Assembly (NCBI GenBank): GCA_035403785.1
Contig: DAONFW010000002.1
Span: forward strand, 12,676-76,675
DNA length: 64,000 nucleotides
DNA from: Minisyncoccota bacterium
GTDB lineage: Bacteria > Patescibacteriota > Minisyncoccia > Phycocordibacterales > UBA9973
Direction of reading: 5' to 3'
The notes below the pieces were generated by a model, which did no database searches, was not told the origin of the DNA, and worked only from the letters and a program-made list of their open reading frames with translations. How positions within the stretch are numbered: the first letter of the stretch is position 1; the number at the start of each line of letters is the position of its first letter. Positions 1 through 64,000 of this stretch are shown piece by piece. Both the position numbers and the translations under genes were made by a program.

Positions 1-101
1 AAGAAGCAATTGAAATTTTCAAAAATAAAGGTTTCAAATTTGATAGAGAAATAGACGCAGGGGAACATCATTATGGTATTATATTAATAAAAGAAAAATA
101 A
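1..101 (+). CDS. 3' end of an upstream gene (partial, product unknown)
   Basis: Frame 3 is open from the window edge to TAA at 99-101 (...EAIEIFKNKGFKFDREIDAGEHHYGIILIKEK*). 33 residues are too few to assign a family. Confidence 0.3.
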   Translation, partial: EAIEIFKNKGFKFDREIDAGEHHYGIILIKEK

Positions 102-102
102 A

Positions 103-1407
103 ATGAAAGGTAATTTTCAAATAATAATTTTAGTAATCTTTGTAGCAGCAGCGGTTTTTGGACTTTTGGTTTTTTCTGGCACTATTCCGTTGGGCAACAA
201 AACCGACACGGCTGGTTCTTTGGGTACAGTTACTTTGTGGGGGACAGCCAAAGCAGACGCTCTAGCTGCTCCTATTGATGATTTCAATAGAGCAAATCCA
301 ACTTTTGTGGTTAAGTATGTTCAAAAAGATCCAGAAACTTTCGATCAGGATTTGCTTGAAGCAATGGCTTCAGGAGTTGGTCCGGATATGTTTTTCTTGC
401 CAGATAATTTAGTTTTTGATTATGCTAATAAAATTTATGTAATTCCTTATGAAAGCTATTCAGCCGCTTCTTTTCAAAATACTTTCAGTAGTGCAGGAGA
501 AGTATTTATGTTTTCAAAAGGAATTTTAGCTTTTCCGATTACAGTTGATCCACTAATGATGTATTACAACAGAAGTATGCTGGAATCTAATGGAATTATT
601 TATCCTCCAGCTACCTGGGATGATGTTGTGAGTTACACGGCTAGTTTAACCAAAAAAGATGAATTAAATAAAATCACAAAAAGTACAGTTGCCTTGGGTC
701 AATTTTCTAATGTAGCTCATGCAAAAGATATATTGTCTGCTTTGTTTATGCAAGCTGGCAATCAGATAATTACAGAAAAAGATGGCTCTTTTTCATCTGT
801 TCTTGGAGAAAGTGGAGCTAGCCAAATTAGCTTAGATACAATGCTTTCTTTCTTTACAAGCTTTTCTGATCCACTCAAGAATGTTTATTCCTGGAATCGA
901 TCTTTTGCAAATTCTAGAGATACTTTTAGTTCAGATAATTTAGCTTTTTATTTCGGTTATGCTAGTGAATTACAAACTTTAGTAAATAAAAATCCAAATC
1001 TTAACTTTGCTGTTGCTCCGTTTCCACAAATAAAAAATACTAATTTTAAATTGACTTCTGGAAAAGTTACAGGAATAGCTGTTTCTAACTTTTCAAAAAA
1101 TTTAAGCACAGCCCTTACTGCAGCTAGTCTGTTGGCAACGAGTGATTTTGCCTCGAAATATGCTGAAATAACACAAACTCCACCAGCTAGAAAAGATTTG
1201 CTCTCAAAAAAAATGACAGATGCTTATAATCCATATTTTTACTCGTCAGCTCTTTATGCTCGAAGTTGGTTAGATCCTTCTACTAATGATACTGATAATA
1301 TATTTAAAAATATGATTGAAGGAACGCTTTCTAATAATTTTACAGCGCAAGATGCTATCAGAGATGCCGGCGCGAAAATAAATCTTTTATTAATGAAATA
1401 TAGATAA
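103..1407 (+). CDS. ABC-transporter extracellular solute-binding protein (family 1-like)
   Basis: 434-aa ORF with an N-terminal hydrophobic anchor/signal (IIILVIFVAAAVFGLLVF). Length and composition are typical of periplasmic/lipoprotein solute-binding proteins. No permease or ATPase partner is visible in the window. Confidence 0.5.
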   Translation: MKGNFQIIILVIFVAAAVFGLLVFSGTIPLGNKTDTAGSLGTVTLWGTAKADALAAPIDDFNRANPTFVVKYVQKDPETFDQDLLEAMASGVGPDMFFLPDNLVFDYANKIYVIPYESYSAASFQNTFSSAGEVFMFSKGILAFPITVDPLMMYYNRSMLESNGIIYPPATWDDVVSYTASLTKKDELNKITKSTVALGQFSNVAHAKDILSALFMQAGNQIITEKDGSFSSVLGESGASQISLDTMLSFFTSFSDPLKNVYSWNRSFANSRDTFSSDNLAFYFGYASELQTLVNKNPNLNFAVAPFPQIKNTNFKLTSGKVTGIAVSNFSKNLSTALTAASLLATSDFASKYAEITQTPPARKDLLSKKMTDAYNPYFYSSALYARSWLDPSTNDTDNIFKNMIEGTLSNNFTAQDAIRDAGAKINLLLMKYR

Positions 1408-1439
1408 TTATAAATTTAAATTAAGTTTAGAGATTTAGT

Positions 1440-1835
1440 ATGAAAATTTTAAACAAACAAAATAAAAAAAATACATTTTTTGTTACCGGAACTTTTTTGT
1501 TACTTGTGCCAATTATTTCTTTTGGAGCAGGGCTTGTTCCATGTGGTGGTCAGGGAGAGAGTGAATGTAATTTTAATTTTCTTTTAATTTTAATTAATAA
1601 TATAGTTAAGTTTGTTTTATTTAGGTTAGCTGTTCCAATAGCTGCGATTATGTTTGCTTACGCTGGTATTTTACTTCTGACTTCTGGTGGCAATACATCA
1701 CAAAAAGAAAAATCAAAAAAAATATTTACTGGTGTGGCAATAGGTATTGTAATAGCCGCAGCTGCTTGGATTATCGTTCACTTGATTGTTTCTGTTTTGG
1801 GCTGTGGAGATAGCTGCAGTTGGATTGGTTTTTAA
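1440..1835 (+). CDS. TrbC/VirB2-like pilin-type small membrane protein (paralog 1 of 5)
   Basis: 131 aa. N-terminal signal/TM, a Cys-containing segment (PCGGQGESEC), then two hydrophobic helices separated by a short basic loop (SQKEKSKK). This is the conjugative-pilin (VirB2/TrbC) topology. First gene of a tandem array of similar genes. Confidence 0.5.
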   Translation: MKILNKQNKKNTFFVTGTFLLLVPIISFGAGLVPCGGQGESECNFNFLLILINNIVKFVLFRLAVPIAAIMFAYAGILLLTSGGNTSQKEKSKKIFTGVAIGIVIAAAAWIIVHLIVSVLGCGDSCSWIGF

Positions 1836-1854
1836 TAATTAGTATAATAAAAAT

Positions 1855-2262
1855 ATGAAATCTATAATAAAAAATTTTTTTGCGGTTACTTTAGCGGCTT
1901 TTGTTCTTTTTGCTCCAATTTTATCTTTTGCGCAGCAGACGGGAGATTTGTCAGGTGGTAGCCAGACAGGAGATTTATCTCCTTCTACCACCACGATTAA
2001 TAATCCAATAGGAGTCAGTGATGTTAATAGTTTTATCAGAGTGATTTTGGTTGGCGTTGTTAAAATTGGAATACCAATAGTCGCTTTGGCTATTATTTAT
2101 TCTGGTTTTCTTTTTGTAACAGCTAGAGGAAATCCTGAAGCTCTTAAAAAAGCAAAAAGTGCTTTCTTATATACAGTTATCGGTGCAGCTATTTTGTTGG
2201 GTTCTTGGGCAATTGCTCAGTTAATATCTAGTACAGTTTTAGAAATAGGTAAAAGTGTTTAA
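1855..2262 (+). CDS. TrbC/VirB2-like pilin-type small membrane protein (paralog 2)
   Basis: 135 aa. Signal peptide ending in AQQ, then two hydrophobic helices (VILVGVVKIGIPIVALAIIYSGFLF / LYTVIGAAILLGSWAIAQL) flanking the charged loop ARGNPEALKKAKS. Confidence 0.5.
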   Translation: MKSIIKNFFAVTLAAFVLFAPILSFAQQTGDLSGGSQTGDLSPSTTTINNPIGVSDVNSFIRVILVGVVKIGIPIVALAIIYSGFLFVTARGNPEALKKAKSAFLYTVIGAAILLGSWAIAQLISSTVLEIGKSV

Positions 2263-2273
2263 TAGATAAAAAA

Positions 2274-3005
2274 ATGAAAAACAATTTTTCTAATAAAATA
2301 TTATTGTGTATAATTCTTTCAGCTTTTTTTGTGCCATGTTTATCTTTTGCTCAGAATTCTGGTTTTCAGGCACAAGTTCAAGTCGCTCCGAATTATAATT
2401 ATTCTGGTTCAATTACAGGGGTACAAGCAGATGTGACTCAAGGAGAAGAATCATCTCTTGGTGGTGATATAAATGTTACAAATAATGCATCTGCTACGGC
2501 ACAAGCTCAGGGCGAAGTAGTTGGTGTTTCCGCTAGGTATAACACCAGCATCTCAAGTGGATTTACCTGTGCTTTGCCTAATAATCCAGTATTGAAAGAT
2601 TTGATAAATTATGCAACATGTTTGCTTTCAAAATCCATTGTTCCACTTATTTTTGGTGCAGCTATGGTTTTGTTTATCTGGGGCGTTGTTCAGTATGTTA
2701 TTGGAACAGACGATGAAACAAAAAAGAAAAAAGGAAAAACTTTTATGATTTGGGGTCTTGTTTCTTTAGCCGTAATGACTTCTGTTTGGGGTTTGGTTCG
2801 TATTTTGGGTAATACTTTTGGAGTAAATACAACGGTGATTCCTCAACTTAATACACAAAAATCTGCCAATACTGGTAATAGTATATATGAAGCCCCAGAA
2901 CAAACTGCTCCGTCTTTTTCCAGTGAGATTCAAACAATGCCTACTTTACCTGCGGGACAAATTCAGACAACAAACAGCTCTTTTTCAGGTCAAATAAGAC
3001 AATAA
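2274..3005 (+). CDS. TrbC/VirB2-like pilin-type protein with N- and C-terminal extensions (paralog 3)
   Basis: 243 aa. Signal peptide, Cys pair (FTCALPN...YATCLL), and the core IWGVVQYVIGTDDETKKKKGKTFMIWGLV shared almost verbatim with paralogs 4 and 5. There is a Ser/Thr/Gln-rich C-terminal tail. Confidence 0.5.
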   Translation: MKNNFSNKILLCIILSAFFVPCLSFAQNSGFQAQVQVAPNYNYSGSITGVQADVTQGEESSLGGDINVTNNASATAQAQGEVVGVSARYNTSISSGFTCALPNNPVLKDLINYATCLLSKSIVPLIFGAAMVLFIWGVVQYVIGTDDETKKKKGKTFMIWGLVSLAVMTSVWGLVRILGNTFGVNTTVIPQLNTQKSANTGNSIYEAPEQTAPSFSSEIQTMPTLPAGQIQTTNSSFSGQIRQ

Positions 3006-3250
3006 ACTATTTGCTTTTAAGCTCAGTATGTTATAATTAATAGGTGCTTAATTATTTAGGCAAGTTATAAATTATTATTAGGTCGCTAATTATTATAAAT
3101 TATTTCAGCTAAGATTAGCTGATTCGTTATTAACGGAAAAAATATGAATCCCGTTAGAAGTTAACTTTCGGGAATCGTAATTTTTAAAAATAAAATAAGT
3201 TGTCTAGCATATTTTGTAAGTAAAGTAAGTTAGTATAACTTCTAAACGGG

Positions 3251-3640
3251 ATGAAAAAGAAATTAATTACATTATTTAGTTTTGTTCTTGGTTTTGCTCC
3301 ATTAGCATTGTTTGCTCAACAGCAAGTAGGTAATGCTTCAGGATGTGCGGGTGTTGAGAGTGGAACTCTTCAGTCAGTAATTTGTACTGTTGGAAATGTT
3401 CTAGATACTCTTATTCCAATTCTTATAGTGTTGGGTATTGTGTATTTCGTATGGGGCGTTGTTCAGTATGTTATTGGTGACGATGAAGAAGCAAAAAAGA
3501 AAGGGAAAAATAGAATGATTTATGGAATCATTGGTCTAGTTGTAATCGTTGCAATGTGGGGTCTAGTTGGAATTATCACAAAGACTTTCGGTTTGAGTGG
3601 AACAACAAACGTTACTATTCCAACTCTTCCAATAAACTAA
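3251..3640 (+). CDS. TrbC/VirB2-like pilin-type small membrane protein (paralog 4)
   Basis: 129 aa. Signal peptide, Cys pair, and the core VWGVVQYVIGDDEEAKKKGKNRMIYGIIGLV between two hydrophobic helices. Preceded by a 245-bp AT-rich leader. Confidence 0.55.
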   Translation: MKKKLITLFSFVLGFAPLALFAQQQVGNASGCAGVESGTLQSVICTVGNVLDTLIPILIVLGIVYFVWGVVQYVIGDDEEAKKKGKNRMIYGIIGLVVIVAMWGLVGIITKTFGLSGTTNVTIPTLPIN

Positions 3641-3649
3641 ATATTTATT

Positions 3650-3994
3650 ATGATAGATTTGTTTTTACCAAATATTGCGTATGCTAGTGTAGACACATTT
3701 ATTGCCAAGGTTAATGAGGTAATTATTAATCCGCTTATCTTGTTGATGTTTGCATTAGCTTTAGTTTTCTTCTTTTATGGAATAGTAGAATTTCTTGCAA
3801 ATCCAGAAAGTGACGAGAAGAAGACAAAAGGTAAAAGCCATATGATTTGGGGAATAGTTGGTATTACGATTATGATGGGAGTATGGTTTATTATGCATCT
3901 TGTTATGAATACTCTAAATATAGAAGGAATTAATCCGGAAAAAGGAGAAGTGAAACTAAATGAGTATGCTCCAAATTATAATTGGAATCCTTAA
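3650..3994 (+). CDS. TrbC/VirB2-like pilin-type small membrane protein, short-leader variant (paralog 5)
   Basis: 114 aa. Only a 12-aa N-terminal leader (MIDLFLPNIAYA) before the conserved core (...FYGIVEFLANPESDEKKTKGKSHMIWGIVGI...). The ATG lies 9 nt after the stop of paralog 4. Confidence 0.5.
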   Translation: MIDLFLPNIAYASVDTFIAKVNEVIINPLILLMFALALVFFFYGIVEFLANPESDEKKTKGKSHMIWGIVGITIMMGVWFIMHLVMNTLNIEGINPEKGEVKLNEYAPNYNWNP

Positions 3995-4026
3995 AAACTA
4001 AAAACAAATTTTTAAATAAGAAATTT

Positions 4027-4060
4027 AAAAAGGCGATCCACATCCATGAATCGCCTTTTG
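4027..4060. terminator. Bidirectional rho-independent terminator hairpin
   Basis: AAAAGGCGAT-(12 nt loop)-ATCGCCTTTT: a 10-bp stem with an A-run 5' and a T-run 3'. It sits between convergent genes ending at 3994 (+) and 4068 (-). Confidence 0.5.
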
Positions 4061-4067
4061 AGTTACC

Positions 4068-4463
4068 TCATTTATTTATTTTGTATACAACGACCCGAAC
4101 ATGAGGTTTATTCGGATTAGCAGATTTGATACTAACTGTTCCTCCTTTTGCACCGGCAGGAGTGCCGGGGTTGTCCTTTCCGTCAAAGAAAAATTCTTCT
4201 GAGACACCTGTAAATTTTTCATAGACAGGTTCCCCAAAAGTTTCAAGCCGGAACTTGAAGTTAATGACAGGATCACATGGTGTAAAACCATCGAATACAA
4301 TGATTTCAGTTCCTGTGCTGTTTTCGGAATATTGCTCTGTCTGGTCGGTTGCTTTTTTATCATTTGAATTATCTTTTTTATCAAAAGATTTTACCCAGAA
4401 AATAAAAAGAAACGCCATTACAAGAATGATAACTAGACGAATAATTTTTACAGTATTTTTCAT
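4068..4463 (-). CDS. Small membrane-anchored protein co-transcribed with the SPFH gene (possible NfeD-like partner)
   Basis: 131 aa with an N-terminal TM (IIRLVIILVMAFLFIFWV) and a beta-rich C-terminal half. Its start overlaps the stop of the upstream SPFH gene by 1 nt. The NfeD assignment rests on gene context only. Confidence 0.4.
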   Translation of the reverse strand: MKNTVKIIRLVIILVMAFLFIFWVKSFDKKDNSNDKKATDQTEQYSENSTGTEIIVFDGFTPCDPVINFKFRLETFGEPVYEKFTGVSEEFFFDGKDNPGTPAGAKGGTVSIKSANPNKPHVRVVVYKINK

Positions 4464-5365
4464 TATTTTTTTCCTCCAAATTTTTCAATGAGTAAAGTAA
4501 TTGCTTTTACCACTTCAGGTGAAATTTCAATTCCCTCGAGATTTAGTTTTGCTTCGCCTCCAAGCACGATTTCTTTTATTTCTTTTGTTAGACTAATATC
4601 TTTGTCTAACAAAGGAGCGAGAGTTCGTGCTTCTTTATCTGAGTACCCAGCTTTTTTTAAAGTTTCCACCATTTCTTTTACGGCATTTGCTTTAGAAGCG
4701 GCATTTCTTGCACGTTGAACTTCTTCATTATAATCAACGTCTTTTATAGGGCATTCAATGACAATAATAGAAAGCTCTTTAGCAACTTCATCGAAGTCCT
4801 TTTTTTTAAGGATTTGTTCATGAGTGAAACTTTTTACATTAGTGCAAGTTTCATCTTTTACTTTTTCCCTGATGGTTTTTTCAGCAACAGCTGTTTGCAT
4901 GCTGTTAATTGCTTCTTGTGTGTACCTTACATAATTGATCATTCTTTCTGATCTTTTCTTTTCTGATGCTCCCGCAGCAGAATCAGGTTTTGACATGATT
5001 GCTGCTTCGATTTCCATACTGCCATCAATCGTTGGAAAAGTTCCACGTACTTTCGCGTGTATGATTGCTTCAAGGTTTACAATGAATTCGATTGATTCCC
5101 ACGGTAATTTAAAATAGAAGCCTTCGAACACAGCACGCCTTTTTTTAGTGAAATAATTTAATAAGACGTGACAGTCGTTCATCTTAACGTTTCCGACAAA
5201 AGAATTGAGACTGATTAAGGAAACGAAAAGGAATACAATAGTCCCAGGAAGTAAATATGCTTCTGAAGTAACAAGCAGAATTAAGAGCTGAATAACAGCC
5301 CATATGGCAGTTAGTGTTACGAACAACCAAAAACTTGCCGAACCGGAGGTTGAAATTTTTTCCAT
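4463..5365 (-). CDS. SPFH/band-7 (stomatin/prohibitin/HflC-like) membrane protein
   Basis: 300 aa. N-terminal TM followed by an SPFH-like core (KLPWESIEFIVNLEAIIHAKVRGTFPTIDG...) and a coiled-coil/Ala-Lys-rich C-terminus. Confidence 0.65.
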   Translation of the reverse strand: MEKISTSGSASFWLFVTLTAIWAVIQLLILLVTSEAYLLPGTIVFLFVSLISLNSFVGNVKMNDCHVLLNYFTKKRRAVFEGFYFKLPWESIEFIVNLEAIIHAKVRGTFPTIDGSMEIEAAIMSKPDSAAGASEKKRSERMINYVRYTQEAINSMQTAVAEKTIREKVKDETCTNVKSFTHEQILKKKDFDEVAKELSIIVIECPIKDVDYNEEVQRARNAASKANAVKEMVETLKKAGYSDKEARTLAPLLDKDISLTKEIKEIVLGGEAKLNLEGIEISPEVVKAITLLIEKFGGKK

Positions 5366-5393
5366 TTTTTTTGTTTTTTAAATTATTAATTAT

Positions 5394-5473
5394 TGTTTGA
5401 TTTGTTTGTTCCAATTGCTAATCTATTTTATTTTTTAAGAGAGGGGATTAGCGACAAAAACAAACAAATCAAG
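5394..5473. promoter_or_regulatory. Nested AT-rich inverted repeats in the SPFH gene leader
   Basis: Outer arms TTGATTTGTTTGTT (5397-5410) and AACAAACAAATCAA (5459-5472). Inner arms GCTAATC (5417-5423) and GATTAGC (5446-5452). Located 30-110 bp upstream of the minus-strand start at 5365. Confidence 0.3.
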
Positions 5474-5533
5474 ATAACTAATAACTTGTTTTTCAAGTAT
5501 CAAATTCTACATAAAGTATATCACAAATAATAC

Positions 5534-5563
5534 AAAAAGTCAACCCTATTGGGCTGACTTTTT
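5534..5563 (-). terminator. Terminator hairpin downstream of the surface-protein gene
   Basis: AAAAAGTCAACCC-TATT-GGGCTGACTTTTT: a stem with one mismatch. On the minus strand it is followed by a T-run. Confidence 0.45.
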
Positions 5564-5581
5564 GTATTATTTGTAAAGGTT

Positions 5582-6352
5582 TTAGGCGTGTTTCAGTGGT
5601 TGTGCCTTGTATTTTTCACCTGCGTGAGTAAGCTTTCTCCAAACTATTACTATTAGTAATACTAAGATTATTAGTAGCAACCATCCTAGAAAACTTGTTG
5701 GCAAGAAACTGTCTGAAGAGAATAGGGCATTAGCTGCTAAATTACTATCAGTATCTTCATCTGTTGTTTCTGACACACAAGCTGGTGTGGTTGTTGTTTT
5801 TGGTTTTGCAGTTGAACTTGGTTTTGGCTTGCTTGTAGTTGTAGCTGAAGTGGTTGGTGCTTTCTTGAGTGTGTAATATGCTGTGTTTGAAAGTCCACCA
5901 TTTGAAGTGTGATTGTATACAGTGATTGATTGTGAGCCTAAACCTGTCATATCAGCATCTGTTGTGTGCATGATAATTTGGCTAGAACTTACATAACTTG
6001 TATTTCTATCACTACCATTCCATCTAGCTACAGAGCCTGGGATAAAGTTATAACCGTTAATTGTTATATCTTTAGCGCCTGTTTTGGTGATTCCTGAAGT
6101 TGGACTAATTGAAGTAATGTGTGGAACCAAACTCGTATTCTGGGTGTTATTAGTATTATTGTTTGTATTACCACTATTATTATTACTGTTGTTATTTCCA
6201 GAGTTATCATTATTCCAATGATCAAATTCAGTATTTGCACCGAAGTCAACTGTAACTGTTCTTGCTGAAACTGTGTTAGTTAAAGAAAAGCTTAACACTA
6301 ACGCAAAGATGGCGAAAATCAATATTAAGTTTTTGTTTAATAATTTTTTCAT
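5582..6352 (-). CDS. Cell-surface protein with Asn-rich low-complexity region, Thr/Ser/Pro-rich stalk and C-terminal membrane anchor (possible sortase-type sorting signal)
   Basis: 256 aa. Signal peptide, NNDNSGNNNSNNNSGNTNNNTNNTQNT, an Ig-like middle region, a TTSATTTSKPKPSSTAKPKTTTTP stalk, then LPTSF + hydrophobic helix + WRK near the C-terminus. Confidence 0.45.
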   Translation of the reverse strand: MKKLLNKNLILIFAIFALVLSFSLTNTVSARTVTVDFGANTEFDHWNNDNSGNNNSNNNSGNTNNNTNNTQNTSLVPHITSISPTSGITKTGAKDITINGYNFIPGSVARWNGSDRNTSYVSSSQIIMHTTDADMTGLGSQSITVYNHTSNGGLSNTAYYTLKKAPTTSATTTSKPKPSSTAKPKTTTTPACVSETTDEDTDSNLAANALFSSDSFLPTSFLGWLLLIILVLLIVIVWRKLTHAGEKYKAQPLKHA

Positions 6353-6419
6353 ACTAAGAGTATATCATAAACAAAATTATTTGTCAAGTAGTTTTTTACC
6401 TTATAAAATAAGGATTTTG

Positions 6420-6503
6420 TGCCGGGAGGGAGACTTGAACTCCCATGAGATTTCTCTCGCTTGCTCCTAAGGCAAGTGCGTCTGCCAATTTCGCCATCCC
6501 GGC
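6420..6503 (-). tRNA. tRNA-Leu(TAG)
   Basis: Cloverleaf read by eye on the reverse complement: acceptor GCCGGGA/TCCCGGC, anticodon loop CTTAGGA, long variable arm, T-loop GGGAGTTCAAGTCTCCC. Confidence 0.85.
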
Positions 6504-6551
6504 TTATTCTCTATTATAAATCAAAAACTTAATAAAATAAATCTTTAATTT

Positions 6552-6626
6552 GTCCGCCCAGTAGGGATCGAACCTACGACCTTACGCTTAAGAGGCGTCT
6601 GCTCTACCAGCTGAGCTATGGGCGGA
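6552..6626 (-). tRNA. tRNA-Lys(CTT)
   Basis: Reverse complement TCCGCCCATAGCTCAGCTGGTAGAGCAGACGCCTCTTAAGCGT...GGTTCGATCCCTACTGGGCGGA. Anticodon loop CTCTTAA. Confidence 0.85.
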
Positions 6627-6643
6627 TTAAATATTTAATTGTG

Positions 6644-6725
6644 TGCCCGAGGTGGGGGTCGAACCCACATCCCTTGCGAGACACGATTTTAAGTCGTGCG
6701 CGTATACCAATTCCGCCACTCGGGC
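6644..6725 (-). tRNA. tRNA-Leu(TAA)
   Basis: Reverse complement GCCCGAGTGGCGGAATTGGTA...CACGACTTAAAATCGTG...GGGTTCGACCCCCACCTCGGGCA. Anticodon TAA, long variable arm. Confidence 0.85.
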
Positions 6726-6795
6726 TTCCAAACTAACTCTTATATTATAAACATTTTTTTATAAAATACAATCCAAAACACACTTTCTGTCTACT

Positions 6796-6869
6796 GAGGC
6801 CTGGGCCGGAATTGAACCGGCGTATGGAGATTTTGCAGATCTCTGCCTTACCACTTGGCTACCAGGCCT
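6796..6869 (-). tRNA. tRNA-Cys(GCA)
   Basis: Reverse complement AGGCCTGGTAGCCAAGTGGTAAGGCAGAGATCTGCAAAATCTCCATACGCCGGTTCAATTCCGGCCCAGGCCT. Anticodon loop CTGCAAA. Confidence 0.85.
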
Positions 6870-6890
6870 TATTTTTATTCTAACTTAATA

Positions 6891-7214
6891 TTACTTTTCT
6901 CTTAATAATTCGTCAATTTTTTGTCTATTCTTTTCTCCAGTATCTATTTCAAAATCTATAAACGGAATTAATTTAGACTTCATATTTTTTTTCAAAAAAT
7001 CTCTAAATTCCGCTCGTTTTCTTTTTGTAAAATCTAGAGCACTTTTTTCTTTTGAAGCAGGCAAGACTGTAATAAAAATAGTAGCTCTCTTCAAATCAGA
7101 AGACGCATGACAGTCGGTAACTGTTACAAGGGAAGTCCTGTTACTTTCTTTGCTCAAAAAACGAGCCGCAAGCTCTTTTATCAAATTTGATACTTTTTCT
7201 TTTCTTTCAGCCAT
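6891..7214 (-). CDS. rbfA: Ribosome-binding factor A
   Basis: 107 aa, KH-like RbfA signature region (KRATIFITVLP...). Immediately downstream of infB, which is the canonical infB-rbfA arrangement. Confidence 0.7.
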   Translation of the reverse strand: MAERKEKVSNLIKELAARFLSKESNRTSLVTVTDCHASSDLKRATIFITVLPASKEKSALDFTKRKRAEFRDFLKKNMKSKLIPFIDFEIDTGEKNRQKIDELLREK

Positions 7215-8716
7215 TATTTTTTAACAATAGAAAATGATTCTATTACATCTCCCGGTGCGATTTCTATCTTTGATTCGAGCATCATTCCGAATTCAGCCCC
7301 TTCTTCAACCTCAGAAGTTTTTGATTTATTTTTTTCCAGATTTACGATTTTTCCTTTGCCAATTTCATTTTCACGACGTATTATTTTTACCGTGCTATTT
7401 AGCGCGATTCTGCCTTCTATCACTTTTCCTCCAAGAACCTGTTTTTCCTTTGTTTTACTGAAAGCTTTTAAAATTTTCGCTTTTCCTGTAATTTCTACTG
7501 TTTCTATTTTTGGTCTGCGGTTTTCCATTTCTTCTTCTAACCATTCAGTCATTTTGTAAATAATTTGGAAGAAAGAAATAGTAATACCTCTTGTTTCAGC
7601 TAGCTCAGTTGCATTTCTGTCAGCTTTTACATTAAAGCCTATTACAATGGCATTTTCACAAGAAGCAACAGACTTTATATCTGATTCTGAAATAGGCCCC
7701 ACTCCTTTTTGTACTATTCTGAATTCAGCGCTTTCGCTTGTTATTTTATTAATTTCTTTTTCGATTGCCTCTATTGAACCAAGCACATCAGCTTTTAAAA
7801 CTATTGGTATAATTTTTTTGTCAGAATTTTCAGCAACATTTTTATCGCAAATTATATTTGCTTTGAAATTTTCCGCATATTCTTCTGCGTCTCTCTTTTT
7901 TTCAAAAGACTTAAATTCTGCACCAACATTTGGCATTTTACTAAAACCAGTTAGCCTGATAGGGGAAGAGAAAGTCGCTTCGTTTATAGGTTTACCAAGA
8001 AAATTTTCCATTATACGAGTGGCACAAACTGAGTCTTCTACAACCACCGTCATGCCTTTTTTAAGAGTTCCATTTTTTATAACCAAAGAAGCTTGAATTC
8101 CTCTTTTTGGATCAAGGTTTGTTTCTATTACAGAACCAGAAGCTGTTTCGTTTGGATTACCAGTGAAATTTTCCATTTCAGCAAGAATAAGAATCAAAGA
8201 AAGTAAATTTTCAACGCCAGTTCCTTGTTTGGCTGATATTTCAGCAAATGGAATTTTTCCTCCAAAATTTTCTAGGTAAATTTCATTTTCAGCTAATTCG
8301 ATTTTTGTTTTTTCAACATTAGCGCCCGGTTTGTCTATTTTATTAATAGCGACGATGCATGGAGTTTTGCTTGCTTCGATGGTTTTCCAAGCTTCAATTG
8401 TCTGTGGTTTAACGCCGTCTTCTGCTGAAACTATTAAAATAGCGATATCTGCGACATTCGCACCACGTTCTCGCATTTTGGAAAAAGCGGCATGCCCTGG
8501 AGTATCTAAAAAAGTTATTCTTTTTTCTTCTCCTTTTTCATCTTTGTGGACAACCTCATACGCAGAAATACGTTGGGTTATTCCTCCAGCTTCTTGTTCA
8601 ACGACATTTGTTTTTCGAATATAATCGAGCAAAGTGGACTTACCATGGTCAATGTGTCCCATCACTACAACTATTGGCGGTCGTTCTGTATTCTGTTGTT
8701 TTTTCTTCTTGTCCAT
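7214..8716 (-). CDS. infB: Translation initiation factor IF-2 (minimal form lacking the N-terminal region)
   Basis: 500 aa. The G domain starts at residue ~14 (VVVMGHIDHGKSTLLD, DTPGH, NKID), followed by the IF-2 beta-barrel and C-terminal domains. Confidence 0.9.
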   Translation of the reverse strand: MDKKKKQQNTERPPIVVVMGHIDHGKSTLLDYIRKTNVVEQEAGGITQRISAYEVVHKDEKGEEKRITFLDTPGHAAFSKMRERGANVADIAILIVSAEDGVKPQTIEAWKTIEASKTPCIVAINKIDKPGANVEKTKIELAENEIYLENFGGKIPFAEISAKQGTGVENLLSLILILAEMENFTGNPNETASGSVIETNLDPKRGIQASLVIKNGTLKKGMTVVVEDSVCATRIMENFLGKPINEATFSSPIRLTGFSKMPNVGAEFKSFEKKRDAEEYAENFKANIICDKNVAENSDKKIIPIVLKADVLGSIEAIEKEINKITSESAEFRIVQKGVGPISESDIKSVASCENAIVIGFNVKADRNATELAETRGITISFFQIIYKMTEWLEEEMENRRPKIETVEITGKAKILKAFSKTKEKQVLGGKVIEGRIALNSTVKIIRRENEIGKGKIVNLEKNKSKTSEVEEGAEFGMMLESKIEIAPGDVIESFSIVKK

Positions 8717-8740
8717 CTTTTTAAAAAATTAAAAACTTTT

Positions 8741-9199
8741 TTATTTTACTTCTGCTTTATTTAGAGCCTCTTTTTCTTCTTCAGATAATTCATATTCTGA
8801 TTTTCCGTTTTTGATTGGTTTAGCAAAAATACTCATTCTTTCTCTAGAATATAAACTAGAAATTACGACGCCGTCTTTTTCTTCGTTTAGAATCCCAATA
8901 GCAAAACTTTGGTTACTGCCTTGGTCTGGAAAAGGATTAAATCTTATTGTTTCAACTCCACGAATGCTTTTCTTTAATTTTTTATTAACAACTACTAATT
9001 CTTTTTCAGCTGCCTCTTTTGCTATTTTTAATACAGCTATATCTTTCTCTAAAATGTTAATAGTATCTTCTAAATCTTTAGCTTTTTTACCCATGAAGAA
9101 TTTTTTTAGACGTCTTTCTGTTTTGACAATCCAAAACAATTCCACTAAAATGGCAATTCCAGCAAAAACAAAAAAAGCGATTTGGAGCTTTATATTCAT
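8741..9199 (-). CDS. Hypothetical membrane protein with coiled-coil segment
   Basis: 152 aa. N-terminal TM (IAFFVFAGIAILVELFWIV), then a Lys/Glu-rich helical region. Confidence 0.4.
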   Translation of the reverse strand: MNIKLQIAFFVFAGIAILVELFWIVKTERRLKKFFMGKKAKDLEDTINILEKDIAVLKIAKEAAEKELVVVNKKLKKSIRGVETIRFNPFPDQGSNQSFAIGILNEEKDGVVISSLYSRERMSIFAKPIKNGKSEYELSEEEKEALNKAEVK

Positions 9200-9223
9200 A
9201 CTGATTCAATATATACTATTTTT

Positions 9224-10423
9224 ATGGAAAAATCAAAGAAAATTTATCTAGATAATGCTTCTGCCACACCAATAGACAATCGGGTTCTTTCTGTTATGAC
9301 AAAAATAAGCAAAGAAATTTTTGCCAACGCTAGCGCGATTCACGATTTGGGCATAACTGCAAAGAATAAATTAGAACAAGCAAGAAAAGAAATCGCTACT
9401 ATTTTAAATGCGCATACTGATGAAATAATTTTTACCTCAGGTTCTACTGAATCAAATAATTTGGCAATCAGAGGAATTTTAGAAATTTTGAAAAATAGCA
9501 CAGTAGAAAAAGATTTTATTCCTCATATTATTACAACAAACATAGAGCACGCTTCTGTTTTGGAAGTTTGCAAATATTTAGAAAAAAACAAAAAAGCTGA
9601 ACTTACTTATGTGCCAGTTGAATCAAATGGAATTATAGAGCCAAAGAAAATGAGGAAAGCCTTGAGATCTAACACGGTTTTGGTTTCTGTAATGTATGCA
9701 AACAATGAAATAGGCACTGTTCAGCCAATCCAAGAAATAGCAAAAGAAATCAGATATTTTAACAAAGTAAATAATAAAAAAGTTTTACTTCATACAGATG
9801 CAACGCAGGCTGTAAATTATTTGTTACTTAATGTTGAAAAATTAGGGGTAGACTTAATGTCTTTTAATTCTGGAAAAATTTATGGACCAAAAGGTGTTGG
9901 AGTTTTGTTTATAAAAAGAAGAACAGAAATTGGCCCAATTCTTTTTGGAGGAGAGCAGGAATTTAATTTTCGACCGGGGACTGAAAATTTAGTAAACATA
10001 GTTGGTTTGGCAGAAGCATTAAAAATCACAGAAAAAATAAAAGAGAAAGAAATTAGAAGACTAATTAGTTTGAGAGATTATTTTATTGGAAAACTTTTAG
10101 AATTAAGTGCTGATTTAAAAATAAATATAAACATAAATGGTGATTTGAAAAATAGACTGGCTAATAACGTAAATATAACTATTCCAAAAATTCCAAGCGA
10201 ACTTTTGGTGTTAGAATTATCAGCTAGGGGAATTTATGTTTCAGAAAAAAGTGCTTGTAAATCTGGTGACAAAAAGAGTTCGCACGTTATTCGGGCTATT
10301 ACAGGAAAAAATATTGGTAGTGTCAGATTTTCTTTAGGCAGACAGACAAAAAAAGAGGACTTAGATTATGCAATTAAAGCTTTAAGTCAAATTTTGAAAA
10401 AACTAGAAAAATGGTATTATTAG
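9224..10423 (+). CDS. Cysteine desulfurase (class V aminotransferase, IscS/NifS family)
   Basis: The ORF opens at 9182, but the likely start is Met15 (MEKSKKIYLDNASATP). Typical NifS N-terminus, with the PLP-lysine region later (SFNSGKIYGPKGVG). Confidence 0.8.
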   Translation: MEKSKKIYLDNASATPIDNRVLSVMTKISKEIFANASAIHDLGITAKNKLEQARKEIATILNAHTDEIIFTSGSTESNNLAIRGILEILKNSTVEKDFIPHIITTNIEHASVLEVCKYLEKNKKAELTYVPVESNGIIEPKKMRKALRSNTVLVSVMYANNEIGTVQPIQEIAKEIRYFNKVNNKKVLLHTDATQAVNYLLLNVEKLGVDLMSFNSGKIYGPKGVGVLFIKRRTEIGPILFGGEQEFNFRPGTENLVNIVGLAEALKITEKIKEKEIRRLISLRDYFIGKLLELSADLKINININGDLKNRLANNVNITIPKIPSELLVLELSARGIYVSEKSACKSGDKKSSHVIRAITGKNIGSVRFSLGRQTKKEDLDYAIKALSQILKKLEKWYY

Positions 10424-10426
10424 GGC

Positions 10427-11053
10427 ATGGATATTAAAGAACTAAACAAAGCGCAGTTAGTAATGCTTTTGGTTTTACTTAGTTTCGTGGTTTCGATCGC
10501 GACGAGTATTATCACTGTGTCATTAATGCAAGAAGCCCCGTCTGTTTCTTTGCCGATTAATAAAATAGTAAAAGAAACGGTTGAAAAAATAGTTCCGGCT
10601 GATGTCCAAGAAGAGCCGACTTTATCATCTGAACAACAAAAATTACTTGAAGAACTGAAAGCGATAAAACCACTAACTGTTTCTGTTTACCTAAAAGGAA
10701 TCACAGAAGATAAAATATTGGGAACAGGTTTGTTTTTGGGAAATAATAAAGTAGTTGTTGCTTCACTGATTGCTGCGCCGAAAGAAGGAGAAAGTTATGT
10801 AGTAAAAAGTGTTCTAGGCGAACAAAAAGTTTCAAAAGTGACTCAAGAAAAAGATTTTACTATTATTGAAATAAATCAAGCGGAAAATACTGTAAATACT
10901 TCAAATGATAATAGTACAAATACAACAAATACAGGCACAGATACGAATACGAATCCTAATACAACAAATACAAACACAAACACAAACACAAACACGAACT
11001 CCACGACTTCGTCAGGAATAAACTTATCTACTACGAGTCCTGCGATACAATAA
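10427..11053 (+). CDS. Hypothetical membrane-anchored protein with Thr/Asn-rich C-terminal tail
   Basis: 208 aa. N-terminal TM, then a C-terminal NTSNDNSTNTTNTGTDTNTNPNTTNTNTNTNTNTN encoded by short tandem nucleotide repeats. Confidence 0.4.
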   Translation: MDIKELNKAQLVMLLVLLSFVVSIATSIITVSLMQEAPSVSLPINKIVKETVEKIVPADVQEEPTLSSEQQKLLEELKAIKPLTVSVYLKGITEDKILGTGLFLGNNKVVVASLIAAPKEGESYVVKSVLGEQKVSKVTQEKDFTIIEINQAENTVNTSNDNSTNTTNTGTDTNTNPNTTNTNTNTNTNTNSTTSSGINLSTTSPAIQ

Positions 11054-11092
11054 AAAATAAAAAAATAAAAATTAATTTTTAAATAAAAAAAT

Positions 11093-13792
11093 ATGCCACC
11101 ATTAAATAAATTCACAACCAAAGCAAAAGAGGCGATAAAAAAAGCGCATGAGTTAGCAATAGAGCGGGGACAAGACCACGTTTCCTCGATGCATCTTCTC
11201 GTTGCTCTTTTGGTGCAAGAAGAAAGTATGGTCAATTCTATTTTGGATAGACTAGAAGTAGACACAATGCTTTTAGCTGATTCTTCTCTTGAAGCAATCG
11301 AGTTGCCAGAATCAAAAAGTACACTTTCGCCTGCATATCAGATTTATTTAACAGCAGATTTGGCACAGGTTATTGAACATTCTGTAAAAGTAGCGGAATT
11401 TTTGAAAGATAATTTTGTATCAACAGAGCATTTATTTATTTCAATGCTTGAAGTGCAAGGTGAAGCAAAAGAACTTTTGGCTAGATTCAAAATTAATAAA
11501 GAATTAGTTTTGAAAATTTTAGAACAACTTCGCAGTCAGGATATTACAGGAAATGAAGAACCAAAAAAGTTCAGATTACTTTTGAAATATACTAGAAATC
11601 TAACCAAACTTGCGAAAGAAGATAAATTAGACCCAGTTATTGGTCGTGATAGTGAAATAATGCGCATAATGCAGATTCTTTCACGACGTACTAAAAATAA
11701 TCCGATTTTGATTGGAGAAGCGGGAACAGGAAAGACTGCAGTTGTTGAAGGTTTGGCTCAAAGAATAGCAAAAGGAGATGTTCCAGAATCTTTGAAAGAA
11801 AAAGAAATTGTTTCTCTTGATTTAGGATTGCTTATTGCTGGAACAAAATACAGAGGAGAATTTGAAGAAAGACTAAAAGGCATTATGAAAGAAATCGAAA
11901 GAGCAGAAGGAAAAATTATTTTATTCATAGATGAAATTCATACTATAGTTGGTGCTGGTGGCGGAGAAGGAACACTCGATGCTTCTAACATGCTAAAACC
12001 AACTTTGGCTCGAGGAGAATTAAGAGCAGTCGGTGCGACAACTTTGAAAGAATATCAGAAATATATAGAAAAAGATCCAGCGTTGGCTAGAAGATTTCAA
12101 CCTGTTTATATCGACGAGCCTTCTGTGGAAGATGCGATTGCAATTTTGCGTGGACTAAAAGAAAAATATGAATTATTCCATGGTGTGAGAATTACAGATG
12201 ATGCTATTGTTTCTGCTGTTAACTTATCTTCGAGATATATCACAAATAGATTTTTGCCAGATAAGGCTGTAGATTTGATAGATGAAGCTTCTTCTTCTTT
12301 AAAAATTTCTTTGGAAAATAAACCGCCAGTTCTAGAAGATGCACACAGAAAGATAATGAGATTAGAGATAGAAAAAGAAGCGCTCAAAAAAGAAATTTCT
12401 TCTTCAGGTTTAAGCGGAGAAAAAGAAAGCGGAAAACACGCTAAAGCTAGAATAAAAGAAATTGAAAAAGAAATTGCTAATTTAAATGAAAAGACGAAAG
12501 AACTTGAATTGAAATGGCAAAACGAAAAAAGTGTTGTTACTGAAATTGGTAAAATTAAAAAAGAATTAGAGGCTCTAAGATTAGAAGCTGAAAGCGCGGA
12601 AATGAAAGCTGATTTATCAAAAGCAGCGGAGATTCGCTATGGAAAAATTCCTACTCTTAAAAAAGATTTAGATACAAAACTTGCAAAATTGAAAAAATTG
12701 CAGAAGTCTAGAAGAATTCTAAAAGAAGAAATTACAGCAGAAGATATTGCAGAAGTTGTAGCACGCTGGACTGGAATTCCATTACGCAAAATGCTTGAAG
12801 AAGAACGCGCAAAATTAGAAAGAATGGAAGAAGAATTAAACAAAAGAGTAATTGGTCAAGATGATGCTATTCACAGAATAGCAGATGTGATTAGAAGATC
12901 TCGTGCTGGAATTTCTGATCCGAACAGGCCGATAGGTTCTTTTATTTTCTTGGGACCGACTGGAGTTGGAAAAACTGAACTTACAAAAGCTTTGAGCCAG
13001 TTTATGTTCAATGATGATAGAGCGTTAATTCGTGTTGATATGTCTGAATATATGGAAAAGCATTCTGTTTCGAAATTAATTGGTTCACCACCGGGTTATG
13101 TTGGTTATGATGAAGCAGGACAACTTACTGAAGCTATCAGGCACAGACCGTATGCTGTAGTTTTGTTTGATGAAATAGAAAAAGCGCATCCAGAAGTTTT
13201 TAACATGCTTTTGCAAGTAATAGATGAAGGAAGACTGACAGACGGAAAAGGTAGAATAGTAAATTTCAAAAATGCGATAATTATTTTGACTTCAAATATT
13301 GGCTCGCAGTTTGTTGAAAAAATGGAATCAATTGGATTTACAAATAGTTCAAGTAAAGAAGATTACAGTAATATGAAAGGAAAAGTATTGGAAGCTCTGA
13401 AAGAAAATTTCCGCCCAGAATTTATAAACAGAATAGATGAGACTATCGTGTTTGATGTTCTTTCTGAAGATGCTATTAGAAAAATAGTTGATCTAAGAAT
13501 TCAGGTTGTGCGAGACAGATTACTATCAAAAAATATTGGTTTTCAAATTTCTGAAGATGCTTTGAATTATTTGGCAAAAGAAGGATATAATCCACACTAT
13601 GGCGCACGGCCATTAAACAGACTGATTCAAAATAAAATTTTAAATCCAGTTGCTTCTTATATTATTTCTAATGATGTTAAGAAAAATGATGTAGTCTTTG
13701 TTTCTGTAAAAAATAATGAGCTTCTTATTGAAACTAAAAGAGGGAAAGTGAAAAGTAATGTTTCAGTAAAATTAAGAAGTTCTATTAAATAA
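11093..13792 (+). CDS. clpB: ATP-dependent chaperone ClpB (two AAA+ modules plus middle coiled-coil)
   Basis: 899 aa. N-domain, Walker A GEAGTGKT, long coiled-coil M-domain, second Walker A GPTGVGKT and sensor regions. The length matches ClpB rather than ClpA/C. Confidence 0.9.
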
Positions 13793-13840
13793 AGCTCTCA
13801 AAAGATGCAAAAAATATAATTTTATGTTATTTTAGAGCTA

Positions 13841-13925
13841 TGCGTCGGTGGCGGAGTGGTCAATCGCAACTGACTGTAAATCAGTCGCCCTTCGGGCTAC
13901 GTAGGTTCGAATCCTACCCGGCGCA
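13841..13925 (+). tRNA. tRNA-Tyr(GTA)
   Basis: GCGTCGGTGGCGGAGTGGTCAATCGCAACTGACTGTAAATCAGT...GTAGGTTCGAATCCTACCCGGCGCA. Anticodon GTA, long variable arm. Confidence 0.85.
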
Positions 13926-14013
13926 CAATTTTAATCTTATTTTTAGCTTTTTAAAAAACTTCTTTTTGCATATGTGATATAATATATGTATTAGTAATTT
14001 TTAAGATAATTAT

Positions 14014-15690
14014 ATGAAAAAATATTTTAGCTCCTTAGGTTTTTTTCCTTTCTTTTTTGCTTTATTTTTATTTCCTTCAATTATTTTTGCACAAATAACA
14101 GAACCTGCTCAGGTTACTGGTCTTTTAGCTAGCGTTAGTGAATATAAACAAATTGATTTATCTTGGGTAGCACCAGATGATGGTGGTTCGCCAATTATTG
14201 GTTATCAAATTGAAAGAGAATCTCCAATTGGAAGTGGTTTTTCTGTTGTTATGCCAAATACAGGGGGTCCTGGAACTACTTATAGTGATACTGAACTTAA
14301 TCAAAATACAGAATATAATTATCGTGTTTCTGCTATTAACACTATCGGAACTGGTATTGCTTCAAACGAAGCAAGTGCTATTACAGAAAATGTTCTTAGT
14401 TATTTTGCAGGTGGTTCTGGTATTTCAGAAGATCCTTTTTTAATAACAACTTGTCAACAATTACAAAATGTTAATCATTTTGGAGGTCAGAGTAATCATT
14501 ATTATTTTAAAGTAATGAACGATATTAATTGTTCAGATACTGTAAATTGGAACAGCGGAGCAGGTTTTATTCCAATTGGACCATGGTTCGGTGGTTCTGT
14601 TGATGGAAATAAGAAAACAGTTTCTAATTTATTTATTAATAATTTTAATGAATCTGGAGGTACTGGACTGTTTGGATCTATAGATAGCGCAATTGTTTCA
14701 GAAATTGGTTTAGTAAATGTAGATATTACTGGATCATCAGGTGATGTTGGAGGGTTAGTTGGATATAGTATTCAAAGTCATTTAGAAAATAATTATGTAC
14801 AAGGTAACATTACTGGTGGAAGTAATGTTGGAGGGTTAGTTGGTAAAGTTTCTTCCCTTGGTCCAAAAACTATAGTTAATTCATATACCGATACGGTTGT
14901 TGTGGGGCAAGAGAATGTTGGAGGATTAGCAGGATATCTTGAAGAAGATAATATTTATAATTCATACGCTGTTGGAACAACTACTTCTACAATAAGTGGT
15001 AATGTTGGAGGGTTGGTTGGATATTGTAAAGGTGGTTATTCGAATTTAATTCATAATTCTGGTTGGTATAAAGGAAATAAAACAATTTCTGGAATTGGAT
15101 ATGATTCTGGCACAGATAATTTTGCTGAGGTAACTTATCCTGAAACAAATAAAAATGTTTTTTATGATAAAAATCATGCTATTTATACAGTAGGTGATTT
15201 ATATAAATGGTCGTTTGATGGTAATCCTTGGTATGAATATACTAATAGTTATCCAAAGTTTACAGAACAAGAAATAATTCCTGTAATTCTTCGTCACACA
15301 ACCACTGGCTCTTATCCAACAGGAAAAAATCCATTTATAACTTCTTCATCTTCTATCCCACCCACCGACTGTTTAGCAGGATATCTATTTAGTCCAAGTA
15401 CAGGTAAAGCATGTGGAACAACATCTGCTCCAACTACACCTAAATTCACATTCACAAAGAACTTAAAATACCTACAGATAGACAATGAAGTAAAAGAACT
15501 TCAAAAGTTCTTAAACACTCATGGCTATCAAGTATCTACTACAGGAGCAGGTTCACTAGATAATGAGACAAATTATTTTGGACCAAAAACTAAACAAACT
15601 GTAATTAAGTTTCAATTCGCTAATAATTTGACAGGAGATGGATTAGTTGGACCAATAACTAGGGGAGTATTGAATTCTTTGGTAAAATAA
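14014..15690 (+). CDS. Secreted protein: fibronectin type III domain + GLUG-motif repeats + C-terminal peptidoglycan-binding domain
   Basis: 558 aa. Signal peptide; FN3-like segment (DLSWVAPDDGGSPIIGYQIERE...YRVSAINTIGTG); at least five NVGGL(V/A)GY/K repeats (GLUG-like); C-terminal PG_binding_1-like segment (ELQKFLNTHGYQ...GPKTKQTVIKFQFANNLTGDGLVGPIT). Confidence 0.6.
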   Translation: MKKYFSSLGFFPFFFALFLFPSIIFAQITEPAQVTGLLASVSEYKQIDLSWVAPDDGGSPIIGYQIERESPIGSGFSVVMPNTGGPGTTYSDTELNQNTEYNYRVSAINTIGTGIASNEASAITENVLSYFAGGSGISEDPFLITTCQQLQNVNHFGGQSNHYYFKVMNDINCSDTVNWNSGAGFIPIGPWFGGSVDGNKKTVSNLFINNFNESGGTGLFGSIDSAIVSEIGLVNVDITGSSGDVGGLVGYSIQSHLENNYVQGNITGGSNVGGLVGKVSSLGPKTIVNSYTDTVVVGQENVGGLAGYLEEDNIYNSYAVGTTTSTISGNVGGLVGYCKGGYSNLIHNSGWYKGNKTISGIGYDSGTDNFAEVTYPETNKNVFYDKNHAIYTVGDLYKWSFDGNPWYEYTNSYPKFTEQEIIPVILRHTTTGSYPTGKNPFITSSSSIPPTDCLAGYLFSPSTGKACGTTSAPTTPKFTFTKNLKYLQIDNEVKELQKFLNTHGYQVSTTGAGSLDNETNYFGPKTKQTVIKFQFANNLTGDGLVGPITRGVLNSLVK

Positions 15691-15930
15691 AATTTAATCT
15701 TTATCCTATAAATACTATTAAGTTAAGTTTGGGATACAAACAATAGTGTCTAAAGCTGCTGGGTAAACATTACTGAATTTGGCACACAAAACTCTCTTGT
15801 AATTAATTAATTTAGTTTGAACATTCTCTAAAACGGCGCACAAAATTAAAACCCGCATATTTAATGCGTGCTCTACACTAAATTATTAAGAAGCATGATT
15901 TTTAACTTTATTTATGCTAATATTTTCAAC

Positions 15931-16926
15931 ATGTCATTAAGTATAGGAATAGTAGGTTTGCCAAACGTAGGAAAAAGCACGTTGTTTAACGCGCTTACAA
16001 AAAAAGGCGTTCCAGCGGAAAATTATCCATTTTGTACGATTGATCCATCTGTCGGAATAGTGCCAGTGCCAGACGAGAGGGTAGAATTGCTTTCTAATTT
16101 TTCTAAATCAAAAAAAACTATTCCAGCAGTTATTGAATTCGTTGATATTGCTGGTTTGGTTGCAGGTGCGTCAAAAGGTGAAGGTTTGGGAAATAAATTT
16201 CTTTCTAATATTCGCGAAGTAGATGCTATTGCTCATGTTGTGAGAACTTTCGAAGACAATTCTGTAATTCATGTTGCAAATAAAGTTGATCCGTCTAATG
16301 ATATTGGCGTGATAAATCTAGAATTAGTTTTGGCTGACATGGAAAGTGTTACAAAAAGAATTGCTAATCTCACAAAAGATGTAAAAAGAGGCGACAAAGA
16401 AGCAGTTGCTGAAAATAATATTTTAGAAAAATTAGTAAAAATTTTAGAAGCTGGAAGATTGGCAATAGAAGCAAATTTGAGTGAAGAAGAAAAATTTAAA
16501 ATAAAATCTTTAAACTTACTCACACTCAAGCCTATGTTGTATGTCTTGAATGTTTCAGAAGCGAATGAAAATGTCGAAATAAATTTGCCGACCGGAAGTA
16601 TTTCTGTGAAAGTTGATCCAGTTTTTGAAAAAGGTTTTGATGATTTAATTAAAAAAAGTTATGAGCTTTTGGGTTTGGAAACTTTTTTGACTACGGGGGA
16701 AGACGAAACTCGCGCTTGGACTATCAAGAAAAATTCTACTGCGCCGATTGCCGGCACAGCTATTCACACTGATTTTCGAGATAAATTCATTCGCGCTGAT
16801 GTGATTAATTGGAAAGATTTACTAGATGCTGGAAGCTATGCAAATGCCCGCGCAAAAGGTTTGGTCAGAACAGAAGGGAAAGAATATGTTGTGAAAGATG
16901 GGGATGTGATTGAGTTTAAAATCTAA
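15931..16926 (+). CDS. ychF: Ribosome-binding ATPase YchF (Obg-family GTPase)
   Basis: The ORF opens at 15868, but the likely start is MSLSIGIVGLPNVGKSTLFNALT. G-motifs are present, and the TGS-like C-terminus (EYVVKDGDVIEFK). Confidence 0.85.
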   Translation: MSLSIGIVGLPNVGKSTLFNALTKKGVPAENYPFCTIDPSVGIVPVPDERVELLSNFSKSKKTIPAVIEFVDIAGLVAGASKGEGLGNKFLSNIREVDAIAHVVRTFEDNSVIHVANKVDPSNDIGVINLELVLADMESVTKRIANLTKDVKRGDKEAVAENNILEKLVKILEAGRLAIEANLSEEEKFKIKSLNLLTLKPMLYVLNVSEANENVEINLPTGSISVKVDPVFEKGFDDLIKKSYELLGLETFLTTGEDETRAWTIKKNSTAPIAGTAIHTDFRDKFIRADVINWKDLLDAGSYANARAKGLVRTEGKEYVVKDGDVIEFKI

Positions 16927-17653
16927 TGAAAATATGCACAAAAAGTCCGTTTTAATAATTGCGCACAATGAGGAAAAATACATTTCAAAATGCGTTGAGT
17001 CTGTTTTAAGCCAAACTCAAAAAGCAGATGAGATTGTTTTGCTAATACATAATTCTTCTGATGATACTTTAAATTTGGCGAAAAAATATCAAGATATAAT
17101 TAAGATTATTGAATACAAAGGACCAGAAGGAATAGTTTACGCAAGAGTAGAAGGATTGAAAAATGTGACAGGTGATATTGTTTTGTGTATAGACGGTGAT
17201 TCTTATGCAAAGAAAAATTGGATTGAAGTTATGACTAAATTATTAGAGCAGAATAATATTTTAGTTGCTTCTTGGGTAAAAATAAAAGGTGCTAATTTTA
17301 ATTTTTTTCATAATCTTTTAAATAAATATTTATGCGTTTGGAATTTTAGAAGAAAAGCACGTTGGGTTTGGGGACCAAGTTTTGCTTTTTGGGGAAGAGA
17401 TAAAAATAAAGTTTCAGAAATTTTTATAAAAAGTATTGAATTAAGTAAACATTTAAATTTAACTAGAAACCCAGAAGATTTGTGGCTCGCTCTGTTTTTA
17501 GAACAAGATGGTAAAATAGAAATTACAAACAAAACCTTTGTTGTTGCAAATCAAAAAGAAAAAGGAAGCAGAGAAGCTTTTTCGAGAAATTTAGAAAATG
17601 TGCGAAATGGAAAAATTATTGAAAGATATTGGAAAGAAAATTATGGAAAATAA
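16910..17653 (+). CDS. Family-2 glycosyltransferase
   Basis: 247 aa. N-terminal GT-A motif (SVLIIAHNEEKYISKCVESVLSQT) and a DGD triad (CIDGDS). Confidence 0.65.
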   Translation: MSLKSNENMHKKSVLIIAHNEEKYISKCVESVLSQTQKADEIVLLIHNSSDDTLNLAKKYQDIIKIIEYKGPEGIVYARVEGLKNVTGDIVLCIDGDSYAKKNWIEVMTKLLEQNNILVASWVKIKGANFNFFHNLLNKYLCVWNFRRKARWVWGPSFAFWGRDKNKVSEIFIKSIELSKHLNLTRNPEDLWLALFLEQDGKIEITNKTFVVANQKEKGSREAFSRNLENVRNGKIIERYWKENYGK

Positions 17654-18158
17654 AGAAATTCTAAAAATCCTAAAATCCGACGGAATTGGCGTAATGCCGA
17701 CTGATACTTTGTATGGCTTGGTTGGAAGTGCTTTTTCCAAGAAAGCTATAAATAGAATTTACAAAGTAAAAAATAGAAATAAAAGCAAAAAGTTGATTGT
17801 TTTGATTTCTAATTTGAAAGATTTGGAAAAATTTAATATAAAAATAACTAAAGAGCAGAAAGAAGTTTTGCATAAATTCTGGCCCGGAAAAGTGAGTTTT
17901 GTTTTGAATAATATTGCTTTCAGATTGCCGAATAAGCAAAAGCTTATAGAAATTTTGAAAAAGACCGGGCCACTTGTTGCGCCATCCGCTAATCCAGAAG
18001 GTTTGAAACCAGCTAAGAATATTACAGAAGCCAAAAAATATTTTGGAGATTTAGTGGATTTTTATATTGCTGGAGGAAATTTAGAATCAGAGCCGTCTAC
18101 TTTATTAAAAGTAAACAAAAAGGGAGAAATAGAAATTCTTCGTGGTAAAATAAAATAA
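17643..18158 (+). CDS. tsaC: L-threonylcarbamoyladenylate synthase (YrdC/TsaC family)
   Basis: YrdC-fold signature (GIGVMPTDTLYGLVGSA ... PSANPEG). The ORF opens at 17598; the likely start is MENKEILK. Confidence 0.65.
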   Translation: MENKEILKILKSDGIGVMPTDTLYGLVGSAFSKKAINRIYKVKNRNKSKKLIVLISNLKDLEKFNIKITKEQKEVLHKFWPGKVSFVLNNIAFRLPNKQKLIEILKKTGPLVAPSANPEGLKPAKNITEAKKYFGDLVDFYIAGGNLESEPSTLLKVNKKGEIEILRGKIK

Positions 18159-19045
18159 TGGAGGAAACAAAAATTTATTATTCAAAAGATTGGAAAGATT
18201 ACGAACTTCTCGATACGGGAGAAGGAGAAAAATTAGAACGCGTTGGTAATTATAAATTTGTTAGGCCGTTTGAGGATGCTGTTTGGGTAAAAAGTTTGGC
18301 AAAGAAAGATTGGGCAGAAATAGATGGAAAATTTTTTACTTCTAAAAATAACAAGAACGAAAAGTCTGGTTGGAAACTAAATAAATCTTTGCCAAAAAAA
18401 TGGGAAATTAATTATAAAGATATAAAATTTTCTGTTACGCCAACGCCATTTAGGCATTTTGGTTTTTTTGGAGAACAGGCGAGCCATTGGGATTTTATAG
18501 AAAACAGTATAAAAAATTCAGGCAGGCATATAAAATTTCTAAATCTTTTTGGCTACACTGGCGTTGCGAGTTTGTTTGCATTACGAGCTGGGGCAGAAGT
18601 TACGCATTTAGATGCATCAAAAACCAGTCTTACTTGGGCGAAAGAAAATCAGGAACTTTCTGGCTTGAGTAATCTACCAATGAGAATTATTTGCGACGAT
18701 GCTTTGAAATTTTTAGAACGTGAAGCAAAAAGGGGAAATAAATATGATGCTGTTATTATGGACCCACCGAAGCACGGCAGAGGGCCAAACGGTGAAATTT
18801 GGAAAATAGAAGAAATGTTGCCAAAGCTTTTAGAAAACGTGAGAAAAGTTTTATCTGACAAGCCACTATTTGTGATTCTTACTTCTTATGCTATTGATGC
18901 ATCTTCTTTGTCTTTAAAATACGCACTTGAAGATGCATTAAAAGATTTTCACGGCAAAGTAGAAAATGGAGAATTGTGTTTATTAGAAACTTCTAAAAAA
19001 AGAACGATTCCTTCAGCTAATACAGCTATTTGGAAATCTTTTTAG
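18158..19045 (+). CDS. Class I SAM-dependent RNA methyltransferase (RlmI/RlmK-like)
   Basis: 295 aa. SAM-binding fold with a DPP motif (VIMDPPKHGRG). Its start overlaps the tsaC stop (TAATG). Confidence 0.55.
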   Translation: MEETKIYYSKDWKDYELLDTGEGEKLERVGNYKFVRPFEDAVWVKSLAKKDWAEIDGKFFTSKNNKNEKSGWKLNKSLPKKWEINYKDIKFSVTPTPFRHFGFFGEQASHWDFIENSIKNSGRHIKFLNLFGYTGVASLFALRAGAEVTHLDASKTSLTWAKENQELSGLSNLPMRIICDDALKFLEREAKRGNKYDAVIMDPPKHGRGPNGEIWKIEEMLPKLLENVRKVLSDKPLFVILTSYAIDASSLSLKYALEDALKDFHGKVENGELCLLETSKKRTIPSANTAIWKSF

Positions 19046-19598
19046 TTTTTGAATTTTTTATTTTATTATTTGCTTTTTCAGTAGCTCTTGTTTTTCTGGT
19101 TTGACTTTGTTCTTTTAACTCTAGAACTTCTTCTATTAGTTTTCCTAAATTTTCTTCTATCTTTTGCATTAGTTCATCGTCTTTCTTTTGTTCTGATTCT
19201 TCATTTTCAGAGTCTTCTTGGATTTCTTCCACATCTTCTTGAATCTCGTCCACATCTTCTTGGATTTCATCGACATCTTTTTGAATCTCATCAACATCTT
19301 TTTCAATTTCTTCAACGTCTTCTTGAATTTCTTCAATATCTTCCGAAACTTCTTCTAGTTCTTCTGCGTGCTTATTTACAGTCATTTGAATAAAAATAGA
19401 AAGATAAATAGCTTCGAGAGAAACTATAGTAGTAAGAACAAGCATGACTTTGTCAAAATTTACGCTATTGTTTAAAGCGAGTCCCATCATGATAGCAAAG
19501 AAAACGGTATGAACAAAAAGGGAACTGGGTGAACCAATCCATCTCACAAATTTATCTGATGCTTTTCTAATTCTTATTTTTCTTTCTTTTCTGGTCAT
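19026..19598 (-). CDS. Membrane protein with acidic heptad-repeat region
   Basis: 190 aa. Two TM helices in the N-terminal half, then about 8 tandem heptads of (D/E)V(E/D)EI(Q/E)(E/K). Confidence 0.45.
   Translation of the reverse strand: MTRKERKIRIRKASDKFVRWIGSPSSLFVHTVFFAIMMGLALNNSVNFDKVMLVLTTIVSLEAIYLSIFIQMTVNKHAEELEEVSEDIEEIQEDVEEIEKDVDEIQKDVDEIQEDVDEIQEDVEEIQEDSENEESEQKKDDELMQKIEENLGKLIEEVLELKEQSQTRKTRATEKANNKIKNSKTKKISK
19215..19350. repeat. Approx. 21-bp imperfect tandem repeat (about 6-7 copies) encoding the acidic heptads
   Basis: Plus-strand units such as TCTTGGATTTCTTCCACATCT / TCTTGAATCTCGTCCACATCT / TCTTGGATTTCATCGACATCT, read directly. Confidence 0.6.
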
Positions 19599-19707
19599 AG
19601 TATAGATGTGTTGCTTTTGTTATTTTGTATTTTGGCAAAAACAAAATAGCTCAAGAAGCTTAATTTATAACGTTTTCATTATAGCACAATTTTGCTATAA
19701 TAAGTCA

Positions 19708-20781
19708 ATGGAAAATCAACAAAATTTACAAACGAACAAGCCAAAACTTAGTATAAGTTTTTTCTTTTTGTGCTTGGGTGTTTTGATTTCTTTAATAACT
19801 TCTGTTGTTTCTTTTCTTAATTTAGTTTTCAGTACATTAGATAAACGTTTTCCGGATGTTTTGAATGCAACTTATCAGTATGGTTATAATACTTATAATT
19901 ATGAAACGATGCGTATTGCTCTCGCAACGCTAATAATTTTCTTTCCGATTTTTCTAATAGTGTTTCATTTTTGGAAAAAATTTACGAAAAAAGAAATTGG
20001 GCACATAGATCAGGTGTTAAAAAAATGGCTAGTGTATGTAGTTTTATTTTTGTCTACTTTAGTAGTTCTTATTGATCTTGTAACACTTGTAAAATATTTT
20101 GTTTCTGGAGAAATAACTATTAGATTTGTTTATAAAGTTTTAGCTACTTTTGTAACAGCTGTGATTATTGGTAAATATTTTTATATTTCAGAATTCTGGT
20201 CAGCTGAGAAAAAATTATTTAAAAAAATAAATATCAAAAAATTAAATACAATAATTAATCCAATTGCCGGTTCGGTTTTGGTTATTTTGGCTGTTATTTG
20301 GAGTTTCTCAGTTATGGGAAGTCCTATGAAACAAAGAATGCTTAGATTGGACGATAAGAGGGTTTCTGATTTGCAGAGTATTCAGTATCAGGTTATAAAT
20401 TATTGGCAGCAAAAAGAAAAACTGCCAGTTAGATTAGTTGATTTGGCAAATCCAATTTCCGGTTATTCTTTGCCTGTTGACCCAGAATTTGAGAAGGGAA
20501 AAGTTTATGAATATAATTTAAAAGACGAGAAAAATTTAACTTTTGAATTATGTGCAGATTTTTCTTTACCAATGCCAAAAGGTTGGCAAGAATCACAAAA
20601 TTATTATAAAGTAACAGGCTCAGCTGTGCCCATGGAAACAACAACTGATGTGGCTGTTTCTTCTTATCCTTATGCTGGTGGAGTTGGAGAATCATGGGAT
20701 CACCAAACAGGCAGAACTTGCTTTGAAAGAACGATAGATAAAGATTTGTATCCACCTTTTCCGAAAGTATTAAAAAATTAA
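19708..20781 (+). CDS. Hypothetical polytopic membrane protein
   Basis: The ORF opens at 19606; the likely start is MENQQNLQ at 19708. About five predicted TM helices in the N-terminal half and a soluble C-terminal domain. Confidence 0.45.
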   Translation: MENQQNLQTNKPKLSISFFFLCLGVLISLITSVVSFLNLVFSTLDKRFPDVLNATYQYGYNTYNYETMRIALATLIIFFPIFLIVFHFWKKFTKKEIGHIDQVLKKWLVYVVLFLSTLVVLIDLVTLVKYFVSGEITIRFVYKVLATFVTAVIIGKYFYISEFWSAEKKLFKKINIKKLNTIINPIAGSVLVILAVIWSFSVMGSPMKQRMLRLDDKRVSDLQSIQYQVINYWQQKEKLPVRLVDLANPISGYSLPVDPEFEKGKVYEYNLKDEKNLTFELCADFSLPMPKGWQESQNYYKVTGSAVPMETTTDVAVSSYPYAGGVGESWDHQTGRTCFERTIDKDLYPPFPKVLKN

Positions 20782-20822
20782 AAGATTTATAAGTTATAAA
20801 AATTAAAGATAGCTAGTATAGA

Positions 20823-23660
20823 ATGAAAAATTACGATCATAAAAAAATTGAAAAAAAATGGCAGAAAGTTTGGGAAGACAAAAAAATTTATCAAGCCAAG
20901 AATAATTCCAAAAAGAAGAAGTTTTATTCTTTGATTGAATTTCCATATCCGTCTGGTGCTGGGTTGCATGTCGGTCATCCTCGTCCGTATATTGGGATGG
21001 ATATTGTTTCTCGTAAAAAGAGAATGGAAGGATATAATGTTCTTTTCCCAATTGGTTGGGATGCTTTTGGTTTACCAACAGAAAACTATGCTATTAAAAC
21101 TGGAATTCATCCATCAAAAGTCACAAAACAAAATACTGACAATTTTCGTCGTCAAATAAAAATGTTTGGTCCGTCTTTTGATTGGACACGAGAAATAAAC
21201 ACAACTGATCCGACTTATTACAAATGGACGCAGTGGATTTTTTTACAGATGTATAAAAAAGGTTTGGCTTACAAATCAGAAATGCCAATCAATTGGTGTC
21301 CAAAATGTAAAATTGGTCTAGCAAACGAAGAAGTAATAAACGGCAAATGTGAACGATGTGGCGCTGATACAGAAAGAAGATTAAAAAAACAATGGATGTT
21401 GGGAATTACAAAATATGCTGACAGATTAGATAAAGATTTGGATTTAGTTGATTACCCTGAAAGTATAAAATTACAGCAGAGAAACTGGATCGGCAGATCA
21501 GAGGGAAGTGAAATAGAATTTAAAATAAAAAATTCTGATCAGAAAATAAAAGTTTTCACTACACGTGCAGATACTTTGTTCGGTGCGACTTATGTTGTGC
21601 TTGCGCCTGAGCATGAATTGGTGCAGAAGTTAAATTTTGAAAATAAAAAAGAAGTTGAAAATTATATTAAGTCAGTAAAAAGTAAAACTGATATTGAAAG
21701 AACAGATGAGAAAAAAGAAAAAACAGGAGTTGAATTGAAGGGCTTGAAAGCTATCAATCCAGCTAACAGTGAAGAGATTCCAGTTTGGGTTGCTGATTAC
21801 GTTTTAGTTGGTTACGGAACTGGTGCAGTAATGGCAGTACCGGCGCATGATGAGAGAGACTTCGCGTTTGCGAAGAAATATGGGTTAGAAATTAGGCAGG
21901 TAATTGCTCCATTTTTTACTGAAAAAGAAGATGGTAAAGATAAAGTTAGACCTGATAAAAAAACTGTTACTCGAAAAACTGCTTATGCTTTAGTTTTTGA
22001 TAAAAAGAATAATAGATTTTTGTGTTTAGATTGGGAAAAGTTTAATTGGCATTCTGGAATAATTGGTGGTGTCGATGAAGGAGAAACTTATCTAGAAGCA
22101 GCATTAAGAGAAATAAAAGAAGAAACTGGTTATACTAACCTTAAATTTATAAAAGAATTAGGGATGGAACAACATAATAATTTTTTTGCTGCTCATAAAG
22201 ATGAAAATAGGTATGCAATAGGTCGTGGAATGCTTTTTGAACTCATTGATGAAGATAAAATAGAAACAGAAGAAGAACATACTTGTAATCATAAACTTGT
22301 TTGGATAAGAGCTGAGGAGATGAAAGATTGGTTAAATCTTTCGGCTTTTGAGTATATGTGGAAAGCGTATATTTCTGGTTCTGATTGTTTTATTGACGAT
22401 GGAATTTTAATGAACTCTGGAAATTTTAATGACTTAAATTCAGATGAAGCTCGAAATAAAATTACAGAATTTGTTGGGGGAAAAATAGTTACGAAATACA
22501 AATTACGCGATTGGGTCTTTTCAAGACAGAGATATTGGGGAGAACCGATTCCACTTATTCACTGCGAGAAGTGCGGTTGGGTTGCAGTTCCTGAAAAAGA
22601 TTTGCCGGTAAAATTACCAGAAGTAAAAAATTACAAGCCGACCGATACGGGAGAATCGCCGCTTTCTTTAATTTCAAAATGGGTGAATGTAAAATGCCCG
22701 AAGTGTAAAGGGAAAGCGGTGAGAGAAACAGACACAATGCCAAACTGGGCGGGAAGTTCTTGGTATTATTTAAGATACACAGATCCGAAAAATAAAAAAG
22801 AATTTGCGAATAAAAATATTCTAAAATACTGGACGCCGGTAGATTGGTATAACGGTGGCATGGAGCACGTTACTTTGCACTTATTGTATTCAAGATTTTG
22901 GCATAAGTTTTTGTATGATTTGAAATTAGTGCCAACAAAAGAACCGTACAAAAAAAGAACAGCACATGGAATGGTTCTTGCTGCAAACGGCGAAAAGATG
23001 TCTAAATCAAGAGGCAACGTAGTGAACCCAGATGATGTAATAAAATTATACGGAGCTGATACTTTGAGAATTTACGAAATGTTTATTGGGCCTTTCGGTG
23101 ATACTGTTGCTTGGAATGATGAAAGTATAATCGGCCCAAGAAGATTTATTGAGAAAGTTTGGAGAATCAGTCAGAAAGTTTCAAAAGAAAAAACTTCTGG
23201 TGATGTTGTAAAATTGTTGCACAAGACTATCAAGAAAGTAGGAGAAGATATAGAAGAAATGCGTTTCAATACAGCAGTTTCTGCGATGATGATTCTAGCT
23301 AGTGAGTTTGAAAAAGTTGAAGATATAAATATAAAAGATTTTAAATTATTCTTGCAGATTTTGGCACCGTTTACACCGCACGTTGCCGAAGAACTTTGGA
23401 TTTCTTTGGGCGAGAAAAAAACGATACATCTTTCAAGTTGGCCAAAATTTGATAAAAATTTAATAAAAGATGATGAAGTAAAAATAGCTGTTCAGGTAAA
23501 CGGAAAAGTTCGAGCAGAAATGTTGATTCAGATAGATGAGAAAGAAGAAAATATAAAAGAAAAAGCGCTAAAAATAGAGCAAGTTGTTAAATTTACTGAA
23601 AATAAAGAAATAAGAAAAGTAATTTATGTAAAAAACAGACTTGTGAATATCGTAGTGTAG
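20823..23660 (+). CDS. leuS: Leucyl-tRNA synthetase carrying an inserted Nudix-box domain in the CP1 region
   Basis: 945 aa. HIGH motif HVGHPRPY, Zn knuckles CPKCK..CERCG, editing-site TTRADT and GTGAVMAVPAHDERD, KMSKS. About 160 extra residues (aa ~365-525, nt ~21915-22398) contain GGVDEGETYLEAALREIKEETGY, a perfect match to the Nudix box GX5EX7REUXEEXGU. Confidence 0.9.
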   Translation: MKNYDHKKIEKKWQKVWEDKKIYQAKNNSKKKKFYSLIEFPYPSGAGLHVGHPRPYIGMDIVSRKKRMEGYNVLFPIGWDAFGLPTENYAIKTGIHPSKVTKQNTDNFRRQIKMFGPSFDWTREINTTDPTYYKWTQWIFLQMYKKGLAYKSEMPINWCPKCKIGLANEEVINGKCERCGADTERRLKKQWMLGITKYADRLDKDLDLVDYPESIKLQQRNWIGRSEGSEIEFKIKNSDQKIKVFTTRADTLFGATYVVLAPEHELVQKLNFENKKEVENYIKSVKSKTDIERTDEKKEKTGVELKGLKAINPANSEEIPVWVADYVLVGYGTGAVMAVPAHDERDFAFAKKYGLEIRQVIAPFFTEKEDGKDKVRPDKKTVTRKTAYALVFDKKNNRFLCLDWEKFNWHSGIIGGVDEGETYLEAALREIKEETGYTNLKFIKELGMEQHNNFFAAHKDENRYAIGRGMLFELIDEDKIETEEEHTCNHKLVWIRAEEMKDWLNLSAFEYMWKAYISGSDCFIDDGILMNSGNFNDLNSDEARNKITEFVGGKIVTKYKLRDWVFSRQRYWGEPIPLIHCEKCGWVAVPEKDLPVKLPEVKNYKPTDTGESPLSLISKWVNVKCPKCKGKAVRETDTMPNWAGSSWYYLRYTDPKNKKEFANKNILKYWTPVDWYNGGMEHVTLHLLYSRFWHKFLYDLKLVPTKEPYKKRTAHGMVLAANGEKMSKSRGNVVNPDDVIKLYGADTLRIYEMFIGPFGDTVAWNDESIIGPRRFIEKVWRISQKVSKEKTSGDVVKLLHKTIKKVGEDIEEMRFNTAVSAMMILASEFEKVEDINIKDFKLFLQILAPFTPHVAEELWISLGEKKTIHLSSWPKFDKNLIKDDEVKIAVQVNGKVRAEMLIQIDEKEENIKEKALKIEQVVKFTENKEIRKVIYVKNRLVNIVV

Positions 23661-23701
23661 ATTTGCTTTGGTTAGTTGTGTTATAATTAAACTAAATAAT
23701 T

Positions 23702-25408
23702 ATGGTAAAAAAAATCAGAAACTTTCTCAAGAAAAACTTTCTACTTACTGCTAGCTTAATGTTTCTAGTTGTTTTTTCAGGTACAATGCAGTTATTTGCT
23801 GCTGATCCACCACCTCCAGTAGGTGGTTATCCGGCAGGTACAGTTCTTGATCCAGGTTGTACACCAGGAAGTGTAGATTGTATAGTTGCTCAAGCTGTAT
23901 ATAATGCTGGAGATATTATGTATGATAATTCAACTTCTGGTTTAACTGCTACTGATACTCAGGCTGCGATTGATGAGATAGATGGGGTTGTGGATAATAT
24001 AAACGATTTTACAATTGATGTAAATAATAATATGTTTGCCGGAACTGGAGCGGGAAGTTCTTTGTCTGGTGGCCAAAATAATTTTTTTGCAGGTATTGGT
24101 GCTGGGCAGAATACAACAACGGGAAGTAATAATATCGCTATTGGTTATCAAACACTTTATTCAAACTTAACAGGAAATAAAAATACGTCGAATGGATTTC
24201 AAACACTTTTTTTAAATACAATAGGATATGATAATACAGCCAACGGGTATTTATCCCTTGCTTCGAACACGACAGGATTTCAAAATACTGCTATTGGCCT
24301 TCAATCTCTTACTACAAATACAATTGGATATCAAAATGTAGCTAACGGTGTTCAATCACTTGGCATAAATACAACAGGATATCAAAATACTGCTAATGGG
24401 TATAATGCACTTGTTGGTAACACAACGGGTTGGGCCAACAGTGCTATTGGATATCAAACTCTTTCCACTAATACTACAGGGTCTTATAATACGGCTATCG
24501 GTTATAATGCAGATGTAACTGTAAATAATCTAATTAATGCAACAGCTATTGGTTACAATGCAAAGGTTGGTTCAAGCAATAGTTTGGTCCTTGGAGGAAC
24601 TGGGGCAGATGCTGTGAAAGTTGGAATCGGTACAACAACACCAACTAATGTTCTAGATATTGTTGGGCCAGCATTGGATACAACAGTAGTAAGTATTTCA
24701 ACAACTGGAGGAAATACTTGCACTTTTAATACAGGAGTTAATCCGGGAGTTTGGTCCTGTGCTTCAGATAGAAGATTGAAAAATAGTATTTCTGCTATAG
24801 ATAACAATTTAGCTTTAACAAAGATAAACGCACTTAATCCAGTAATGTTTCATTATAATTGGCAAGAATCTTCAGACCCTTTAGTTCCAGGATTTATTGC
24901 CCAAGAATTCGAAGAAATTTTTCCAGATATGGTTTCAACAAATCCAGAAACTGGTTACAAATCTCTTTCTTACACTCCACTTATTCCATATACAGTGAAA
25001 GCTATTCAAGAACTTGATCTAAAAGTAGAAGACTTAATTGTTGAAAAACAAAATCTATTTAATAATTTAATTGCTTGGTTTGGAAATGTGGGGAATGGAA
25101 TAGAAAAATTATTTGCAAAAGAAATACATACAGATATGATTTGTGTTAAAAAATCAGATGGTACAGAGAGATGTGTCACAGGAGATGAATTAGACCAAGT
25201 TCTTTCAAACTCTGGATTGAATAATATTACTCCTACACAAGCACAAGAACCTATTAGGTCTAATAATGCTGGTGATGTAACAGAAGAAGGAATAGACGGA
25301 ACTGCTCCTAATGAAGCCCAAAATCCAACTACCGAAACTCCTCAATCAGAAACGCCGCTTAGTGATACCCCTACAACAGATACAACAAACCCAACAGAAA
25401 GTGCTTAA
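23702..25408 (+). CDS. Secreted tail-fibre-like protein: ~14-residue Asn/Thr/Gly repeats plus C-terminal Peptidase-S74-type intramolecular chaperone domain
   Basis: 568 aa. Signal peptide; about 10 repeats of the form NTxGxxNTAxGxxxL (aa ~140-270). CASDRRLKNSISAIDNNLALTKINALNPVMFHYNW at nt 24764 onward matches the SDxRxK auto-cleavage motif and downstream pattern of phage tail-spike chaperone domains. Thr/Pro-rich C-terminal tail. Confidence 0.55.
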   Translation: MVKKIRNFLKKNFLLTASLMFLVVFSGTMQLFAADPPPPVGGYPAGTVLDPGCTPGSVDCIVAQAVYNAGDIMYDNSTSGLTATDTQAAIDEIDGVVDNINDFTIDVNNNMFAGTGAGSSLSGGQNNFFAGIGAGQNTTTGSNNIAIGYQTLYSNLTGNKNTSNGFQTLFLNTIGYDNTANGYLSLASNTTGFQNTAIGLQSLTTNTIGYQNVANGVQSLGINTTGYQNTANGYNALVGNTTGWANSAIGYQTLSTNTTGSYNTAIGYNADVTVNNLINATAIGYNAKVGSSNSLVLGGTGADAVKVGIGTTTPTNVLDIVGPALDTTVVSISTTGGNTCTFNTGVNPGVWSCASDRRLKNSISAIDNNLALTKINALNPVMFHYNWQESSDPLVPGFIAQEFEEIFPDMVSTNPETGYKSLSYTPLIPYTVKAIQELDLKVEDLIVEKQNLFNNLIAWFGNVGNGIEKLFAKEIHTDMICVKKSDGTERCVTGDELDQVLSNSGLNNITPTQAQEPIRSNNAGDVTEEGIDGTAPNEAQNPTTETPQSETPLSDTPTTDTTNPTESA

Positions 25409-25431
25409 TAATTAAGCACTTTTTATTTTTT
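25400..25431 (+). terminator. Rho-independent terminator overlapping the stop codon
   Basis: AGTGCTTA-ATAAT-TAAGCACT followed by TTTTATTTTTT. Confidence 0.55.
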
Positions 25432-25496
25432 ATGGTAATATTAGTATATTAATAAAGTTATTAGTATAGTTTTTTAATTTTTATAAAATAAATAAT

Positions 25497-27653
25497 ATGT
25501 CAAAAATCTTCGATAAAATATCTTTTTGGTCGCTATTCGTTACAATAATTTCTCTGCCGTTTTTCTTTTTACCATTTACTAAAATTCCAGTAGAAATTTC
25601 CAAAAGTTTTATTTTGGTTTTAGGTCTTTCTGTTTCTATAATTTTTTGGGCAATCGCAAGATTTTTTGATAGAAAAATAACTGTTCCAAAGTCATGGATT
25701 TTTTTGTCTAGCTCGATCGTTTTGTTTGTGATGCTTCTATCTAGTATTTTTTCTAAAGCTGCCGGTTTTTCTTTTTTTGGAACAATCTTAGATACAAGTT
25801 CTTTCTTTTTTGCACTGTCAGCATTTTTGCTGATGTTCTTTTCATCTTTGATTTTTAAAGACAAAAAAGCTGTTGGTCTAGTTTTTAAAGGTTTAATTAT
25901 TTCATTTTTTGCTTCTGTAGTTTTTCAACTTACACATGTGTTTTTCCCTAAAATATTATCTTTTAATACACTCTTTCAAAAAACAGATAACTTAATTGGA
26001 AGTTTTAATTCTTTCAGCATTTTTGCTGGGTTAGTTATTATTTTTTCAATGCTCGTCCTTTCTTTTGTTTCAGTTTCAAGATTGAATAAAAATATTTTAG
26101 GTTTAACTATTTTAGTTTCTACTTTTCTGATAGCGCTAAATAATTTCTCTTTCATTTGGCTAGTTCTTGGAATTTTTTCTTTGTTTATTTTTATCTATAA
26201 AATTTCTTTTACTTCAGGAATTAAACCAGAGATAGAAAACGCAAAGACAGATACAAATACAGATATTAGTATAAATACAAAAATGAATGTAGAAGAAAAA
26301 AACAAAAATAAATTTGCAGTCATTCCATTTTTGATGGTGATTGTTTCAGTTTTCTTTTTGCTTGGTGGTAGTAATATAAGCAATTTTGCGCCTACGTATT
26401 TTGGAATTTCTAATGCAGAAATCAGACCTTCTTTTTCCGCCACTTTTGATATTGCTAAAAGCACATTAATAAAAAATCCAATATTAGGCTTGGGCCCGAA
26501 TACTTTTTCAAGCTCTTGGGACTTGTATAAGACTGCTTCTATAAACGATACCAATTTTTGGGGAACTTCTTTCGAATTTGGATCTGGAATTTTACCAACT
26601 TATATGACTACGGGAGGTTTTCTTGGGCTGTTAGCTTGGGCGTTCTTTATTTTAGTAATTTCTCTATTTATTCTTAAAAATTTATTTTCGAAAAAAATTA
26701 AAAATTTGTCAGACTGGAGAATTCCTTTGTTCTTAATAATGTCTTTGTACTTATTTGTAGTTTCATTTTTCTACGCAGTGAGTCCAGTTTTAATTTTGTT
26801 AGCGTTTGCTTTCCTTGGAATTTACATCGGTGCATCTGGTTTTAGTAAAGAAATAAATTTTCAGTTTTTGAATAACTCAAGAAAAACTTTCATAGCAGTA
26901 GTTGCTTTAACTATTATCATTCTTGCAGTTATTACAGCTTGTTTCAAATATACTGAAAGATTTATTTCTATTTCTTATTTCCAAAAAACTGTTTCTGCAA
27001 GTTCTGTTGAATTAGCTGAGAAAAATATAAATAAAGCAGTAGCTCTTTATCCTAACGATTTATATTTGCGTACTTACACACAAGTTTATTTGTTAAAATT
27101 TAAAACTATTTCAGCAAAAGGCGCTTCGATTACAGATTCTGAAAAAGCTGAATTAAAAGATAGTTTTGATAAAACTATCGCTGCTGGAGAATTGGCTATC
27201 AAATACAATAGAAATAATTATTTGAATTTCAAATCTCTTGGGATCGCTTATGAAACTTTTGCAACATATGGGATACAAAATGCAGGGAATATGGCAGTAG
27301 AAGCATACAAAAAAGCTTCTGAACTTAACCCTAAAAATCCTGGTTTAAAATTAGATATTGCCCGCGCTGCTTTTGCTATAAGCAATACTGAAGAGGCAAA
27401 AAAGTACGCGTTAGAATCATTTGATCTTAAAAAAGATTATATCGATGCAATGGTTATGCTTGCACAAATTTTAAAGAGTGAAGGAAATTTGAAAGAAGCA
27501 ATGATGTATGGAGATTTGGCTTTGTCTTACAATCCTACAAATACTCAGCTGGCTCAATTTGTTGATTCACTAAGTATTCAAAACATTTCTCCTGTTGGTT
27601 CTGAAAAAGATACTGATAAAACAGGGAAAGAAACAGAATCAAAAAAACAGTAA
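25497..27653 (+). CDS. O-antigen ligase/polymerase-like (Wzy_C-type) polytopic membrane protein with C-terminal TPR repeats
   Basis: 718 aa. At least 10 TM helices, a large extracytoplasmic loop with LGLGPNTF (typical of Wzy_C/O-antigen ligase-like proteins), and a C-terminal ~220 aa with TPR-like repeats (AYKKASELNPKNPG..., ALSYNPTN). Confidence 0.55.
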   Translation: MSKIFDKISFWSLFVTIISLPFFFLPFTKIPVEISKSFILVLGLSVSIIFWAIARFFDRKITVPKSWIFLSSSIVLFVMLLSSIFSKAAGFSFFGTILDTSSFFFALSAFLLMFFSSLIFKDKKAVGLVFKGLIISFFASVVFQLTHVFFPKILSFNTLFQKTDNLIGSFNSFSIFAGLVIIFSMLVLSFVSVSRLNKNILGLTILVSTFLIALNNFSFIWLVLGIFSLFIFIYKISFTSGIKPEIENAKTDTNTDISINTKMNVEEKNKNKFAVIPFLMVIVSVFFLLGGSNISNFAPTYFGISNAEIRPSFSATFDIAKSTLIKNPILGLGPNTFSSSWDLYKTASINDTNFWGTSFEFGSGILPTYMTTGGFLGLLAWAFFILVISLFILKNLFSKKIKNLSDWRIPLFLIMSLYLFVVSFFYAVSPVLILLAFAFLGIYIGASGFSKEINFQFLNNSRKTFIAVVALTIIILAVITACFKYTERFISISYFQKTVSASSVELAEKNINKAVALYPNDLYLRTYTQVYLLKFKTISAKGASITDSEKAELKDSFDKTIAAGELAIKYNRNNYLNFKSLGIAYETFATYGIQNAGNMAVEAYKKASELNPKNPGLKLDIARAAFAISNTEEAKKYALESFDLKKDYIDAMVMLAQILKSEGNLKEAMMYGDLALSYNPTNTQLAQFVDSLSIQNISPVGSEKDTDKTGKETESKKQ

Positions 27654-27674
27654 AGAATAAAAATTAAAAAATAA

Positions 27675-29357
27675 ATGGAGAAAATTTTAAAAATCTTTAA
27701 CAAAGAATTTATAAACGTAAATCAGGCGGCTTTGTTGCTGGGAATTTTTACTTTGCTTTCGCAGATTCTTGCATTGTTCCGTGATAGATTCATTGCACAT
27801 TTTGTTGGACCATCAGCGGGACTAGACGCTTATTATGCTGCTTTTAGAATTCCTGATTTGATTTTCATTTCAATTGCATCTCTTGCTTCTGTAACTGTTT
27901 TGATTCCATTTATTTCTGCAAAAATGAAAGACGGCAAAGTTACAGAAGAGTCAAAAAAATTCATGAACAGCGTTTTTACTGTATTTTTAGGTGCGATGAT
28001 TATCGTTTCTGTTGTTATCTTTTTTCTTATGCCAGTTTTGGCAAAATTAGTAGCGCCAGGATTTAGTCCAGAAATGCAAGCTAAATTGGTAATGCTTTCT
28101 AGAATCATGCTTTTTTCACCGATTCTCATGGGGCTTTCTAATCTATTTGGTACTGTTACGCAACTTTTCAGGAGATTTTTCTTTTATTCTTTGAGTCCGA
28201 TATTTTACAATCTTGGCATAATTTTTGGTGTGATAATTCTTTATCCGATTTTTGGAATCAAAGGCATGGCGATAGGTGTTGCTTTTGGTGCTTTTCTACA
28301 TTTTTTGATTCAAGCTTTTGCATCTTCCGGTTGCGGTTTTAGACCAAGATTTTCTTTCAAGATAGATTTCAAAGAAATCAGAAAAGTTGTTGCAACTTCT
28401 TTACCTAGGACTTTAGGTCTTGCTTTCAACAGTATTTCTTTGGTTTGCATAATTGCGTTGGCATCTTTTCAAAAAAGCGGTTCTATTTCTATTTTTAATT
28501 TTTCTTATAACTTGCAATCTGTGCCACTTAATATTATTGGCGTTTCTTATGCAGTTGCTTCTTTTCCGATTTTAGTAAAATCTTTTAGTCCAGGGAAATT
28601 AGAGCAGTTTAAATTGCATTTGAAAAACACAGCAAGACAGATTATTTTTTGGTCTTTGCCAGTTACTTTTTTGTTTATAGTTTTGAGAGCACAAATAGTG
28701 CGTGTAATTTTGGGATCTAGAACTTTTTCTTGGGATAATACAAGACTCGTTGCGGCTTCACTTGCGATATTTTCTATATCAGTTTTAGCTCAGGGCATGG
28801 TAGCGCTTTTGTCTCGAGCTTATTATGCGACAGGGAACACGAAGAGGCCGCTAACAATAAACTTAATTAGTTCTATTTCTATAATTATTTTAGCTTATGT
28901 TTTCACGCATGTATTTAATTCTGTGCCGATGTTCAGATATATAATAGAATCGATGTTTAAAGTTACAGACATCCCCGGCACTTCAGTGCTTATGTTACCG
29001 CTTGCATATTCAGTCGGATCTATTATTAATTTTATCTTACAGTGGGTTTTTATAAAAAGAGATTTTATGGAAAAGAAAGAACAGTTTATTGCAAAAACTT
29101 TTTTCCAGAGCTTGGGTGCATCTTTCTTTATTGGTATAGTTTCTTACTTGAGCTTAAATGCTTTTTCATCGGTTTTTGGTTTAGGAACTTTCTGGGGAGT
29201 TTTCTTACAGGGATTTATTTCTGGAATTTTCGGAATATCAGCTGGCGCGGTGGTTTTGTATATGTTAAAAAATAAAGAATTCAGTGATTTGATCAAAACT
29301 CTAAAATCAAAATTCTGGAAGCAGAAAGTTATCGCGCCAGAACAGCAGGAACTTTAG
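27675..29357 (+). CDS. murJ: Lipid II flippase MurJ (MviN)
   Basis: 560 aa, 14-TM MOP-superfamily profile. N-terminus LLLGIFTLLSQILALFRDRFIAHFVGPSAGLDAYYAAFRIPDL is typical of MurJ. Confidence 0.8.
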   Translation: MEKILKIFNKEFINVNQAALLLGIFTLLSQILALFRDRFIAHFVGPSAGLDAYYAAFRIPDLIFISIASLASVTVLIPFISAKMKDGKVTEESKKFMNSVFTVFLGAMIIVSVVIFFLMPVLAKLVAPGFSPEMQAKLVMLSRIMLFSPILMGLSNLFGTVTQLFRRFFFYSLSPIFYNLGIIFGVIILYPIFGIKGMAIGVAFGAFLHFLIQAFASSGCGFRPRFSFKIDFKEIRKVVATSLPRTLGLAFNSISLVCIIALASFQKSGSISIFNFSYNLQSVPLNIIGVSYAVASFPILVKSFSPGKLEQFKLHLKNTARQIIFWSLPVTFLFIVLRAQIVRVILGSRTFSWDNTRLVAASLAIFSISVLAQGMVALLSRAYYATGNTKRPLTINLISSISIIILAYVFTHVFNSVPMFRYIIESMFKVTDIPGTSVLMLPLAYSVGSIINFILQWVFIKRDFMEKKEQFIAKTFFQSLGASFFIGIVSYLSLNAFSSVFGLGTFWGVFLQGFISGIFGISAGAVVLYMLKNKEFSDLIKTLKSKFWKQKVIAPEQQEL

Positions 29358-29369
29358 TTTTGGATTTTT

Positions 29370-30314
29370 ATGAATTTTTTTAACAAATTTTTAAGATTAA
29401 AAAATAATTTACTAGTAATTTCTAATTTAGATATTAGTGAATCTATTTATATACCAGAACCAACAAAGTCTTTATTATGGGTAACCAATGAAGATATTTC
29501 AAAAATTTCGTCACCCTTCCAAATCAAGATTACTTTTGATCTAAACCAAGGGAAATCTGAAATTAATGATGGACATAATTTTTTTGGAGAACCAAGTTTA
29601 ATTTGGACTAAATTGCCAATAGAGAAAAATAATGAATTAGAAAATAAACCCATGTATTATCCTTCCTATTCTTCATTATCTCCAAAAAATAGATATCAAT
29701 ATTTAAATTGGTTAAGAGATATAACACAACCAACAAATCTAAGTTATGTTTTTCTTTATTATTATGGGTTGGAAAGACAATTACTTATTGGTAATTTTGA
29801 TTTAGCAGTACAAGAAATATTTAAGTTGTTGAAATATCACGACAAGGGTACATTTAGAGCTTATGCACAAAATGCATTAATAGTTTCAGCTTTGTACAAA
29901 AATAGGACGGATATTTTTGAAGAAAACTCTTTTCTTTTTGAGAGTGTTTCAAATGAATCTTTAATTGTTAGAAAAAAGTTTGGTTATAAATTAACCGCTG
30001 TCGAATTAATGAACTTATCATATTCTCTAAAATTGAAAAACAAGAGATATATAAAATTATATCCAGAAGATTTTGTAAACGAATTAGACAAATTATTAAT
30101 ATCTTATGAAAAAAATAACGGTTCTTTACTTGATATTGTTTCTTTGGAAGAAATGAAATTTCAAGATTCTATGGTTTTTGCCAATGGTTCTTTGCCTAAA
30201 AATATAAGAACAATAAAAGTTCCTCAACTTATTTTAAATCCAAAATTTAGAGATATGTGTCTTAGTCTATTAGAGAAAGCACATGAAAATTTGAAAATCA
30301 AACATACAAAATAG
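29370..30314 (+). CDS. Hypothetical protein
   Basis: 314 aa, soluble. Aromatic-rich segment YYPSYSSLSPKNRYQYLNWL. I recognise no family. Confidence 0.35.
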   Translation: MNFFNKFLRLKNNLLVISNLDISESIYIPEPTKSLLWVTNEDISKISSPFQIKITFDLNQGKSEINDGHNFFGEPSLIWTKLPIEKNNELENKPMYYPSYSSLSPKNRYQYLNWLRDITQPTNLSYVFLYYYGLERQLLIGNFDLAVQEIFKLLKYHDKGTFRAYAQNALIVSALYKNRTDIFEENSFLFESVSNESLIVRKKFGYKLTAVELMNLSYSLKLKNKRYIKLYPEDFVNELDKLLISYEKNNGSLLDIVSLEEMKFQDSMVFANGSLPKNIRTIKVPQLILNPKFRDMCLSLLEKAHENLKIKHTK

Positions 30315-30345
30315 CAATTTTCAAAAAATCTGTTATATTTAAAGG

Positions 30346-32160
30346 ATGGATTTAAAAAATATCAGAAATTTCAGTATTATCGCGCATATAGACCACGGTA
30401 AGAGTACTTTGGCTGATAGAATGCTTGAAATTACACACACTATTGAGAAAAGAAAAATGAAGGATCAGGTGCTGGATTCTATGGATCTTGAACGTGAAAG
30501 AGGTATTACTATCAAGATGCAGCCGGTGCGTATGGAATACGGTTTAAACGGCCAAAATTACGTTTTAAACCTGATTGATACGCCAGGGCATATAGATTTC
30601 TCATATGAAGTTTCTCGCGCGTTAAAAGCTGTTGAGGGCTCTATTTTGTTAGTAGATGCAACGCAGGGAGTTCAAGCACAGACTCTCACTACGCTTGAGA
30701 TGGCGAGAGAATCTGGGCTAGTTATAATTCCGGTTTTGTCAAAAATAGATTCGCCACTTGCGCGAGTTGATGAAATAAAAATGGAAGTTGCTGTTTTGCT
30801 TGATATAGATCCGGATAGTATTTTGACTGTCTCTGGAAAAACAGGAGAAGGCGTAGAAAATTTATTGCAAGAAATTATAAAAAGAATTCCTGCGCCAAAA
30901 GAGAGAGAAGTAATAAAAGATAGTGCGAGGGCTCTAGTTTTCGATTTCAAATATGATAATCACAGAGGCGTGATAGTGTATGTGCGAGTTTTTGACGGAG
31001 CGGTGAAGAAAGGCGATCACTTACTTTTTTCAGTCTCTGGAGAAAAATTTATTTGTCTGGAAGTTGGAACTTTTTCGCCGCAGGAAAGTCCAAAAGATTC
31101 TGTCGGCTCTGGAGAAATTGGTTACATAGTAACTGGAATTAAAAAGCCAGGAATCGCATCTGTTGGAGATACTATTACTTTTAGTAAAAAGCCGCTTTCT
31201 GCTTTATCTGGTTACATGAATCCAAAGCCAGTTGTATGGGCTTCTGTTTATCCTGAAGACGCAGATGATTTTGCTAATTTGAAATTAGCTTTAGGTAAAC
31301 TTAGACTTTCTGATTCTGCTTTCTCATATGAAGAAGAATCTTCAGGAACTTTGGGAAAAGGATTCAGATGTGGCTTTTTAGGAATGTTACATCTTGAGAT
31401 TATTACGGAAAGGTTAAGAAGAGAGTTTAATTTACATCTTGTTGTGACAATGCCGTCTATTACTTACAAGGTTTTGCTGAGAAATAACAAAGAGCAAATG
31501 ATTTATTCGCCGCACTTTTTCCCAGATGACAGTCAGGTTTTGAAAATTTATGAACCATGGGTCTCTGTAAAAATTATCGCGCCGCAAATTTATTCTGGAG
31601 TTCTAATGCCGTTCTTATTTGAGCACGAAGCAGAAGTGCACAGTACTGAGAACTTCGGAGATAACAGAACTGCTATTACTTTAGAAATGCCACTAAGAGA
31701 GCTTATGCGAAACTTTTTTGATGATTTGAAAAGTATAACTTCTGGTTACGCTTCTATTTCTTATGAGTTAGGTGAGTATAGAGAAGCAGATGTTGTAAGA
31801 TTAGATATTTTAGTCGCAGATGAGCCGGTTGTCGCTTTTTGTCGAGTTGTGTCAAGAAGAAGAATAGAAGAAGAAGCTCGTGCGCAGGTTGAAAAACTCA
31901 AGTCTATTATTCCAAGACAGCAGTTTGCTTTTAAAATTCAAGGTAAGGCTTTGGGTAGAATTATAGCTTCTGAGACTGTTTCTGCTTTTAGAAAAGATGT
32001 TTTGATGTTTGGTAGCAAGATGGTCGGAGGAGGTGATGTTAGTAGAAAAAAGAAAGTATTAGAAAAGCAGAAGAAAGGAAAAGCCAGAATGAAAGAAAAC
32101 GCCAAGGTAAATATTACACAAGACGTTTTCTTAAAAATGATGCGGTCTAATAAAGATTAA
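30346..32160 (+). CDS. lepA: Elongation factor 4 (LepA)
   Basis: 604 aa. G domain (IIAHIDHGKSTLADR, DTPGH, SKID) and the LepA-specific C-terminal domain. Confidence 0.9.
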   Translation: MDLKNIRNFSIIAHIDHGKSTLADRMLEITHTIEKRKMKDQVLDSMDLERERGITIKMQPVRMEYGLNGQNYVLNLIDTPGHIDFSYEVSRALKAVEGSILLVDATQGVQAQTLTTLEMARESGLVIIPVLSKIDSPLARVDEIKMEVAVLLDIDPDSILTVSGKTGEGVENLLQEIIKRIPAPKEREVIKDSARALVFDFKYDNHRGVIVYVRVFDGAVKKGDHLLFSVSGEKFICLEVGTFSPQESPKDSVGSGEIGYIVTGIKKPGIASVGDTITFSKKPLSALSGYMNPKPVVWASVYPEDADDFANLKLALGKLRLSDSAFSYEEESSGTLGKGFRCGFLGMLHLEIITERLRREFNLHLVVTMPSITYKVLLRNNKEQMIYSPHFFPDDSQVLKIYEPWVSVKIIAPQIYSGVLMPFLFEHEAEVHSTENFGDNRTAITLEMPLRELMRNFFDDLKSITSGYASISYELGEYREADVVRLDILVADEPVVAFCRVVSRRRIEEEARAQVEKLKSIIPRQQFAFKIQGKALGRIIASETVSAFRKDVLMFGSKMVGGGDVSRKKKVLEKQKKGKARMKENAKVNITQDVFLKMMRSNKD

Positions 32161-32303
32161 TTATTTTATTTTACTTTAATCTGAAAATAGGAGAATAAAG
32201 CAATATCATACTCAAGATTATGAGTACACACAAAACTGACCAAATTATCCTTATTTTCTTTTGATGTTTTTTATCGAAAAGCATATAATGATTCTATCAG
32301 AAT

Positions 32304-32684
32304 ATGAGTAATTTTCAAGATAAAAAAAGTCGTAAAAAATTTTTTCAATCTAAGCCAGTTTTGGTGATACTTAGTCTGTTGCTCATACTTTTTCTTTTTG
32401 ATGTTGTAAAACTTGCAAGTAAAGCATCAGAAACTAAGAAAAATAAAGAAATAGCTCAAGCAAAAATTACTGAATTGCAAGAGCAAAAAGTCAAATTAGA
32501 GGCTGATATTCAGAAGTTAAACACAGAAAAGGGGATCGAAGAAAATATTCGTGAAAAATTTGGTTTGGCAAAAGAAGGCGAAGGGATGATCGTGATAGTT
32601 GATGATGAAAGTAAAAGTACTGAAGAAAATTTAGAAAAAAAGAGTGGCTTCCTTGAATTTTTCAAAAAAATGTTTAGTATGTAG
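32304..32684 (+). CDS. Septum-formation initiator (FtsB/DivIC-like) protein
   Basis: 126 aa. Single N-terminal TM, then a coiled coil (ITELQEQKVKLEADIQKLNTEKGIEENIREKFGLAKEGE), the FtsB/DivIC hallmark. Confidence 0.5.
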   Translation: MSNFQDKKSRKKFFQSKPVLVILSLLLILFLFDVVKLASKASETKKNKEIAQAKITELQEQKVKLEADIQKLNTEKGIEENIREKFGLAKEGEGMIVIVDDESKSTEENLEKKSGFLEFFKKMFSM

Positions 32685-32689
32685 TTAAT

Positions 32690-33178
32690 ATGAAAAATTT
32701 AAAGGATTCAATAAAAGTTGGTTTGACGTTCGGTTTGACTTCTGGAGTTATTACGACTTTAGGTCTTATGGTTGGCTTAAATTCAGGAACTCAGTCAAAA
32801 TTGGCAGTTGTTGCTGGTATCTTAACTATTGCAATTGCAGATGCTTTTTCTGATGCGTTGGGAATTCACATTTCACAAGAATCAGCAAACAAACATTCTT
32901 CAAAAGATATCTGGGCTTCTACTTTTTCTACTTTCTTGTTTAAATTTATTTTTGCGATGACTTTTGTTATTCCAGTTTTAATCTTCAGTTTAGGTACAGC
33001 AGTAATTGTTAGTATCTTGTGGGGAATTCTTTTGATAACAGTGGCGAGTTATCTTATCGCAAAAGAAACGAACCAAAAGCCGTTCCATGTAATCTTCGAG
33101 CACTTACTTATTTCTGCTGTAGTTATTGTGATTGCAAATTATTTGGGAGTTTTGATAAACAGTGTATTTCTAAAGTAG
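32690..33178 (+). CDS. Hypothetical 5-TM membrane protein (weakly VIT/CCC1-like)
   Basis: 162 aa. Gly-rich TM helices (GLTFGLTSGVITTLGLMVG) plus the AIADAFSDALG motif. Confidence 0.3.
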   Translation: MKNLKDSIKVGLTFGLTSGVITTLGLMVGLNSGTQSKLAVVAGILTIAIADAFSDALGIHISQESANKHSSKDIWASTFSTFLFKFIFAMTFVIPVLIFSLGTAVIVSILWGILLITVASYLIAKETNQKPFHVIFEHLLISAVVIVIANYLGVLINSVFLK

Positions 33179-33192
33179 TTTCTTGAGTTTTT

Positions 33193-33414
33193 ATGTATAT
33201 AAAAGCAGAAGTTAAAACTAATGCTAAAAAAGAGAAACTCGAAGTAAAAGACGAGAATCGTTTTATTATTTCAGTAAAAGAAAAATCTGAAAGAAATATA
33301 GCTAATGAGAGAGTTATCCAGGTTTTAGCGGATTATTTTAAAATTTCTCCTTCAAAAATAAGGATAATTAACGGGCATCATAAATCTCACAAGCTTTTAA
33401 ATATATTTGAATAA
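33193..33414 (+). CDS. DUF167 (YggU-like) small protein
   Basis: 73 aa. The pattern ...GKANERVIQVLADYFKISPSKIRIINGHHKSHKLL matches the YggU/DUF167 family. Confidence 0.5.
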   Translation: MYIKAEVKTNAKKEKLEVKDENRFIISVKEKSERNIANERVIQVLADYFKISPSKIRIINGHHKSHKLLNIFE

Positions 33415-33430
33415 ATGCTATAATATTTTT

Positions 33431-34441
33431 ATGAAAATAGTATTTTTTGAAGTTCCAAAATCGGAACAAGAAATCTTTTTAAATTATTTTAAAGATCAGG
33501 ATGTTATTCTTTATGAAGATAAATTAGAAATAGAAAATATTAATTTAGCCAAAGACGCTGATATAATTTCGGTTTTTGTTAATTCTGAAGTAAATAAAAA
33601 TATTATAGATTCTTTACCGAATTTAAAATATATAACTACCAGATCAACCGGTTTTGATCACATTGATATTGATTATTGCAAGACAAAGAATATAAAAGTT
33701 TCTAGTGTGCCAGCTTATGGATCGCACACTGTTGCTGAATTTGCTTTTGCTTTATTGCTAAATTTATCAAGAAAAATTTATGACGCTTATCATAATTTAA
33801 GAGAAGGCGCTGATTTTTCTATTTTTGATTTACAGGGATTTGATTTGTTTGGAAAAACTTTTGGCGTGATAGGCACAGGAAAAATTGGAAAAAATTCAGT
33901 AAAGATAGCAAAAGGATTTGGTATGAACGTAATTGCTTATGACTTACATCCGGATTTAGAATTTGCAAAAGAAAATAATTTTGAATACAAAACTTTTGAC
34001 GAAGTAATTAGTAACTCAGATGTTATAACTCTTCATGCGCCTTTTTGCAAAGAAAACTGTCACATAATAAATAAAGAAGCTATTTCAAAAATGAAAAAAG
34101 GTGTTTATTTGATAAATACAGCTCGTGGTGAATTGATAGACACAGAAGCATTGATTTGGGGATTGGATCAGAAAATTATTGCTGGCGCTGGACTAGATGT
34201 GTTAGAAGGCGAAAGAGATCTGAAAGAAGAGTTTGAAATTTTAGCTCACGCTGATAAAGGAAACAAGATTATTGATTATAAAAAATTATTAGAAGATAGA
34301 GTTTTAATAGACATGCCGAATGTGATAGTCACGCCACACATTGCTTTTTATTCAAAAGAAGCTGAATTTGAGATAATAAAAACAACAGAAGAAAATATTA
34401 AGAATTTTATTGATAATAAACCACAGAATTTGGTTAATTAA
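33431..34441 (+). CDS. D-isomer-specific 2-hydroxyacid dehydrogenase (NAD-binding)
   Basis: Rossmann motif GVIGTGKIGKNSVKIAKGFGMNVIAYD and catalytic-domain pattern (ARGELID ... VTPHIAFYS). The ORF opens at 33407; the likely start is MKIVFFEV. Confidence 0.75.
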   Translation: MKIVFFEVPKSEQEIFLNYFKDQDVILYEDKLEIENINLAKDADIISVFVNSEVNKNIIDSLPNLKYITTRSTGFDHIDIDYCKTKNIKVSSVPAYGSHTVAEFAFALLLNLSRKIYDAYHNLREGADFSIFDLQGFDLFGKTFGVIGTGKIGKNSVKIAKGFGMNVIAYDLHPDLEFAKENNFEYKTFDEVISNSDVITLHAPFCKENCHIINKEAISKMKKGVYLINTARGELIDTEALIWGLDQKIIAGAGLDVLEGERDLKEEFEILAHADKGNKIIDYKKLLEDRVLIDMPNVIVTPHIAFYSKEAEFEIIKTTEENIKNFIDNKPQNLVN

Positions 34442-34460
34442 AAATTTTTAAATCAAAATA

Positions 34461-34492
34461 GATAAAAAGCCTTAATTATAAGGCTTTTTATC
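34461..34492. terminator. Terminator hairpin after the dehydrogenase gene
   Basis: GATAAAAAGCCTTA-ATT-ATAAGGCTTTTTATC: a perfect 13-bp inverted repeat flanked by A/T runs. Confidence 0.5.
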
Positions 34493-34649
34493 TATTGACT
34501 TTTTATAAAATATATGATAAACTATGTCTCGTAAATAGTATTTTGAAAAAAATTTGTTTTTAGGTTTCAATATAGCTTTTTGGACGTTAATTTTTTAGCT
34601 TTTAGAAAGCTATATTGAATTTAATGAACTAAACTAAAAAACAAATAAT

Positions 34650-35291
34650 ATGAAAAAAAGATTTAAGATTGCTTTAGTGATATTTTTTTTCGTCACATTT
34701 TTTTCTGAGGTAAGCGCTCAGTATGTAAACAATGTTGATTCTTTAACCAGAAAAAGCTGCATTTTTGTAAATGCAGGACTGCAGGAATCTTTCCTGTTTT
34801 CGGAATCAGCTTTCGGGGCGAATTTCTCGGTTGGCTTTGGGGCCAGCTGGGGTAGGAAAATATCATTTGGTGTCGAAACAGAAATTAGTGACTGGAATAT
34901 GGCCACTAATTTTTATGGCTCTGGTGGTAGGGAGTCGGTTTTAAAGAATTTGTCCAACGTAAAAATTGGACCAAGTTTAATTTTGAATATTAAAAAGATG
35001 TCTTTTTCTACTACTGCTTCTGTTGGTTGGTTAACCGGCAGTGTGGAGCAATACAAAAGCAACGGAACTGAAACAAAAAGAGGAAAATCAGAAATCAGTC
35101 TGGTTACTCTTGGAGTTTCCGAAAGGATATCCTATTCTTTCGTTTCCTGGAAAAATATGTCTGTTTCTGCTTTTGTAAAAGTAGGAATAGACGCGATGAA
35201 AGATTGCTTACTTTTGCGTCCTAAAGGAAAAATTACATATGCTGCAACGGGTATGTTTGGAATAGAAATTTCAATTTTCCCCAAAAAATAA
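34650..35291 (+). CDS. Secreted hypothetical protein (beta-rich)
   Basis: 213 aa. Signal peptide ending VSAQ, then alternating hydrophobic beta-strand-like segments. Confidence 0.4.
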   Translation: MKKRFKIALVIFFFVTFFSEVSAQYVNNVDSLTRKSCIFVNAGLQESFLFSESAFGANFSVGFGASWGRKISFGVETEISDWNMATNFYGSGGRESVLKNLSNVKIGPSLILNIKKMSFSTTASVGWLTGSVEQYKSNGTETKRGKSEISLVTLGVSERISYSFVSWKNMSVSAFVKVGIDAMKDCLLLRPKGKITYAATGMFGIEISIFPKK

Positions 35292-35314
35292 AATAAGTTT
35301 TAAAAAGAAATATA

Positions 35315-35354
35315 AAGCGTCAAAAAGTTAAACTTTTTGACGCTTTTTTTTTTT
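35315..35354 (+). terminator. Rho-independent terminator
   Basis: AAGCGTCAAAAAGTT-TAA-ACTTTTTGACGCTT followed by T11. Confidence 0.6.
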
Positions 35355-35447
35355 ATTTTTAAAAACAAATCAATTATGTTAACATTAATAATAACAATAG
35401 TTTAAAAATTAGAAGGAAATTTATTATATTTTATATAAGTAATTAAC

Positions 35448-36248
35448 ATGAATTCAAAAGCACAAATAGTAGCAACAATAGGTCCAGCGTCGAGAGACAG
35501 AAATGTTTTGAAAAAAATGATAGAACACAACATGGATGTTGCGCGTATTAATTTTTCTTGGGGAACTTATGCTGAACACGCTGAGCTTATAAAAACTATC
35601 AAAGAGGTTGCACAAGAAGTTGGCAGAAGAATTCCAATTATTCAGGATCTTTCTGGTCCAAGAGTGCAAGAAGAACATGGGCATGAATTCAAGGCTGGCG
35701 CGACTCAAGTAGTTACAGAAAAAGATGTTGCCGATTTGAAATTTGGCCTAGAGCAAGGAATAGATTATGTTGCTATGTCTTTTGTTGGCAGTGCTGGTGA
35801 CGTTTTAGAATTAAAAAATAAAATGAAAGAATTTGGCAGAGAAGTGCCAATAATTGCAAAAATAGAAAGAAAGGTAGCTGTAGAAAATTTAAAAGAAATA
35901 ATAAAAGTTTCTGATGCTATTATGGTTGCGCGTGGAGATTTGGGTAATGAATTTCCATTAGAGCAAATTCCGTTTGTTGAAAAAGATATTATAGAAAAAA
36001 GTAAAAAAGCAGGGAAGCCAGTGATTGTTGCTACCCAGATGATGCTTTCTATGACTGAAAATCTAGTGCCGACAAGAGCTGAAATGACTGACGTTGCTTA
36101 TGCTATTTTGACCGGTGCAGATGCTGTTATGCTTTCAGAAGAAAGTGCATTGGGTAAGCATCCCGTTGAAGTTGTAGAAATGATGGAAAGAGAAGTATTT
36201 GAATCAGAAAAGTATTTGCCAGCTGATGCAAAATTTAATCTTTTGTAA
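35448..36248 (+). CDS. Minimal pyruvate-kinase-like protein (A-domain TIM barrel only; no B lid or C-terminal domain)
   Basis: 266 aa with clear PK signatures: IVATIGPAS; IIAKIE with catalytic Lys; MVARGDLG; [13 protein letters not shown]; [12 protein letters not shown]. About 100 aa of B domain between GPR and DLKFG are absent, and the protein stops where the C domain would start. The NFSHG histidine is replaced by W (NFSWG). Confidence 0.6.
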
Positions 36249-36306
36249 CTTTTTACTTAATTTTGCTTAATTTAACTTAATTTATTTTAATAATTTTATA
36301 ATTAAT

Positions 36307-36377
36307 GCGGGATTAGTTTAGTGGTAGAATGAGTCCTTCCCAAGGATTAGACACGGGTTCGATTCCCGTATCCCGCA
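36307..36377 (+). tRNA. tRNA-Gly(CCC)
   Basis: GCGGGATTAGTTTAGTGGTAGAATGAGTCCTTCCCAAGGATTAGACACGGGTTCGATTCCCGTATCCCGCA. Anticodon loop TTCCCAA. Confidence 0.85.
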
Positions 36378-36554
36378 CAGGATGTTTAAATATTTAGCTC
36401 AAATATTTTTTATTTTCTATTTTTTAATAAAAATAAGCTGATTAAAGATGAAAAAATAGGATGTTTTATTTTTTCTGAAAAAGTGTTAAAATAGCTAAAC
36501 TAGTATTGAAATTATTAGGATTTTTAGAACTTAATTTAATAAGATTTAATAAAC

Positions 36555-37985
36555 ATGAATGAAATAATAAAAAAGACAAAAATAGTTTGTACAATCGGAC
36601 CTGCGACTGAAAGTGAAGAAATGCTGACAAGATTGGTATCGGCTGGAATGAATGTTATGCGTTTGAACTTTTCTCATGGAGATTTCAAAGAACATCAGAA
36701 TAGAGTTAATAATTTGAAAAAAGTTGAAAAGAAATTAGAAAAACCAGTTGCTATTTTGCAAGATTTGGCTGGACCAAAAATCAGAATTGGAAATTTTGAA
36801 AAAGGTTTTACTGTGTTAGAAGAGGGAAAATTTTTTACTTTGACTACGAAAGACATAGTGGGCACGGATGAGAAAGTAAGTATAAATTACAAAAATTTTA
36901 GTAAAGAAGTAAAAAAAGGTGATGCAGTATTGTTGCATGACGGAAAGAAAAAACTTGAAGTAATAGAAGTAAAGGGTGATGAAGTAAAATGTAAAGTAAT
37001 AATTGGCGGTGAGATAAAAGATCGCAGAGGTGTGAACTTGCCAGATACTGACTTATCTATCAGCGCGTTGACTGATAAAGATAAAAAAGATCTAGAATTT
37101 GGAGTAAAAAACAAAGTTGATTTTTTCGCGCTCTCTTTTGTGAGAAAACCAGAAGATATTACTGAATTGCGAAATATTTTAAATAAGAAAAAAAGTGACG
37201 CACATATTATTGCAAAAATAGAAACTCCGCAGGCTGTTGCAAATATTGATGAAATAATAAAATTAGCAGATGGTATCATGGTCGCGCGTGGAGATTTGGC
37301 AATAGAAATTCCAGCAGAAAGTGTGCCATCAGTGCAAAAAAATATAATTAAAAAATGTAATTTGGCTGGCAAACCGGTTATCACAGCAACACAAATGCTT
37401 GAATCTATGATAACTTCTCCAGTGCCTACTCGTGCAGAAGTTTCTGATATTGCAAATGCTATTCTAGATGGGACAGATGCGATTATGCTTTCAGAAGAGA
37501 CTACTTTGGGTAAATTTCCAGTAAAAGCAGTAGAAGTAATGAACCGAGTTGCGAAGAAAGTTGAAGTTGATTATTCACAAGGACAAATACCGATGATCAG
37601 AAAGAAATTTGAAAATACGCATGATGGAATTGCAGAATCTATAATTTACGAAGCTGTGAACGTTGCAACGAATGTGAAAGCAAAAAGAATAATAGTCTTA
37701 ACAAATTCTGGTTATTCTGCAAGAATGATGTCTAGATTAAGACCAAATCAATCTGTCTGGGCTTTGACTCCAAATATTCGCACTTATAGAAAAATGGTAT
37801 TAAGTTCTGGAGTTCAGCCAGTTTTGATTAAAAAATTTAAAACTTTTACAGAAGTTGTCAGTCTAGTTAGAAATTATTTGTTGAAAAATAAAAAAGTAGA
37901 AAAAGGTGACAATATAGTAATTCTTGCTGGTATGCCGTTCAATAAAATGATTGAGACTAATATGGTATTAGTAGAAAAAATATAA
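36555..37985 (+). CDS. pyk: Pyruvate kinase (full length, A+B+C domains)
   Basis: 476 aa. NFSHG, B-domain insert, IIAKIETPQAV, MVARGDLAIEIP, MLSEETTLGKFP, C-terminal alpha/beta domain. Confidence 0.9.
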   Translation: MNEIIKKTKIVCTIGPATESEEMLTRLVSAGMNVMRLNFSHGDFKEHQNRVNNLKKVEKKLEKPVAILQDLAGPKIRIGNFEKGFTVLEEGKFFTLTTKDIVGTDEKVSINYKNFSKEVKKGDAVLLHDGKKKLEVIEVKGDEVKCKVIIGGEIKDRRGVNLPDTDLSISALTDKDKKDLEFGVKNKVDFFALSFVRKPEDITELRNILNKKKSDAHIIAKIETPQAVANIDEIIKLADGIMVARGDLAIEIPAESVPSVQKNIIKKCNLAGKPVITATQMLESMITSPVPTRAEVSDIANAILDGTDAIMLSEETTLGKFPVKAVEVMNRVAKKVEVDYSQGQIPMIRKKFENTHDGIAESIIYEAVNVATNVKAKRIIVLTNSGYSARMMSRLRPNQSVWALTPNIRTYRKMVLSSGVQPVLIKKFKTFTEVVSLVRNYLLKNKKVEKGDNIVILAGMPFNKMIETNMVLVEKI

Positions 37986-39314
<1,329 letters not shown>

Positions 39315-39346
39315 AAAATAATAAAATAAAATGCTATAATTAAAAT

Positions 39347-40870
39347 ATGCAAAAAAAGCCAGTTTGCCTTGTTGTCCTAGATGGTTGGGGTTTCAGGGAA
39401 GAAAAAGAAAATAACGCTATTGCAGAGGCAAATTTGCCTTTTTATAACAAGCTGTGGCAAGAATTTCCGCATACTTTACTCAAAGCTAGTGGGCTTGCTG
39501 TTGGTTTACCAGAAGGGCAGATGGGGAATAGCGAAGTTGGTCACATGATAATCGGCGCGGGAAAGATTATTTATACAGATTTGGTGAGAATAAATAAATC
39601 CATAGAAGATAAAAGTTTTTTCGAAAATGAGACTATTTTGAAATTATTCGAGCATGCTAAAAAAAATGATTCTACTTTTCATGCGCTTGGATTGATTGGT
39701 CCTGGTGGTGTACACGCATATAGTGAACATCTGTTTGCTTTAATTAAAGCAGCGAAGGAATTTGGATTAAAAAAATTTACTATTCATGCTTTTACGGATG
39801 GACGTGACACTCCACCACAAAGCGCAGCTGAATATCTGATAGATTTAGAAAAAGAAATTTCAGATATTGGAATTGGTTTTATTGCTTCTATGACTGGTAG
39901 ATATTATGCGATGGATCGAGATAAAAACTGGGATAGATTAAAAAAAGCAGAAGACGCAATTTTTTCTGGAGAAGGAATGCAGGCAGGTGCCCAAAAAGCT
40001 GAAGATGTTGCTAAATTGCTTTATTCAAAAAATATAACAGATGAATATTTTGAACCAGTTGTTTTTTTAGATAAAGAAGGTCAGAAAGAATTAATTAGAG
40101 AAAACGATGCTGTGTTTTTCTTTAATTTCAGAGCAGACAGAGCAAGAATGCTTTCAGAAAAAATAATAAATTTTGCGAAAGATAGAAATATTTTATTTGG
40201 CACTATGACCGAATATGATAAAAATTTTGATTGTTTAGTCGCTTTTAAGCCAATAGAAATTGAGACTACTTTAGCAAAAGAAATTTCAAGAGCAGGTTTA
40301 ACTCAAGCCCATGTTGCTGAAACAGAAAAATATGCTCATGCTACTTATTTCTTAAACGGTGGCAAAGAAGAAACTTATGAAGGCGAGCAAGATATTCTTG
40401 TGCCATCTCGTAAAGATGTGGCGACGCATGATCTCGCACCAGAAATGAAAGCAGTAGAGATAGCAGATGAAGTGATAAAGCAGATAGAATCTGGTGTTGA
40501 TTTTATATTCGTTAATTTTGCAAATGCTGATATGGTAGGGCATACGGCAAATAAAGAAGCTATTATAACCGGATTAGAAACTGTAGATAAACAGCTTGAA
40601 AGAATTTTTGCTGAAGTAAACAAGAAAAATGGAATCATGTTTATTACAGCAGATCACGGAAATGCAGAATTAAATTTTGATACTAAAACAGGGAAGAAGC
40701 ATACTGCGCATACTACTAACCCCGTGCCTTTTATTTGTACAGACAAAGATAAAAAATTAAAAGAAAATAGTGGTACTTTGGCAGATATTACCCCGACTGT
40801 ATTTGATGAATTAGATATAAAAAAACCAGAATCTATGACGGGGATTTCTCTTTTTGAAAAAAATAGCTAG
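39347..40870 (+). CDS. gpmI: 2,3-bisphosphoglycerate-independent phosphoglycerate mutase
   Basis: 507 aa. N-terminus PVCLVVLDGWG, Mn-binding phosphatase-domain motifs (GNSEVGHM, ITADHGN). Confidence 0.9.
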   Translation: MQKKPVCLVVLDGWGFREEKENNAIAEANLPFYNKLWQEFPHTLLKASGLAVGLPEGQMGNSEVGHMIIGAGKIIYTDLVRINKSIEDKSFFENETILKLFEHAKKNDSTFHALGLIGPGGVHAYSEHLFALIKAAKEFGLKKFTIHAFTDGRDTPPQSAAEYLIDLEKEISDIGIGFIASMTGRYYAMDRDKNWDRLKKAEDAIFSGEGMQAGAQKAEDVAKLLYSKNITDEYFEPVVFLDKEGQKELIRENDAVFFFNFRADRARMLSEKIINFAKDRNILFGTMTEYDKNFDCLVAFKPIEIETTLAKEISRAGLTQAHVAETEKYAHATYFLNGGKEETYEGEQDILVPSRKDVATHDLAPEMKAVEIADEVIKQIESGVDFIFVNFANADMVGHTANKEAIITGLETVDKQLERIFAEVNKKNGIMFITADHGNAELNFDTKTGKKHTAHTTNPVPFICTDKDKKLKENSGTLADITPTVFDELDIKKPESMTGISLFEKNS

Positions 40871-40916
40871 TAGTGATAAAATATATAAACATTATTAATT
40901 TAATTTTAGTAAAATT

Positions 40917-41153
40917 ATGAAAAAAGTAGAAATTTATTCAACTCCGTCTTGTCATTTTTGTCACATGGCAAAAGATTTTTTTGCTGCAAATGGTGTAGCT
41001 TATACAGAATATAATGTTGCTGCTGATTTAGAAAAGAGAAAAGAAATGATGGAATTAACAGGACAAATGGGGGTTCCAGTAATTGTTATAGATGGTGATT
41101 GGATTGTTGGTTTTAATAAAGTAGATATTGCTAAAAAGTTGGGATTTATATAG
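40917..41153 (+). CDS. Glutaredoxin-family small redox protein (CxxC)
   Basis: 78 aa. VEIYSTPSCHFCHMAKDFF ... GVPVIVIDGDWIVGF, a thioredoxin-fold Grx/NrdH pattern. Confidence 0.65.
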   Translation: MKKVEIYSTPSCHFCHMAKDFFAANGVAYTEYNVAADLEKRKEMMELTGQMGVPVIVIDGDWIVGFNKVDIAKKLGFI

Positions 41154-41297
41154 TCTGTTTTATTTTGGTCACAGATAATTTCTCGCCGTCGCTCGAAATT
41201 TCCGCGACCCCGCCTCGCTGTTTTGTCAGTTGACAAAACATGCTCCGGCTCACAAATCGCCCGCAGGCAAATCAGTTTGCCTGCTTTACTCGATTTG

Positions 41298-41369
41298 TGC
41301 CCCCACTCCGAATCGAACGGGGATCTATTCCTTAGGACGGAACTGTTCTATCCATTGAACTATGGGGGC
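41298..41369 (-). tRNA. tRNA-Arg(CCT)
   Basis: Reverse complement GCCCCCATAGTTCAATGGATAGAACAGTTCCGTCCTAAGGAATAGATCCCCGTTCGATTCGGAGTGGGGGCA. Anticodon loop GTCCTAA. Confidence 0.8.
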
Positions 41370-41444
41370 TTTACACTTTAATTTAACATAAAAAAGCTTA
41401 TTCTGTAAATTGGATTTTAAATTATTTTATGCTAATATAAAAAT

Positions 41445-41693
41445 ATGGACCTAGAAGAAAGACAGTTAATTGAGAATACTTATAATCTTGTGAAGGAAAA
41501 TAATCAAATGCTTCACAAAATTAGACGTTCTCAAAGAATAGCAAATTTCACACGTTTTCTTTATTGGTTGATAATTATAGGAATTACTGTCGGCGCGTTT
41601 TACTTTGTCCAGCCATATATAGATCAATTGCAAGGACTTATGGGTAATACCGGAGATGCTCTTGATGGTTTTAAGCAGTTTTTGCCAAAATAA
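41445..41693 (+). CDS. Hypothetical small membrane protein
   Basis: 82 aa. One central TM (FLYWLIIIGITVGAFYFV). Confidence 0.35.
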   Translation: MDLEERQLIENTYNLVKENNQMLHKIRRSQRIANFTRFLYWLIIIGITVGAFYFVQPYIDQLQGLMGNTGDALDGFKQFLPK

Positions 41694-41707
41694 AAAAGTA
41701 TTAGTTT

Positions 41708-41780
41708 GCTCAGGTAGCTCAGTTGGTAGAGCGCTCCCCTGAAGAGGGATAGGTCGCCAGTTCGATCCTGGCCCTGAGCA
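41708..41780 (+). tRNA. tRNA-Phe(GAA)
   Basis: GCTCAGGTAGCTCAGTTGGTAGAGCGCTCCCCTGAAGAGGGATAGGTCGCCAGTTCGATCCTGGCCCTGAGCA. Anticodon loop CTGAAGA. Confidence 0.85.
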
Positions 41781-41788
41781 CATAAATT

Positions 41789-41823
41789 AAAAAAGCTACT
41801 TAATTAAATTAAGTAGCTTTTTT
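41789..41823. terminator. Strong bidirectional terminator
   Basis: AAAAAGCTACTTAATT-AA-ATTAAGTAGCTTTTT: a 13-bp perfect stem with A-run and T-run flanks. It lies between tRNA-Phe (+) and the hsp20 gene (-). Confidence 0.65.
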
Positions 41824-41852
41824 AATAATTTTAGTTTCTTTTAGAATTTAAT

Positions 41853-42320
41853 TTATAGAGATTTTACTTTTACACTGGTTTTCTTTTCTTTGTCTATCTT
41901 AGGAAGTTTGATAGTTAGTAAACCGTGTTTTTCTGTTGCTTCAGCTTCTTCTGGGTCAATTTCTTGAGGAAGGAGAATAGTTCTTGAAAAAGCTCCCCAA
42001 TATAGTTCTTTCGAAAAATAATTTTCTTCTTCCACTTTTCTGCTTTCCTCTCTTTTTCCTCGAATAGTTACCATATCTCTTGCGATAACTAATTCAATAT
42101 CTTCTGGTTTTACTCCAGCGACCATTGTCTGTACAATAACATCAGTAGGAGTTTGATAAACATCGACAGTTAGTTCTGCTTCTTCGTTTTCATCCTCCAT
42201 CCAATCGTTGTTGTTTTCTTTTTCAGATTTAACTGCTAATTTTTTAAAATCTTCTTCGTCATCGTCCATTTTCATACTGCCGGACAATTTTTCAAAAAAA
42301 CCTCTTTTTTTATGTAACAT
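41853..42320 (-). CDS. Hsp20/alpha-crystallin small heat-shock protein
   Basis: 155 aa. ACD pattern VDVYQT...VIVQTMVAGVKPEDIELVIARDMVTIRGKRE...GAFSRTILLP...GLLTIKLPK. Confidence 0.8.
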   Translation of the reverse strand: MLHKKRGFFEKLSGSMKMDDDEEDFKKLAVKSEKENNNDWMEDENEEAELTVDVYQTPTDVIVQTMVAGVKPEDIELVIARDMVTIRGKREESRKVEEENYFSKELYWGAFSRTILLPQEIDPEEAEATEKHGLLTIKLPKIDKEKKTSVKVKSL

Positions 42321-42346
42321 AATTTTTATGATAGATTAAGTGAATT

Positions 42347-43048
42347 TTAATTTTCACCACTCATTCTTCTTAATTTTTCGAAAAGTAATAAATTAATAAT
42401 TGTTGCGACCCACAAGAAAGCGAGAACTTTTAGAAAGTCGCTTCCGCTATTAGTAATTATAAAAAAATTAAAAGCACTATGCAAGAAAATTGCGAGTAGT
42501 AATCCAACTAATAAGTACAATTTTTTATTTAAAGAATTCATGTAGAAAGAAAGTCCTAGCATTATGCCAAGTATTCCGCTAGAAACAGCGTGAAGTAGGG
42601 TAGAACCGAGAAATCTTAACTGACCTGTTAATAATCCCACCACAGCTTGCCCAAGAGAGATTGGTTCGATTAAGAACAAAGTATTTTCTAAAGCAGCGAA
42701 ACCAAGAGCTGCCGTAATCATAAAAATTGGCCAATCTATCGGTCTGTTAAGGTATTTAGTTTTATTTATTATAGCCAAAACAAGCAGATATTTTATAGAT
42801 TCTTCTATTACTGCCCAGCCGATTATTTGTAATTCACTAGAATTGGTGGCTCTTTGAATAAATCTTTCTACTGGTAAAACAAAAATTACTGAGATCATTC
42901 CTAAAATAAAACAGAAGATTAAAAGTCCGGTTGGTTCTGATTTCTTCCTGCATTCTTTCAGCCAGAACCAAAGCCAAATACCAGACGGAATTATCCCTCC
43001 CAGAAAAGCCAATCCAATTGTTTGTGGATCTTTGATTAGCATGGCCAC
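42347..43048 (-). CDS. PrsW-family intramembrane protease-like protein
   Basis: 233 aa, polytopic. Motifs EESIKYLLVL (EExxK), GFAALEN (FxxxE), LHAVSSG and LHSAFN (HxxxN/D). Confidence 0.55.
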   Translation of the reverse strand: MAMLIKDPQTIGLAFLGGIIPSGIWLWFWLKECRKKSEPTGLLIFCFILGMISVIFVLPVERFIQRATNSSELQIIGWAVIEESIKYLLVLAIINKTKYLNRPIDWPIFMITAALGFAALENTLFLIEPISLGQAVVGLLTGQLRFLGSTLLHAVSSGILGIMLGLSFYMNSLNKKLYLLVGLLLAIFLHSAFNFFIITNSGSDFLKVLAFLWVATIINLLLFEKLRRMSGEN

Positions 43049-45216
43049 TTTTCAACCATTAATAATTTTTTATTTTCGGTTGGTAGTGAACTCCAAATTT
43101 CTTCCGTTATGAATGGAACAAACGGATGAAGTGCTTTTAATAGGGTAGTAAGTTGAATATACAACAGTGCTTTAGCAGAATCAGGGTTATTGTTTTCAGC
43201 TATTTTTTTCTTTGCGTGTTCTATGATAATATCAGCAAAAGTATGCCAGAAGTATTGATATAATTTTTCAGCGACAATAGAAAATCTAAATTCTTCCATT
43301 TCTTTCTTTGTTTCTTGCAGTAAGTCTTCTAGTGCTTTTTGGTAATTTTTATCTTCTTCATCTAATTCTGGTAAATTTTCAAAATCTAAATTTTCTATTT
43401 TTTCTAAAACAAAACGAGAAGCATTCCAGATTTTATTACAGAATTTTCCGTAGCCTCTAATATCATTTTCATTTAGTTTTAAGTCATTGCCCGGCGTGTT
43501 TCCGATAATCATCGCCATTCTGAGTGCGTCGTTTCCATATTTTTTAATAATATCTAAAGGATCAATAGCTTTGTTGCCAAGAGATTTAGACATCTTTTTT
43601 CCATCTGCAGTTCTAATCATTCCGTGTAAATAAACATTTTCAAAAGGTATTTCGTTTAATAAATACTGAGACATAAGAACCATTCTAGCGATCCAAAAGA
43701 ATAAAATATCATGGCCTGTTTCTAGCACAGTAGTAGGATGATAATTTTTAAGATCTTCTGTTTTTTCTGGCCAGCCAAGAGTTGAGAAAGTCCAAAGTCC
43801 CGAAGAAAACCAAGTATCGAGAGTGTCTTCGTCTTGTGTCCAGCCAGATTCTTTTGGTGCTTCTATATCGCAATAAATTTCATTTTCTTTATACCAAACA
43901 GGAATTCTGTGACCGTACCAAATCTGTCTTGAAATACACCAGTCTCTTAAATTCTCAATCCAATTGAAATAAACTTTTTCAAAATGATTCGGTAAGATTT
44001 TTATTTTGCCATCACGAACTGGCTCGAGCATCAGTTCTTTCAGGCTTTTATTATCTCGATCCTTTATCTTTTTATTAACATCTATAAACCACTGCAATTT
44101 TGGCATTGGCTCTATTATTGCGCCAGTTCTTTCAGCAGTAGAAACATTTTGAACAACTTCTTGTTCTTCTTTCATTAAACCTTCAGATCTGAGCCAGTCA
44201 ACGATTATTTCTCGTGCTTCAGTAGTTTTCTTATTTAAAATTCTTTCGTCGCCTACGGTCATTTTTGCGAACTCATTGATAACTTGTTTGGAAGGAAGTT
44301 TGTGTCTTTGTGCTATTTCTGCGTCTATTTGGCTGTGCGCTGGAGTCACTCCGAGTGCGCCTGTACCAAAATCTTTCTCAACAGAATAATCTGCGATTAT
44401 TTTTATTTCTAATTTTACACCACAAAAATCTGCAACTTCATAAGTTTTGCCAATATATGCTTGATATCTTTCATCATCAGGATGCACGGCAACTGCTGTA
44501 TCACCAACTTTTGTTTCTGGCCTTGTAGTAGAAATATAAATAGGGAAGTCTTTTGAATATTTGAAAGTATAAAGCTTTGCCTTGCGTTCTTCATAAACTA
44601 TCTCATCATCTGAAATAACAGTCTGTCCTTTTGGGTCCCAATTAATCACTTTGTATCCTCTGTAAATCAATTCGTCATCATACATTTTTTTGAAAGCAGT
44701 TCTGACAGCCAAACTTCTTTTTTCATCAAGCGTAAAAGCTTCGCGTGACCAATCCAAAGAAGCTCCCATTTTTTTACATTGGTTCACAATAGAGTCGTGA
44801 GAGTTTTGTGCAAAATCTTGCACTCGTTTTAAAAATTCTTCTCTGCCTAAATCTCTTTTTTTAATCCCTTCTTTTTCTAAAAGTTTTTCAACTTTCGTTT
44901 GTGTTGCAATAGCCGCGTGATCTGTCCCTGGAAGCCAAAGAGTTTTTTTTCCTTGCATGCGCGCATGACGAACCATGATGTCTTCAAGAATCAAAGTTAA
45001 TGCATGTCCCGTGTGCAAAGTTCCAGTTACATTCGGTGGTGGCAAAACTATAGAAAAAGTTTCTGCGTCTGGTTCTGTAACTTTTTTTTCTACGCAGACA
45101 TCTGGATTAAAAAAACCACTTTCTTCCCAAAGTTTGTAAATTTTATCTTCAGTTTCTTGCGGACTGTAAGGTTTTAAGAATTTATCATCCATTTTCATAT
45201 TGGATAATAATAGCAT
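43036..45216 (-). CDS. valS: Valyl-tRNA synthetase (compact, no C-terminal coiled-coil)
   Basis: 726 aa. PPPNVTGTLHTGHAL (HIGH region), editing-site TTRPET, KMSKSLGN. It ends within/after the anticodon-binding domain. Confidence 0.9.
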   Translation of the reverse strand: MLLLSNMKMDDKFLKPYSPQETEDKIYKLWEESGFFNPDVCVEKKVTEPDAETFSIVLPPPNVTGTLHTGHALTLILEDIMVRHARMQGKKTLWLPGTDHAAIATQTKVEKLLEKEGIKKRDLGREEFLKRVQDFAQNSHDSIVNQCKKMGASLDWSREAFTLDEKRSLAVRTAFKKMYDDELIYRGYKVINWDPKGQTVISDDEIVYEERKAKLYTFKYSKDFPIYISTTRPETKVGDTAVAVHPDDERYQAYIGKTYEVADFCGVKLEIKIIADYSVEKDFGTGALGVTPAHSQIDAEIAQRHKLPSKQVINEFAKMTVGDERILNKKTTEAREIIVDWLRSEGLMKEEQEVVQNVSTAERTGAIIEPMPKLQWFIDVNKKIKDRDNKSLKELMLEPVRDGKIKILPNHFEKVYFNWIENLRDWCISRQIWYGHRIPVWYKENEIYCDIEAPKESGWTQDEDTLDTWFSSGLWTFSTLGWPEKTEDLKNYHPTTVLETGHDILFFWIARMVLMSQYLLNEIPFENVYLHGMIRTADGKKMSKSLGNKAIDPLDIIKKYGNDALRMAMIIGNTPGNDLKLNENDIRGYGKFCNKIWNASRFVLEKIENLDFENLPELDEEDKNYQKALEDLLQETKKEMEEFRFSIVAEKLYQYFWHTFADIIIEHAKKKIAENNNPDSAKALLYIQLTTLLKALHPFVPFITEEIWSSLPTENKKLLMVEKWPC

Positions 45217-45219
45217 TTT

Positions 45220-46308
45220 TTATAGCTTTAATCCACCTTCAGCTTTTATTTTATTGTGTTTAGTGCCTTTTTGTTTTTTATCTAAAAATCTAAAGTATCC
45301 AGCGATTCCAATCATAATAGAATTATCTGTAGACATATTTTTTGACGGAAAGAAAAGATTTTGTTTGCTTTTTGTGAGTTTGGCCATTTCTTTTCTAAGA
45401 TATTTATTAGAAGAAACACCACCAGCGACGATTACTGTTTTTATATTATATTTTTCTATTGCTTTTTTTGTTTTGTGAATTAAAGTTTCTGTTACTGCAT
45501 TTTCGAATTCTAAACAAATAGCTTTTTTAATTTCTATATCTTGCAAAATTTTTGGATTTTCTTTCATTAAGTCTCTTATCAAATAAAGCACAGCTGTCTT
45601 TAAGCCAGAAAAAGAAAAATCAAAGTTTTTACTATGAATCATCGGTCGTGGCAGTTTTATGTTATATCTTTCTAAGTCATCTTTTTTAAAATTCTTTCTG
45701 CCTTGTTCTGCTAATTTAGAAATTTCTGGACCGCCAGGATATGGAAGCCCAAGCATCCTAGCAACCTTGTCAAAAGCCTCACCAGCTGCGTCGTCGAGAG
45801 TTTCACCTATAATTTGGTATTTCATCCAATCTCGCATCAAAACAAGCTCTGTGTGGCCTCCTGATACTAGAAGAGAAAGAACTGGAAAGTTAATTTTTGG
45901 TATAGAAAAAGTCTTTTTGTCTTCAGCAAAAACTGACAAAATATGACCTTCCATATGATTTACTGGCATGATTGGAATCTTGTATTTAGTAGAGATTTCT
46001 TTCGCGAAAACAATTCCAGTCCAGAGTGCTGGTTCTAAACCTGGTCCAGAAGTTACTGAAATTAAATCTATGCTTTCTATTTTTAATTTTGCTTTTTTGA
46101 GAGTTTTTGCGAAAAGTATTGGTAGATTTTTTTGATGTTCTCTTTTTGCGAGAGCAGGGAAAACACCGCCGTATTCTTTGTGAATATCTATTTGAGAATT
46201 TAAACTGTTAGCCAAAATCTTGAAAACGGTTTTGTTTTTAGTTTTTTTAACTTCCAGAATACTTATTCCAGTTTCATCACAACTTGTTTCTATGCTTAAT
46301 ATCTTCAT
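45220..46308 (-). CDS. tsaD: tRNA N6-adenosine threonylcarbamoyltransferase TsaD (Kae1/Gcp)
   Basis: 362 aa. N-terminus MKILSIETSCDETGISIL, His pair (VNHMEGH), ASKH-fold. Confidence 0.85.
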   Translation of the reverse strand: MKILSIETSCDETGISILEVKKTKNKTVFKILANSLNSQIDIHKEYGGVFPALAKREHQKNLPILFAKTLKKAKLKIESIDLISVTSGPGLEPALWTGIVFAKEISTKYKIPIMPVNHMEGHILSVFAEDKKTFSIPKINFPVLSLLVSGGHTELVLMRDWMKYQIIGETLDDAAGEAFDKVARMLGLPYPGGPEISKLAEQGRKNFKKDDLERYNIKLPRPMIHSKNFDFSFSGLKTAVLYLIRDLMKENPKILQDIEIKKAICLEFENAVTETLIHKTKKAIEKYNIKTVIVAGGVSSNKYLRKEMAKLTKSKQNLFFPSKNMSTDNSIMIGIAGYFRFLDKKQKGTKHNKIKAEGGLKL

Positions 46309-46324
46309 TTTTTAGGTTTTTTTA

Positions 46325-47260
46325 TTAAAAGCTATTTACTATAAATTCAACAATAGCATAAATTACCCAAAATAGTAAAAGAAGATAGCCTTCTTTTTTT
46401 GAAATAACACGTTCAGTTCGCATAAATCTTATTAAAACAATAGAAAAAATTACCATAAAAGTGCCAGTTACATATATAATTTTTACTGGGAAATAGAATG
46501 GATCTATGGTAGCAAGTACACCAACAACAATAGTAGCATCAGCTAAAACTGAACCTAATATGTCTCCAATAGCCAAATCGTCTTCTTTTTTTCTTAGTGC
46601 TTTTAGAGAAAAAAAGAATTCAGGCATAGTTGTTCCTAACCCAACGATAAGCATTCCTATTAAAATTGGTGCTATTTTTAAAGAAAGAGCTAGTTCTGTG
46701 GCAGAAGTTACAGTAAAATGTGAACCAATTAGCAAAAGAGACATTGCAAAAATTAAAAATAAAAAGTTTTTTATTTTTTTATCATTAGTGTTAGGTGGAA
46801 TATTTGAGGTGTCTACATTTTTTTTAAATATCAAATAGTAAAAAATTATTCCTGATATTATAAGAACTAACCCTTCGGCTCGTGAATAATATCCGTTTAA
46901 TCCTAGGATTATTGGCAGTAAAAGAAAAAATGGATATAATTCAACATTTTTCAATATTCTACTTTTTATTTTTATTCCTCTTTTTGCGTAAATTATTAAG
47001 ATTCCAAAAATTAACGTTAAATCAGCGACATTAGATCCTAATAGAGTTCCGAGACCAAATTCTGGTGAGTTTTCGATTGCAGAATTTATAGAAATAAAAG
47101 TTTCAGGTAATATTGAAATAAAAGCAATTACAATGAAACCGATAGTATGTTTAGGAATATTAAAATTTTCCGCCAATTTAGCAGAATATTTTGTTGCAAG
47201 TGTTGCTCCTCTAAGGACTAAAAATATTGATATTGTAAAAATAAATAAGTTTTCTAACAT
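46325..47260 (-). CDS. Ca2+:cation antiporter (CaCA/YrbG-like) membrane protein
   Basis: 311 aa, about 10 TM. Two alpha-repeat signatures (GTTMPEFFFS and ISILPETFIS), plus GSNVADLTL / GSVLADATI. Confidence 0.6.
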   Translation of the reverse strand: MLENLFIFTISIFLVLRGATLATKYSAKLAENFNIPKHTIGFIVIAFISILPETFISINSAIENSPEFGLGTLLGSNVADLTLIFGILIIYAKRGIKIKSRILKNVELYPFFLLLPIILGLNGYYSRAEGLVLIISGIIFYYLIFKKNVDTSNIPPNTNDKKIKNFLFLIFAMSLLLIGSHFTVTSATELALSLKIAPILIGMLIVGLGTTMPEFFFSLKALRKKEDDLAIGDILGSVLADATIVVGVLATIDPFYFPVKIIYVTGTFMVIFSIVLIRFMRTERVISKKEGYLLLLFWVIYAIVEFIVNSF

Positions 47261-47324
47261 TTTATGTTTTTATTATATAATATTATTTTTATAACACAAA
47301 AATGATATTTGAGTTCTATTTTTG

Positions 47325-47397
47325 TGCGCGATACAGGATTCGAACCTGTGGCCTACTCAACGTCAATGAGTCGCTCTACCAACTGAGCTAACCGCGC
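47325..47397 (-). tRNA. tRNA-Val(GAC)
   Basis: Reverse complement GCGCGGTTAGCTCAGTTGGTAGAGCGACTCATTGACGTTGAGTAGGCCACAGGTTCGAATCCTGTATCGCGCA. Anticodon loop TTGACGT. Confidence 0.85.
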
Positions 47398-47419
47398 AAT
47401 AGTTTTATCTTACAAAAAA

Positions 47420-47471
47420 ATACAAACAAAAACAAATCCCGCTAATTAGTTGGATTTGTTTTTGTTTGTAT
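47420..47471 (-). terminator. Long AT-rich hairpin (20-bp perfect stem) downstream of the dehydrogenase gene
   Basis: ATACAAACAAAAACAAATCC-(12 nt loop)-GGATTTGTTTTTGTTTGTAT, flanked by an A-run (plus strand 5') and a T-run. Its arms resemble those at 5397-5472. Confidence 0.5.
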
Positions 47472-47501
47472 TTTTACAAATACTGATATTATCAGAATTA
47501 A

Positions 47502-48464
47502 CTAGATATTATTTTTTTTGATATTTTTTAAATTTTTTATCATTTCAACTGAAATTTGATCGAGATCAAATTTATGTTGCCAACCCCAATCTTCTCTTGC
47601 TTTTGAGTCATCGATTGTTTTTGGCCAAGAGTCTGCAATTTTTTGTCTACTATCTGGACTGAAAGTGCATTTAAAGTTTTCTACATGTTTAGCAACATTC
47701 TCAGCAAGTTCTTTTGCAGAGAAACTTATTGCAGTCAAATTGTAAGCAGTTCTGATTTTTATTTTTTCTGGATCTGCTTCCATCAGTTGAAGTGTGGCAT
47801 CGACTGCATCGTCCATATACATCATTGGCAAAACTGTTTTTTCATTTACAAAACATTCATAATTTCCTTTTTCTATTGCGTCATAATAAATAGCTACTGC
47901 GTAATCTGTAGTTCCTCCACCTGGGGGAGTTTTCCAAGATATTATTCCAGGATATCTAATACTTCTTACATCTAGACCGTATTTGATGTGATAATACTGA
48001 CATAATAGTTCACCAGAAACTTTTGTGACGCCGTACATTGTTGTTGGTTCCAGTACTGTTTGTTGGGGCGTGTTAAAAAGGGGAGTTGTTGGCCCAAATG
48101 CTGCAATAGAGCTTGGCCAAAACATTCTGTTTATTTTATATTCTACAGCCAAATCTAAAACATTTTTTAAACTGTTCATGTTTGTTTCCCAGGCAAGATT
48201 AGGATATTTTTCTCCAGTAGCTGATAAAATTCCAACAAGATGATAAATAGTGTTAATCTGATATTTTTCTATTAGTGCTTTTATTTCTTCTTTATTACTC
48301 GCGTCAGCTTTTTCAAATGGTCCAGAGTTTTTGAATTCTTCGCTTGGTTCTTTGTGATGACCTACAGCAATAACATTTTCTCTTCCGAATTTTTCTCTTA
48401 ATTTTGGGATAAGTTCTGATCCTATTTGTCCAAGTGCTCCCGTTACTAATATTTTTCTTTGCAT
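47502..48464 (-). CDS. NAD-dependent epimerase/dehydratase-family protein (L-threonine 3-dehydrogenase-like extended SDR)
   Basis: 320 aa. N-terminal Rossmann LVTGALGQIGSEL, catalytic YxxxK region (YGVTKVSGELLCQYY). Confidence 0.6.
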   Translation of the reverse strand: MQRKILVTGALGQIGSELIPKLREKFGRENVIAVGHHKEPSEEFKNSGPFEKADASNKEEIKALIEKYQINTIYHLVGILSATGEKYPNLAWETNMNSLKNVLDLAVEYKINRMFWPSSIAAFGPTTPLFNTPQQTVLEPTTMYGVTKVSGELLCQYYHIKYGLDVRSIRYPGIISWKTPPGGGTTDYAVAIYYDAIEKGNYECFVNEKTVLPMMYMDDAVDATLQLMEADPEKIKIRTAYNLTAISFSAKELAENVAKHVENFKCTFSPDSRQKIADSWPKTIDDSKAREDWGWQHKFDLDQISVEMIKNLKNIKKNNI

Positions 48465-48497
48465 AATTTTTTATTTTGTTAATTATTAATAATAAAT

Positions 48498-49265
48498 TTA
48501 TTTTTTCGCGAACTTCTCTAATATTTCTAGTTCTTCTTTTGTGTTTGCACCCAATGCTTCTTTTGGTTCTATTTTTACTGTTTCTATTTTTTCATTATTT
48601 TCAGAAGCTATTTTAAATAAATCTGTCAGATAGTATTCGTTTTGAATATTAGTATTTTTAATTTTAGTTAGATTTTTCCAGAGCCAATCTGCTTTGAAAA
48701 TATAACATCCAGCATTCACTTCTTTGATTAATCTTTCTTGCTCATTTGCATCTTTGAATTCTCTAATTCCAATTACTTTTCCGTCTTTTCTTAAAATTCT
48801 TCCAAAAGCGATAAAAGACTTTCGCCACTCTTCAAAATCCGGTAGAACTGTCGTTGTGAATGTTATGACAGCATTTGAATTTTTATGCTTTGTAATTAGA
48901 TTTTTTAGTGTTTCAGAAGAAATGAACGGTTGATCGCCAGACAGAACAAGAATGTTTTCGGCGTTAGCACATTCTGCTTTAGCACAAGAGACAGCATGTC
49001 CCGTGCCAAGTGGCTCTGGTTGAAAAGCGTAATGACACGTTTCACCCAATTCTTTTTTGATAAATTCAGCCAAATGTCCAACTATCGCAACTGGCTTTTC
49101 TTTAGTAATTTCTGCCACAGAATCAACCAAATATTGAATCATGGGCTTATTGCAAACAGAGGAAAGGCATTTGGGTAGATCACTTTGCATGCGTTTTCCT
49201 TTACCTCCAGCTAAAATTAAAATTTTGATTTTTCCATTTTCAGTCATAATTTTTCCATTATACAC
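48498..49265 (-). CDS. Sugar-phosphate nucleotidyltransferase (GlmU-N/MobA-like fold)
   Basis: 255 aa. ILILAGGKGKRMQSDLPKCL signature. The ORF begins with GTG; an ATG six codons downstream (MTENGK) is an alternative start. Confidence 0.6.
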   Translation of the reverse strand: MYNGKIMTENGKIKILILAGGKGKRMQSDLPKCLSSVCNKPMIQYLVDSVAEITKEKPVAIVGHLAEFIKKELGETCHYAFQPEPLGTGHAVSCAKAECANAENILVLSGDQPFISSETLKNLITKHKNSNAVITFTTTVLPDFEEWRKSFIAFGRILRKDGKVIGIREFKDANEQERLIKEVNAGCYIFKADWLWKNLTKIKNTNIQNEYYLTDLFKIASENNEKIETVKIEPKEALGANTKEELEILEKFAKK

Positions 49266-49380
49266 CTAAAATATTTTTTTCATTGATTGACTAAATATTT
49301 TTTATGTGCTAATTTTATAGCTGTATTTGTACTTTAGGATAAATTAACTAAATAAAATAAAAACCTTAATTTTTGTAAAG

Positions 49381-49605
49381 ATGGAAGATAAAAATGATGA
49401 AAGTCTCGACAAGATTCCTCCAACGTTTTCGAAAGAAGATAAGTTGTTGGTAGGATTTTTTTTGGTGGCAACTATTTGTTTAGCTTTTGCTCCCACGATT
49501 TCTTCTTTTTCCCATGTTTTTGCCATTATAGTAGGAACCATTGGGGTAATTTGTGGCGTGTTGTGTTTTTTGTTAATCACAAAAGATTATTGGTTGCGTA
49601 AGTAG
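49381..49605 (+). CDS. Hypothetical small membrane protein
   Basis: 74 aa, two TM segments. No family recognised. Confidence 0.3.
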   Translation: MEDKNDESLDKIPPTFSKEDKLLVGFFLVATICLAFAPTISSFSHVFAIIVGTIGVICGVLCFLLITKDYWLRK

Positions 49606-49631
49606 TTTTTTTAAAATAAGGAGGGATACTT

Positions 49632-49847
49632 ATGAAAATAAAAATAAGTAAGCAAGTTGGAAATAAAGAAAAGTTTCAACTTGAAGAAAAACTTTTTTCT
49701 TTGTACGACCAGCGTTCCTCTTTGAGAAGGAAGATGAGAAGGGCAAAAGATAAATGCTGTTTCAAAAACAAACTAAAAAAAGTAAACAGTCAGATTCAAA
49801 ATCTGACCAAAAAAATTTTAATTCTTTCGACAACAAAAGCCGACTAA
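49632..49847 (+). CDS. Hypothetical small basic protein
   Basis: 71 aa, Lys/Arg-rich. Strong RBS AAGGAGGG 6 nt upstream of the ATG. Followed by a canonical terminator. Confidence 0.4.
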   Translation: MKIKISKQVGNKEKFQLEEKLFSLYDQRSSLRRKMRRAKDKCCFKNKLKKVNSQIQNLTKKILILSTTKAD

Positions 49848-49860
49848 TGTCGGCTTTTGT
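49834..49860 (+). terminator. Rho-independent terminator
   Basis: CAAAAGCCGAC-TAAT-GTCGGCTTTTG followed by TTATTTG. Confidence 0.6.
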
Positions 49861-49865
49861 TATTT

Positions 49866-49968
49866 GTGAGCCTTCTCGAGATAGAACCAATGCGATTCCT
49901 TACCCCGTAATGTTATTTTTAATGTTTTCAGTATAACATTTTGACCCTTCTCGTGAGATTGTAAAAAC
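49866..49968. repeat. Repeat copy A (~103 bp) of a two-copy element flanking the HD-hydrolase gene
   Basis: GTGAGCCTTCTCGAGATAGAACCA...TTTTCAG...GACCCTTCTCGTGAGATTGTAAAAACC. It contains two palindromic TCTCGNGAGA motifs (49874-49881, 49949-49958) and aligns at roughly 70% identity with copy B at 50688-50792. Confidence 0.6.
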
Positions 49969-49970
49969 CA

Positions 49971-50621
49971 TTATTGACAATCCCATTCCTTTTTAAATTT
50001 ATTTAAAAACAACTCCATAAATTCATGCCTTTCTTTAGCTATTTCTTTAGCTGTATCTGTATGCATTAAATCTTTTAATAAAAGTAGTTTTTCATAAAAA
50101 TGATTAATCGTAGTGCTTTTGTTGTTTTTATATTGTTCAGATGTTGTATGAAATTCTGGTTTAATATCAGGATTATATATTTCTCTATTTTTGCTTCCTC
50201 CGTAGGCAAATGCTCGTGCAATACCTATTGCACCGATAGCATCAAGTCTATCAGCATCTTGTAATATCTTACCCTCTAGTGTATTTATTTTATTTTCTAC
50301 ACCAGCCCCCTTGAAAGAACTATTAGCAATAATCTCACACACTTGATCAATTATTTCTTTATCAACAGATAGAGACTCAAGCCAATCTCTAGAGATTTTT
50401 GACCCAATTTCTTCATCACCATCATTAAACTTCCAATCAGCAATATCATGAAGAAGAGCAGATAATTCGACAACAAAAGAATTTGCTTTTTCTTTTTCTG
50501 CTATATTTTTTGCATTTTTCCATACTCTATAAACATGCCACCAATCATGACCAGTTCCTTCACCAGATAATTTCGATTTTGTGTATTCAATAGTCTTTTG
50601 TATTATTTCTTCTTTATTCAT
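49971..50621 (-). CDS. HD-domain metal-dependent phosphohydrolase
   Basis: 216 aa. H...HD...D pattern (GHDWWHVYRV ... LLHDIAD ... LQDADRLDAIGA). Confidence 0.75.
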   Translation of the reverse strand: MNKEEIIQKTIEYTKSKLSGEGTGHDWWHVYRVWKNAKNIAEKEKANSFVVELSALLHDIADWKFNDGDEEIGSKISRDWLESLSVDKEIIDQVCEIIANSSFKGAGVENKINTLEGKILQDADRLDAIGAIGIARAFAYGGSKNREIYNPDIKPEFHTTSEQYKNNKSTTINHFYEKLLLLKDLMHTDTAKEIAKERHEFMELFLNKFKKEWDCQ

Positions 50622-50635
50622 AATTTAATTGTATC

Positions 50636-50663
50636 ACTAAAACTCCCAAATTGGGAGTTTTTA
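50636..50663. other. Hairpin with plus-strand T-run inside the minus-strand HD gene leader
   Basis: AAAACTCCCAA-AT-TTGGGAGTTTTT. It reads as a plus-strand terminator although no plus-strand gene precedes it. Confidence 0.4.
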
Positions 50664-50687
50664 TGCTTCTCGTGCTAGCTCTAAAAG

Positions 50688-50792
50688 GTGAGCCCAGTCG
50701 AGATGCGACCATACGGTTCATTACCCTATAAGGTTTATTCCAAATCCTTAACATTTTCAGAACGACCCTTCTCGGGAGACTATAAAAAGTGA
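50688..50792. repeat. Repeat copy B (~105 bp)
   Basis: GTGAGCCCAGTCGAGATGCGACCA...TTTTCAG AACGACCCTTCTCGGGAGACTATAAAAAGTG. TCTCGGGAGA lies at 50770-50779. A related fragment, TGCTTCTCGTGC, lies at 50664-50675. Confidence 0.6.
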
Positions 50793-50869
50793 CAAAAGTG
50801 ACACAGAATAGCATGTAAATGTTACAGATAGTTATAACATTCCTTTTAATAATAAGGTTATAAAAACCC

Positions 50870-50897
50870 TTGACTTTTCTACAAAAAGTTTTATACT
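50870..50897 (+). promoter_or_regulatory. Near-consensus sigma70-type promoter upstream of the 51017 gene
   Basis: TTGACT-N16-TATACT read directly, about 120 bp upstream of the ATG. Confidence 0.4.
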
Positions 50898-51016
50898 ATA
50901 TACCATAAAATGTTCCTTAAAATATGGATTTTTAAGTAGTTAAATTGTTTATTTAAGCTTCTATTAATCAGGAAGTTTTAATAAACAATTTAATATTTAT
51001 CTTAAAAACTCCAGAA

Positions 51017-52183
51017 ATGAAAACAATTGATTTAAGCATTGACGACCTAAGAAATATGGTCGATGTACTATCTTCCCCGGAAGAAAAACTTCGTTTTTTA
51101 AGATCACTTTCTAAAACTAGCAACACTGCTGTCTTAGACTTAATCCTTGAACTCGACGAAGATCCCGGTACTGACACTTTGGAAAAAGGGCTGAAATTAG
51201 CTCTTAAGAAAAAAGATCAGGATTCAATTCTCAAATACGGCAGAAAAGCTATTGACTACTACATCGAAAATAATTTTTCCATTCTTCTCCCTGAGCAATT
51301 ACGTAAGTGGAAAAATGAAAAATTAACAGAGTATGCTGTAAGTAAATTCCCCCAATCTCAGACCCGGGATCACCTTTCAGAAGCAGTTGATTTTTATGAG
51401 AGAATGAAAATTGAAAATGATTCCTCAAAAAAGTTAACCGAAAAACTATTGGCCATGGAAATTCGTGATTCCCAGTATCCCTTTACTGCCTGCAAAATTT
51501 TAATGAAATTAGGCAGACATACCGAAGCAATTAAGCATTATCTTAAAATTGGTGAACCTTATTGTTTAAGAGATGCATGGAATATTGCCAGGGAGCATGT
51601 ACCTGAAATGAAAATAGGGATCGCCGAAAAAATTTGGAAAATGGGTGTTACAGAAGATACGCCTCTGGTAGTCTTCGTTGAGTCGGCATTACTGTTGGGT
51701 TACTCCGAAAGAGCAATAATACTTTTAAAAAAGTATATCGCAGGCTTGAAACCAAATACCGGCAGATTTTTTATTGGGCTTGTTGAGGCACTCAAGATTC
51801 TCGACTTATCTTATGAAATAAACAAGGTACTCGATATTGCTCGTAAACACACAAATTCCATTCACTCGTTTCCGTGGGATGCTTATAAAGAAATGGTTCA
51901 ATTGTGTGATGTTGCTGGAAAGGAAGAAGAAAGCAAACAGTGGATGATTACTAGGTTGAAGTATGAAATTGCTGAAACCAACCCTACTAATGTGCCGAGC
52001 ACGATTGCTGAATATGAAGAAAAAACTGGCGACAAATCACTTCGCATTCTGCTTTTCCCGCATTTTGAAAAACAACAAATGTATGGAGAAGCCGAAAAAC
52101 TTGCAGTTGAATTCGGTATGCCAGAAAAAGCTGAAAAGTATGCCAAGCTTGCTCAATTGTTTGTATCATCACACGTGAAATAA
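51017..52183 (+). CDS. Hypothetical all-helical protein of visibly higher GC content and different codon usage than its neighbours (probably horizontally acquired)
   Basis: 388 aa. Frequent CCC/CCG/CTC/TCC/GGC codons that are rare elsewhere in the window. No recognisable catalytic motif. Confidence 0.5.
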   Translation: MKTIDLSIDDLRNMVDVLSSPEEKLRFLRSLSKTSNTAVLDLILELDEDPGTDTLEKGLKLALKKKDQDSILKYGRKAIDYYIENNFSILLPEQLRKWKNEKLTEYAVSKFPQSQTRDHLSEAVDFYERMKIENDSSKKLTEKLLAMEIRDSQYPFTACKILMKLGRHTEAIKHYLKIGEPYCLRDAWNIAREHVPEMKIGIAEKIWKMGVTEDTPLVVFVESALLLGYSERAIILLKKYIAGLKPNTGRFFIGLVEALKILDLSYEINKVLDIARKHTNSIHSFPWDAYKEMVQLCDVAGKEEESKQWMITRLKYEIAETNPTNVPSTIAEYEEKTGDKSLRILLFPHFEKQQMYGEAEKLAVEFGMPEKAEKYAKLAQLFVSSHVK

Positions 52184-52206
52184 TCACAAGTGGTAATTAA
52201 AGCATT

Positions 52207-52241
52207 CAAGCCGTTTCCTTTTGGGGACGGCTTGTTTTTTT
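52207..52241 (+). terminator. Strong rho-independent terminator
   Basis: CAAGCCGTTTCC-TTTTGGGG-ACGGCTTG followed by T7. Confidence 0.65.
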
Positions 52242-52333
52242 ATCAGAAACATTAAAAATCTAGCTAAGATATTATAAAAGTTACCAACACTTTAAGGCTT
52301 AGCAAAAGACTAAATCTCTGACATTATTAAGAT

Positions 52334-52492
52334 ATGGAAACAAGCACAATTGGTAGAATTCATAGTCCATTATTAATAACGGAAACAAGAATTAGGTACT
52401 GTTTATATGCTCGTAAATCGACCGAATCCGACGAGCAACAAGCATTATCAATAGATTCTCAAGTTAAGGAAGGAAGCGAGTTTTCAGAATGA
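52334..52492 (+). pseudogene. N-terminal remnant (52 codons) of a serine recombinase (resolvase/integrase) gene
   Basis: Translation METSTIGRIHSPLLITETRIRYCLYARKSTESDEQQALSIDSQVKEGSEFSE* contains the serine-recombinase active-site pattern Y-x-R-x-S-T-(x)-Q...S-x-x-x-Q. It is truncated after about 50 aa by a TGA inside a 13-bp hairpin. Confidence 0.45.
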
Positions 52493-52504
52493 AAACTCGC
52501 TTCC
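52472..52504 (+). terminator. Hairpin terminating the recombinase remnant
   Basis: GGAAGCGAGTTTT-CAGAATG-AAAACTCGCTTCC: a perfect 13-bp inverted repeat. Confidence 0.45.
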
Positions 52505-52535
52505 TATTTCTAATTTCCACAATCTCTCTTTAGGT

Positions 52536-52606
52536 GACCCTACCGGGAATCGAACCCGGATTACCGGCTTGAAAAGCCGATGTCCTAACCGTTAGACGAT
52601 AGGGCC
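52536..52606 (-). tRNA. tRNA-Glu(TTC)
   Basis: Reverse complement GGCCCTATCGTCTAACGGTTAGGACATCGGCTTTTCAAGCCGGTAATCCGGGTTCGATTCCCGGTAGGGTCA. Anticodon loop TTTTCAA. Confidence 0.8.
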
Positions 52607-52690
52607 AAATTTAGAACATAGATATAATAACATTTTTTTAATAAAATGCAAAAGTTTTTGAAAAATGATAGATTAAATAAAGGGTAAATA

Positions 52691-52713
52691 GAACGAAGTG
52701 GGGAGGCGTGGCT
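52691..52713 (+). repeat. Partial duplicate of the tRNA-Ser 5' end plus 11 bp of its upstream flank
   Basis: GAACGAAGTGGGGAGGCGTGGCT (52691-52713) versus GAACGAAGTGAGGAGGCGTGGCT (52826-52848). The second copy runs into the real tRNA-Ser, which starts at 52837. Confidence 0.45.
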
Positions 52714-52836
52714 ATGAAATATGAACTGCTTCATATTTCATCCGGTTTTGCAAAAGCAAAAATGTTTGATATTCTTTGGGGTGAAAACATAGGGAAGGGT
52801 CCGAAAGGGCACGAAGCAAGCTGGCGAACGAAGTGA

Positions 52837-52923
52837 GGAGGCGTGGCTGAGTGGTTGAAGGCACCGGTTTCGAAAACCGGCATTGGGGAAACCTAATCGT
52901 GAGTTCAAATCTCACCGCCTCCG
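52837..52923 (+). tRNA. tRNA-Ser(CGA)
   Basis: GGAGGCGTGGCTGAGTGGTTGAAGGCACCGGTTTCGAAAACCGGCATTGGGGAAACCTAATCGTGAGTTCAAATCTCACCGCCTCCG. Anticodon CGA, long variable arm. Confidence 0.85.
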
Positions 52924-52977
52924 CAAAATTGAATCGTTTACATATTAATAGAATAGTTTTAATATATTTAATATAAT

Positions 52978-53352
52978 ATGAGAATGGAAAATTTATTTAA
53001 TTTTAATAAGAAAAAAATAGATGCAGGAAGGCAGCTTAATTTAAATTTCACTGATTTAGAAAAAGACAAAGACGGTAAGACTATTTATGATTTTTTAGAA
53101 AAAGCTGGAATAAAAGAAGGGGATGAAGATTATAAAAAAATCTTAAATAATCTTTCTTTTAGAAATGGTTATTTTTATGTTGGGGATGTTTATATAAAAG
53201 AATATTTATATTGGAAAAAAGTTTACAGTGAAGACAAAAAAAAGCTTTCTGATTCAAGTGATAAATTTGGCGTTAAAAAAGTACCAAAAAAGAAAATAAA
53301 TAGACATCTTTCGGATAAAGAAAGAGATTTTTTGTACGGCCACTGGGACTAA
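52978..53352 (+). CDS. Hypothetical small protein
   Basis: 124 aa, Lys-rich. No recognisable domain. Confidence 0.35.
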   Translation: MRMENLFNFNKKKIDAGRQLNLNFTDLEKDKDGKTIYDFLEKAGIKEGDEDYKKILNNLSFRNGYFYVGDVYIKEYLYWKKVYSEDKKKLSDSSDKFGVKKVPKKKINRHLSDKERDFLYGHWD

Positions 53353-54320
53353 TTTCTTTTCTTTTTATTATATATTTCAGGTTCTGAAGACTTGTACACA
53401 ACAAAAGTAGATATTCCCAAGCTAGGATATCTCCCAACTTTCGTATCTTTAATTAGACTCATTGGAGCTATTTTGGGTTCCTTGTCTTTTTCATAACTGT
53501 AATTTTGCCCAATGTTTACATTTCCAACTCTTGCGCAATCTTTTTGTTTAAATCCCATATTGTATATCACTAAAAGTCTGTATATTTCTTGTCCCAAATT
53601 TCCAGTTGTGTGATTACCGGGAGTTGCTTGCATGTGCTTTTCATCTTTATTTTTATTTTGAGTTTCTTTTGGGGCTAAATATAATCCTGGTTCGTAAATT
53701 TTGTTTATTTCTTTTTTAACTTCTTGATCAAAAGTATTAATTTCAAATTTTGGGGTTACACCTTCTTTGTATAGAAGCGCCATTGCTGCGCCTGGAACCA
53801 TTGCTCCGCCATCTATAGAAACAGGGATGTAATAGGCGATATAATCACCAGATTCTAAAGCTTCTTTTATTGTTTTTCCTTCAATCATTGAAGGCTGGTT
53901 TAATTCTGCTTCTGTTGGAAATTCAATATTACCAAACTCTATATGCATTCCTTTTTCGTTTGATATAGAATCAAGTTTCTGTGCGCTGAAATAATTTTTT
54001 ACTTCGCCAAATGTTTCATGAAAAGTTGAGTCTAATTTTTCTGGAGATATTTTTTCAAATTTATTAATATCTTCCCAAGTCATTTCGTATACGTCTTGCC
54101 CTAGAATTTCTCTAGCTTCTTTTTCTGCTTGAGCCTCTGTTTGATATTTTTTTAATAAATCCTGATTTGGTTTTTCCGAAGATGCGAAAGAAGTTTGTCC
54201 AAAAGCTTCAGCTGTCCCAAAAGATAGCACTCCGCTTAGCAACATTTTAATCATAATGTTTTTTATATTATGACTTTTCTTTTCTGGGCTAATATTTTTT
54301 TCTTTGAAAAAATTAAACAT
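53349..54320 (-). CDS. Secreted hypothetical protein
   Basis: 323 aa. Signal peptide (MLLSGVLSFGTAEAFGQ). No recognisable catalytic motif. Confidence 0.4.
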   Translation of the reverse strand: MFNFFKEKNISPEKKSHNIKNIMIKMLLSGVLSFGTAEAFGQTSFASSEKPNQDLLKKYQTEAQAEKEAREILGQDVYEMTWEDINKFEKISPEKLDSTFHETFGEVKNYFSAQKLDSISNEKGMHIEFGNIEFPTEAELNQPSMIEGKTIKEALESGDYIAYYIPVSIDGGAMVPGAAMALLYKEGVTPKFEINTFDQEVKKEINKIYEPGLYLAPKETQNKNKDEKHMQATPGNHTTGNLGQEIYRLLVIYNMGFKQKDCARVGNVNIGQNYSYEKDKEPKIAPMSLIKDTKVGRYPSLGISTFVVYKSSEPEIYNKKKRN

Positions 54321-54330
54321 TTTTGTTTTG

Positions 54331-55275
54331 TTATTTAGTGTGTAAAGTTAAATAAATATCTTCCAACGCTTTTACCGCATCGCCAGCTGCGATGTTGTTT
54401 TGATGATATAGAATATTAGTGCAGTCTCCAGCAGCCCAAATGCCAGCTGTTTTTGTTTTGTTTGTCCAAGGATCTATTACTATTCTGCCAATTTTGTCTA
54501 ATTCAACTATATTTTTCACAAAATCAGTATTTGGAATCTGACCGATTTCTACAAAAATTCCAGATACTTTTAAGTTTATCTGCGCATTGTTAGTTTTATC
54601 GTTTAATACTATTCCATCTACAAATTTTTCTCCTATTATTTCTAAAATATCTACGTTTTTTATAATTTTAAATTTAGGATTTTTAGAAAGTTTTTCTATT
54701 GTTATTTGGTCGGCTCTGAATGTTTCACTTCTGTTTATCAAAGTTACAGAATTGCAATAGGCGAGTAGTTGCGCTGCAGATTCAAAAGCTGCATTTCCCC
54801 CTCCAATCACAGCTACATCCATATCAGAAAACATTGGGCCATCGCAAGTTGCGCAGTAGGTTAAGCCTTTGTGTTCTAGCTTATCAGCATTTTTTGCATC
54901 TAGCTTTCTGCGTTTACTTCCTGTTGCGATCAAAACAGTTTTTGTTTCAAAATTTTCTCCAGCTTCAGTTTTGATTAAAAAATTCTCTCCAGATTTTTCG
55001 ATATTATTTACCAATAAACCTTCTTGCACTTTCAGTGTATCGGTTTCTTTTGCATTACTTAAAACATGATTTTTTAAATCTTCTGCAAGTTTTGATCCAG
55101 CGATAGCAGCTGTGCCGATCCAATTATAAATAGTTTCAGAGACGATAGACTGTCCGCCAAATTCTGATGTTATAAATAAAGCTTTGAGTCTTTTGCGTGA
55201 AGCATAAACAGCCGCTGCTGAGCCAGCCGGTCCACCACCGATAATTATTAAATCGTAAATATTATTATTAGTCAT
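54331..55275 (-). CDS. trxB: Thioredoxin-disulfide reductase
   Basis: 314 aa. FAD motif IIGGGPAGSAAAVYA, redox-active CATC, NADPH motif AVIGGGNAAFE. Confidence 0.85.
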   Translation of the reverse strand: MTNNNIYDLIIIGGGPAGSAAAVYASRKRLKALFITSEFGGQSIVSETIYNWIGTAAIAGSKLAEDLKNHVLSNAKETDTLKVQEGLLVNNIEKSGENFLIKTEAGENFETKTVLIATGSKRRKLDAKNADKLEHKGLTYCATCDGPMFSDMDVAVIGGGNAAFESAAQLLAYCNSVTLINRSETFRADQITIEKLSKNPKFKIIKNVDILEIIGEKFVDGIVLNDKTNNAQINLKVSGIFVEIGQIPNTDFVKNIVELDKIGRIVIDPWTNKTKTAGIWAAGDCTNILYHQNNIAAGDAVKALEDIYLTLHTK

Positions 55276-55392
55276 GTTTTGTATTCTACCAAAAAAGTCA
55301 AATTAACTCCATTTACAGACTAGTTAATTCATGATAATCTATTATTGAAACTCTCTTGTGAAATATAGTTCATTAATCTAAATCTACAGACT

Positions 55393-55620
55393 ATGGAATG
55401 TGAACAGTATCAAATTATTGGTTTTCGTGAAGCTACCAAAGAAAAAATTATAAAGATATTTTCGAATGGATTAGGGGTAATGATTCTCGGGAGGAAACTT
55501 CCTGATGTATCAGGAATAATAGGAGAATTTTATCCTGTTTATGATAACGATGAAAAGACGATTATTTCTTTCTTTGGTAAGTCTAGCAGAACCGCAAAAG
55601 CTCGCCCATCTTATGGGTGA
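55393..55620 (+). CDS. Hypothetical small protein (doubtful)
   Basis: 75 aa. Its 3' end runs into the ftsZ terminator hairpin. Weak support. Confidence 0.2.
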   Translation: MECEQYQIIGFREATKEKIIKIFSNGLGVMILGRKLPDVSGIIGEFYPVYDNDEKTIISFFGKSSRTAKARPSYG

Positions 55621-55627
55621 GCTTTTT
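55597..55627. terminator. Bidirectional terminator after ftsZ
   Basis: AAGCTCGCCCA-TCTTA-TGGGTGAGCTT (11-bp stem with one G-U) flanked by AAAA and TTTTT. Confidence 0.55.
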
Positions 55628-55649
55628 AAGTTAGATAGAGATATAAATT

Positions 55650-56894
55650 TTATTTTTTATTTCTTCTCAAGAATGCTGGTACTGCACTCCAGTCGTCTGT
55701 GTCATCGTCTATTATGATCTCTTCTATTTCTGGTTTTTTATCTAGTTTTTTTAAGAAATCATTATTGCTATTATTGTTGCTATTTGTTTCAGTATTCTGT
55801 TTTGGAAGACTATTGTGAATTTCTTTTTTTATTGAAATTACACCTTCTTCTTTTTTGGTATTGTTATTTGATTGATTTACTGGATTTATAACATTACTGA
55901 ACAAATTCTTTTTTGATAGTTCTGCTGGATTAGCTGGATTGGTAGGGAAGCTGGTAGCAATAACAGTAACTTTTAATTCGCCTTTCTTTAATTTTTCATC
56001 ATGGATAGTTCCGAAGATTACTTTTGCGTCCTTGTCGATACTTTCGGTGATTATTTTTGCAGCTTCTTGAATTTCATGAATAGTGATATCGTCGCCACCT
56101 GAGATTGCAAACAAAACTCCTTTTGCTCCGTTTATTGAAACTTCTAGAAGAGGGGAATTGATTGCTTGCAAAGCAGCTTTTTCTGCACGTTTTTCTCCAG
56201 ATGCCGAACCTATTCCCATAAGGGCTGAACCAGCGTCTGACATGATAGCTTTGATATCCGCAAAGTCTACGTTGATTATACCGGGAGTTGTAATTAAATC
56301 AGAAATTCCTTCAACTGCTTGTCTCAAGACATCGTCACAGTTTGCAAAAGCATCTTTGAAATTTGTATTTTTGTCTGAAATTTGTAGTAATTTATCGTTT
56401 GGAATTACTATGATTGCGTCAACTTCTTTTGCTAAATTATCCAATCCATTTTCTGCAATTTTCATTCTGTGATTTCCTTCAAAGAAGAAAGGTTTTGTTA
56501 CGACAGCTACTGTTAGGATACCTTGTTCTTTTGATGCTTTCGCAATGATTGGAGCTGCTCCTGTTCCTGTTCCTCCTCCCATACCGCAAGCGATGAAGAC
56601 CATGTCCGAACCTTTTATTGTGTCTTGGATTTCTGCTTTTGTTTCTTCTGCGGCTTTACGTCCAATTTCTGGATTCATACCGGCACCAAGACCTTTAGTC
56701 AAATTTTTTCCGATGTGTATTTTTTTCTCTGCCAAAGAATGATGTAAATCTTGAGTATCAGTATTCATACAGATAAACTCAACACCTTTCACTTTACTTG
56801 AGATCATGTGGTTAAGTGCGTTCTTTCCGGAACCTCCAATTCCGATTACTTTAATACGAGCGAATGTTTCTATTTCTGGATTTAATTTTGGCAT
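55650..56894 (-). CDS. ftsZ: Cell-division GTPase FtsZ
   Basis: 414 aa. IKVIGIGGSGKNALNHM, tubulin signature GGGTGTGAAP, T7 loop region. Asn/Ser-rich disordered C-terminal linker. Confidence 0.95.
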   Translation of the reverse strand: MPKLNPEIETFARIKVIGIGGSGKNALNHMISSKVKGVEFICMNTDTQDLHHSLAEKKIHIGKNLTKGLGAGMNPEIGRKAAEETKAEIQDTIKGSDMVFIACGMGGGTGTGAAPIIAKASKEQGILTVAVVTKPFFFEGNHRMKIAENGLDNLAKEVDAIIVIPNDKLLQISDKNTNFKDAFANCDDVLRQAVEGISDLITTPGIINVDFADIKAIMSDAGSALMGIGSASGEKRAEKAALQAINSPLLEVSINGAKGVLFAISGGDDITIHEIQEAAKIITESIDKDAKVIFGTIHDEKLKKGELKVTVIATSFPTNPANPAELSKKNLFSNVINPVNQSNNNTKKEEGVISIKKEIHNSLPKQNTETNSNNNSNNDFLKKLDKKPEIEEIIIDDDTDDWSAVPAFLRRNKK

Positions 56895-57048
56895 AATATT
56901 TTTTGGTTCACTTTTTAATTTTGATAGTGAACTCTGTTATTTTTAATAAAAATTTTAAATTAATATACTCCTTATAATAGCAGAAAATAAAAAAAAGCAA
57001 AATCCTTGCTTTTTTCTAAAAAGTGTATCTTTATAACGTGCTAATAAT

Positions 57049-58212
57049 TTATGGCATCAGCTGTTTTGTTATTGATTTTACTAGGTTTTTTAGATCTTTG
57101 AATGTCCCTTGAACTGAACTAGAATTATAATTCTCGCTAGTTTTACAAGAGATAACCAAACCTAAAACAACAAACCAAGCTGGATCTCGAAGTTTAGTTT
57201 TTACAATCCCGAAGAAGTCTGTTGTGCCAACTTTCGATGGAAGCTTGAGATGAGATTTAGAAGTTTCTTCTAATTTATTTATTCCTGATCCGCCACCGAT
57301 GAATACAACACCAGCTGGCAATAATTCATTTCTTTTTATTTTTTTCAAATGATTTTCTACTAGTTCAAAAATATCTGAAAGACGAGCGATAATAATTTCG
57401 TCTAATTTTTTCTTTGAAAATTCTTCTGGGTCATTTTTTACTTTCATGACTTCTGCTCTTTCTAAAGGAATTTTCAAACCCAAAGCAATATCGTTTGTGA
57501 TGTCAGATGAGCCAATAGAAAAAGTATGCAAATATACAGGCAATCCGTTTTCAAATATTGTCATAGAAACAGTTTCTGCTCCGATATTTATCAATCCGGC
57601 ACCAACCATTTTTTGTCTTTCAGAAAGAGCTAAGCAACTTCCAGCAATAGAAGAAGCAATAATGTCTATTGTTTCTACACCGGCTTCAGCGATAACAGAT
57701 AATAAATCATCTACATGTTGAGTTGAGCAGGTGATATAAAGCACTTTTGCTTCCAATTTGTTTCCGCGCATGCCTTCTGGTCTGCCGAGAACTTCTTTTC
57801 CGTCTAGTTTATACGAAATAGGGAACATTTGGATTATCTTTCTGTTTCCTAAATTTAAATTATTTTCACTTTCTTCAATTGCTTTTTTTACATCTAGATT
57901 CGTCACTTCGCTGTCTGCTTTTGTAATGACAGCCGCACCGGTACTTGATTCGGATTTTAAAGTTACACTGTTTATTGAAACAAAAGCTCTTTTTATTTTT
58001 AGTCCAGAACTTTTTTCAGCCATCGCAACTGCTTTTTTTACTGAGTTTACAGCGTCAGAAAAATTCACCACGTATCCATGGCGAACGCCTTTTGTTTCTG
58101 ATTCTCCAATTCCAATAATCTTAGGATTTTTTTCTCCCTTTAGAAATTCTCCCACCACGACTCTCGTCATTGATGAGCCTACATCGATTCCGATAGAAAT
58201 ATTTCTGATCAT
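57049..58212 (-). CDS. ftsA: Cell-division protein FtsA
   Basis: Actin-fold phosphate-1 motif ISIGIDVGSSMTRVVVGEF at the N-terminus. The ORF opens at 58242; the start is probably Met11 at 58212. It overlaps the ybeY 3' end by about 90 nt. Confidence 0.85.
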   Translation of the reverse strand: MIRNISIGIDVGSSMTRVVVGEFLKGEKNPKIIGIGESETKGVRHGYVVNFSDAVNSVKKAVAMAEKSSGLKIKRAFVSINSVTLKSESSTGAAVITKADSEVTNLDVKKAIEESENNLNLGNRKIIQMFPISYKLDGKEVLGRPEGMRGNKLEAKVLYITCSTQHVDDLLSVIAEAGVETIDIIASSIAGSCLALSERQKMVGAGLINIGAETVSMTIFENGLPVYLHTFSIGSSDITNDIALGLKIPLERAEVMKVKNDPEEFSKKKLDEIIIARLSDIFELVENHLKKIKRNELLPAGVVFIGGGSGINKLEETSKSHLKLPSKVGTTDFFGIVKTKLRDPAWFVVLGLVISCKTSENYNSSSVQGTFKDLKNLVKSITKQLMP

Positions 58213-58573
58213 ATTTTTTTTCTGCTCTCTCCATTTTATCACTATGTTCCATTCCTTTCAAATGTAGCATCCCGTGGATAACTAAAAATCCGATCATTTC
58301 TTTCAAATTTCTATCAAAATCTTTAAGTTGCGTTTTTACAATATTCGGACAAATCAAAATTTCTCCTTCGGTTTTTGAAAGGCAAAAAGATAAAATATTA
58401 GTCGGATTATTTTTATTTCTATATCTGTTATTAAATTCTTGAGATTGCTTTTCTGTTACAAAAACAATTGAGAGTTCAAATTTTTCTCCCAAGATATCTT
58501 TTTTTATATTAGAAAAAGGCAAGCTTGGTAGCTTGCACTTCGTCTTATTTATTACAGATAGATTTTCAGACAT
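58121..58573 (-). CDS. ybeY: Endoribonuclease YbeY
   Basis: 150 aa. Zn-binding HGMLHLKGMEH (H3xH5xH). Confidence 0.8.
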   Translation of the reverse strand: MSENLSVINKTKCKLPSLPFSNIKKDILGEKFELSIVFVTEKQSQEFNNRYRNKNNPTNILSFCLSKTEGEILICPNIVKTQLKDFDRNLKEMIGFLVIHGMLHLKGMEHSDKMERAEKKYDQKYFYRNRCRLINDESRGGRISKGRKKS

Positions 58574-58591
58574 TTGTTGTTCTGTTAAGTC

Positions 58592-58819
58592 TTATCTTAT
58601 TTTTCCAAGTTTTCTTAGTTTTTCTATTTCTGAGCGTCTCTGGATTCTCTTTAGTGTTGCTTTCTTTATCTTAACTTTTGATTCTTTTCTTTCGTTATAT
58701 CTGTTATTTTTTACTTTTGGAATAATACTTGATTCTTGAACTTTACGAGAAAAACGACGTAACACAGACGCGTTGTTTTCGTTTTGATTTTTCTTAACTT
58801 CTATTACTACTTTTGCCAT
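58592..58819 (-). CDS. rpsU: 30S ribosomal protein S21
   Basis: 75 aa, very basic. ...ASVLRRFSRKVQESSII...ERKESKVKIKKATLKRIQRR pattern. Confidence 0.7.
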   Translation of the reverse strand: MAKVVIEVKKNQNENNASVLRRFSRKVQESSIIPKVKNNRYNERKESKVKIKKATLKRIQRRSEIEKLRKLGKIR

Positions 58820-58941
58820 ATAGTCTATAGATTATCATAAAAAAAAATTATGGCAAGTAAGCCAGAATAAAACATCTTGCTTTTTAATAATATTATGAAA
58901 ATTAAGTAGACTTTTGGCTTAAAAAAAGTTAAGATTCATTT

Positions 58942-59409
58942 ATGTCAAAAAGTGGAGATTATATAACAGAAGAAAAAAAGAAAGCCCTTGAATTAGAGCT
59001 AGAAGATTTAAAAGGACCCAAAAGAATGGATCTTTTGGCAAAATTACAGTATGCAAAATCTCTTGGAGATCTTTCAGAAAACGCAGAATATCATCAAGTC
59101 AGAGAAGATCAGTCCAAGTTGGAAGCTAGAATTCAAAAGATCGAGCAGGTTTTGAAGTCTTCAGAAATTATTAAAGCAACAGGTGGAGATACTGTAGAAG
59201 TGGGCTCAAAAGTTTTAGTTCAAAAAGAAGGTACTAATGAAGAGAAGACTTATCAGATAGTTGGCTCAGAAGAAGCTGACACTTTAAACGGAAAAATTTC
59301 TAATAAATCACCAATCGGTGAAGCTTTGTATGGAAAGAAAAAAGGTGAAACTATTTCTTTCAAAACTCCAGGTGGAGTTGTTAATTACAAAATAATAAAC
59401 GTTTACTAA
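58942..59409 (+). CDS. greA: Transcription elongation factor GreA
   Basis: 155 aa. N-terminal coiled coil with an acidic tip (LGDLSENAEYH), C-terminal FKBP-like domain. Confidence 0.85.
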   Translation: MSKSGDYITEEKKKALELELEDLKGPKRMDLLAKLQYAKSLGDLSENAEYHQVREDQSKLEARIQKIEQVLKSSEIIKATGGDTVEVGSKVLVQKEGTNEEKTYQIVGSEEADTLNGKISNKSPIGEALYGKKKGETISFKTPGGVVNYKIINVY

Positions 59410-59446
59410 TTAATTTAATTTTTTAGAAAATAAAAACAAAAAGTAT

Positions 59447-60913
59447 ATGTCATCAATAGATGAAATTAGAGATGCGAGAATAAAAAAACTTGAGCTCTTA
59501 AAACAGAAGGGAATAAATCCATATCCAGCTGAAACAAAAAGAGAAATTTCTGTTAAAGAAGTTTTAGAGCAATTTGAAAATTTTGAAAAGTCTCCAGAAG
59601 AGCATCGTTGGATTGCTGGAAGAATAATGTCTATCAGAGGTCAGGGGGCTATTATCTTTTTAACTATCAATGATGGTACTGGTTCTTTTCAGGTTTTGCT
59701 AAAAAGAGATTCGTTAGAAGCTGATAAGTTTGAGCTTTTTAATGAAACTGTAGACATTGGAGATTTTGTTGAAGTTTACGGAAGTTTTTTTGTTACAAAA
59801 AGAGGAGAAAAAACGTTAGAAGCAAAAAATTGGGGAATACTTTCAAAAAGTTTGCGACCACTTCCAGAAAAATGGCACGGTTTGCAAGATGCTGAAGAAA
59901 GATTCAGAAAGCGATATTTAGATATTTTGATGAATCCAGAAATAAAAGATCTTTTTGAGAAAAAAGCCAAATTCTGGGATGTTGTGAGAAAATTTTTGAA
60001 AGACAGAGGATTTTTGGAAGTTGAAACACCAACTATTGAAATAACAACAGGGGGTGCTGAAGCAAATCCTTTTAAAACGCACCATAAAGATTTTGACGTA
60101 GATGTGTTCATGAGAATATCTGTGGGAGAACTTTGGCAAAAAAGATTAATGGCTGCTGGTTTTCCAAAAACCTTTGAAATCGGTAGAGTTTACAGAAACG
60201 AAGGAAGCAGCGCAGAACATCTTCAAGAATTTACTAATATGGAATTTTATTGGGCTTACGCTGATTATCAAAAAGGTATGAAATTAGTGCAAGAACTTTA
60301 TCAAAAAATTGCACTTGAAGTTTTTGGTAAAACAGAATTTGAAACTCGTGGACACAAATTTGATTTGAGCGGTGATTGGCCAATGATAGACTACCGTGAT
60401 GAAATTTTGAAGCAAACAGGAATTGATGTTCTAGAATCTTCTGAAAAAGAAATGGCAGAAAAATTAGACGAACTTGGTGTGCGATACGAAGGAAATAACA
60501 GAGAAAGATTAATGGATACACTTTGGAAATACTGTAGAAAAAATGTTGCAGGCCCAGCATTTCTTGTGCATCATCCAAAATTAGTTTCGCCGCTTTCAAA
60601 ATCTTGTTCTGAAAATCCTGAGCTTACAGAACGTTTTCAGATCATTATTGCTGGTAGTGAAGTCGGTAATGGATTTTCTGAATTAAACGATCCAATAGAT
60701 CAGGGTAACAGATTTGATACACAACAAAAGTTGATAGACAGGGGAGATGAAGAAGCCATGATGCCAGAATGGGATTTCGTTGAAATGCTAGAACACGGCA
60801 TGCCACCGACTTGTGGTTTTGGATTTGGAGAAAGACTGTTCGCTTTCATGGTAGATAAACCAATTCGTGATGTGCAGCTTTTCCCATTAATGAAACCAAA
60901 ACAAGAAGAATAA
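59447..60913 (+). CDS. lysS: Lysyl-tRNA synthetase (class II)
   Basis: 488 aa. N-terminal OB anticodon-binding domain, class II motifs (FLEVETP, RNEGSSAEHLQEFTNMEFY, GFGFGERL). Confidence 0.9.
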   Translation: MSSIDEIRDARIKKLELLKQKGINPYPAETKREISVKEVLEQFENFEKSPEEHRWIAGRIMSIRGQGAIIFLTINDGTGSFQVLLKRDSLEADKFELFNETVDIGDFVEVYGSFFVTKRGEKTLEAKNWGILSKSLRPLPEKWHGLQDAEERFRKRYLDILMNPEIKDLFEKKAKFWDVVRKFLKDRGFLEVETPTIEITTGGAEANPFKTHHKDFDVDVFMRISVGELWQKRLMAAGFPKTFEIGRVYRNEGSSAEHLQEFTNMEFYWAYADYQKGMKLVQELYQKIALEVFGKTEFETRGHKFDLSGDWPMIDYRDEILKQTGIDVLESSEKEMAEKLDELGVRYEGNNRERLMDTLWKYCRKNVAGPAFLVHHPKLVSPLSKSCSENPELTERFQIIIAGSEVGNGFSELNDPIDQGNRFDTQQKLIDRGDEEAMMPEWDFVEMLEHGMPPTCGFGFGERLFAFMVDKPIRDVQLFPLMKPKQEE

Positions 60914-60937
60914 AAAATAATAAAATTAAAATAAAAA

Positions 60938-60957
60938 ACCCAAGCGTAATGCAAGGG
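60938..60957. terminator. Weak hairpin between lysS (+) and the convergent 96-aa gene (-)
   Basis: CCCAAGCG-TAAT-GCAAGGG (imperfect) flanked by A6 and T6/T7 runs. Confidence 0.3.
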
Positions 60958-60981
60958 TTTTTTGTTTTTTTGCTGTAAAAG

Positions 60982-61272
60982 CTACCAACGAACGTTAGTT
61001 CCTTTAATATACACAAGATGAGCAGTACCGTATTTTTTTGGTTGCTTTTTTCTTCTTTTTACAATTTCTTCTAACCGTTTTAGCTCTTTTGTTGTAGCGG
61101 CGGTTGAGAATATATTTAAATTTCCCGATTTACTTTTTTTCTTGTGCCTTTTGAAGGCGGAAATGGTGAGGAAAGTGCCAATAATAAAAGCAACTGTTGC
61201 TGCAACGAGTAGAATCCATCCAAAGGTAGAGATTCCGCTCAAAAAATTTAAAAGTGTTTCAAACGTTTTCAT
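60982..61272 (-). CDS. Hypothetical small membrane protein
   Basis: 96 aa. One TM (ISTFGWILLVAATVAFIIGTFLTI), then a basic tail. Confidence 0.35.
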   Translation of the reverse strand: MKTFETLLNFLSGISTFGWILLVAATVAFIIGTFLTISAFKRHKKKSKSGNLNIFSTAATTKELKRLEEIVKRRKKQPKKYGTAHLVYIKGTNVRW

Positions 61273-61507
61273 TTTTTTTGTCCTCCTTGTTTTTTATTGT
61301 TTAATTAATATTTTTTTTGAAATTTTTAACAATAGTCTTCAATGAAGATATTGTCGAATTTTGGCTCCACTGTTTCTTCATCGTCAGGTGTAGGAACAGG
61401 AAATAAGAGTTGTTCAAGTTGGTCCATATGTTCACTATTTAAGTTTTCAATGTAAAATTTACTTTAAGTATACAATAGAATTATAAAAAAGCAAGGGAAA
61501 TAAAAAA

Positions 61508-61535
61508 GATCTGTTACACGAGTGTGTAACAGATC
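61508..61535 (-). terminator. Terminator hairpin (perfect palindrome)
   Basis: GATCTGTTACAC-GAGT-GTGTAACAGATC: a 12-bp stem. On the minus strand it is followed by a T-run. Confidence 0.55.
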
Positions 61536-61552
61536 AAGATTTGGGAAATGAA

Positions 61553-61834
61553 TTAATCAATAAATGCAGTTCCGTGTTTTTTGTCTCCAAATGCTTCCCA
61601 GAGACGAAGACGGTTTATTTCTTCGGGAGTGCGACTAGCCAGCCATTCGGCGGCTTCGTTTTTTGTTTCTTTTTTTGTTTTAATATTTAAATAAATTAAT
61701 TCGACAACAATAAACATTGTCATACCAATCCCGATAAGGGTAGTAAGGTTTTCAGAGAAAAAAACTAATGCGGTTTTCATGGTTGCTCCTTCTTTTTTAA
61801 AATTATTTATATATAAAAAAACTAAAATTTTCAA
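61553..61834 (-). CDS. Hypothetical small membrane protein
   Basis: 93 aa. One TM (LIGIGMTMFIVVELIYL). Confidence 0.35.
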   Translation of the reverse strand: MKILVFLYINNFKKEGATMKTALVFFSENLTTLIGIGMTMFIVVELIYLNIKTKKETKNEAAEWLASRTPEEINRLRLWEAFGDKKHGTAFID

Positions 61835-62003
61835 AACTCTAAAGCCAATATATCATATATTAATTAAAATGTCAATAGAAAAATAAAAAACCTGAGTTAT
61901 CCACAGAATTCGGGGGATTTTGGTTTGCTGTTATATATGAATAGTTTATAATATATCAAGTGGGAAAAAGTGGGAAATTAAAAAATAACTTATAAAAAAC
62001 TTT

Positions 62004-62444
62004 ATGCTTATTGGAGAATACACACATACAATAGACGAAAAAAATAGAGTTTCTTTGCCTGCAAAATTTAGAAAAGAAATGGGCAAAAAAGTTATTCTCA
62101 CCCCGGGATTAGATAAATGTTTGTTCGTTTTCACAATGAAAGAATGGAAAAAAGTTTCTAAAAGACTTTCTGATTCAGAAAGTGAATTATCTTTTTTGAA
62201 AGCAGATAAAAGAAGTTTTAACAGATATATGTTCGGTAGAGCAATTGATGTTGAAGTAGATTCTATCGGAAGAATTTTAGTACCAGATTTTTTGAAAGAA
62301 ATAATTAATCCAAATGGAAAAGTAACAGTGATTGGCGTGCAGGATAGATTGGAAATTTGGAACGATAAAGTTTGGGTTGAATATAAAGAAAATATCAGTA
62401 AAACAGCAGGGCAATTAGCAGAAAATCTTAGTAACGAAAAATAA
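62004..62444 (+). CDS. mraZ: Transcriptional regulator MraZ
   Basis: 146 aa. Duplicated DxxxR-containing halves (IDEKNRVSLPAKFR ... VDSIGRILVP). Confidence 0.85.
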   Translation: MLIGEYTHTIDEKNRVSLPAKFRKEMGKKVILTPGLDKCLFVFTMKEWKKVSKRLSDSESELSFLKADKRSFNRYMFGRAIDVEVDSIGRILVPDFLKEIINPNGKVTVIGVQDRLEIWNDKVWVEYKENISKTAGQLAENLSNEK

Positions 62445-62480
62445 TCAGAATAATTAACGGATAGTTAAATAGTAAAAAAG

Positions 62481-63431
62481 ATGAAAGAAGAAAAAGAAGG
62501 AAAAACAGAAACGGGTGAAGTGATTAGTAGTGTGCATAAGACAGTTCTTTTAAATGAAACAATAGATGGTTTGAATTTATCAGCCAAATCAAGAGCAGAG
62601 ATGACTGTTCTAGATGGAACTTTTGGTGGTGGTGGTCATAGTGCAGAAATCTGCAGAAAGTTTCCAGGGATAAAAATAATTGCTATCGATCAAGATAAAA
62701 GTGCTTTTAAGAAAGCTGAAAATAAATTCAAAGGTTTAAACTGCAAGCTTTCATTACACAATGTAAATTTTAAAGATTTGGCTGAAGTTTTGAAAGAAGA
62801 AGGAGTAGAAAAAGTTGATGGAATAATTCTTGATTTAGGTTTAAGTTCAGACCAGTTAGAAAATTCAGGACGAGGTTTTTCTTTTATGAAAGACGAGCCG
62901 TTATTGATGACGATGAAAGCAAGTCCAACTCCTGAAGATTTAACTGCTATCGATGTGGTAAATACTTGGGAAGAAAAAAATTTGGCAGATGTGATTTACG
63001 GTTATGGTGAAGAAAAATATGCCAGAAGAATCGCTCGAGAGATTGTCGCGGCTAGAAAAAATAAAAAGATAGAAACTACTTTTGATTTAGTTGAAATTAT
63101 AAAGAAAGCAGTGCCAGTTGGTTACCAGAGAGGAAGATTACATTTTGTCACAAGAACATTTCAGGCAATAAGAATAGCAGTAAATAACGAGTTGGGTGTC
63201 TTACAAGAAGGTTTGGTAAATGGGTTCGAAGTTTTGAAAGAAGGAGGAAGAATGTCAGTCATCTCATTTCACAGTTTAGAAGATAGAATCGTAAAAAATT
63301 TTTATAAACAGAAAGTAAAAGAAAGTAAAGCAGTATTAGTAAATAAAAAACCGATCTTGGCTTCAGATGAAGAACAAAAAGATAATCCAAGATCAAGAAG
63401 CGCAAAATTAAGAGTTTTAGAAAAAATTTAA
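62481..63431 (+). CDS. rsmH: 16S rRNA (cytosine1402-N4)-methyltransferase RsmH (MraW)
   Basis: 316 aa. VLDGTFGGGGHS, ILDLGLSSDQL, FHSLEDRIVK signatures. Confidence 0.9.
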   Translation: MKEEKEGKTETGEVISSVHKTVLLNETIDGLNLSAKSRAEMTVLDGTFGGGGHSAEICRKFPGIKIIAIDQDKSAFKKAENKFKGLNCKLSLHNVNFKDLAEVLKEEGVEKVDGIILDLGLSSDQLENSGRGFSFMKDEPLLMTMKASPTPEDLTAIDVVNTWEEKNLADVIYGYGEEKYARRIAREIVAARKNKKIETTFDLVEIIKKAVPVGYQRGRLHFVTRTFQAIRIAVNNELGVLQEGLVNGFEVLKEGGRMSVISFHSLEDRIVKNFYKQKVKESKAVLVNKKPILASDEEQKDNPRSRSAKLRVLEKI

Positions 63432-63468
63432 AAGTTAAAAATTATCAATAAAATTTAAAAATAAAATT

Positions 63469-63834
63469 ATGAAAACAGCAAAAGTAAAAATTCAAAAATA
63501 TACGAAAGGAGTAAGTAGTGTAAGTATTGTGAACAACAACGGTTTGGAAAGAAATATTTTGCGTGGAATTTTGGCTTCTGCAGGAGTTCTTGCCGCGTGT
63601 TATGTTTTCATAATGGGGAACATGGTCTTCAATATCATTGAAAGACGCGCTCTCGAATCTGATGCACGTGAGCTGACAAATCAGGTTGGAGAACTAGAAT
63701 TGCAGTATTTAAATATTTCAAAAAGTGTAGATTTGTCTTTGGCTGCCTCAAAAGGATTTAAAGAAACTGACACGAAAAAATTTGCTACTAGAAAATCTCT
63801 TGGAAGTATAAGTTTTGCTAAAAATGAGCTCTAA
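63469..63834 (+). CDS. FtsL-like small bitopic protein (by position in the mraZ-rsmH-ftsL-ftsI cluster)
   Basis: 121 aa. One TM (ILASAGVLAACYVFIMGNMVF) followed by a coiled-coil (ELTNQVGELELQYLN). The assignment rests mainly on gene order. Confidence 0.4.
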   Translation: MKTAKVKIQKYTKGVSSVSIVNNNGLERNILRGILASAGVLAACYVFIMGNMVFNIIERRALESDARELTNQVGELELQYLNISKSVDLSLAASKGFKETDTKKFATRKSLGSISFAKNEL

Positions 63835-64000
63835 TTCTCTTTTTAGAACAAAATTCGTATCTTTTTTTATCTTAGCTTTCGCTTTAATTTTAATTGGAAA
63901 GCTTTTTCTCGTTCAGATAGTGCACAAAAATTCTTATTCAGAAAAAGCCGACAGACAGTATGCCACACCATCTTCAAATATTTTTGAAAGAGGCACTATT
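63824..64000 (+). CDS. Peptidoglycan transpeptidase FtsI/PBP2-class (5' partial, runs off window)
   Basis: ATG at 63824. MSSNSLFRTKFVSFFILAFALILIGKLFLVQIVHKNSYSEKADRQYATPSSNIFERGTI... is the typical PBP N-terminal TM plus the Y-x-x-x-A-x-x-Q dimerisation-domain start. Overlaps the previous stop by 11 nt. Confidence 0.55.
   Translation, partial: MSSNSLFRTKFVSFFILAFALILIGKLFLVQIVHKNSYSEKADRQYATPSSNIFERGTI

What the first reader, a model, noticed from the sequence alone, without database searches (positions are those of the whole stretch)
1440..3994. Tandem array of five VirB2/TrbC-type pilin-like paralogs with no secretion-system ATPase nearby
Seen directly: five consecutive same-strand ORFs (114-243 aa) each have the topology of conjugative/T4SS pilins: a leader, a Cys-containing segment, and two hydrophobic helices separated by a short Lys-rich loop. 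Paralogs 3-5 share an almost identical core (WGVVQYVIG-DDE-KKKGK--MIWG). Paralog 3 carries long N- and C-terminal extensions. Paralog 5 has only a 12-residue leader and starts 9 nt after the stop of paralog 4. No VirB4/VirB11/VirD4-like gene is present within the window. Multi-copy VirB2-like genes are reported in reduced-genome episymbiotic bacteria; a five-gene array with a leader-variable member suggests diversification of a surface filament subunit (inference). This could be for host attachment or DNA uptake.
Basis: partly seen in the sequence, partly recalled or inferred. Interest (0 to 1): 0.55.

Follow-up and report, generated by a model that had tools for sequence, protein, structure and literature searches.

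The report
Conserved five-gene VirB2-like pilin array
Five neighbouring small membrane-protein genes in this ultra-small (Patescibacteria) bacterium are real, anciently diverged VirB2-like "pilin" paralogs, but such arrays, including ones far from the secretion ATPase, are already described for this phylum, so this is a well-preserved example of a known feature.

Summary
Five same-strand ORFs (1440-3994) all pass Pfam's cutoff for PF18895 (T4SS_pilin). NCBI already names two of them "pilin". No VirB4, VirB11, VirD4 or other T4SS part lies in the 64-kb window or in the 10 kb upstream.

It is not new. Quinonero-Coronel et al. 2025 report 441 arrays of 2-11 VirB2-like pilins in Patescibacteria. 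About 40% of pilin-bearing, VirB4-bearing assemblies have no pilin gene near virB4. Six named Nomurabacteria relatives with this same array are listed there as VirB4-positive.

New detail from this analysis:
- The array is a fixed locus (GyrA, methyltransferase, SBP_bac_1, P1-P5) in about 75 of 80 related species.
- Gene order 1-2-3-4-5 holds in 51 of 80.
- Each paralog has one-to-one orthologs, and dN/dS is 0.07-0.43.

This argues for five specialised subunits, not recent diversification. P5's 12-residue N-terminus is conserved.

The most likely function is subunits of a pilus-like or envelope structure built by a T4SS encoded elsewhere. This is inferred, not shown. Direct similarity to canonical VirB2 is weak (hhalign 65% for P1/P2), and Foldseek was uninformative.

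Verdict: new member of a known kind, low-to-moderate interest.

The parts
103..1407 (+). SBP_bac_1 solute-binding-protein homolog with an N-terminal membrane anchor. It is the conserved upstream neighbour of the array, 32 nt before P1, and may be co-transcribed. No ABC permease or ATPase is in the window.
   Evidence: Pfam PF01547, E 2.6e-18. Directly upstream of the array in 75 of 80 related loci and in L001, L007 and L009.
1440..1835 (+). P1: PF18895 pilin-like protein of 131 aa. It has a Sec-type signal peptide, an LVPCG...C motif, a 2-TM hairpin with a basic loop, and a C-terminal CGDSCSWIGF. In relatives this type often carries large N-terminal domains.
   Evidence: PF18895 36.5 bits and PF04956 TrbC 21.7 bits (below GA). 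One-to-one orthologs. P1 type is at least 300 aa in 16 of 79 loci, with fusions of 435-1095 aa. GenBank HPS21295.1.
1855..2262 (+). P2: PF18895 pilin-like protein of 135 aa. It has a signal peptide ending SFA|QQ, no Cys, and is the paralog closest to canonical TrbC/VirB2.
   Evidence: PF18895 28.9 bits. PF04956 25.2 bits (GA 27.9) over profile positions 8-98 of 98. hhalign of the P1/P2 profile against the VirB2/TrbC profile: probability 65%, E 6e-5. Its only plasmid hit is an Mbov_0395-family pilin-like conjugal transfer protein.
2274..3005 (+). P3: PF18895 pilin-like protein of 243 aa. It has a roughly 90-aa low-complexity N-terminal extension and a roughly 60-aa Pro/Gln/Ser/Thr-rich C-terminal tail. 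Its core is 51% identical to P4. The length of this type varies between species.
   Evidence: PF18895 32.7 bits. Pairwise identities. P3 type ranges from 84 to 350 aa and is at least 200 aa in 40 of 80 loci. NCBI names it 'pilin', HPS21297.1.
3006..3250 (.). Long P3-P4 spacer of 245 nt with a small hairpin at 3105-3122. It may be an internal promoter or regulatory region separating P1-P3 from P4-P5 (inferred).
   Evidence: The spacer is long in all canonical arrays: median 119 nt, IQR 95-132, against 11-19 nt at the other junctions. The hairpin was found. No Rfam family matches.
3251..3640 (+). P4: PF18895 pilin-like protein of 129 aa. It is the best match to the family profile, among the most conserved paralogs, and constant in size. 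It is the candidate major subunit (inferred).
   Evidence: PF18895 48.9 bits. NF045849 39.9 bits against a cutoff of 40. 69-75% identity to orthologs and dN/dS 0.07-0.23. 829 homologs (the 120 listed all carry PF18895), and NCBI names it 'pilin'. AF2 model is a helical hairpin, pLDDT 72.
3650..3994 (+). P5: PF18895 pilin-like protein of 114 aa without a canonical signal peptide. It has a conserved 11-12-residue N-terminus ending AYA|S.
   Evidence: PF18895 33.2 bits. The N-terminal consensus MDLFSTKIAYA-S[VL]DSF is conserved across species and has no basic n-region. dN/dS is 0.09-0.14.
4028..4059 (.). A 14-bp GC-containing hairpin with T/A runs on both sides. It is a likely bidirectional terminator that closes the array and the convergent 131-aa/Band_7 genes.
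   Evidence: Terminator-like site. Sequence.

Best explanation
The region is a conserved chromosomal array of five anciently diverged VirB2-like pilin paralogs (Pfam PF18895). This kind of array is characteristic of Patescibacteria. The organism here is a Paceibacteria / 'Nomurabacteria'-like bacterium.

Shown:
- P1-P4 have Sec-type signal peptides.
- All five have a helical hairpin of two hydrophobic helices joined by a short Lys-rich loop.

Inferred:
- The positive-inside rule places that loop in the cytoplasm and both termini outside, which is the membrane topology of conjugative propilins.
- The five proteins are non-redundant subunits of one envelope or pilus-like structure. P4 and P5 would be conserved core subunits. 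P1 and P3 would be subunits that display variable extracellular extensions.
- The structure is assembled by the monoderm-type (MPF-FATA-like) T4SS, made of VirB4, TrsD and VirB3, which in this lineage is encoded elsewhere on the chromosome.
- The structure serves contact with, or uptake from, a host cell.

The local absence of an ATPase is normal for this lineage. It is not a sign of an ATPase-independent system.
For: Family:
- All five score above GA for PF18895.
- NF045849 'pilin-like conjugal transfer protein' matches four of the five at E < 1e-3, and P4 scores 39.9 against a cutoff of 40.
- NCBI and UniRef name orthologs 'pilin' or 'TrbC/VIRB2 family'.

Link to T4SS:
- P1 and P2 hit PF04956 TrbC at E 2e-4 and 2e-5.
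- The P1/P2 profile aligns in register with genuine VirB2/TrbC over the whole hairpin (hhalign probability 65%, E 6e-5).
- The only plasmid homolog lies 4 kb upstream of a CD1110-family VirB4 ATPase in a Firmicute conjugation cluster.
- In Southlakia an array of such pilins lies inside the T4SS locus and is essential (PMC10633639; PMC12857230).

ATPase elsewhere:
- Six named relatives with the same syntenic array are VirB4-positive in Table S1 of PMC12102498.
- In GCA_001000035.1 the first array gene, KKT24795.1, is listed as 'VirB2, VirB4 proximity: No', while VirB4 and TrsD are CDS 643 and 642.

Non-redundant subunits:
- One-to-one orthologs and dN/dS of 0.07-0.43.
- Order 1-2-3-4-5 in 51 of 80 species.
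- Five ORFs in 57 of the 84 loci analysed (80 scanned species plus the window, L001, L007 and L009).
- P2, P4 and P5 are constant in size, while P1 and P3 are variable.
Against: - No filament, assembly or T4SS dependence has been shown for any PF18895 protein of this lineage.
- The profile of the P3/P4/P5 types does not match canonical VirB2 directly (hhalign probability 3%).
- PF04956 hits are below the gathering cutoff.
- A profile search of PDB sequences and Foldseek against the PDB gave nothing significant.
- The array is never within 10 kb of VirB4 in 80 species, so genomic linkage to the T4SS is absent in this lineage.
- Some P1-type members are the C-terminal end of 435-1095-aa multidomain proteins. 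That is hard to reconcile with every copy packing into a VirB2-type helical filament.
- VirB4 was not demonstrated in this very genome.
Confidence: 0.6

Rival explanations
1. The PF18895 hairpin is mainly a membrane-anchoring or surface-display module, not a polymerising pilin. The five proteins, together with the co-located SBP_bac_1 protein, would form a T4SS-independent envelope complex. It would present variable extracellular segments (the P1 and P3 extensions) for binding host surfaces or nutrients.
For: - The PF18895 domain forms the C-terminal end of large multidomain surface proteins in relatives: 1095 aa with Reprolysin-like, Big_7 and fn3 domains, plus proteins of 743 aa and 435 aa.
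- Near VirB4 in GCA_001000035.1, a 'VirB2' hit also carries PF00877 NlpC/P60.
- The array is linked to SBP_bac_1 in 75 of 80 species and never to VirB4.
- There is no significant structural or sequence match to solved conjugative pilins.
Against: - The family's detectable relatives outside the phylum are T4SS pilin-like proteins.
- In Southlakia the homologous array is inside the T4SS locus and essential.
- Small, constant-size members such as P2, P4 and P5 have nothing to display.
- SBP linkage could be mere synteny.
Confidence: 0.25
2. The array is a diversification or antigenic-variation cassette, as the first reader and the published suggestion for Patescibacteria arrays propose. Interchangeable pilin variants would be used alternately to match different host strains or to evade recognition.
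For: - Paralogs are highly divergent (17-51% identity), as in the published arrays (mean 25%).
- The P1 and P3 extensions vary in length between species.
- Some species have 6-8 copies.
Against: - Each paralog has a one-to-one ortholog across species with P4 identity down to 67%.
- Order is fixed in 51 of 80 species.
- dN/dS is 0.07-0.43, with no sign of recent duplication or gene conversion among copies.
- Variation cassettes normally show recent duplication, recombination and copy-number flux.
Confidence: 0.1
3. These are unrelated small membrane proteins, such as holin-like proteins, toxins or bacteriocin-immunity proteins, that resemble pilins only through composition.
For: - They are short 2-TM proteins, for which composition-driven profile hits are possible.
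- The structural search was uninformative.
Against: - There is no PHROGs hit at E <= 0.01 and no holin family in Pfam at E <= 10.
- The context is housekeeping and chromosomal and is conserved in 80 species, not prophage.
- Five independent above-threshold PF18895 hits support pilin identity.
- The hhalign alignment to VirB2 is in register.
Confidence: 0.03

Closest known systems
VirB2-like pilin arrays of Patescibacteria (Quinonero-Coronel et al. 2025, Microb Genom, PMC12102498)
   Same: - Same Pfam family (PF18895/PF04956) and same phylum.
- Tandem arrays of 2-11 genes.
- Low identity among copies (published mean 25%, maximum 54%; here 17-51%).
- The pilin gene is frequently not near virB4 (near it in 1,135 of 1,948 assemblies).
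- The first gene of the homologous array in GCA_001000035.1 is in their Table S3 as 'VirB2, proximity No'.
   Different: [quoted passage not shown] This one is in Paceibacteria (Nomurabacteria-like).
- In the one genome that could be cross-checked, their pipeline listed only 1 of the 5 genes, so this array type seems under-detected.
- The fixed order, one-to-one orthology, SBP_bac_1 linkage and signal-peptide-less fifth member are not described there.
Essential pilin array of the Southlakia epibionticum ML1 T4SS (Wang et al. 2023 Cell, PMC10633639; reviewed in PMC12857230)
   Same: [quoted passage not shown]
   Different: - There the array lies inside the T4SS gene cluster (SEML1_0006-0019) and was shown essential by Tn-seq.
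- Here the array is at least 10 kb upstream and at least 60 kb downstream away from any T4SS gene, and nothing is known experimentally.
Canonical VirB2/TrbC conjugative pilins (PF04956; Agrobacterium T-pilin, RP4 TrbC)
   Same: - Small size and a signal peptide ending A|Q (canonical PA-x-AQ; here SFA|QQ, SFA|QN and LFA|QQ).
- Two hydrophobic helices with a short basic loop.
- Weak profile similarity for P1 and P2.
   Different: - Scores are below the family cutoff, and there is no detectable similarity for P3-P5.
- The organism is a monoderm with no outer-membrane core complex.
- The genes are not next to virB1, virB3 or virB4.
- There are five paralogs rather than one major pilin.
- Cyclisation and processing are unknown.
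Mbov_0395-family pilin-like conjugal transfer proteins of monoderm ICEs and plasmids (NCBIfam NF045849)
   Same: - Closest curated family outside Pfam. P4 scores 39.9 bits against a cutoff of 40, and P2, P3 and P5 match at E 4e-5 to 7e-4.
- A Pontibacillus member is P2's only plasmid hit and sits beside a CD1110-type VirB4.
   Different: - All five are below the curated cutoff.
- Those proteins are single-copy parts of mobile conjugation modules, not five-gene chromosomal arrays.
Tandem VirB2 paralogs of Bartonella and Anaplasma T4SSs
   Same: Multiple divergent virB2 copies in tandem in host-dependent bacteria. They are cited as the analogy in PMC12102498.
   Different: - Those are thought to support antigenic variation.
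- Here the copies are stable one-to-one orthologs under purifying selection.

Membership tests
Pfam PF18895 T4SS_pilin | Whole-protein score at or above the curated gathering cutoff (26.6 bits) | tested here: met
   P1 36.5, P2 28.9, P3 32.7, P4 48.9 and P5 33.2 bits. All 120 listed homologs of P4 carry PF18895.
Pfam PF04956 TrbC/VirB2 pilin | Whole-protein score at or above the curated gathering cutoff (27.9 bits) | tested here: not met
   P1 scores 21.7 bits (E 2.4e-4) and P2 scores 25.2 bits (E 1.9e-5). P3-P5 have no hit.
Canonical VirB2/TrbC conjugative pilins | Detectable homology to genuine VirB2/TrbC proteins by profile-profile comparison | tested here: inconclusive
   P1/P2 profile (A4) against 8 annotated VirB2/TrbC proteins (A6): probability 64.8%, E 6.2e-5, 65 columns in register. 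P4-dominated profile (A2) against A6: probability 3%.
Canonical VirB2/TrbC conjugative pilins | Cleavable signal peptide followed by two hydrophobic helices joined by a short basic loop | tested here: met
   P1-P4 have an N-terminal basic region plus a hydrophobic segment ending in an A-x-A-like site. All five have two hydrophobic helices and a Lys-rich loop. P5 lacks a canonical signal peptide. Cleavage itself is not shown.
Canonical VirB2/TrbC conjugative pilins | Structural similarity to solved conjugative pilins (T-pilus, F-pilus) | tested here: inconclusive
   Foldseek of the P4 model (pLDDT 72) against the PDB gave a best E of 0.68, with no pilin among 47 hits. The PDB sequence-profile search gave nothing significant. 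Small helical hairpins give little fold signal.
Canonical VirB2/TrbC conjugative pilins | Encoded within a T4SS gene cluster next to virB1, virB3 or virB4 | tested here: not met
   There is no T4SS gene in the 64-kb window, none in the 10 kb upstream, and none within +-10 kb in 80 related genomes.
Canonical VirB2/TrbC conjugative pilins | Polymerises into an extracellular pilus in a VirB4-dependent manner | not testable with these tools
   This needs microscopy, biochemistry or genetics.
Patescibacteria VirB2-like pilin arrays (PMC12102498) | Two or more PF18895/PF04956 pilin genes in tandem, or separated by one non-pilin gene | tested here: met
   Five consecutive genes with gaps of 19, 11, 245 and 9 nt.
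Patescibacteria VirB2-like pilin arrays (PMC12102498) | Copies highly divergent (published mean about 25% identity, maximum 54%) | tested here: met
   Pairwise identity is 17-51%.
Patescibacteria VirB2-like pilin arrays (PMC12102498) | Host genome is a Patescibacterium | tested here: met
   The exact proteins are in GenBank as Candidatus Paceibacterota bacterium, HPS21295-HPS21299. The 80 closest loci are all Nomurabacteria, Paceibacterota or Patescibacteria MAGs. GC content is 32%.
Patescibacteria VirB2-like pilin arrays (PMC12102498) | A VirB4-type T4SS ATPase present somewhere in the same genome | not testable with these tools
   Only the window and +-10 kb could be read. Indirectly, 6 of 7 named relatives with the same array are 'VirB4: Yes' in Table S1, and VirB4 is KKT24892.1 in the genome of L018.
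NCBIfam NF045849 Mbov_0395 family pilin-like conjugal transfer protein | Score at or above the curated cutoff (40 bits) | tested here: not met
   P4 39.9, P5 26.0, P2 23.2, P3 19.2 and P1 12.4 bits.

The most novel reading that the evidence does not exclude
The five-gene array plus the always-adjacent orphan SBP_bac_1 gene could encode a fixed-composition heteromeric surface apparatus specific to Nomurabacteria-like Paceibacteria. P4 and P5 would form a core fibre or channel. P1 and P3 would carry exchangeable extracellular modules. P5 would insert without a Sec signal. A tethered solute-binding protein would capture host-derived nutrients. The apparatus would be genetically uncoupled from, and possibly functionally independent of, the VirB4 machine. 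This would be a repurposing of the VirB2 hairpin beyond pili.
Probability: 0.12. Interest if true: 0.6.

Novelty: new member of a known kind. Interest (0 to 1): 0.22.

Why it matters
Patescibacteria are a very large, mostly uncultivated part of bacterial diversity. How they attach to and feed on hosts is an open question. Their T4SS and its VirB2-like pilins are essential in the one genetically tractable species, and their function is unknown.

This locus does not open a new question, but it sharpens an existing one. In a whole Paceibacteria lineage the pilin paralogs are a stable five-member set with fixed order, purifying selection and distinct architectures. That favours five specialised subunits over interchangeable antigenic variants.

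The locus also shows that published HMM screens under-count such arrays: only 1 of 5 genes was listed in a cross-checked genome. For annotation, P1, P2 and P5 (now 'hypothetical protein') can be named PF18895 pilin-like proteins.

Tried and rejected
- PDB sequence search with a 44-sequence family profile gave only chance hits to GPCRs and ion channels at E >= 0.08.
- Foldseek of the AF2 model of P4 against the PDB gave a best E of 0.68 (DgkA) and no conjugative pilin, so it is uninformative for a small helical hairpin.
- tblastn of P4 against 72,556 plasmids found no match. P2 gave one weak hit.
It was repeated with P1 orthologs only.
- VirB4 search in the flanks of 80 related arrays: the large Walker-A ORFs were AcrB, RecG and a type IV pilus PilB/T2SSE ATPase, plus one unassigned 555-aa ORF in L088. 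None is VirB4.
- Finding VirB4 in this very genome was not possible. The species is not among the GTDB representatives (best P1 identity 55%). Contig walking is limited to +-10 kb around window proteins. No Paceibacteria VirB4 sequence was available as a probe.
- The holin or phage idea was rejected. There are no PHROGs hits and the context is housekeeping.
- Stop-codon read-through fusing P4 and P5 was considered, because they share a frame with a 9-nt gap here and in L009. It was rejected because in L007 the two genes are in different frames with an 88-nt gap.
- An Rfam scan of the window found only tRNAs and nothing in the P3-P4 spacer.


Full report
**1. The observation**

The window carries five consecutive + strand ORFs at exactly the stated coordinates:

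| Paralog | Coordinates | Length | PF18895 score |
|---|---|---|---|
| P1 | 1440-1835 | 131 aa | 36.5 bits |
| P2 | 1855-2262 | 135 aa | 28.9 bits |
| P3 | 2274-3005 | 243 aa | 32.7 bits |
| P4 | 3251-3640 | 129 aa | 48.9 bits |
| P5 | 3650-3994 | 114 aa | 33.2 bits |

- All five scores exceed Pfam's gathering cutoff of 26.6 bits for PF18895 (T4SS_pilin).
- P1 and P2 also hit PF04956 (TrbC/VirB2) below its cutoff, at 21.7 and 25.2 bits against 27.9.
- NCBIfam's closest model is NF045849, 'Mbov_0395 family pilin-like conjugal transfer protein'. P4 scores 39.9 against a cutoff of 40, and P2, P3 and P5 match at E 4e-5 to 7e-4.
- A hydropathy scan and alignment show, in every paralog, two hydrophobic helices joined by a short Lys-rich loop.
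- The AlphaFold2 model of P4 (pLDDT 72) has helices 40-75 and 79-112.
- P1-P4 begin with a basic n-region and a hydrophobic segment ending in an A-x-A-like site (SFG|AG, SFA|QQ, SFA|QN, LFA|QQ).
- P5 has only MIDLFLPNIAYA before the conserved part, and it starts 9 nt after P4's stop.

- Cys residues occur in the mature part of P1, P3 and P4 only.
- The 'almost identical core' holds for P3/P4 (51% over 67 aa) but not for P5 (29-35%).

**2. No secretion machinery nearby**

- All ORFs of at least 300 aa and nearly all of at least 120 aa were scanned against Pfam.
- The window is an ordinary housekeeping stretch of a 32%-GC chromosome. It includes ClpB, IF2, RbfA, LeuRS, a second class-I aminoacyl-tRNA synthetase, a class-II aminoacyl-tRNA synthetase (Asp/Lys/Asn type), MurJ, LepA, enolase, pyruvate kinase, iPGM, FtsZ, FtsA, MraZ, MraW, GreA and 11 tRNAs.
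- There is no VirB4, VirB11, VirD4, VirB3/PrgI, TrsD or VirB6.
- My own pilin HMM finds no sixth pilin in the window.
- The array lies 1.4 kb from the window's edge, so I fetched the same locus from another assembly (GCA_964410415.1, L001). The 10 kb upstream encode a glucosaminidase, an FG-GAP protein, an S1-domain protein, a Lactamase_B_3 protein, GyrA, a methyltransferase and the SBP_bac_1 protein.

**3. Whose genome, and how conserved**

- The exact proteins are GenBank HPS21295.1-HPS21299.1 (PLO44_00585-00605) of a 'Candidatus Paceibacterota bacterium' MAG.
- NCBI already names P3 and P4 'pilin'.
- P4 has 829 homologs in the protein collection. The 120 listed all carry PF18895 and come from Paceibacterota, Nomurabacteria and Minisyncoccia.
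- Orthologs only 67-72% identical to P4 lie on contigs of 294-339 kb in the same setting: GyrA, methyltransferase, SBP_bac_1, five pilins, a small ORF, Band_7, then RbfA, IF2, DUF4446, aminotransferase and ClpB.

A scan of one genome per GTDB species with the P1 orthologs returned 80 loci, all from Patescibacteria MAGs. The best identity was 55%, so this species itself is not a representative. In those loci:
- 57 of the 84 sequences analysed (the 80 loci plus the window, L001, L007 and L009) have exactly five pilin ORFs, 14 have six, and four have seven or eight. The rest are truncated contigs or non-syntenic single hits.
- SBP_bac_1 is directly upstream in 75 of 80, the methyltransferase in 71 and GyrA in 67.
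- With type-specific HMMs, gene order is 1-2-3-4-5 in 51 of 80 loci and 1-2-4-3-4-5 in 10.

**4. Evolutionary mode**

- Each paralog has a one-to-one ortholog in L007 and L009. Orthologs score 107-190 bits and paralogs 20-84 bits.
- Nei-Gojobori dN/dS is 0.07-0.43 for all five genes, at saturating dS.
- P4 and P5 are the most conserved. P1 and P3 evolve fastest.
- P2, P4 and P5 are constant in size across species.
- P1 is at least 300 aa in 16 of 79 loci, and P3 is at least 200 aa in 40 of 80.
- Pfam confirms that the long P1 forms are real fusions. One is a 1095-aa protein with Reprolysin-like, Big_7 and fn3 domains and a C-terminal PF18895 domain. Others are 743 aa and 435 aa.
- P5's short N-terminus is not an annotation artefact. 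The consensus MDLFSTKIAYA|S[VL]DSF, without a basic n-region, recurs across the canonical arrays.
- The P3-P4 spacer is long everywhere (median 119 nt, against 11-19 nt at the other junctions). This suggests an internal regulatory region (inference).
- A strong bidirectional hairpin at 4028-4059 closes the array.

Together these results argue against recent diversification or a variation cassette. They favour five specialised, co-maintained components.

**5. Relation to T4SS**

Direct evidence is modest but consistent.
- I used my recollection of the Agrobacterium VirB2 sequence only as a probe. It matched annotated virB2 at 99% identity.
- I fetched eight annotated VirB2/TrbC genes and aligned them.
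- hhalign aligns the P1/P2 profile with them in register over the entire hairpin, at probability 65% and E 6e-5.
- The P4-dominated profile does not match (probability 3%). P3-P5 are linked to VirB2 only transitively, through P1/P2 (for example P2-P4 at E 8e-13) and through PF18895.
- P2's only tblastn hit among 72,556 plasmids is an Mbov_0395-family pilin-like gene in a Pontibacillus megaplasmid (E 0.03). It lies 4 kb upstream of a CD1110-family VirB4 ATPase and next to a large peptidoglycan endopeptidase, which is a monoderm conjugation module.
- The PDB sequence search and Foldseek were uninformative.
- PHROGs gave no hit, which removes the holin idea.

**6. What is already known**

- Quinonero-Coronel et al. 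2025 (PMC12102498) searched 3,035 Patescibacteria genomes with PF04956 and PF18895, among other profiles.
  - VirB2-like pilins were found in 1,948 VirB4-bearing assemblies, near virB4 in only 1,135.
  - They found 441 arrays of 2-11 pilin genes, with a mean identity of 25% and a maximum of 54%.
  - In Paceibacteria, virB4 typically lies near dnaA/dnaN.
- Wang et al. 2023 (PMC10633639) showed that the T4SS cluster of Southlakia, including its series of pilins, is essential. The 2025 T4SS review highlights the six divergent pilins.
- In the paper's Table S1, six named Nomurabacteria genomes are 'Presence of VirB4: Yes', and one (L078) is 'No'. I found the same syntenic array in those six (L017, L018, L019, L036, L061, L066).
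- In Table S3, GCA_001000035.1 has TrsD and VirB4 at CDS 642 and 643. It also has a 'VirB2, VirB4 proximity: No' entry, KKT24795.1.
- An exact-sequence look-up shows that KKT24795.1 is the first gene of the L018 array. Genes 2, 4 and 5 (KKT24796, KKT24798 and KKT24799) are not in the table.
- The 'orphan' status is therefore local and typical of this lineage. The published screen under-detects this array type.

**7. Interpretation**

- Best supported (confidence about 0.6): the five proteins are non-redundant VirB2-like subunits of an envelope or pilus-like structure, assembled by the monoderm-type T4SS encoded elsewhere. P4 and P5 would be the conserved core, and P1 and P3 would carry variable outward-facing extensions.
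  - Shown: family membership, topology features, conservation, purifying selection, absence of local T4SS genes, and VirB4 elsewhere in relatives.
  - Inferred: cleavage, polymerisation, dependence on VirB4, and a role in host interaction.
- Main rival (about 0.25): the PF18895 hairpin is chiefly a membrane anchor or display module working independently of the T4SS. The large fusions and the strict SBP_bac_1 linkage support this.
- Variation cassette (about 0.1) and unrelated small membrane proteins (about 0.03) are poorly supported.

**8. Verdict**

This is a real feature and was correctly recognised as pilin-like. It is a new member of a known and recently published kind, and part of it is already annotated as 'pilin'. 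The lineage-wide fixed five-paralog architecture is a useful refinement rather than a surprise. Interest 0.22.

Noticed in passing
window 103-1407 (+), and 75 of 80 related loci: An SBP_bac_1 solute-binding-protein homolog with an N-terminal membrane anchor always sits immediately upstream of the pilin array (32 nt here). No ABC permease or ATPase is present in the window. This could be a functional coupling or just stable synteny.
   Followed up: partly
L074:2384-5668, L014:6980-9208, L072:6260-7564: In some species the P1-type PF18895 domain is the C-terminal end of large multidomain proteins. One is 1095 aa with Reprolysin-like, Big_7 and fn3 domains; others are 743 aa and 435 aa. This suggests the 'pilin' hairpin can serve as an anchor for surface domains.
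   Followed up: partly
window 3650-3690 (P5 N-terminus), and P5 orthologs in about 50 loci: P5-type proteins lack a Sec-type signal peptide. They share a conserved 11-12-residue N-terminus, MDLFSTKIAYA, followed by S[VL]DSF. It could be a non-canonical leader, or the protein could insert by a YidC-type route. The significance is unknown.
   Followed up: partly
window 3006-3250: The P3-P4 spacer is unusually long (245 nt here; median 119 nt across species, against 11-19 nt at the other junctions). It contains a hairpin at 3105-3122. A TAGTATAA(T/C) motif lies just upstream of both the P2 and P4 start codons. It may be an internal promoter. There is no Rfam match.
   Followed up: partly
PMC12102498 Table S3 compared with L018:10007-12414: The published T4SS census lists only the first of the five array genes (KKT24795.1) for Nomurabacteria GW2011_GWF2_43_8. 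In another Nomurabacteria genome it labels one array gene as FATA_PrgF. Paceibacteria pilin arrays therefore appear under-counted.
   Followed up: partly
window 20823-23660 (+): The leucyl-tRNA synthetase (945 aa) carries a NUDIX hydrolase domain (PF00293, E 5.6e-11, residues 384-501) inserted after the editing domain. This is an unusual domain insertion.
   Followed up: no
window 35448-36248 and 36555-37985 (+), tRNA-Gly at 36307-36378: A 266-aa ORF matches only the C-terminal half of the pyruvate kinase barrel. It lies just upstream of a tRNA-Gly gene and a full-length pyruvate kinase gene. It may be a remnant of a duplication or a disrupted copy.
   Followed up: no
window 23702-25408 (+): A 568-aa protein has a Peptidase_S74 domain (the intramolecular chaperone of endosialidase and phage tail-fibre proteins) in an otherwise housekeeping region.
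   Followed up: no
window 4068-6352 (-): Convergent with the array are a 131-aa membrane protein with no family, an SPFH/Band_7 protein, and a 256-aa Asn- and Thr/Pro-rich protein with a signal peptide and a C-terminal TM anchor. The last is conserved downstream of the array in 48 of 80 loci.
   Followed up: partly
L091 (Pontibacillus megaplasmid NZ_CP062975.1, 351801-361354): A Firmicute conjugation-like module contains an Mbov_0395-family pilin-like gene, a CD1110-type VirB4 and a 1050-aa DD-metalloendopeptidase. Monoderm T4SS clusters thus do carry a small VirB2-like hairpin protein. This bears on whether the Patescibacteria pilins were inherited with the MPF-FATA system rather than co-opted.
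   Followed up: partly
L021, L029, L046, L063, L070 (contig ranges): In several long assemblies the contig ends about 9-20 kb upstream of the array. This hints at a repeat or otherwise hard-to-assemble element at a conserved position upstream.
   Followed up: no

Follow-up and report, generated by a model that had tools for sequence, protein, structure and literature searches.

The leuS gene in the 64-kb stretch of DNA analysed here (the window) encodes a bacterial-type leucyl-tRNA synthetase (LeuRS) in which a Nudix domain is almost certainly nested within the CP1 editing domain. Comparison with related genes indicates that this Nudix piece behaves as an exchangeable cassette, and its exchange independently of the host gene, which is absent from the earlier note on this DNA, is the main surprise of the analysis. 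Few protein modules have been studied as well as the editing domains of aminoacyl-tRNA synthetases (aaRSs), and the CP1 domain of LeuRS is the target of benzoxaborole drugs. That a large bacterial branch should normally have a second, unrelated active site, as predicted here, inside CP1 is likely to surprise specialists in these enzymes. Annotation all but hides the feature: the proteins are labelled only "class I tRNA ligase family protein" or "NUDIX domain-containing protein". The earlier note was aware of no described LeuRS-Nudix architecture, and we too found no description of it in the searchable literature, whose coverage leaves out most subscription journals; such absence is not proof.

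A Nudix domain nested in the CP1 domain of LeuRS

The gene and its parts lie in the window as follows (Tth, Thermus thermophilus).

19606..20781, + strand: DUF5671 membrane-protein gene (Pfam PF18920), upstream of leuS, a conserved synteny marker
20823..23660, + strand: leuS, bacterial-type LeuRS of 945 aa that holds the nested Nudix cassette; unbroken ORF from ATG to stop
20967..20978, + strand: HVGH, the HIGH-type signature, aa 49-52, read from the sequence
21489..21905, + strand: N-terminal part of the CP1 editing domain, aa 223-361 (Pfam PF13603)
21558-21575, + strand: TTRADT, the T-rich motif of CP1, aa 246-251, inside the N-terminal part of CP1
21816-21860, + strand: GTGAVMAVPAHDERD, the GTG...HD..D motif of CP1, aa 332-346, inside the N-terminal part of CP1
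21850..22440, + strand: exchanged segment (approximate), the cassette and about 15 codons to either side of it, from sliding-window DNA identity
21906..22400, + strand: Nudix cassette, aa 362-526, in place of a CP1 loop of about 14 residues, from the alignment with Tth LeuRS
21972..22325, + strand: Pfam NUDIX core, aa 384-501 (PF00293)
22065-22133, + strand: Nudix box GGVDEGETYLEAALREIKEETGY, aa 415-437, fitting GX5EX7REUXEEXGU
22401..22502, + strand: C-terminal strand and helix of CP1 after the cassette, starting GILMNSGNFNDLNSDEARNKITEF; the alignment with Tth LeuRS resumes at query residue 523
22995..23009, + strand: KMSKS loop, aa 725-729, read from the sequence
23208..23549, + strand: anticodon-binding domain, aa 796-909 (Pfam PF08264, 77 bits)

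The host protein scores 1021.2 bits against the NCBIfam model TIGR00396 (leuS_bact; cutoff 548.4), in two stretches with the insert between them, and PF13603 also matches in two stretches (230 bits). In a 102-sequence alignment, H49, G51 and H52 of the HIGH-type signature and K725, S727 and K728 of the KMSKS loop are invariant, as are the CP1 residues T246, T247, R248, D250, T251, G332, T333, G334, H342, D343, R345 and D346. The AF2 model of the full-length protein (pLDDT 88.4) resembles Tth and E. coli LeuRS with TM scores of 0.79-0.83, normalised to the target, and Foldseek matches it to 2BTE with an E value of 7.5e-81. The solved bacterial enzymes (1H3N and 2BTE from T. thermophilus, 4AQ7 and 5ON3 from E. 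coli), to which the window protein is 30-36% identical at a TM score of about 0.8, share with it the class Ia core, HIGH and KMSKS motifs, zinc knuckles, CP1 editing motifs, and anticodon-binding and C-terminal domains. The leucine-specific domain of Tth LeuRS (residues ~594-636) is absent from the window protein. Where Tth LeuRS has a CP1 loop of about 14 residues (362-377), the window protein has about 160: the alignment breaks at query residue 361 (Tth 362) and restarts at query residue 523 (Tth 377). The window gene would probably yield a fully functional, editing-competent LeuRS, a reading that forms part of, and is no firmer than, the overall explanation favoured below.

The whole protein matches PF00293 at 43.0 bits (E 5.6e-11) and the excised insert at 48.3 bits, the cutoff being 21.1. 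Modelled alone, the insert adopts the alpha/beta/alpha sandwich of a Nudix fold with a pLDDT of 93. Its box, GGVDEGETYLEAALREIKEETGY, is the sole Nudix box in the six-frame translation of the window. Box residues G415, G416, E430, E433 and E434, the last three being the metal-binding glutamates, are invariant (n=102); a strict Nudix box occurs in 99 of 120 homologs, and ExxEE is retained in every insert-bearing one (118/118). The family has, in addition, a conserved motif of its own, F/Y-A-x-H-K-x-x-N-R, together with E486, H490 and W494. The dN/dS ratio of the Nudix core is about 0.1-0.25 (0.10-0.25 in comparisons with the relatives L014, L016 and L017); for the LeuRS body, saturation of dS precludes an estimate in most pairs. 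With catalytic residues that do not vary across the alignment and a dN/dS far under 1, enzymatic function appears to have been maintained, and we consider it probable that the cassette is an active enzyme. The earlier note had described one unbroken 945-aa ORF with all the landmarks of LeuRS and a CP1 insert bearing a perfect Nudix box, and this description agrees with the alignment, the family profiles and the predicted structures alike.

The architecture recurs across independent assemblies

Among the 120 closest LeuRS homologs, which come from independent JGI, ENA, NCBI and Logan assemblies, 118 carry the Nudix insert, and the architecture was seen in about 70 of the 80 fetched loci of species-representative genomes. 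Judged from sequence, LeuRS with a nested Nudix domain is the normal architecture across much of the Patescibacteria (CPR). Ordinary bacterial LeuRS is without the insert, as the earlier note had supposed. The recurrence of the same architecture across many independent assemblies effectively excludes a mis-join. The window DNA is probably of metagenome origin, where two genes might be suspected of having been joined by chimeric assembly or by a frameshift, but the same in-frame design throughout these homologs and loci, a continuous reading frame under purifying selection and a Nudix fold confidently predicted within the whole-protein model make the chance of such an artefact negligible.

The Nudix piece behaves as an exchangeable cassette

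LeuRS genes whose flanking DNA is 100% identical can carry cassettes that are only 29% identical. For the window gene, sliding-window DNA identity to the nearest relative (L096) is 0.7-0.9, drops to 0.38-0.60 at codons ~358 to ~520, and then returns to 0.79-0.97, whereas the pattern against L014 is the opposite. A second pair of genes, P0082 and P0106, has the same exchange boundaries as the window gene; in this pair the 5' tract is divergent too, and recombination is therefore not specific to the cassette. A syntenic close relative with an 83% identical LeuRS body is without the cassette entirely, and in P0070 the segment with the C-terminal strand and helix of CP1 is missing along with the cassette. 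At a single site 23 cassette clades are found, and the cassette phylogeny is decoupled from that of the host gene. By these comparisons, the Nudix piece behaves as an exchangeable cassette with a history apart from that of the host LeuRS gene. It also evolves fast, as gauged by identities of 36-40% for the cassette versus 70-77% for the LeuRS body, and is evidently dispensable in at least one lineage.

We propose that the highly conserved flanks in LeuRS would act as sites of homologous recombination that swaps one Nudix clade for another, or removes the cassette, whatever the descent of the host. Some of the mosaics could in principle be chimeras of metagenome assembly. Identical flanks around unrelated inserts, at many sites and in many copy numbers, are unusual in a core translation gene, and they offer a natural experiment on how an essential enzyme copes with the insertion and swapping of entire domains.

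Inteins and other homing elements behave similarly in that they occupy conserved sites in essential genes, use alternative sites, are polymorphic in presence and absence, have discordant phylogenies and spread to other hosts. Unlike inteins, the Nudix cassette is predicted to stay in the mature protein and has its own conserved catalytic site, with no Hint domain and no endonuclease. An intein or mobile element was rejected as an identity for the cassette: Pfam finds in it no Hint or intein family and no nuclease, and the cassette borders have no meaningful direct or inverted DNA repeats. The junctions (...APFF/TEKE... and ...FIDD/GILM... in the window protein) are variable among homologs, and no C, S or T is conserved at them.

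The same Nudix family at other sites and in other hosts

The same Nudix family occupies at least four sites in LeuRS, and one protein can hold as many as three copies; some copies stand in tandem. The sites are spread over the protein surface, and the Nudix clades do not follow them. Some relatives have a separate Nudix gene that adjoins leuS, the order being DUF5671, the optional Nudix gene and leuS. The family is also found inside a class II ProRS, where the host is of the kind without the INS editing domain and its relatives are labelled as DPANN archaea, and one member sits between argS and ileS. A second hot spot in CP1 is occupied by other foreign domains, namely endonuclease-like domains (DUF559/PF18741) and alpha/beta-hydrolases. 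P0127, a candidate for a LeuRS-free protein with two Nudix domains, was rejected because it is a frameshifted LeuRS fragment with tandem cassettes at site B.

A Firmicute protein of about 276 aa, labelled "NUDIX domain-containing protein" (P0390-P0506, L084), carries a Nudix domain of this family, inserted into the CP1 hairpin exactly where the LeuRS cassette lies, with the junctions ...KQV(I/V)APYF and ...GDG(I/L)M. Here, however, there is no synthetase body and the CP1 part is pared down, leaving a PF13603 fragment with PF00293 on a vestigial CP1 scaffold. CP1 has lost its T-rich motif and its GTG loop here, so that what remains would be a scaffold and not a site of editing. The genes for these proteins lie in ordinary chromosomal contexts, on contigs of up to 662 kb.

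Other stand-alone members of the family vary in their surroundings. Some have no leuS within 4 kb; one lies 4 bp from a gene for an Fpg/Nei glycosylase (fpg), one adjoins another Nudix gene, and one family member shares its locus with genes for a dUTPase, a thymidylate kinase and four other Nudix proteins. The first three of these settings have no tie to an aaRS, and we count them against the explanation that we prefer.

A proposed role for the tethered Nudix enzyme

In the explanation that we prefer, an autonomous, catalytically competent Nudix pyrophosphohydrolase would be seated in a distal surface loop of CP1, apart from the editing reaction, and selection would keep it tethered, physically or genetically, to aaRSs. 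The enzyme would most likely cleave a nucleotide by-product of amino-acid activation near its source, the best guess being a dinucleoside polyphosphate such as Ap4A or Ap4N. As a whole, this reading of the cassette as a tethered but exchangeable Nudix enzyme is the best of those considered, and we hold it with moderate confidence. The same can be said of its central element, a Nudix function tied to aaRS chemistry, for which we judge the chances to be even, while an ApnA-type substrate is a more tentative proposal.

Two kinds of evidence bear on the substrate. First, aaRSs rank among the main producers of Ap4A, which Nudix enzymes break down (PMC10148737). Second, the near neighbours of the insert by fold or profile include characterised ApnA hydrolases (Aquifex aq_158, 3I7U; T. 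thermophilus Ndx1, 1VC8; M. tuberculosis Rv2985, 9CXX; lupin, 1F3Y), which are free-standing enzymes, whereas the window Nudix domain is nested in another one. The insert is 18-22% identical to these and to 2AZW of E. faecalis, which is its nearest single fold and has no known function. The clearance of Ap4A that the earlier note had put forward is plausible in view of the ApnA hydrolases, and less so in view of 2AZW. Foldseek also ranks M. smegmatis MutT1 and the Tth ADP-ribose pyrophosphatase high, sequence matches in the PDB are weak, and the best profile matches of the insert are the AvrM14 Nudix effectors, which have been reported to decap mRNA. Against the named Nudix equivalogs of NCBIfam (RppH, NudE, NudB, MutT, YtkD, NudI and YfcD) the insert falls far under every cutoff, the best score being 27.9 bits for RppH (cutoff 116), with 23.3 for NudE (169) and 12.8 for MutT (97.9). 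The ApnA-hydrolase subfamily is marked by a tyrosine about 16-18 residues past the Nudix box. At +17 and +18 the window protein has F454 and F455, where the family consensus is F-Y, so that the position is aromatic without being the diagnostic tyrosine.

Likeness of fold is in general a poor guide to the substrate of a Nudix enzyme. LeuRS is not known to be among the strongest producers of Ap4A. The benefit of proximity is also not obvious for a small molecule that diffuses freely, and this we count against the preferred explanation. If it is right, LeuRS-Nudix would offer a direct and testable link between a synthetase and the turnover of nucleotides or alarmones, in a field that has long been without clear evidence for a physical coupling of Ap4A production and removal.

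Other explanations for the cassette

The cassette could instead be a housekeeping Nudix enzyme that sanitises nucleotides or hydrolyses NDP-X (MutT-like, or a pyrophosphatase for ADP-ribose or NDP-sugars). A tiny, streamlined genome would have lodged it in a loop that tolerates insertions, within an essential gene that is expressed constitutively, and it would have no link to aminoacylation. The neighbouring fpg gene suggests the GO repair system, the locus with dUTPase and thymidylate kinase also favours the housekeeping reading, and MutT1 and the ADP-ribose pyrophosphatase are among the better structural matches. A dispensable, fast-evolving cassette would also fit, and its changing position speaks against a geometric coupling to the synthetase. 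However, neutral parking does not predict that the family should become associated with aaRSs repeatedly and independently, at several LeuRS sites and in tandem, in a gene abutting leuS, in ProRS and between argS and ileS; nor does it predict that the Firmicute derivatives should keep a remnant of CP1. We therefore regard it as unlikely, though worth keeping in mind.

Alternatively, the module may be selfish or driven by conflict, spreading horizontally with conserved aaRS flanks as recombination arms, either as a tolerated parasite or under diversifying or balancing selection. The decoupled phylogeny with its many clades at one site, the identical flanks around unrelated cassettes, the presence/absence polymorphism among close relatives, the multiple sites and copies that clades do not track, the spread to a ProRS and, accompanied by part of CP1, to Firmicutes, and the foreign domains at the second CP1 hot spot would all be expected of such an element. 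Yet the cassette has no Hint, intein or nuclease domain by Pfam and no flanking DNA repeats, its catalytic residues are invariant with a dN/dS far below 1, and the divergent 5' tract of P0082 and P0106 shows recombination beyond the cassette. A defence-system or phage origin of the insert was likewise rejected: no PADLOC defence model was matched by the insert or by P0136, P0185 or P0106, and PHROGs returned generic Nudix families only. The Firmicute protein has a weak generic PADLOC match, to the candidate PDC-S07 only. A purely selfish or conflict-driven module is, in our judgement, rather improbable. Slightly better placed, but still unlikely, is a non-splicing enzymatic cassette that colonises surface loops of aaRSs and is kept polymorphic by an antagonistic interaction, for example by breaking down a toxin or signal of nucleotide type that is directed at, or made by, the synthetase; its chemistry would then be no ordinary housekeeping.

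It is harder to believe that the Nudix domain acts on RNA ends in the manner of RppH, NudC or AvrM14, using the synthetase as a platform that binds tRNA or other RNA and stripping 5'-triphosphates, NAD or Np4N caps. The matches to such enzymes are weak and generic to Nudix proteins, the insertion sites are scattered across the LeuRS surface, and the stand-alone forms have no RNA-binding partner. Mature tRNA, moreover, bears a 5'-monophosphate after processing by RNase P.

Least credible of the functional readings is a coupling to CP1 editing, through clearance of mis-activated aminoacyl-adenylates, as the earlier note had proposed, or through assistance to pre- or post-transfer editing. The commonest insertion site does lie inside CP1, with the adjoining editing motifs intact, and the Firmicute derivatives retain a CP1 remnant around the Nudix domain; but that remnant has neither T-rich motif nor GTG loop, and the same family resides outside CP1, in a separate gene and in a ProRS of the kind that has no INS domain. 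Given these multiple sites and contexts, and the syntenic relative that is without the cassette, it is not essential that the cassette should sit just where it does in CP1. Clearance of adenylates is also chemically unlikely, because aminoacyl-AMP is an acyl-phosphate with one phosphate and not a nucleoside diphosphate-X substrate. Coupling to editing is thus very improbable, and the preferred reading places the Nudix enzyme apart from that reaction.

A parallel in design is offered by aaRSs with an extra catalytic domain such as IleRS with a GNAT domain (NF040702), which likewise joins an essential class I synthetase and an unrelated enzymatic domain in one polypeptide. The Nudix domain in the window is nested within CP1 and interrupts the sequence of the editing domain, and its family occurs at alternative sites and in different copy numbers and is exchanged between alleles.

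A Nudix domain nested in the editing domain of LeuRS

The earlier note described a leucyl-tRNA synthetase (LeuRS) with a Nudix box inside the CP1 editing domain, and the open reading frame, the TIGR00396 and Pfam NUDIX matches and the alignment to T. thermophilus (Tth) LeuRS bear this out in every particular. The gene is a single, unbroken frame:

20823..23660, + strand: leuS, 945 aa

Its product scores 1021 bits against TIGR00396 (NCBIfam; cutoff 548), identifying it as a bacterial-type leucyl-tRNA synthetase, and carries the Pfam domains tRNA-synt_1, the LeuRS editing domain PF13603 (in two stretches) and Anticodon_1. HVGH, TTRADT, GTGAVMAVPAHDERD and KMSKS are each found, with key residues invariant in a 102-sequence alignment. 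The alignment to Tth LeuRS, whose editing domain we take to span residues 224-417, breaks at query 361/Tth 362 and restarts at query 523/Tth 377; thus, within CP1, ~14 residues are swapped for ~160 (nt ~21906-22400). Whereas Tth LeuRS has a leucine-specific domain (Tth ~594-636, unmatched here), the catalytic core of the window protein leads directly to KMSKS (22995-23009). In the whole-protein model (pLDDT 88.4) the LeuRS body superimposes on Tth and E. coli LeuRS (TM 0.79-0.83). The synthetase is intact and, by its sequence, editing-competent.

The inserted segment matches Pfam NUDIX over aa 384-501 (43 bits versus a cutoff of 21.1) and forms a discrete domain in the whole-protein model, so the Pfam search and structure prediction suggested in the note both agree with its reading. 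Its Nudix box, GGVDEGETYLEAALREIKEETGY, matches the consensus and is the only one in a six-frame translation of the window. Modeled after excision, the insert adopts a Nudix alpha/beta/alpha fold (pLDDT 93.4, pTM 0.87). In the 102-sequence alignment, G415, G416, E430, E433, E434 and K459 are invariant, and R384, G436, N462, R463, L474, E486, H490 and W494 are conserved at 90% or more. The domain is autonomous, and its catalytic residues are maintained. The cassette has a G+C of 0.29-0.31, against 0.36-0.41 in flanking leuS (21850-22450; window mean 0.326), which fits either a cassette under weaker constraint or one of different origin.

The fusion is widespread

Among the 120 best LeuRS matches in a collection of 5.8 billion proteins (56-75% identity), 118 carry the insert. 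They come from JGI, ENA, NCBI and Logan assemblies, and the named carriers are Paceibacterota, Nomurabacteria, Minisyncoccia or Patescibacteria. A strict Nudix box is present in 99 of the 120; 19 variants depart from it only by Gln in place of the first Glu or at the Arg, and E-x-x-E-E is kept in all 118 insert-bearing homologs. Species-representative genomes yielded at least 329 stretches coding for relatives of the insert; of the 80 loci fetched, about 70 encode LeuRS with Nudix at the window's site. A mis-join as the source of the fused frame is, for practical purposes, excluded. Such proteins are already public: UniRef lists P0045, a related protein, as a Nomurabacteria leucine--tRNA ligase, with PF00293 in its precomputed Pfam annotation.

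In two loci labeled Candidatus Peribacteria (L021, L075), stop codons (table 11) break the LeuRS-Nudix frame into several pieces; an alternative code that reads UGA as sense, pseudogenisation or sequencing errors could each account for this. Three contigs labeled Pacearchaeota, Woesearchaeota or Nanoarchaeia archaeon (L049, L074, L091) encode a bacterial-type LeuRS with the cassette; either they are mis-binned contigs of Patescibacteria (CPR) or CPR leuS was transferred into DPANN archaea.

The cassette is exchanged between host genes

Insert dN/dS is 0.10-0.25 over pairs with unsaturated dS, yet overall the insert diverges far more quickly than the protein that hosts it (mean pairwise identity 36-40% versus 70-77%). 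The cassette is swapped INDEPENDENTLY of the host LeuRS gene. Across 118 homologs (7021 pairs), body and insert identity are uncorrelated (Spearman 0.005); measured against the window protein, the coefficient is -0.57. The closest bodies to the window's (P0001-P0003, 83-85%) have inserts just 32-35% identical, and the most similar inserts (75-78%; P0004, P0005, P0011) belong to bodies with 67-72% identity. Three extreme pairs illustrate the discordance:

Identity of LeuRS body halves and inserts (BLASTP)
P0082/P0106: body halves 92% and 98%; insert 29%
P0096/P0104: body halves 93% and 91%; insert 39%
P0001/P0002: body halves 94% and 89%; insert 39%

The P0082 and P0106 genes, from two different assemblies, are 100% identical in DNA over codons ~120-335 and 97-100% identical per 60-nt window over codons ~546-920, versus only ~35-60% over codons ~350-535. 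The window gene and its nearest relative (L096) behave similarly (body 0.73-0.98, codons 358-520 0.38-0.60, then 0.79-0.97), and in comparison with the more distant L014, identity is higher in the cassette (0.77-0.89) than in the body (0.5-0.78). Metagenome assembly can generate strain chimeras, yet many independent pairs show this discordance at the protein level. The first ~330 nt of leuS are only 67-87% identical between the P0082 and P0106 loci (L094, L095); recombination in these populations therefore also affects tracts outside the cassette.

Clustering yields 23 cassette clades at the window's site, and 10 of 18 multi-member body clades (≥80% identity) contain more than one. The window's own body clade contains four, plus the insert-less P0070/P0077, whose locus is syntenic with the window (Sua5, methyltransferase, DUF5671, leuS, MurJ). 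Their gene has no counterpart of window nt ~21895-22450, and no Nudix box was found in the 10-kb locus. The Nudix domain is dispensable. The cassette borders lack repeats, Pfam shows no Hint or nuclease domain within it, and it matches no defence-system model.

Other sites, other synthetases and stand-alone relatives

Searching 1.84 billion cluster representatives with a profile gave 174 matches at E ≤ 1e-30. When the top 150 were classified, the majority were LeuRS with the insert at the window's site (site A, Q361/527 in window LeuRS numbering). Further LeuRS sites were:

Site B: near Q208-215, just before CP1 (e.g. P0123, P0179)
Site C: near Q238-240, first CP1 hairpin (P0125, P0126, P0254)
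Site D: near Q624-633, zinc-knuckle region (P0130, P0223, P0256)

Copies occur in tandem at one site (P0131) and up to three per LeuRS (P0121, P0122). Those at sites B and C group with site-A copies from different LeuRS proteins, not with the copy in the same protein. The same family lies inside a class II prolyl-tRNA synthetase with a ProRS-C_1 C-terminal domain (P0235, L008:2906-4837, + strand); in it and four relatives (P0271-P0274) the Nudix domain follows the anticodon-binding domain and precedes the C-terminal one. Among the 120 closest ProRS just 5 carry it, and their insert-less neighbors are labeled Nanoarchaeota or Woesearchaeota.

Stand-alone family members (~160 aa) lie 2 bp upstream of a leuS that itself carries the insert (P0136), 3 bp upstream of an insert-less leuS, a split version of the fusion (P0172), or, in a locus that holds four further Nudix genes, between argS and ileS (P0215). 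Others adjoin fpg or lie in contexts without any synthetase. The link of this Nudix family to synthetases is thus recurrent, and geometrically not fixed.

A further family (~276 aa; 272 matches, Firmicutes or Clostridiales), annotated only as "NUDIX domain-containing protein", consists of a pared-down CP1 scaffold with Nudix at exactly site A. The T-rich motif and GTG loop are lost and the Nudix box is conserved at 90% or more. Some clusters have hundreds of members, and some of the contigs exceed 300 kb (up to 662 kb). Examples are:

L084:3743-4573, + strand (also L085; P0390-P0506, P0216, P0229, P0239, P0240)

Possible roles of the cassette

The earlier note proposed that the module could couple aminoacylation or editing to the clearance of Ap4A or aminoacyl-adenylates. 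Coupling to editing is disfavored because the link to synthetases is not geometrically fixed and the domain is dispensable, and adenylate hydrolysis because aminoacyl-AMP is not an NDP-X compound. We favor a Nudix module that would act as a tethered or co-expressed small-molecule pyrophosphohydrolase. Synthetases rank among the main sources of Ap4A, which Nudix enzymes break down (PMC10148737); since ApnA hydrolases are also among the nearest characterised folds to the insert, a dinucleoside polyphosphate would be the most economical guess at the substrate, albeit a tentative one. Against this pyrophosphohydrolase stand three rivals: a housekeeping Nudix enzyme that simply resides in LeuRS; an exchangeable cassette that is selfish or driven by conflict; and an enzyme directed at RNA ends. 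The behavior of the cassette was the least anticipated of these findings, and no functional model accounts for it in full.

Both parts belong to established families; the nested architecture, its breadth and its exchange behavior are new. We found no description of the architecture, its multi-site distribution or cassette exchange in searchable full text, outside which most subscription journals lie.

Further insertions and gene neighborhood

A second CP1 insertion hot spot, at window aa ~235-240 (nt ~21525-21542) in the first hairpin, holds 150-330 extra residues in some CPR LeuRS (P0039, P0048, P0060, P0062, P0074, P0083, P0097, P0110, P0113); precomputed Pfam families there include endonuclease-like DUF559/PF18741 and the alpha/beta-hydrolases PF00561 and PF12695. 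Near aa 207, P0042 and P0050 are longer by ~168 residues. The 10.5-kb L011 encodes a 1184-aa IleRS with a histidine-phosphatase (His_Phos_1) domain, another synthetase with a nested foreign enzyme. Interspersed in this locus among argS, dUTPase and genes resembling those for thymidylate kinase and zeta toxin are five distinct Nudix genes. Four loci labeled Saccharibacteria, Saccharimonadales or Saccharimonas (L051, L052, L061, L080) have an extra ~170-aa Nudix gene, a weaker match to the cassette profile, ~1.2-1.7 kb downstream of leuS.

Directly downstream of the window's leuS are:

23702-25408, + strand: 568-aa secreted repeat protein with a Peptidase_S74 (endosialidase-chaperone) domain
25497-27653: TPR membrane protein, the next gene

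The Peptidase_S74 domain is typical of phage tail-fibre-like proteins. Both genes are missing from the syntenic loci L095 and L097, where MurJ directly follows leuS.

Follow-up and report, generated by a model that had tools for sequence, protein, structure and literature searches.

In a stretch of 64,000 nucleotides of patescibacterial DNA (the window), we identified a gene whose product, judged from sequence and fold comparisons, is an S74-type auto-chaperone protein homologous to phage tail fibres along its shaft and chaperone. We consider it fairly probable that this protein is a chromosomal, Sec-exported trimeric surface fibre, which would be folded and cleaved by its S74 domain and bind the host cell of the symbiont. 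The source can be assigned to Candidatus Paceibacterota because the TPR membrane protein encoded next to the fibre is 100% identical to a protein from a MAG of this group, and the bacterium is probably host-dependent. Little is known of the means by which ultrasmall patescibacterial episymbionts locate their hosts and stay attached to them, and the fibre family described here represents a second, concrete class of host-attachment candidates. The features of the locus are compiled in Table 1.

Table 1. Features of the fibre gene and its neighbours in the window (all coordinates in nucleotides of the window; aa, residues of the encoded protein)
Feature	Position	Strand	Basis and remarks
LeuRS with NUDIX insert	20823..23660	+	TIGR00396, 1021 bits; NUDIX at residues 408-497; upstream boundary of site A
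Putative extended -10-like element TGTTATAAT	23679..23687	+	15 nt 5' of the fibre ATG; read from the sequence
Fibre gene	23702..25408	+	568 aa and stop; ORF list and JGI call, identical including the start
Signal peptide, aa 1-33 (MVKKIRNFLKK / hydrophobic core / QLFA|A)	23702..23800	+	inspection; F32-A33 conservation in alignment A2
Leader module, aa 34-62, DPPPPvGGYpaGtvLDPgCtPGsvdCiV, Cys53/Cys60 pair	23801..23887	+	family-specific
Neck/linker, aa 63-108, including motif TATDTQAAIDEIDGVV	23888..24025	+	poorly predicted, pLDDT 36-41
Shaft, aa 109-295, ~11 x 17 residues, consensus NTTGxxNTAxGxxALxx	24026..24586	+	autocorrelation, TRF, AF2
Distal tip, aa 296-354, VGIGTTTPTNVL loop motif and Cys340/Cys353 pair	24587..24763	+	profile alignment
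Near-identical stretch (~93-100% DNA identity) of window, L002 and L003	24722..25123	+	blastn, sliding identity
S74 intramolecular chaperone, aa 355-~475, long helix 427-461	24764..25126	+	Pfam PF13884, AF2, Foldseek, PDB profile search
Predicted autocleavage motif S355-D-R-R-L-K360, Ser nucleophile, Lys base	24764..24781	+	conservation
Post-chaperone extension, aa 476-505, beta-hairpin with Cys481/Cys491, then helix (ICVKKSDGTERCVTGDELDQVL)	25127..25216	+	AF2
Low-complexity tail, aa 506-568, rich in Thr, Pro, Glu, Gln	25217..25405	+	sequence; pLDDT <40
Terminator-like hairpin, 13 pairs then T-run	25396..25424	+	overlaps the fibre stop codon
TPR membrane protein, 718 aa, ~13 transmembrane helices, large loop 294-365, C-terminal TPR ~490-695	25497..27653	+	TPR matches; AF2 pLDDT 85.8
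MurJ	27675..29357	+	Pfam, 217 bits; belongs to site A; context only

A sequence-only reading of the window had described the gene as an open reading frame for a secreted, tail-fibre-like protein that is not surrounded by phage genes. The reading frame is real, being called identically by JGI, and the setting was also confirmed: precomputed Pfam gene tables, which cover most of the window, list housekeeping and envelope genes only and no phage gene, so that the gene does not lie within an intact prophage. The fibre is thus host-encoded, chromosomal and located outside any prophage. GC content is uniform and that of the fibre gene matches its surroundings, a tblastn search across the 64-kb window found neither a second copy nor a fragment of the gene, and four contigs carry exactly the same fibre protein. 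The -10-like element TGTTATAAT was not recovered by a two-hexamer promoter scan; it falls within a 5' block shared with another fibre locus (L003, paralogous or allelic), in which positions 23676-23887 of the window and 9976-10186 of L003 are 92.9% identical (93% over the block).

The assignment of the C-terminal part to Peptidase_S74, initially made from a short motif, was borne out. The Pfam model (PF13884) aligns to residues 355-411 through its positions 1-57 (of 58), scoring 47.5 bits where the cutoff is 22 (E = 2.2e-12), and the AF2 model reaches block-mean pLDDT values of 82-95 (10-residue blocks, monomer model) over residues 351-440. A Foldseek search with this model retrieved the ICA of MyRF (7DC3; probability 1.0, TMt 0.68, E = 3.6e-4) and the K1F chaperone (3GW6; probability 0.93). 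Searching the PDB with a profile of 48 homologues matched 6F45, 8JOV, 7DC3 and 3GUD; the MyRF match (E = 5e-13) covers the VGIxTxxP loop ahead of the cleavage site, with 'vgigttapa' of the fibre tip opposite 'RVGINTDRPD' of MyRF. A single-sequence phmmer search of the fibre against PDB sequences gave no match, nor does any NCBIfam model match the fibre. The viral fold library yielded 207 matches, mostly auto-processing chaperones and tail-fibre proteins, and the PHROGs matches are families of tail fibre, tail spike and virion structural proteins. The predicted autocleavage site, in which the sequence-only reading had proposed to check the conservation of a Ser-Asp dyad, is conserved at its Ser and Lys: among the 48 homologues Ser355 is invariant and Lys360 at least 90% conserved, and 91 of 103 members of the leader family (see below) possess an SDxxxK motif. 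Nucleotide 24764, where the quoted string 'CASD...' had been placed, is the codon of Ser355, but the string itself begins at 24758.

Upstream of the chaperone, about ten degenerate repeats of 14 residues had been proposed. The repeats are real, their motif was correctly read and about 11 copies are present, but their period is 17 rather than 14 residues. This is evident from the autocorrelation of the shaft (z of 15.3 and 11.1 at lags 17 and 34, but -0.7 at lag 14), from the 51-bp period that TRF detects in its DNA and from the AF2 model, which places one short strand in each 17-residue repeat (pLDDT 71-83 for residues 110-220 and 52-66 for residues 221-300). The consensus given in Table 1 was derived from the 48 homologues. 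The shaft is 45-58% identical to IMG/VR proteins, and residues ~103-458 of the fibre are 31-37% identical to proteins of deposited phages. In the tip, the cysteine at position -2 from the serine is shared by 72 of 93 leader-family proteins, whereas Cys is not among the six commonest residues at this position in homologues lacking the leader. The mean pLDDT of the AF2 model, which represents a monomer, is 65.7, and the prediction is poor at aa 61-104 (pLDDT below 50) and 304-322.

The signal peptide proposed earlier also held up on inspection: the N-terminus is Sec-like, with five basic residues, a hydrophobic stretch of ~20 residues and LFA|AD, and AF2 predicts a helix at residues 2-31. Phe32-Ala33, the pair that immediately precedes the presumed cut, is conserved in the 11 family members aligned, none of which has Pro at +1. 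The signal peptide is followed by a short leader module, in which G46, L49, D50, P51, C53, P55 and C60 are invariant in alignment A2. A word-indexed search with the N-terminal 103 aa of the fibre gave no match; the leader family was recovered by a full HMM scan with the 11-sequence leader alignment, which retrieved 1370 representatives (E<=1e-3), with the leader at the N-terminus in every case. The leader is missing from all 16 IMG/VR relatives that we examined. The neck behind it is common to the fibre and its relative P0003 and does not occur in P0002 or P0004. Neither a Pfam scan nor inspection of the sequence revealed an LPXTG motif, a lipobox, a YadA anchor or a T9SS domain in the fibre; because no anchor of a known type is present, retention of the fibre on the cell is an assumption.

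Behind the chaperone, AF2 predicts two strands (residues 479-483 and 489-493) followed by a helix (494-503), with pLDDT values of about 80-84. The CxnC motif of this extension is found in 94 of 103 leader-family members, and phage relatives possess neither the Cys hairpin nor the low-complexity tail. Alleles that are identical in other respects have exchanged tails, and the fibres of two further loci (L018 and L030) end in Pro/Thr-rich tails too. Cleavage at the predicted site would leave a C-terminal fragment of 214 aa in the fibre (median 217 aa in the leader family), compared with ~100-110 aa in two complete viral relatives.

With at least 1370 cluster representatives, which we encountered in patescibacterial contexts only, the leader family is, as far as sequence comparison tells, large, old and cellular, and it has not been described previously. 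Its members share a common build of a conserved signal peptide, the Cys-loop leader, a variable shaft, S74, the Cys hairpin and a low-complexity tail; S74 is present in 103 of 116 long leader-bearing representatives, and the Cys pairs are specific to the family. The earlier suggestion of a domesticated phage protein therefore stands as regards the homology to phage tail fibres, but not as a recent domestication, since the fibre is one of at least 1370 family representatives. Our literature search found no paper linking Patescibacteria, Parcubacteria or Saccharibacteria to tail fibre, S74 or endosialidase, and the supplements of the paper on Paceibacteria-methanogen parasitism contain no S74 or tail-fibre term.

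Comparison with close relatives revealed that the fibre varies while its locus is retained. The order LeuRS, fibre, TPR membrane protein and MurJ (site A) recurs in close relatives, and the site is occupied by a fibre also in relatives whose LeuRS is 63-88% identical. Between L037 and the window, LeuRS is 88%, the TPR membrane protein 81% and MurJ 91% identical; the fibres share 54% identity and the middle is replaced. Likewise, leader and S74 are near-identical among the window protein, P0001, P0002, P0003 and P0004, with differing shaft and tail. A replaced middle between conserved ends at a conserved locus appears as receptor-binding-protein-like evolution. L002 switches from window-type to L003-type sequence inside the near-identical stretch listed in Table 1: sites A and B are joined here within the shared S74 block, through either homologous recombination or an assembly chimera. 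The impression, gained from L002 and L003, that the TPR/MurJ neighbourhood is not conserved was overturned by L037, L038, L039 and L030, in which site A is conserved.

Around the fibre gene, the window encodes LeuRS, the TPR membrane protein, MurJ, a TerB_N protein and LepA; in L057 the neighbourhood contains glycosyltransferases and a pilin. LeuRS has the same placement with respect to the fibre in L002, L037 and L039. Homologues of the TPR membrane protein, whose named family members are all patescibacterial, adjoin fibre genes in L037, L039, L057, L018 and L030, including three unrelated contexts in which the homologues are only 24-27% identical; the site B fibres (L003, L056) and the L020 fibre are without this neighbour. 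MurJ, which had been correctly recognized downstream, is not adjacent to the fibres in L018, L057, L003, L056 and L020. MurJ is thus not consistently linked with fibre genes and the recurring neighbour is the TPR membrane protein, which may be a partner of the fibre, as an anchor or a modifier. As had been read from the sequence, this neighbour is a membrane protein with TPR repeats, but the Wzy_C core ascribed to it was not confirmed. Pfam and NCBIfam detect only TPR repeats in it, with no match to PF04932 or a related ligase-polymerase model; in a Pfam scan of 56 members of its family the 25 most-matched families are all of TPR type, and precomputed matches to Wzy_C are found in none of 120 homologues. 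PDB sequence and fold searches with this protein were swamped by TPR matches, which leaves room for a fold-level kinship, and its membrane core may be related in this way to O-antigen ligase/polymerase.

The closest precedent for such a protein is the S74 subgroup of the mosaic adhesive trimer (MAT) fibres of Bdellovibrio bacteriovorus, e.g. Bd3182. The S74 chaperone and the repeat shaft as building blocks, and the concept of S74 fibres encoded by cells, are already established. For the MAT S74 fibres, the signal peptide, cleavage at SDxxxK and surface location were shown experimentally, cleavage is blocked in the Bd3182 S782A mutant, prey glycans are bound, and a role of the N-terminal domain in retention or presentation was proposed (PMC10769870). 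Like the MAT S74 proteins, our fibre is cell-encoded, carries a signal peptide (here by inspection), is homologous to phage fibres and ends in S74 with SDxxxK, and both have a mosaic build in which the presentation end is conserved and the binding part has diversified. Bdellovibrio lives on other cells, as the bacterium carrying the fibre probably does as well. The two differ in phylum and envelope type, and in length (~1000 aa for MATs versus 568 aa). MATs possess a conserved beta-rich N-terminal domain of ~130 aa immediately behind the signal peptide, whereas the fibre has a conserved Cys-loop motif of ~30 aa and then a neck that is poorly predicted; furthermore, the fibre has ~90 extra residues after the chaperone (Cys hairpin and tail), three family-specific Cys pairs and a recurrent TPR membrane neighbour. 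While surface location, cleavage and glycan binding are experimental findings in MATs, the fibre is known from its sequence and model.

With phage fibres and spikes (K1F endosialidase, 3GW6; T5 pb1, 4UW8; GA-1 gp12, 3GUD; SPO1 gp2.52) the protein has the S74 fold, the Ser/Lys motif and an Asn/Gly-rich repeat shaft in common. Phage fibres, in contrast, are encoded in virion gene modules, and the 16 examined viral relatives all lack the leader and mostly lack a signal peptide, mostly having a cytoplasmic-type start. Among solved structures, the MyRF ICA (7DC3) matches the chaperone region best, and the trimerisation-dependent self-cleavage of MyRF is also predicted for the fibre. MyRF, however, is a eukaryotic membrane-bound transcription factor without a fibre shaft, the cleavage of which frees a DNA-binding trimer.

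The fibre is probably an adhesin. The Candidatus Paceibacterota source, the exchange of the middle of the fibre between constant ends at a retained locus and the Bdellovibrio precedent are all consistent with this idea. We infer the following course for export, trimerisation, cleavage, disulfide formation, anchoring and adhesin function. The signal peptide would carry the chain across the membrane, and outside the cell the S74 chaperone would set three chains in register and nucleate the folding of the 17-residue-repeat shaft and the tip (aa 109-354). The Cys pairs 53/60, 340/353 and 481/491 could form disulfides there. Ser355, activated by Lys360, would then cut its own peptide bond and give rise to a mature fibre of ~320 residues and the C-terminal fragment with chaperone, Cys hairpin and tail. 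The N-terminal Cys-loop module would keep the fibre on the cell, possibly via the outward-facing TPR domain of the neighbour, and the variable shaft and tip would bind a surface structure of the symbiont's host cell. Against this pathway, it gives no role to the conserved hairpin and Pro/Thr-rich tail of the C-terminal fragment, which is longer than in phages.

Alternatively, the tail and Cys hairpin would keep the precursor at the envelope until S74 cleavage sets the mature trimer free in the medium, to serve as a soluble lectin, matrix component, toxin-like binder or decoy. MyRF, the best structural match of the chaperone, offers a parallel, its N-terminal trimer being cleaved off a membrane-tethered C-terminus; the fragment is about twice as long as in the two viral relatives, its CxnC hairpin is conserved, Pro/Thr-rich tails recur, and an N-terminal anchor domain is not recognisable. 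However, the most conserved part of the family is the leader, which fits retention or presentation as proposed for the N-terminal domain of MATs, and the tail is without a known anchoring motif and freely swapped between alleles. We thus regard a released fibre as unlikely. Similarly low is the probability we give to a structural or protective fibre of the envelope (a coat, spacer or phage shield), the variability of which would reflect evasion of phages or grazers. Phage pressure would be expected to yield hypervariable surface genes as well, the neighbourhoods are envelope-related (MurJ and the TPR membrane protein at site A, glycosyltransferases and pilin in L057), and the shaft modules are common to viruses, so that a copy in the host could imitate phage fibres or compete with them. 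Yet the gene is present in a single copy in 64 kb, the mature fibre is short and has the architecture of a receptor-binding protein, and the Bdellovibrio homologues bind prey glycans (PMC10769870).

Two further explanations have very little probability left. A secreted tailspike-like glycan depolymerase instead of a binder is conceivable as S74 was first described on endosialidases and the viral fold matches include a glycosidase and a pectate-lyase-superfamily protein, but these fold matches have an rmsd of 13-21 A, Pfam, NCBIfam and PDB searches found no catalytic domain, and the mature part of ~320 aa consists mostly of 17-residue repeats, which makes this reading highly improbable. Hardly anything speaks any longer for a stranded tail-fibre remnant of a prophage or tailocin without a cellular role. 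Its clear phage-fibre homology and phage-like mosaicism would suit such an origin, but this idea is largely refuted by an intact reading frame with an apparent -10 element and terminator of its own, by a GC content like that of the surroundings, by gene tables that show no other phage gene in most of the window, by a signal peptide and leader that are missing from viral relatives, by the occupation of the same locus in relatives with 63-88% identical LeuRS, and by the sheer number of family representatives.

Returning to the surface fibre that binds the symbiont's host, we can tentatively extend this reading, with a probability that we place on the low side, to a phylum-wide cassette system of host recognition in Patescibacteria. 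In such a system the fixed 5' block (promoter, signal peptide, leader) and 3' block (S74, Cys hairpin) would serve as recombination handles by which shafts are swapped between paralogous sites, strains and community phages, and the TPR membrane protein would be the dedicated anchor or modifier. Between close relatives the putative binding part of the fibre is exchanged and its genomic surroundings are retained; if the cassette reading is true, the host range of episymbionts would depend on these fibres as that of phages does on tail fibres. If the fibres bind host surfaces, the sequences of shaft and tip could predict symbiont-host pairs from metagenomes, and with recombinant protein the question could be addressed without a culture of the organism.

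Relatives of the fibre are also found beyond Patescibacteria. 'Tail fiber domain-containing proteins' of Bacteroidota and other phyla possess the same 17-residue consensus and an S74 end (5242 matches at E<=1e-3), but the Bacteroidota-type proteins are without the patescibacterial leader and Cys pairs and are often encoded in tandem arrays. Several of them carry T9SS sorting domains (PF18962) or PF26696; the latter is listed for many Bacteroidota homologues, and a Pfam scan of P0010 gave no PF26696 match. The heads of trimeric autotransporters (YadA, BpaC) resemble the fibre in their Asn/Gly-rich short repeats forming beta-rolls. The YadA head repeat comprises 14 residues. We nevertheless rejected a trimeric autotransporter as an identity of the fibre, which has a period of 17, no YadA head, stalk or anchor match in Pfam at E<=0.1, a match to BpaC only at E = 0.2 and no outer-membrane beta-barrel anchor. 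Some leader-bearing relatives without S74 score as YadA_head, and several homologues are named 'trimeric autotransporter adhesin' by JGI.

The 568-aa product of the fibre gene is a genuine open reading frame, recorded in identical form on four contigs and likewise called by JGI on contig Ga0116247_10000180 of metagenome 3300010352. It consists, in order, of a signal peptide, leader, neck, 17-residue-repeat shaft, tip with a VGIGTTTP loop, Peptidase_S74 domain, Cys hairpin and low-complexity tail, and its six cysteines form three close pairs (53/60, 340/353 and 481/491). The sequence-only reading had proposed an S74-type C-terminal auto-chaperone, and the searches that follow uphold this assignment. 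In Pfam, residues 355–411 score 47.5 bits with Peptidase_S74 (PF13884), whose gathering score is 22; PHROGs families of tail fibres, tail spikes and structural virion proteins match residues 78–451 (best E 1e-28), and a profile of 48 homologues matches, among solved structures, the chaperone-bearing phage fibre ends 6F45, 8JOV and 3GUD as well as the ICA domain of the self-cleaving protein MyRF (7DC3). Averaged over the AF2 monomer model, pLDDT is 65.7; residues 351–440 are confident (block means 82–95), and Foldseek aligns this part with 7DC3 (TMt 0.68 at probability 1.0) and with 3GW6 (probability 0.93); a viral structure library yields 207 matches at E<=1e-3, mostly annotated 'intramolecular chaperone auto-processing domain' or tail-fibre proteins. 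Ser355 is invariant and Lys360 at least 90% conserved in the homologue alignment; nucleotide 24764, previously given for 'CASD', is actually the codon of Ser355. The shaft repeats and their motif NTxGxxNTAxGxxxL had been read correctly, but the period is 17 residues and not 14: BLOSUM autocorrelation over residues 105–300 has z-scores of 15.3 for lag 17 and 11.1 for lag 34, against -0.7 for lag 14, the DNA period is 51 bp (TRF), and the AF2 model places a short strand once per 17 residues from 111 to 297. The repeat occurs about 11 times between residues 109 and 295. A -10-like element and a terminator hairpin (see table) suggest that the gene forms its own transcription unit.

A whole-protein search gave 5242 matches, most of them Bacteroidota 'tail fiber domain-containing proteins' sharing the 17-residue repeat and an S74 end. 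Eleven of the best 120 relatives possess, as does the window protein, a signal peptide ending in [FY]A followed by PPxxGGYxPGxTLDPxCxPGxxxCxV. At E<=1e-3 a 62-position profile of this leader matched 1370 cluster representatives, of which 247 reach E<=1e-10, always N-terminally and in proteins of up to 4116 aa. Among the 116 listed matches of at least 450 aa, S74 is present in 103 and SDxxxK in 91; the median distance from the Ser to the C-terminus is 217 aa (214 in the window protein), and only 11 have 17-residue shaft repeats. The CxnC hairpin past the chaperone helix occurs in 94 of the 103 S74-bearing proteins. Some proteins that have the leader but no S74 carry YadA_head or DUF2793 domains in its stead. 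Of 93 leader-family members, 72 have a cysteine at the second position ahead of the Ser; in non-leader homologues cysteine is not one of the common residues at this position. Among the loci that could be named, the leader profile matches patescibacterial ones only, and none of 16 IMG/VR relatives has the leader despite 45–58% shaft identity; most of these start like ordinary cytoplasmic phage fibres. The leader-bearing family is sizeable and appears to be undescribed.

The claim that no other phage genes surround the fibre was borne out by precomputed gene tables spanning most of the window. They list a solute-binding protein, five genes for T4SS_pilin, IF-2, ClpB, an fn3/PG_binding protein, YchF, GT2, Sua5, a methyltransferase, DUF1003, DUF5671 and LeuRS, with a gyrase gene just outside the window start. 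Also listed are the fibre itself, the TPR membrane protein, MurJ, a TerB_N protein, LepA, DivIC, enolase, phosphoglycerate mutase, a class-I aminoacyl-tRNA synthetase, TsaD and others. The window contains eleven tRNA genes, and its GC content is 29–35% throughout, without a step at the fibre. An NCBI MAG named Candidatus Paceibacterota bacterium encodes a protein 100% identical to the TPR membrane protein, whose named homologues all belong to Paceibacterota, Minisyncoccia, Nomurabacteria, Parcubacteria or Patescibacteria. The neighbour's identity and the non-phage context together place the fibre gene on the chromosome of a patescibacterium. The fn3/PG_binding_1 protein is possibly an additional surface or wall-binding protein; for Paceibacteria, a role of peptidoglycan-binding proteins in attachment has been proposed (PMC10936435).

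Features of the window and of related contigs L002 and L003
Feature	Contig	Position	Strand	Basis	Remarks
Fibre gene	window	23702..25408	+		
Extended -10-like element	window	23679-23687	+	sequence	
Terminator hairpin	window	25396-25424	+	sequence	
Five small genes in a row	window	1440-3994	+		T4SS_pilin (PF18895) matches; adjoin solute-binding protein gene
fn3 + PG_binding_1 protein	window	14014-15690	+		558 aa
DUF1003 membrane protein	window	19026-19598	-		acidic heptad-like repeat run (EDVEEIQ / KDVDEIQ); beside methyltransferase gene, as in relative L030
LeuRS	window	20823-23660			NUDIX hydrolase domain inserted at ~21894-22478 (NCBIfam nudix matches, residues 408-497)
JGI antisense gene	window	25481-25864	-		127 aa
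TPR membrane protein	window	25497-27653	+		718 aa; JGI start 25848 (601 aa)
TerB_N-domain protein	window	29370-30314	+		61 bits; between MurJ and LepA
VR	L002	10328-10464			137 bp
TR	L002	11070-11206			137 bp
RVT_1 + bAvd	L003	1326-2698			second pair

Fibre genes recur at two chromosomal sites. Site A (LeuRS / fibre / TPR membrane protein / MurJ) is found in the window and in L037, L038 and L039, and in the Paceibacterota genome L030 with the fibre relocated behind MurJ; site B (L28 / Peptidase_M50 / fibre / CarboxypepD_reg-type protein / rpsL-rpsG-fusA) is found in L003 and L056. The LeuRS of L030 lacks residues ~358–552, and that of L039 is longer still (1127 aa), also with NUDIX. While the flanks of L037 are 88% (LeuRS), 81% (TPR membrane protein) and 91% (MurJ) identical to those of the window, its fibre is only 54% identical, with near-same leader, neck and tail and an unrelated middle instead of the repeat shaft. 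The site B fibre P0002 shares with the window a 5' block, including 26 nt before the ATG, at 93% DNA identity and an S74 block ~93–100% identical to window 24722–25020; its shaft is different and 100 aa longer, and its tail also differs. Contig L002 matches the window at 99.6% identity between 19752 and 25123 and from there on is site B; the junction falls inside the near-identical S74-coding block (window 24722–25123, L002 ~4970–5373). Because its fibre, P0001, was found on one contig only, L002 represents either a true recombination between paralogous fibre genes or a chimera produced by metagenome assembly. In L002 and L003 a diversity-generating retroelement lies about 4.7 kb downstream of the fibre at site B; it comprises a reverse transcriptase of 355 aa, a gene of 117 aa and an Lcl_C (DUF1566) target protein of 281 aa; TR and VR differ at 17 positions, 17/17 being adenine in the template. 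No such element was observed in the window.

The TPR membrane protein is absent at the fibres of site B and L020. In L057 a full-length homologue directly follows the fibre gene with a 2-nt gap, amid pilin and glycosyltransferase genes, and in L018 one lies one gene past the fibre, with LeuRS and MurJ absent; both are only 24–27% identical to the window protein. Since the pairing recurs in such divergent contexts, gene order suggests a functional tie between the two proteins. MurJ is simply a component of site A. The antisense gene annotated by JGI is probably an artefact, and JGI probably begins the TPR membrane protein too late, as the N-terminal residues of the 718-aa frame are conserved and membrane-helix-like in 56 homologues.

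The nearest described system is the mosaic adhesive trimer (MAT) family of Bdellovibrio bacteriovorus: 21 cell-encoded trimeric fibres with signal peptide, of mosaic build and located on the predator surface. Thirteen have an S74 end with SDxxxK, and one binds prey glycans; its authors considered that such fibres may serve other bacteria too (PMC10769870). With this precedent and an ordinary domain architecture, the window fibre is of a known S74 kind in an interesting organism, and by analogy it may work like an S74 MAT. It differs in its additional C-terminal elements and Cys pairs and, going by length, in its N-terminal module. How Patescibacteria recognise their hosts is described as mostly unknown, type IV pili being the factor that has been studied, and we found no paper linking Patescibacteria with S74 or tail-fibre proteins.

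In the phage proteins K1F endosialidase and T5 pb1 and in Bd3182, S-to-A mutants block cleavage (Bd3182: PMC10769870). By analogy with these, the observed architecture, catalytic motif, fold and context would fit a chain exported by Sec, whose chaperone nucleates the trimer outside the cell and cleaves itself off just before Ser355. The mature fibre of ~320 residues would be held on the cell by the conserved N-terminal module, perhaps via the external TPR domain of the neighbouring membrane protein, and its variable part would bind another cell. A MyRF-like logic, in which the tail is the tether and the trimer is released rather than anchored, is improbable, and we regard a protective surface coat as equally so. 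That the protein is an enzyme seems very unlikely, and a stranded phage gene, to which the PHROGs matches might point and which would have to sit among the non-phage neighbours described, is scarcely credible. Outside Patescibacteria, S74 fibre genes stand in tandem, three or four at a time, in Gammaproteobacteria, Chryseolinea, Verrucomicrobiae and Ferruginibacter MAGs (L015, L016, L019 and L028), which suggests that these genomes, like Bdellovibrio, have a repertoire of several fibre copies.
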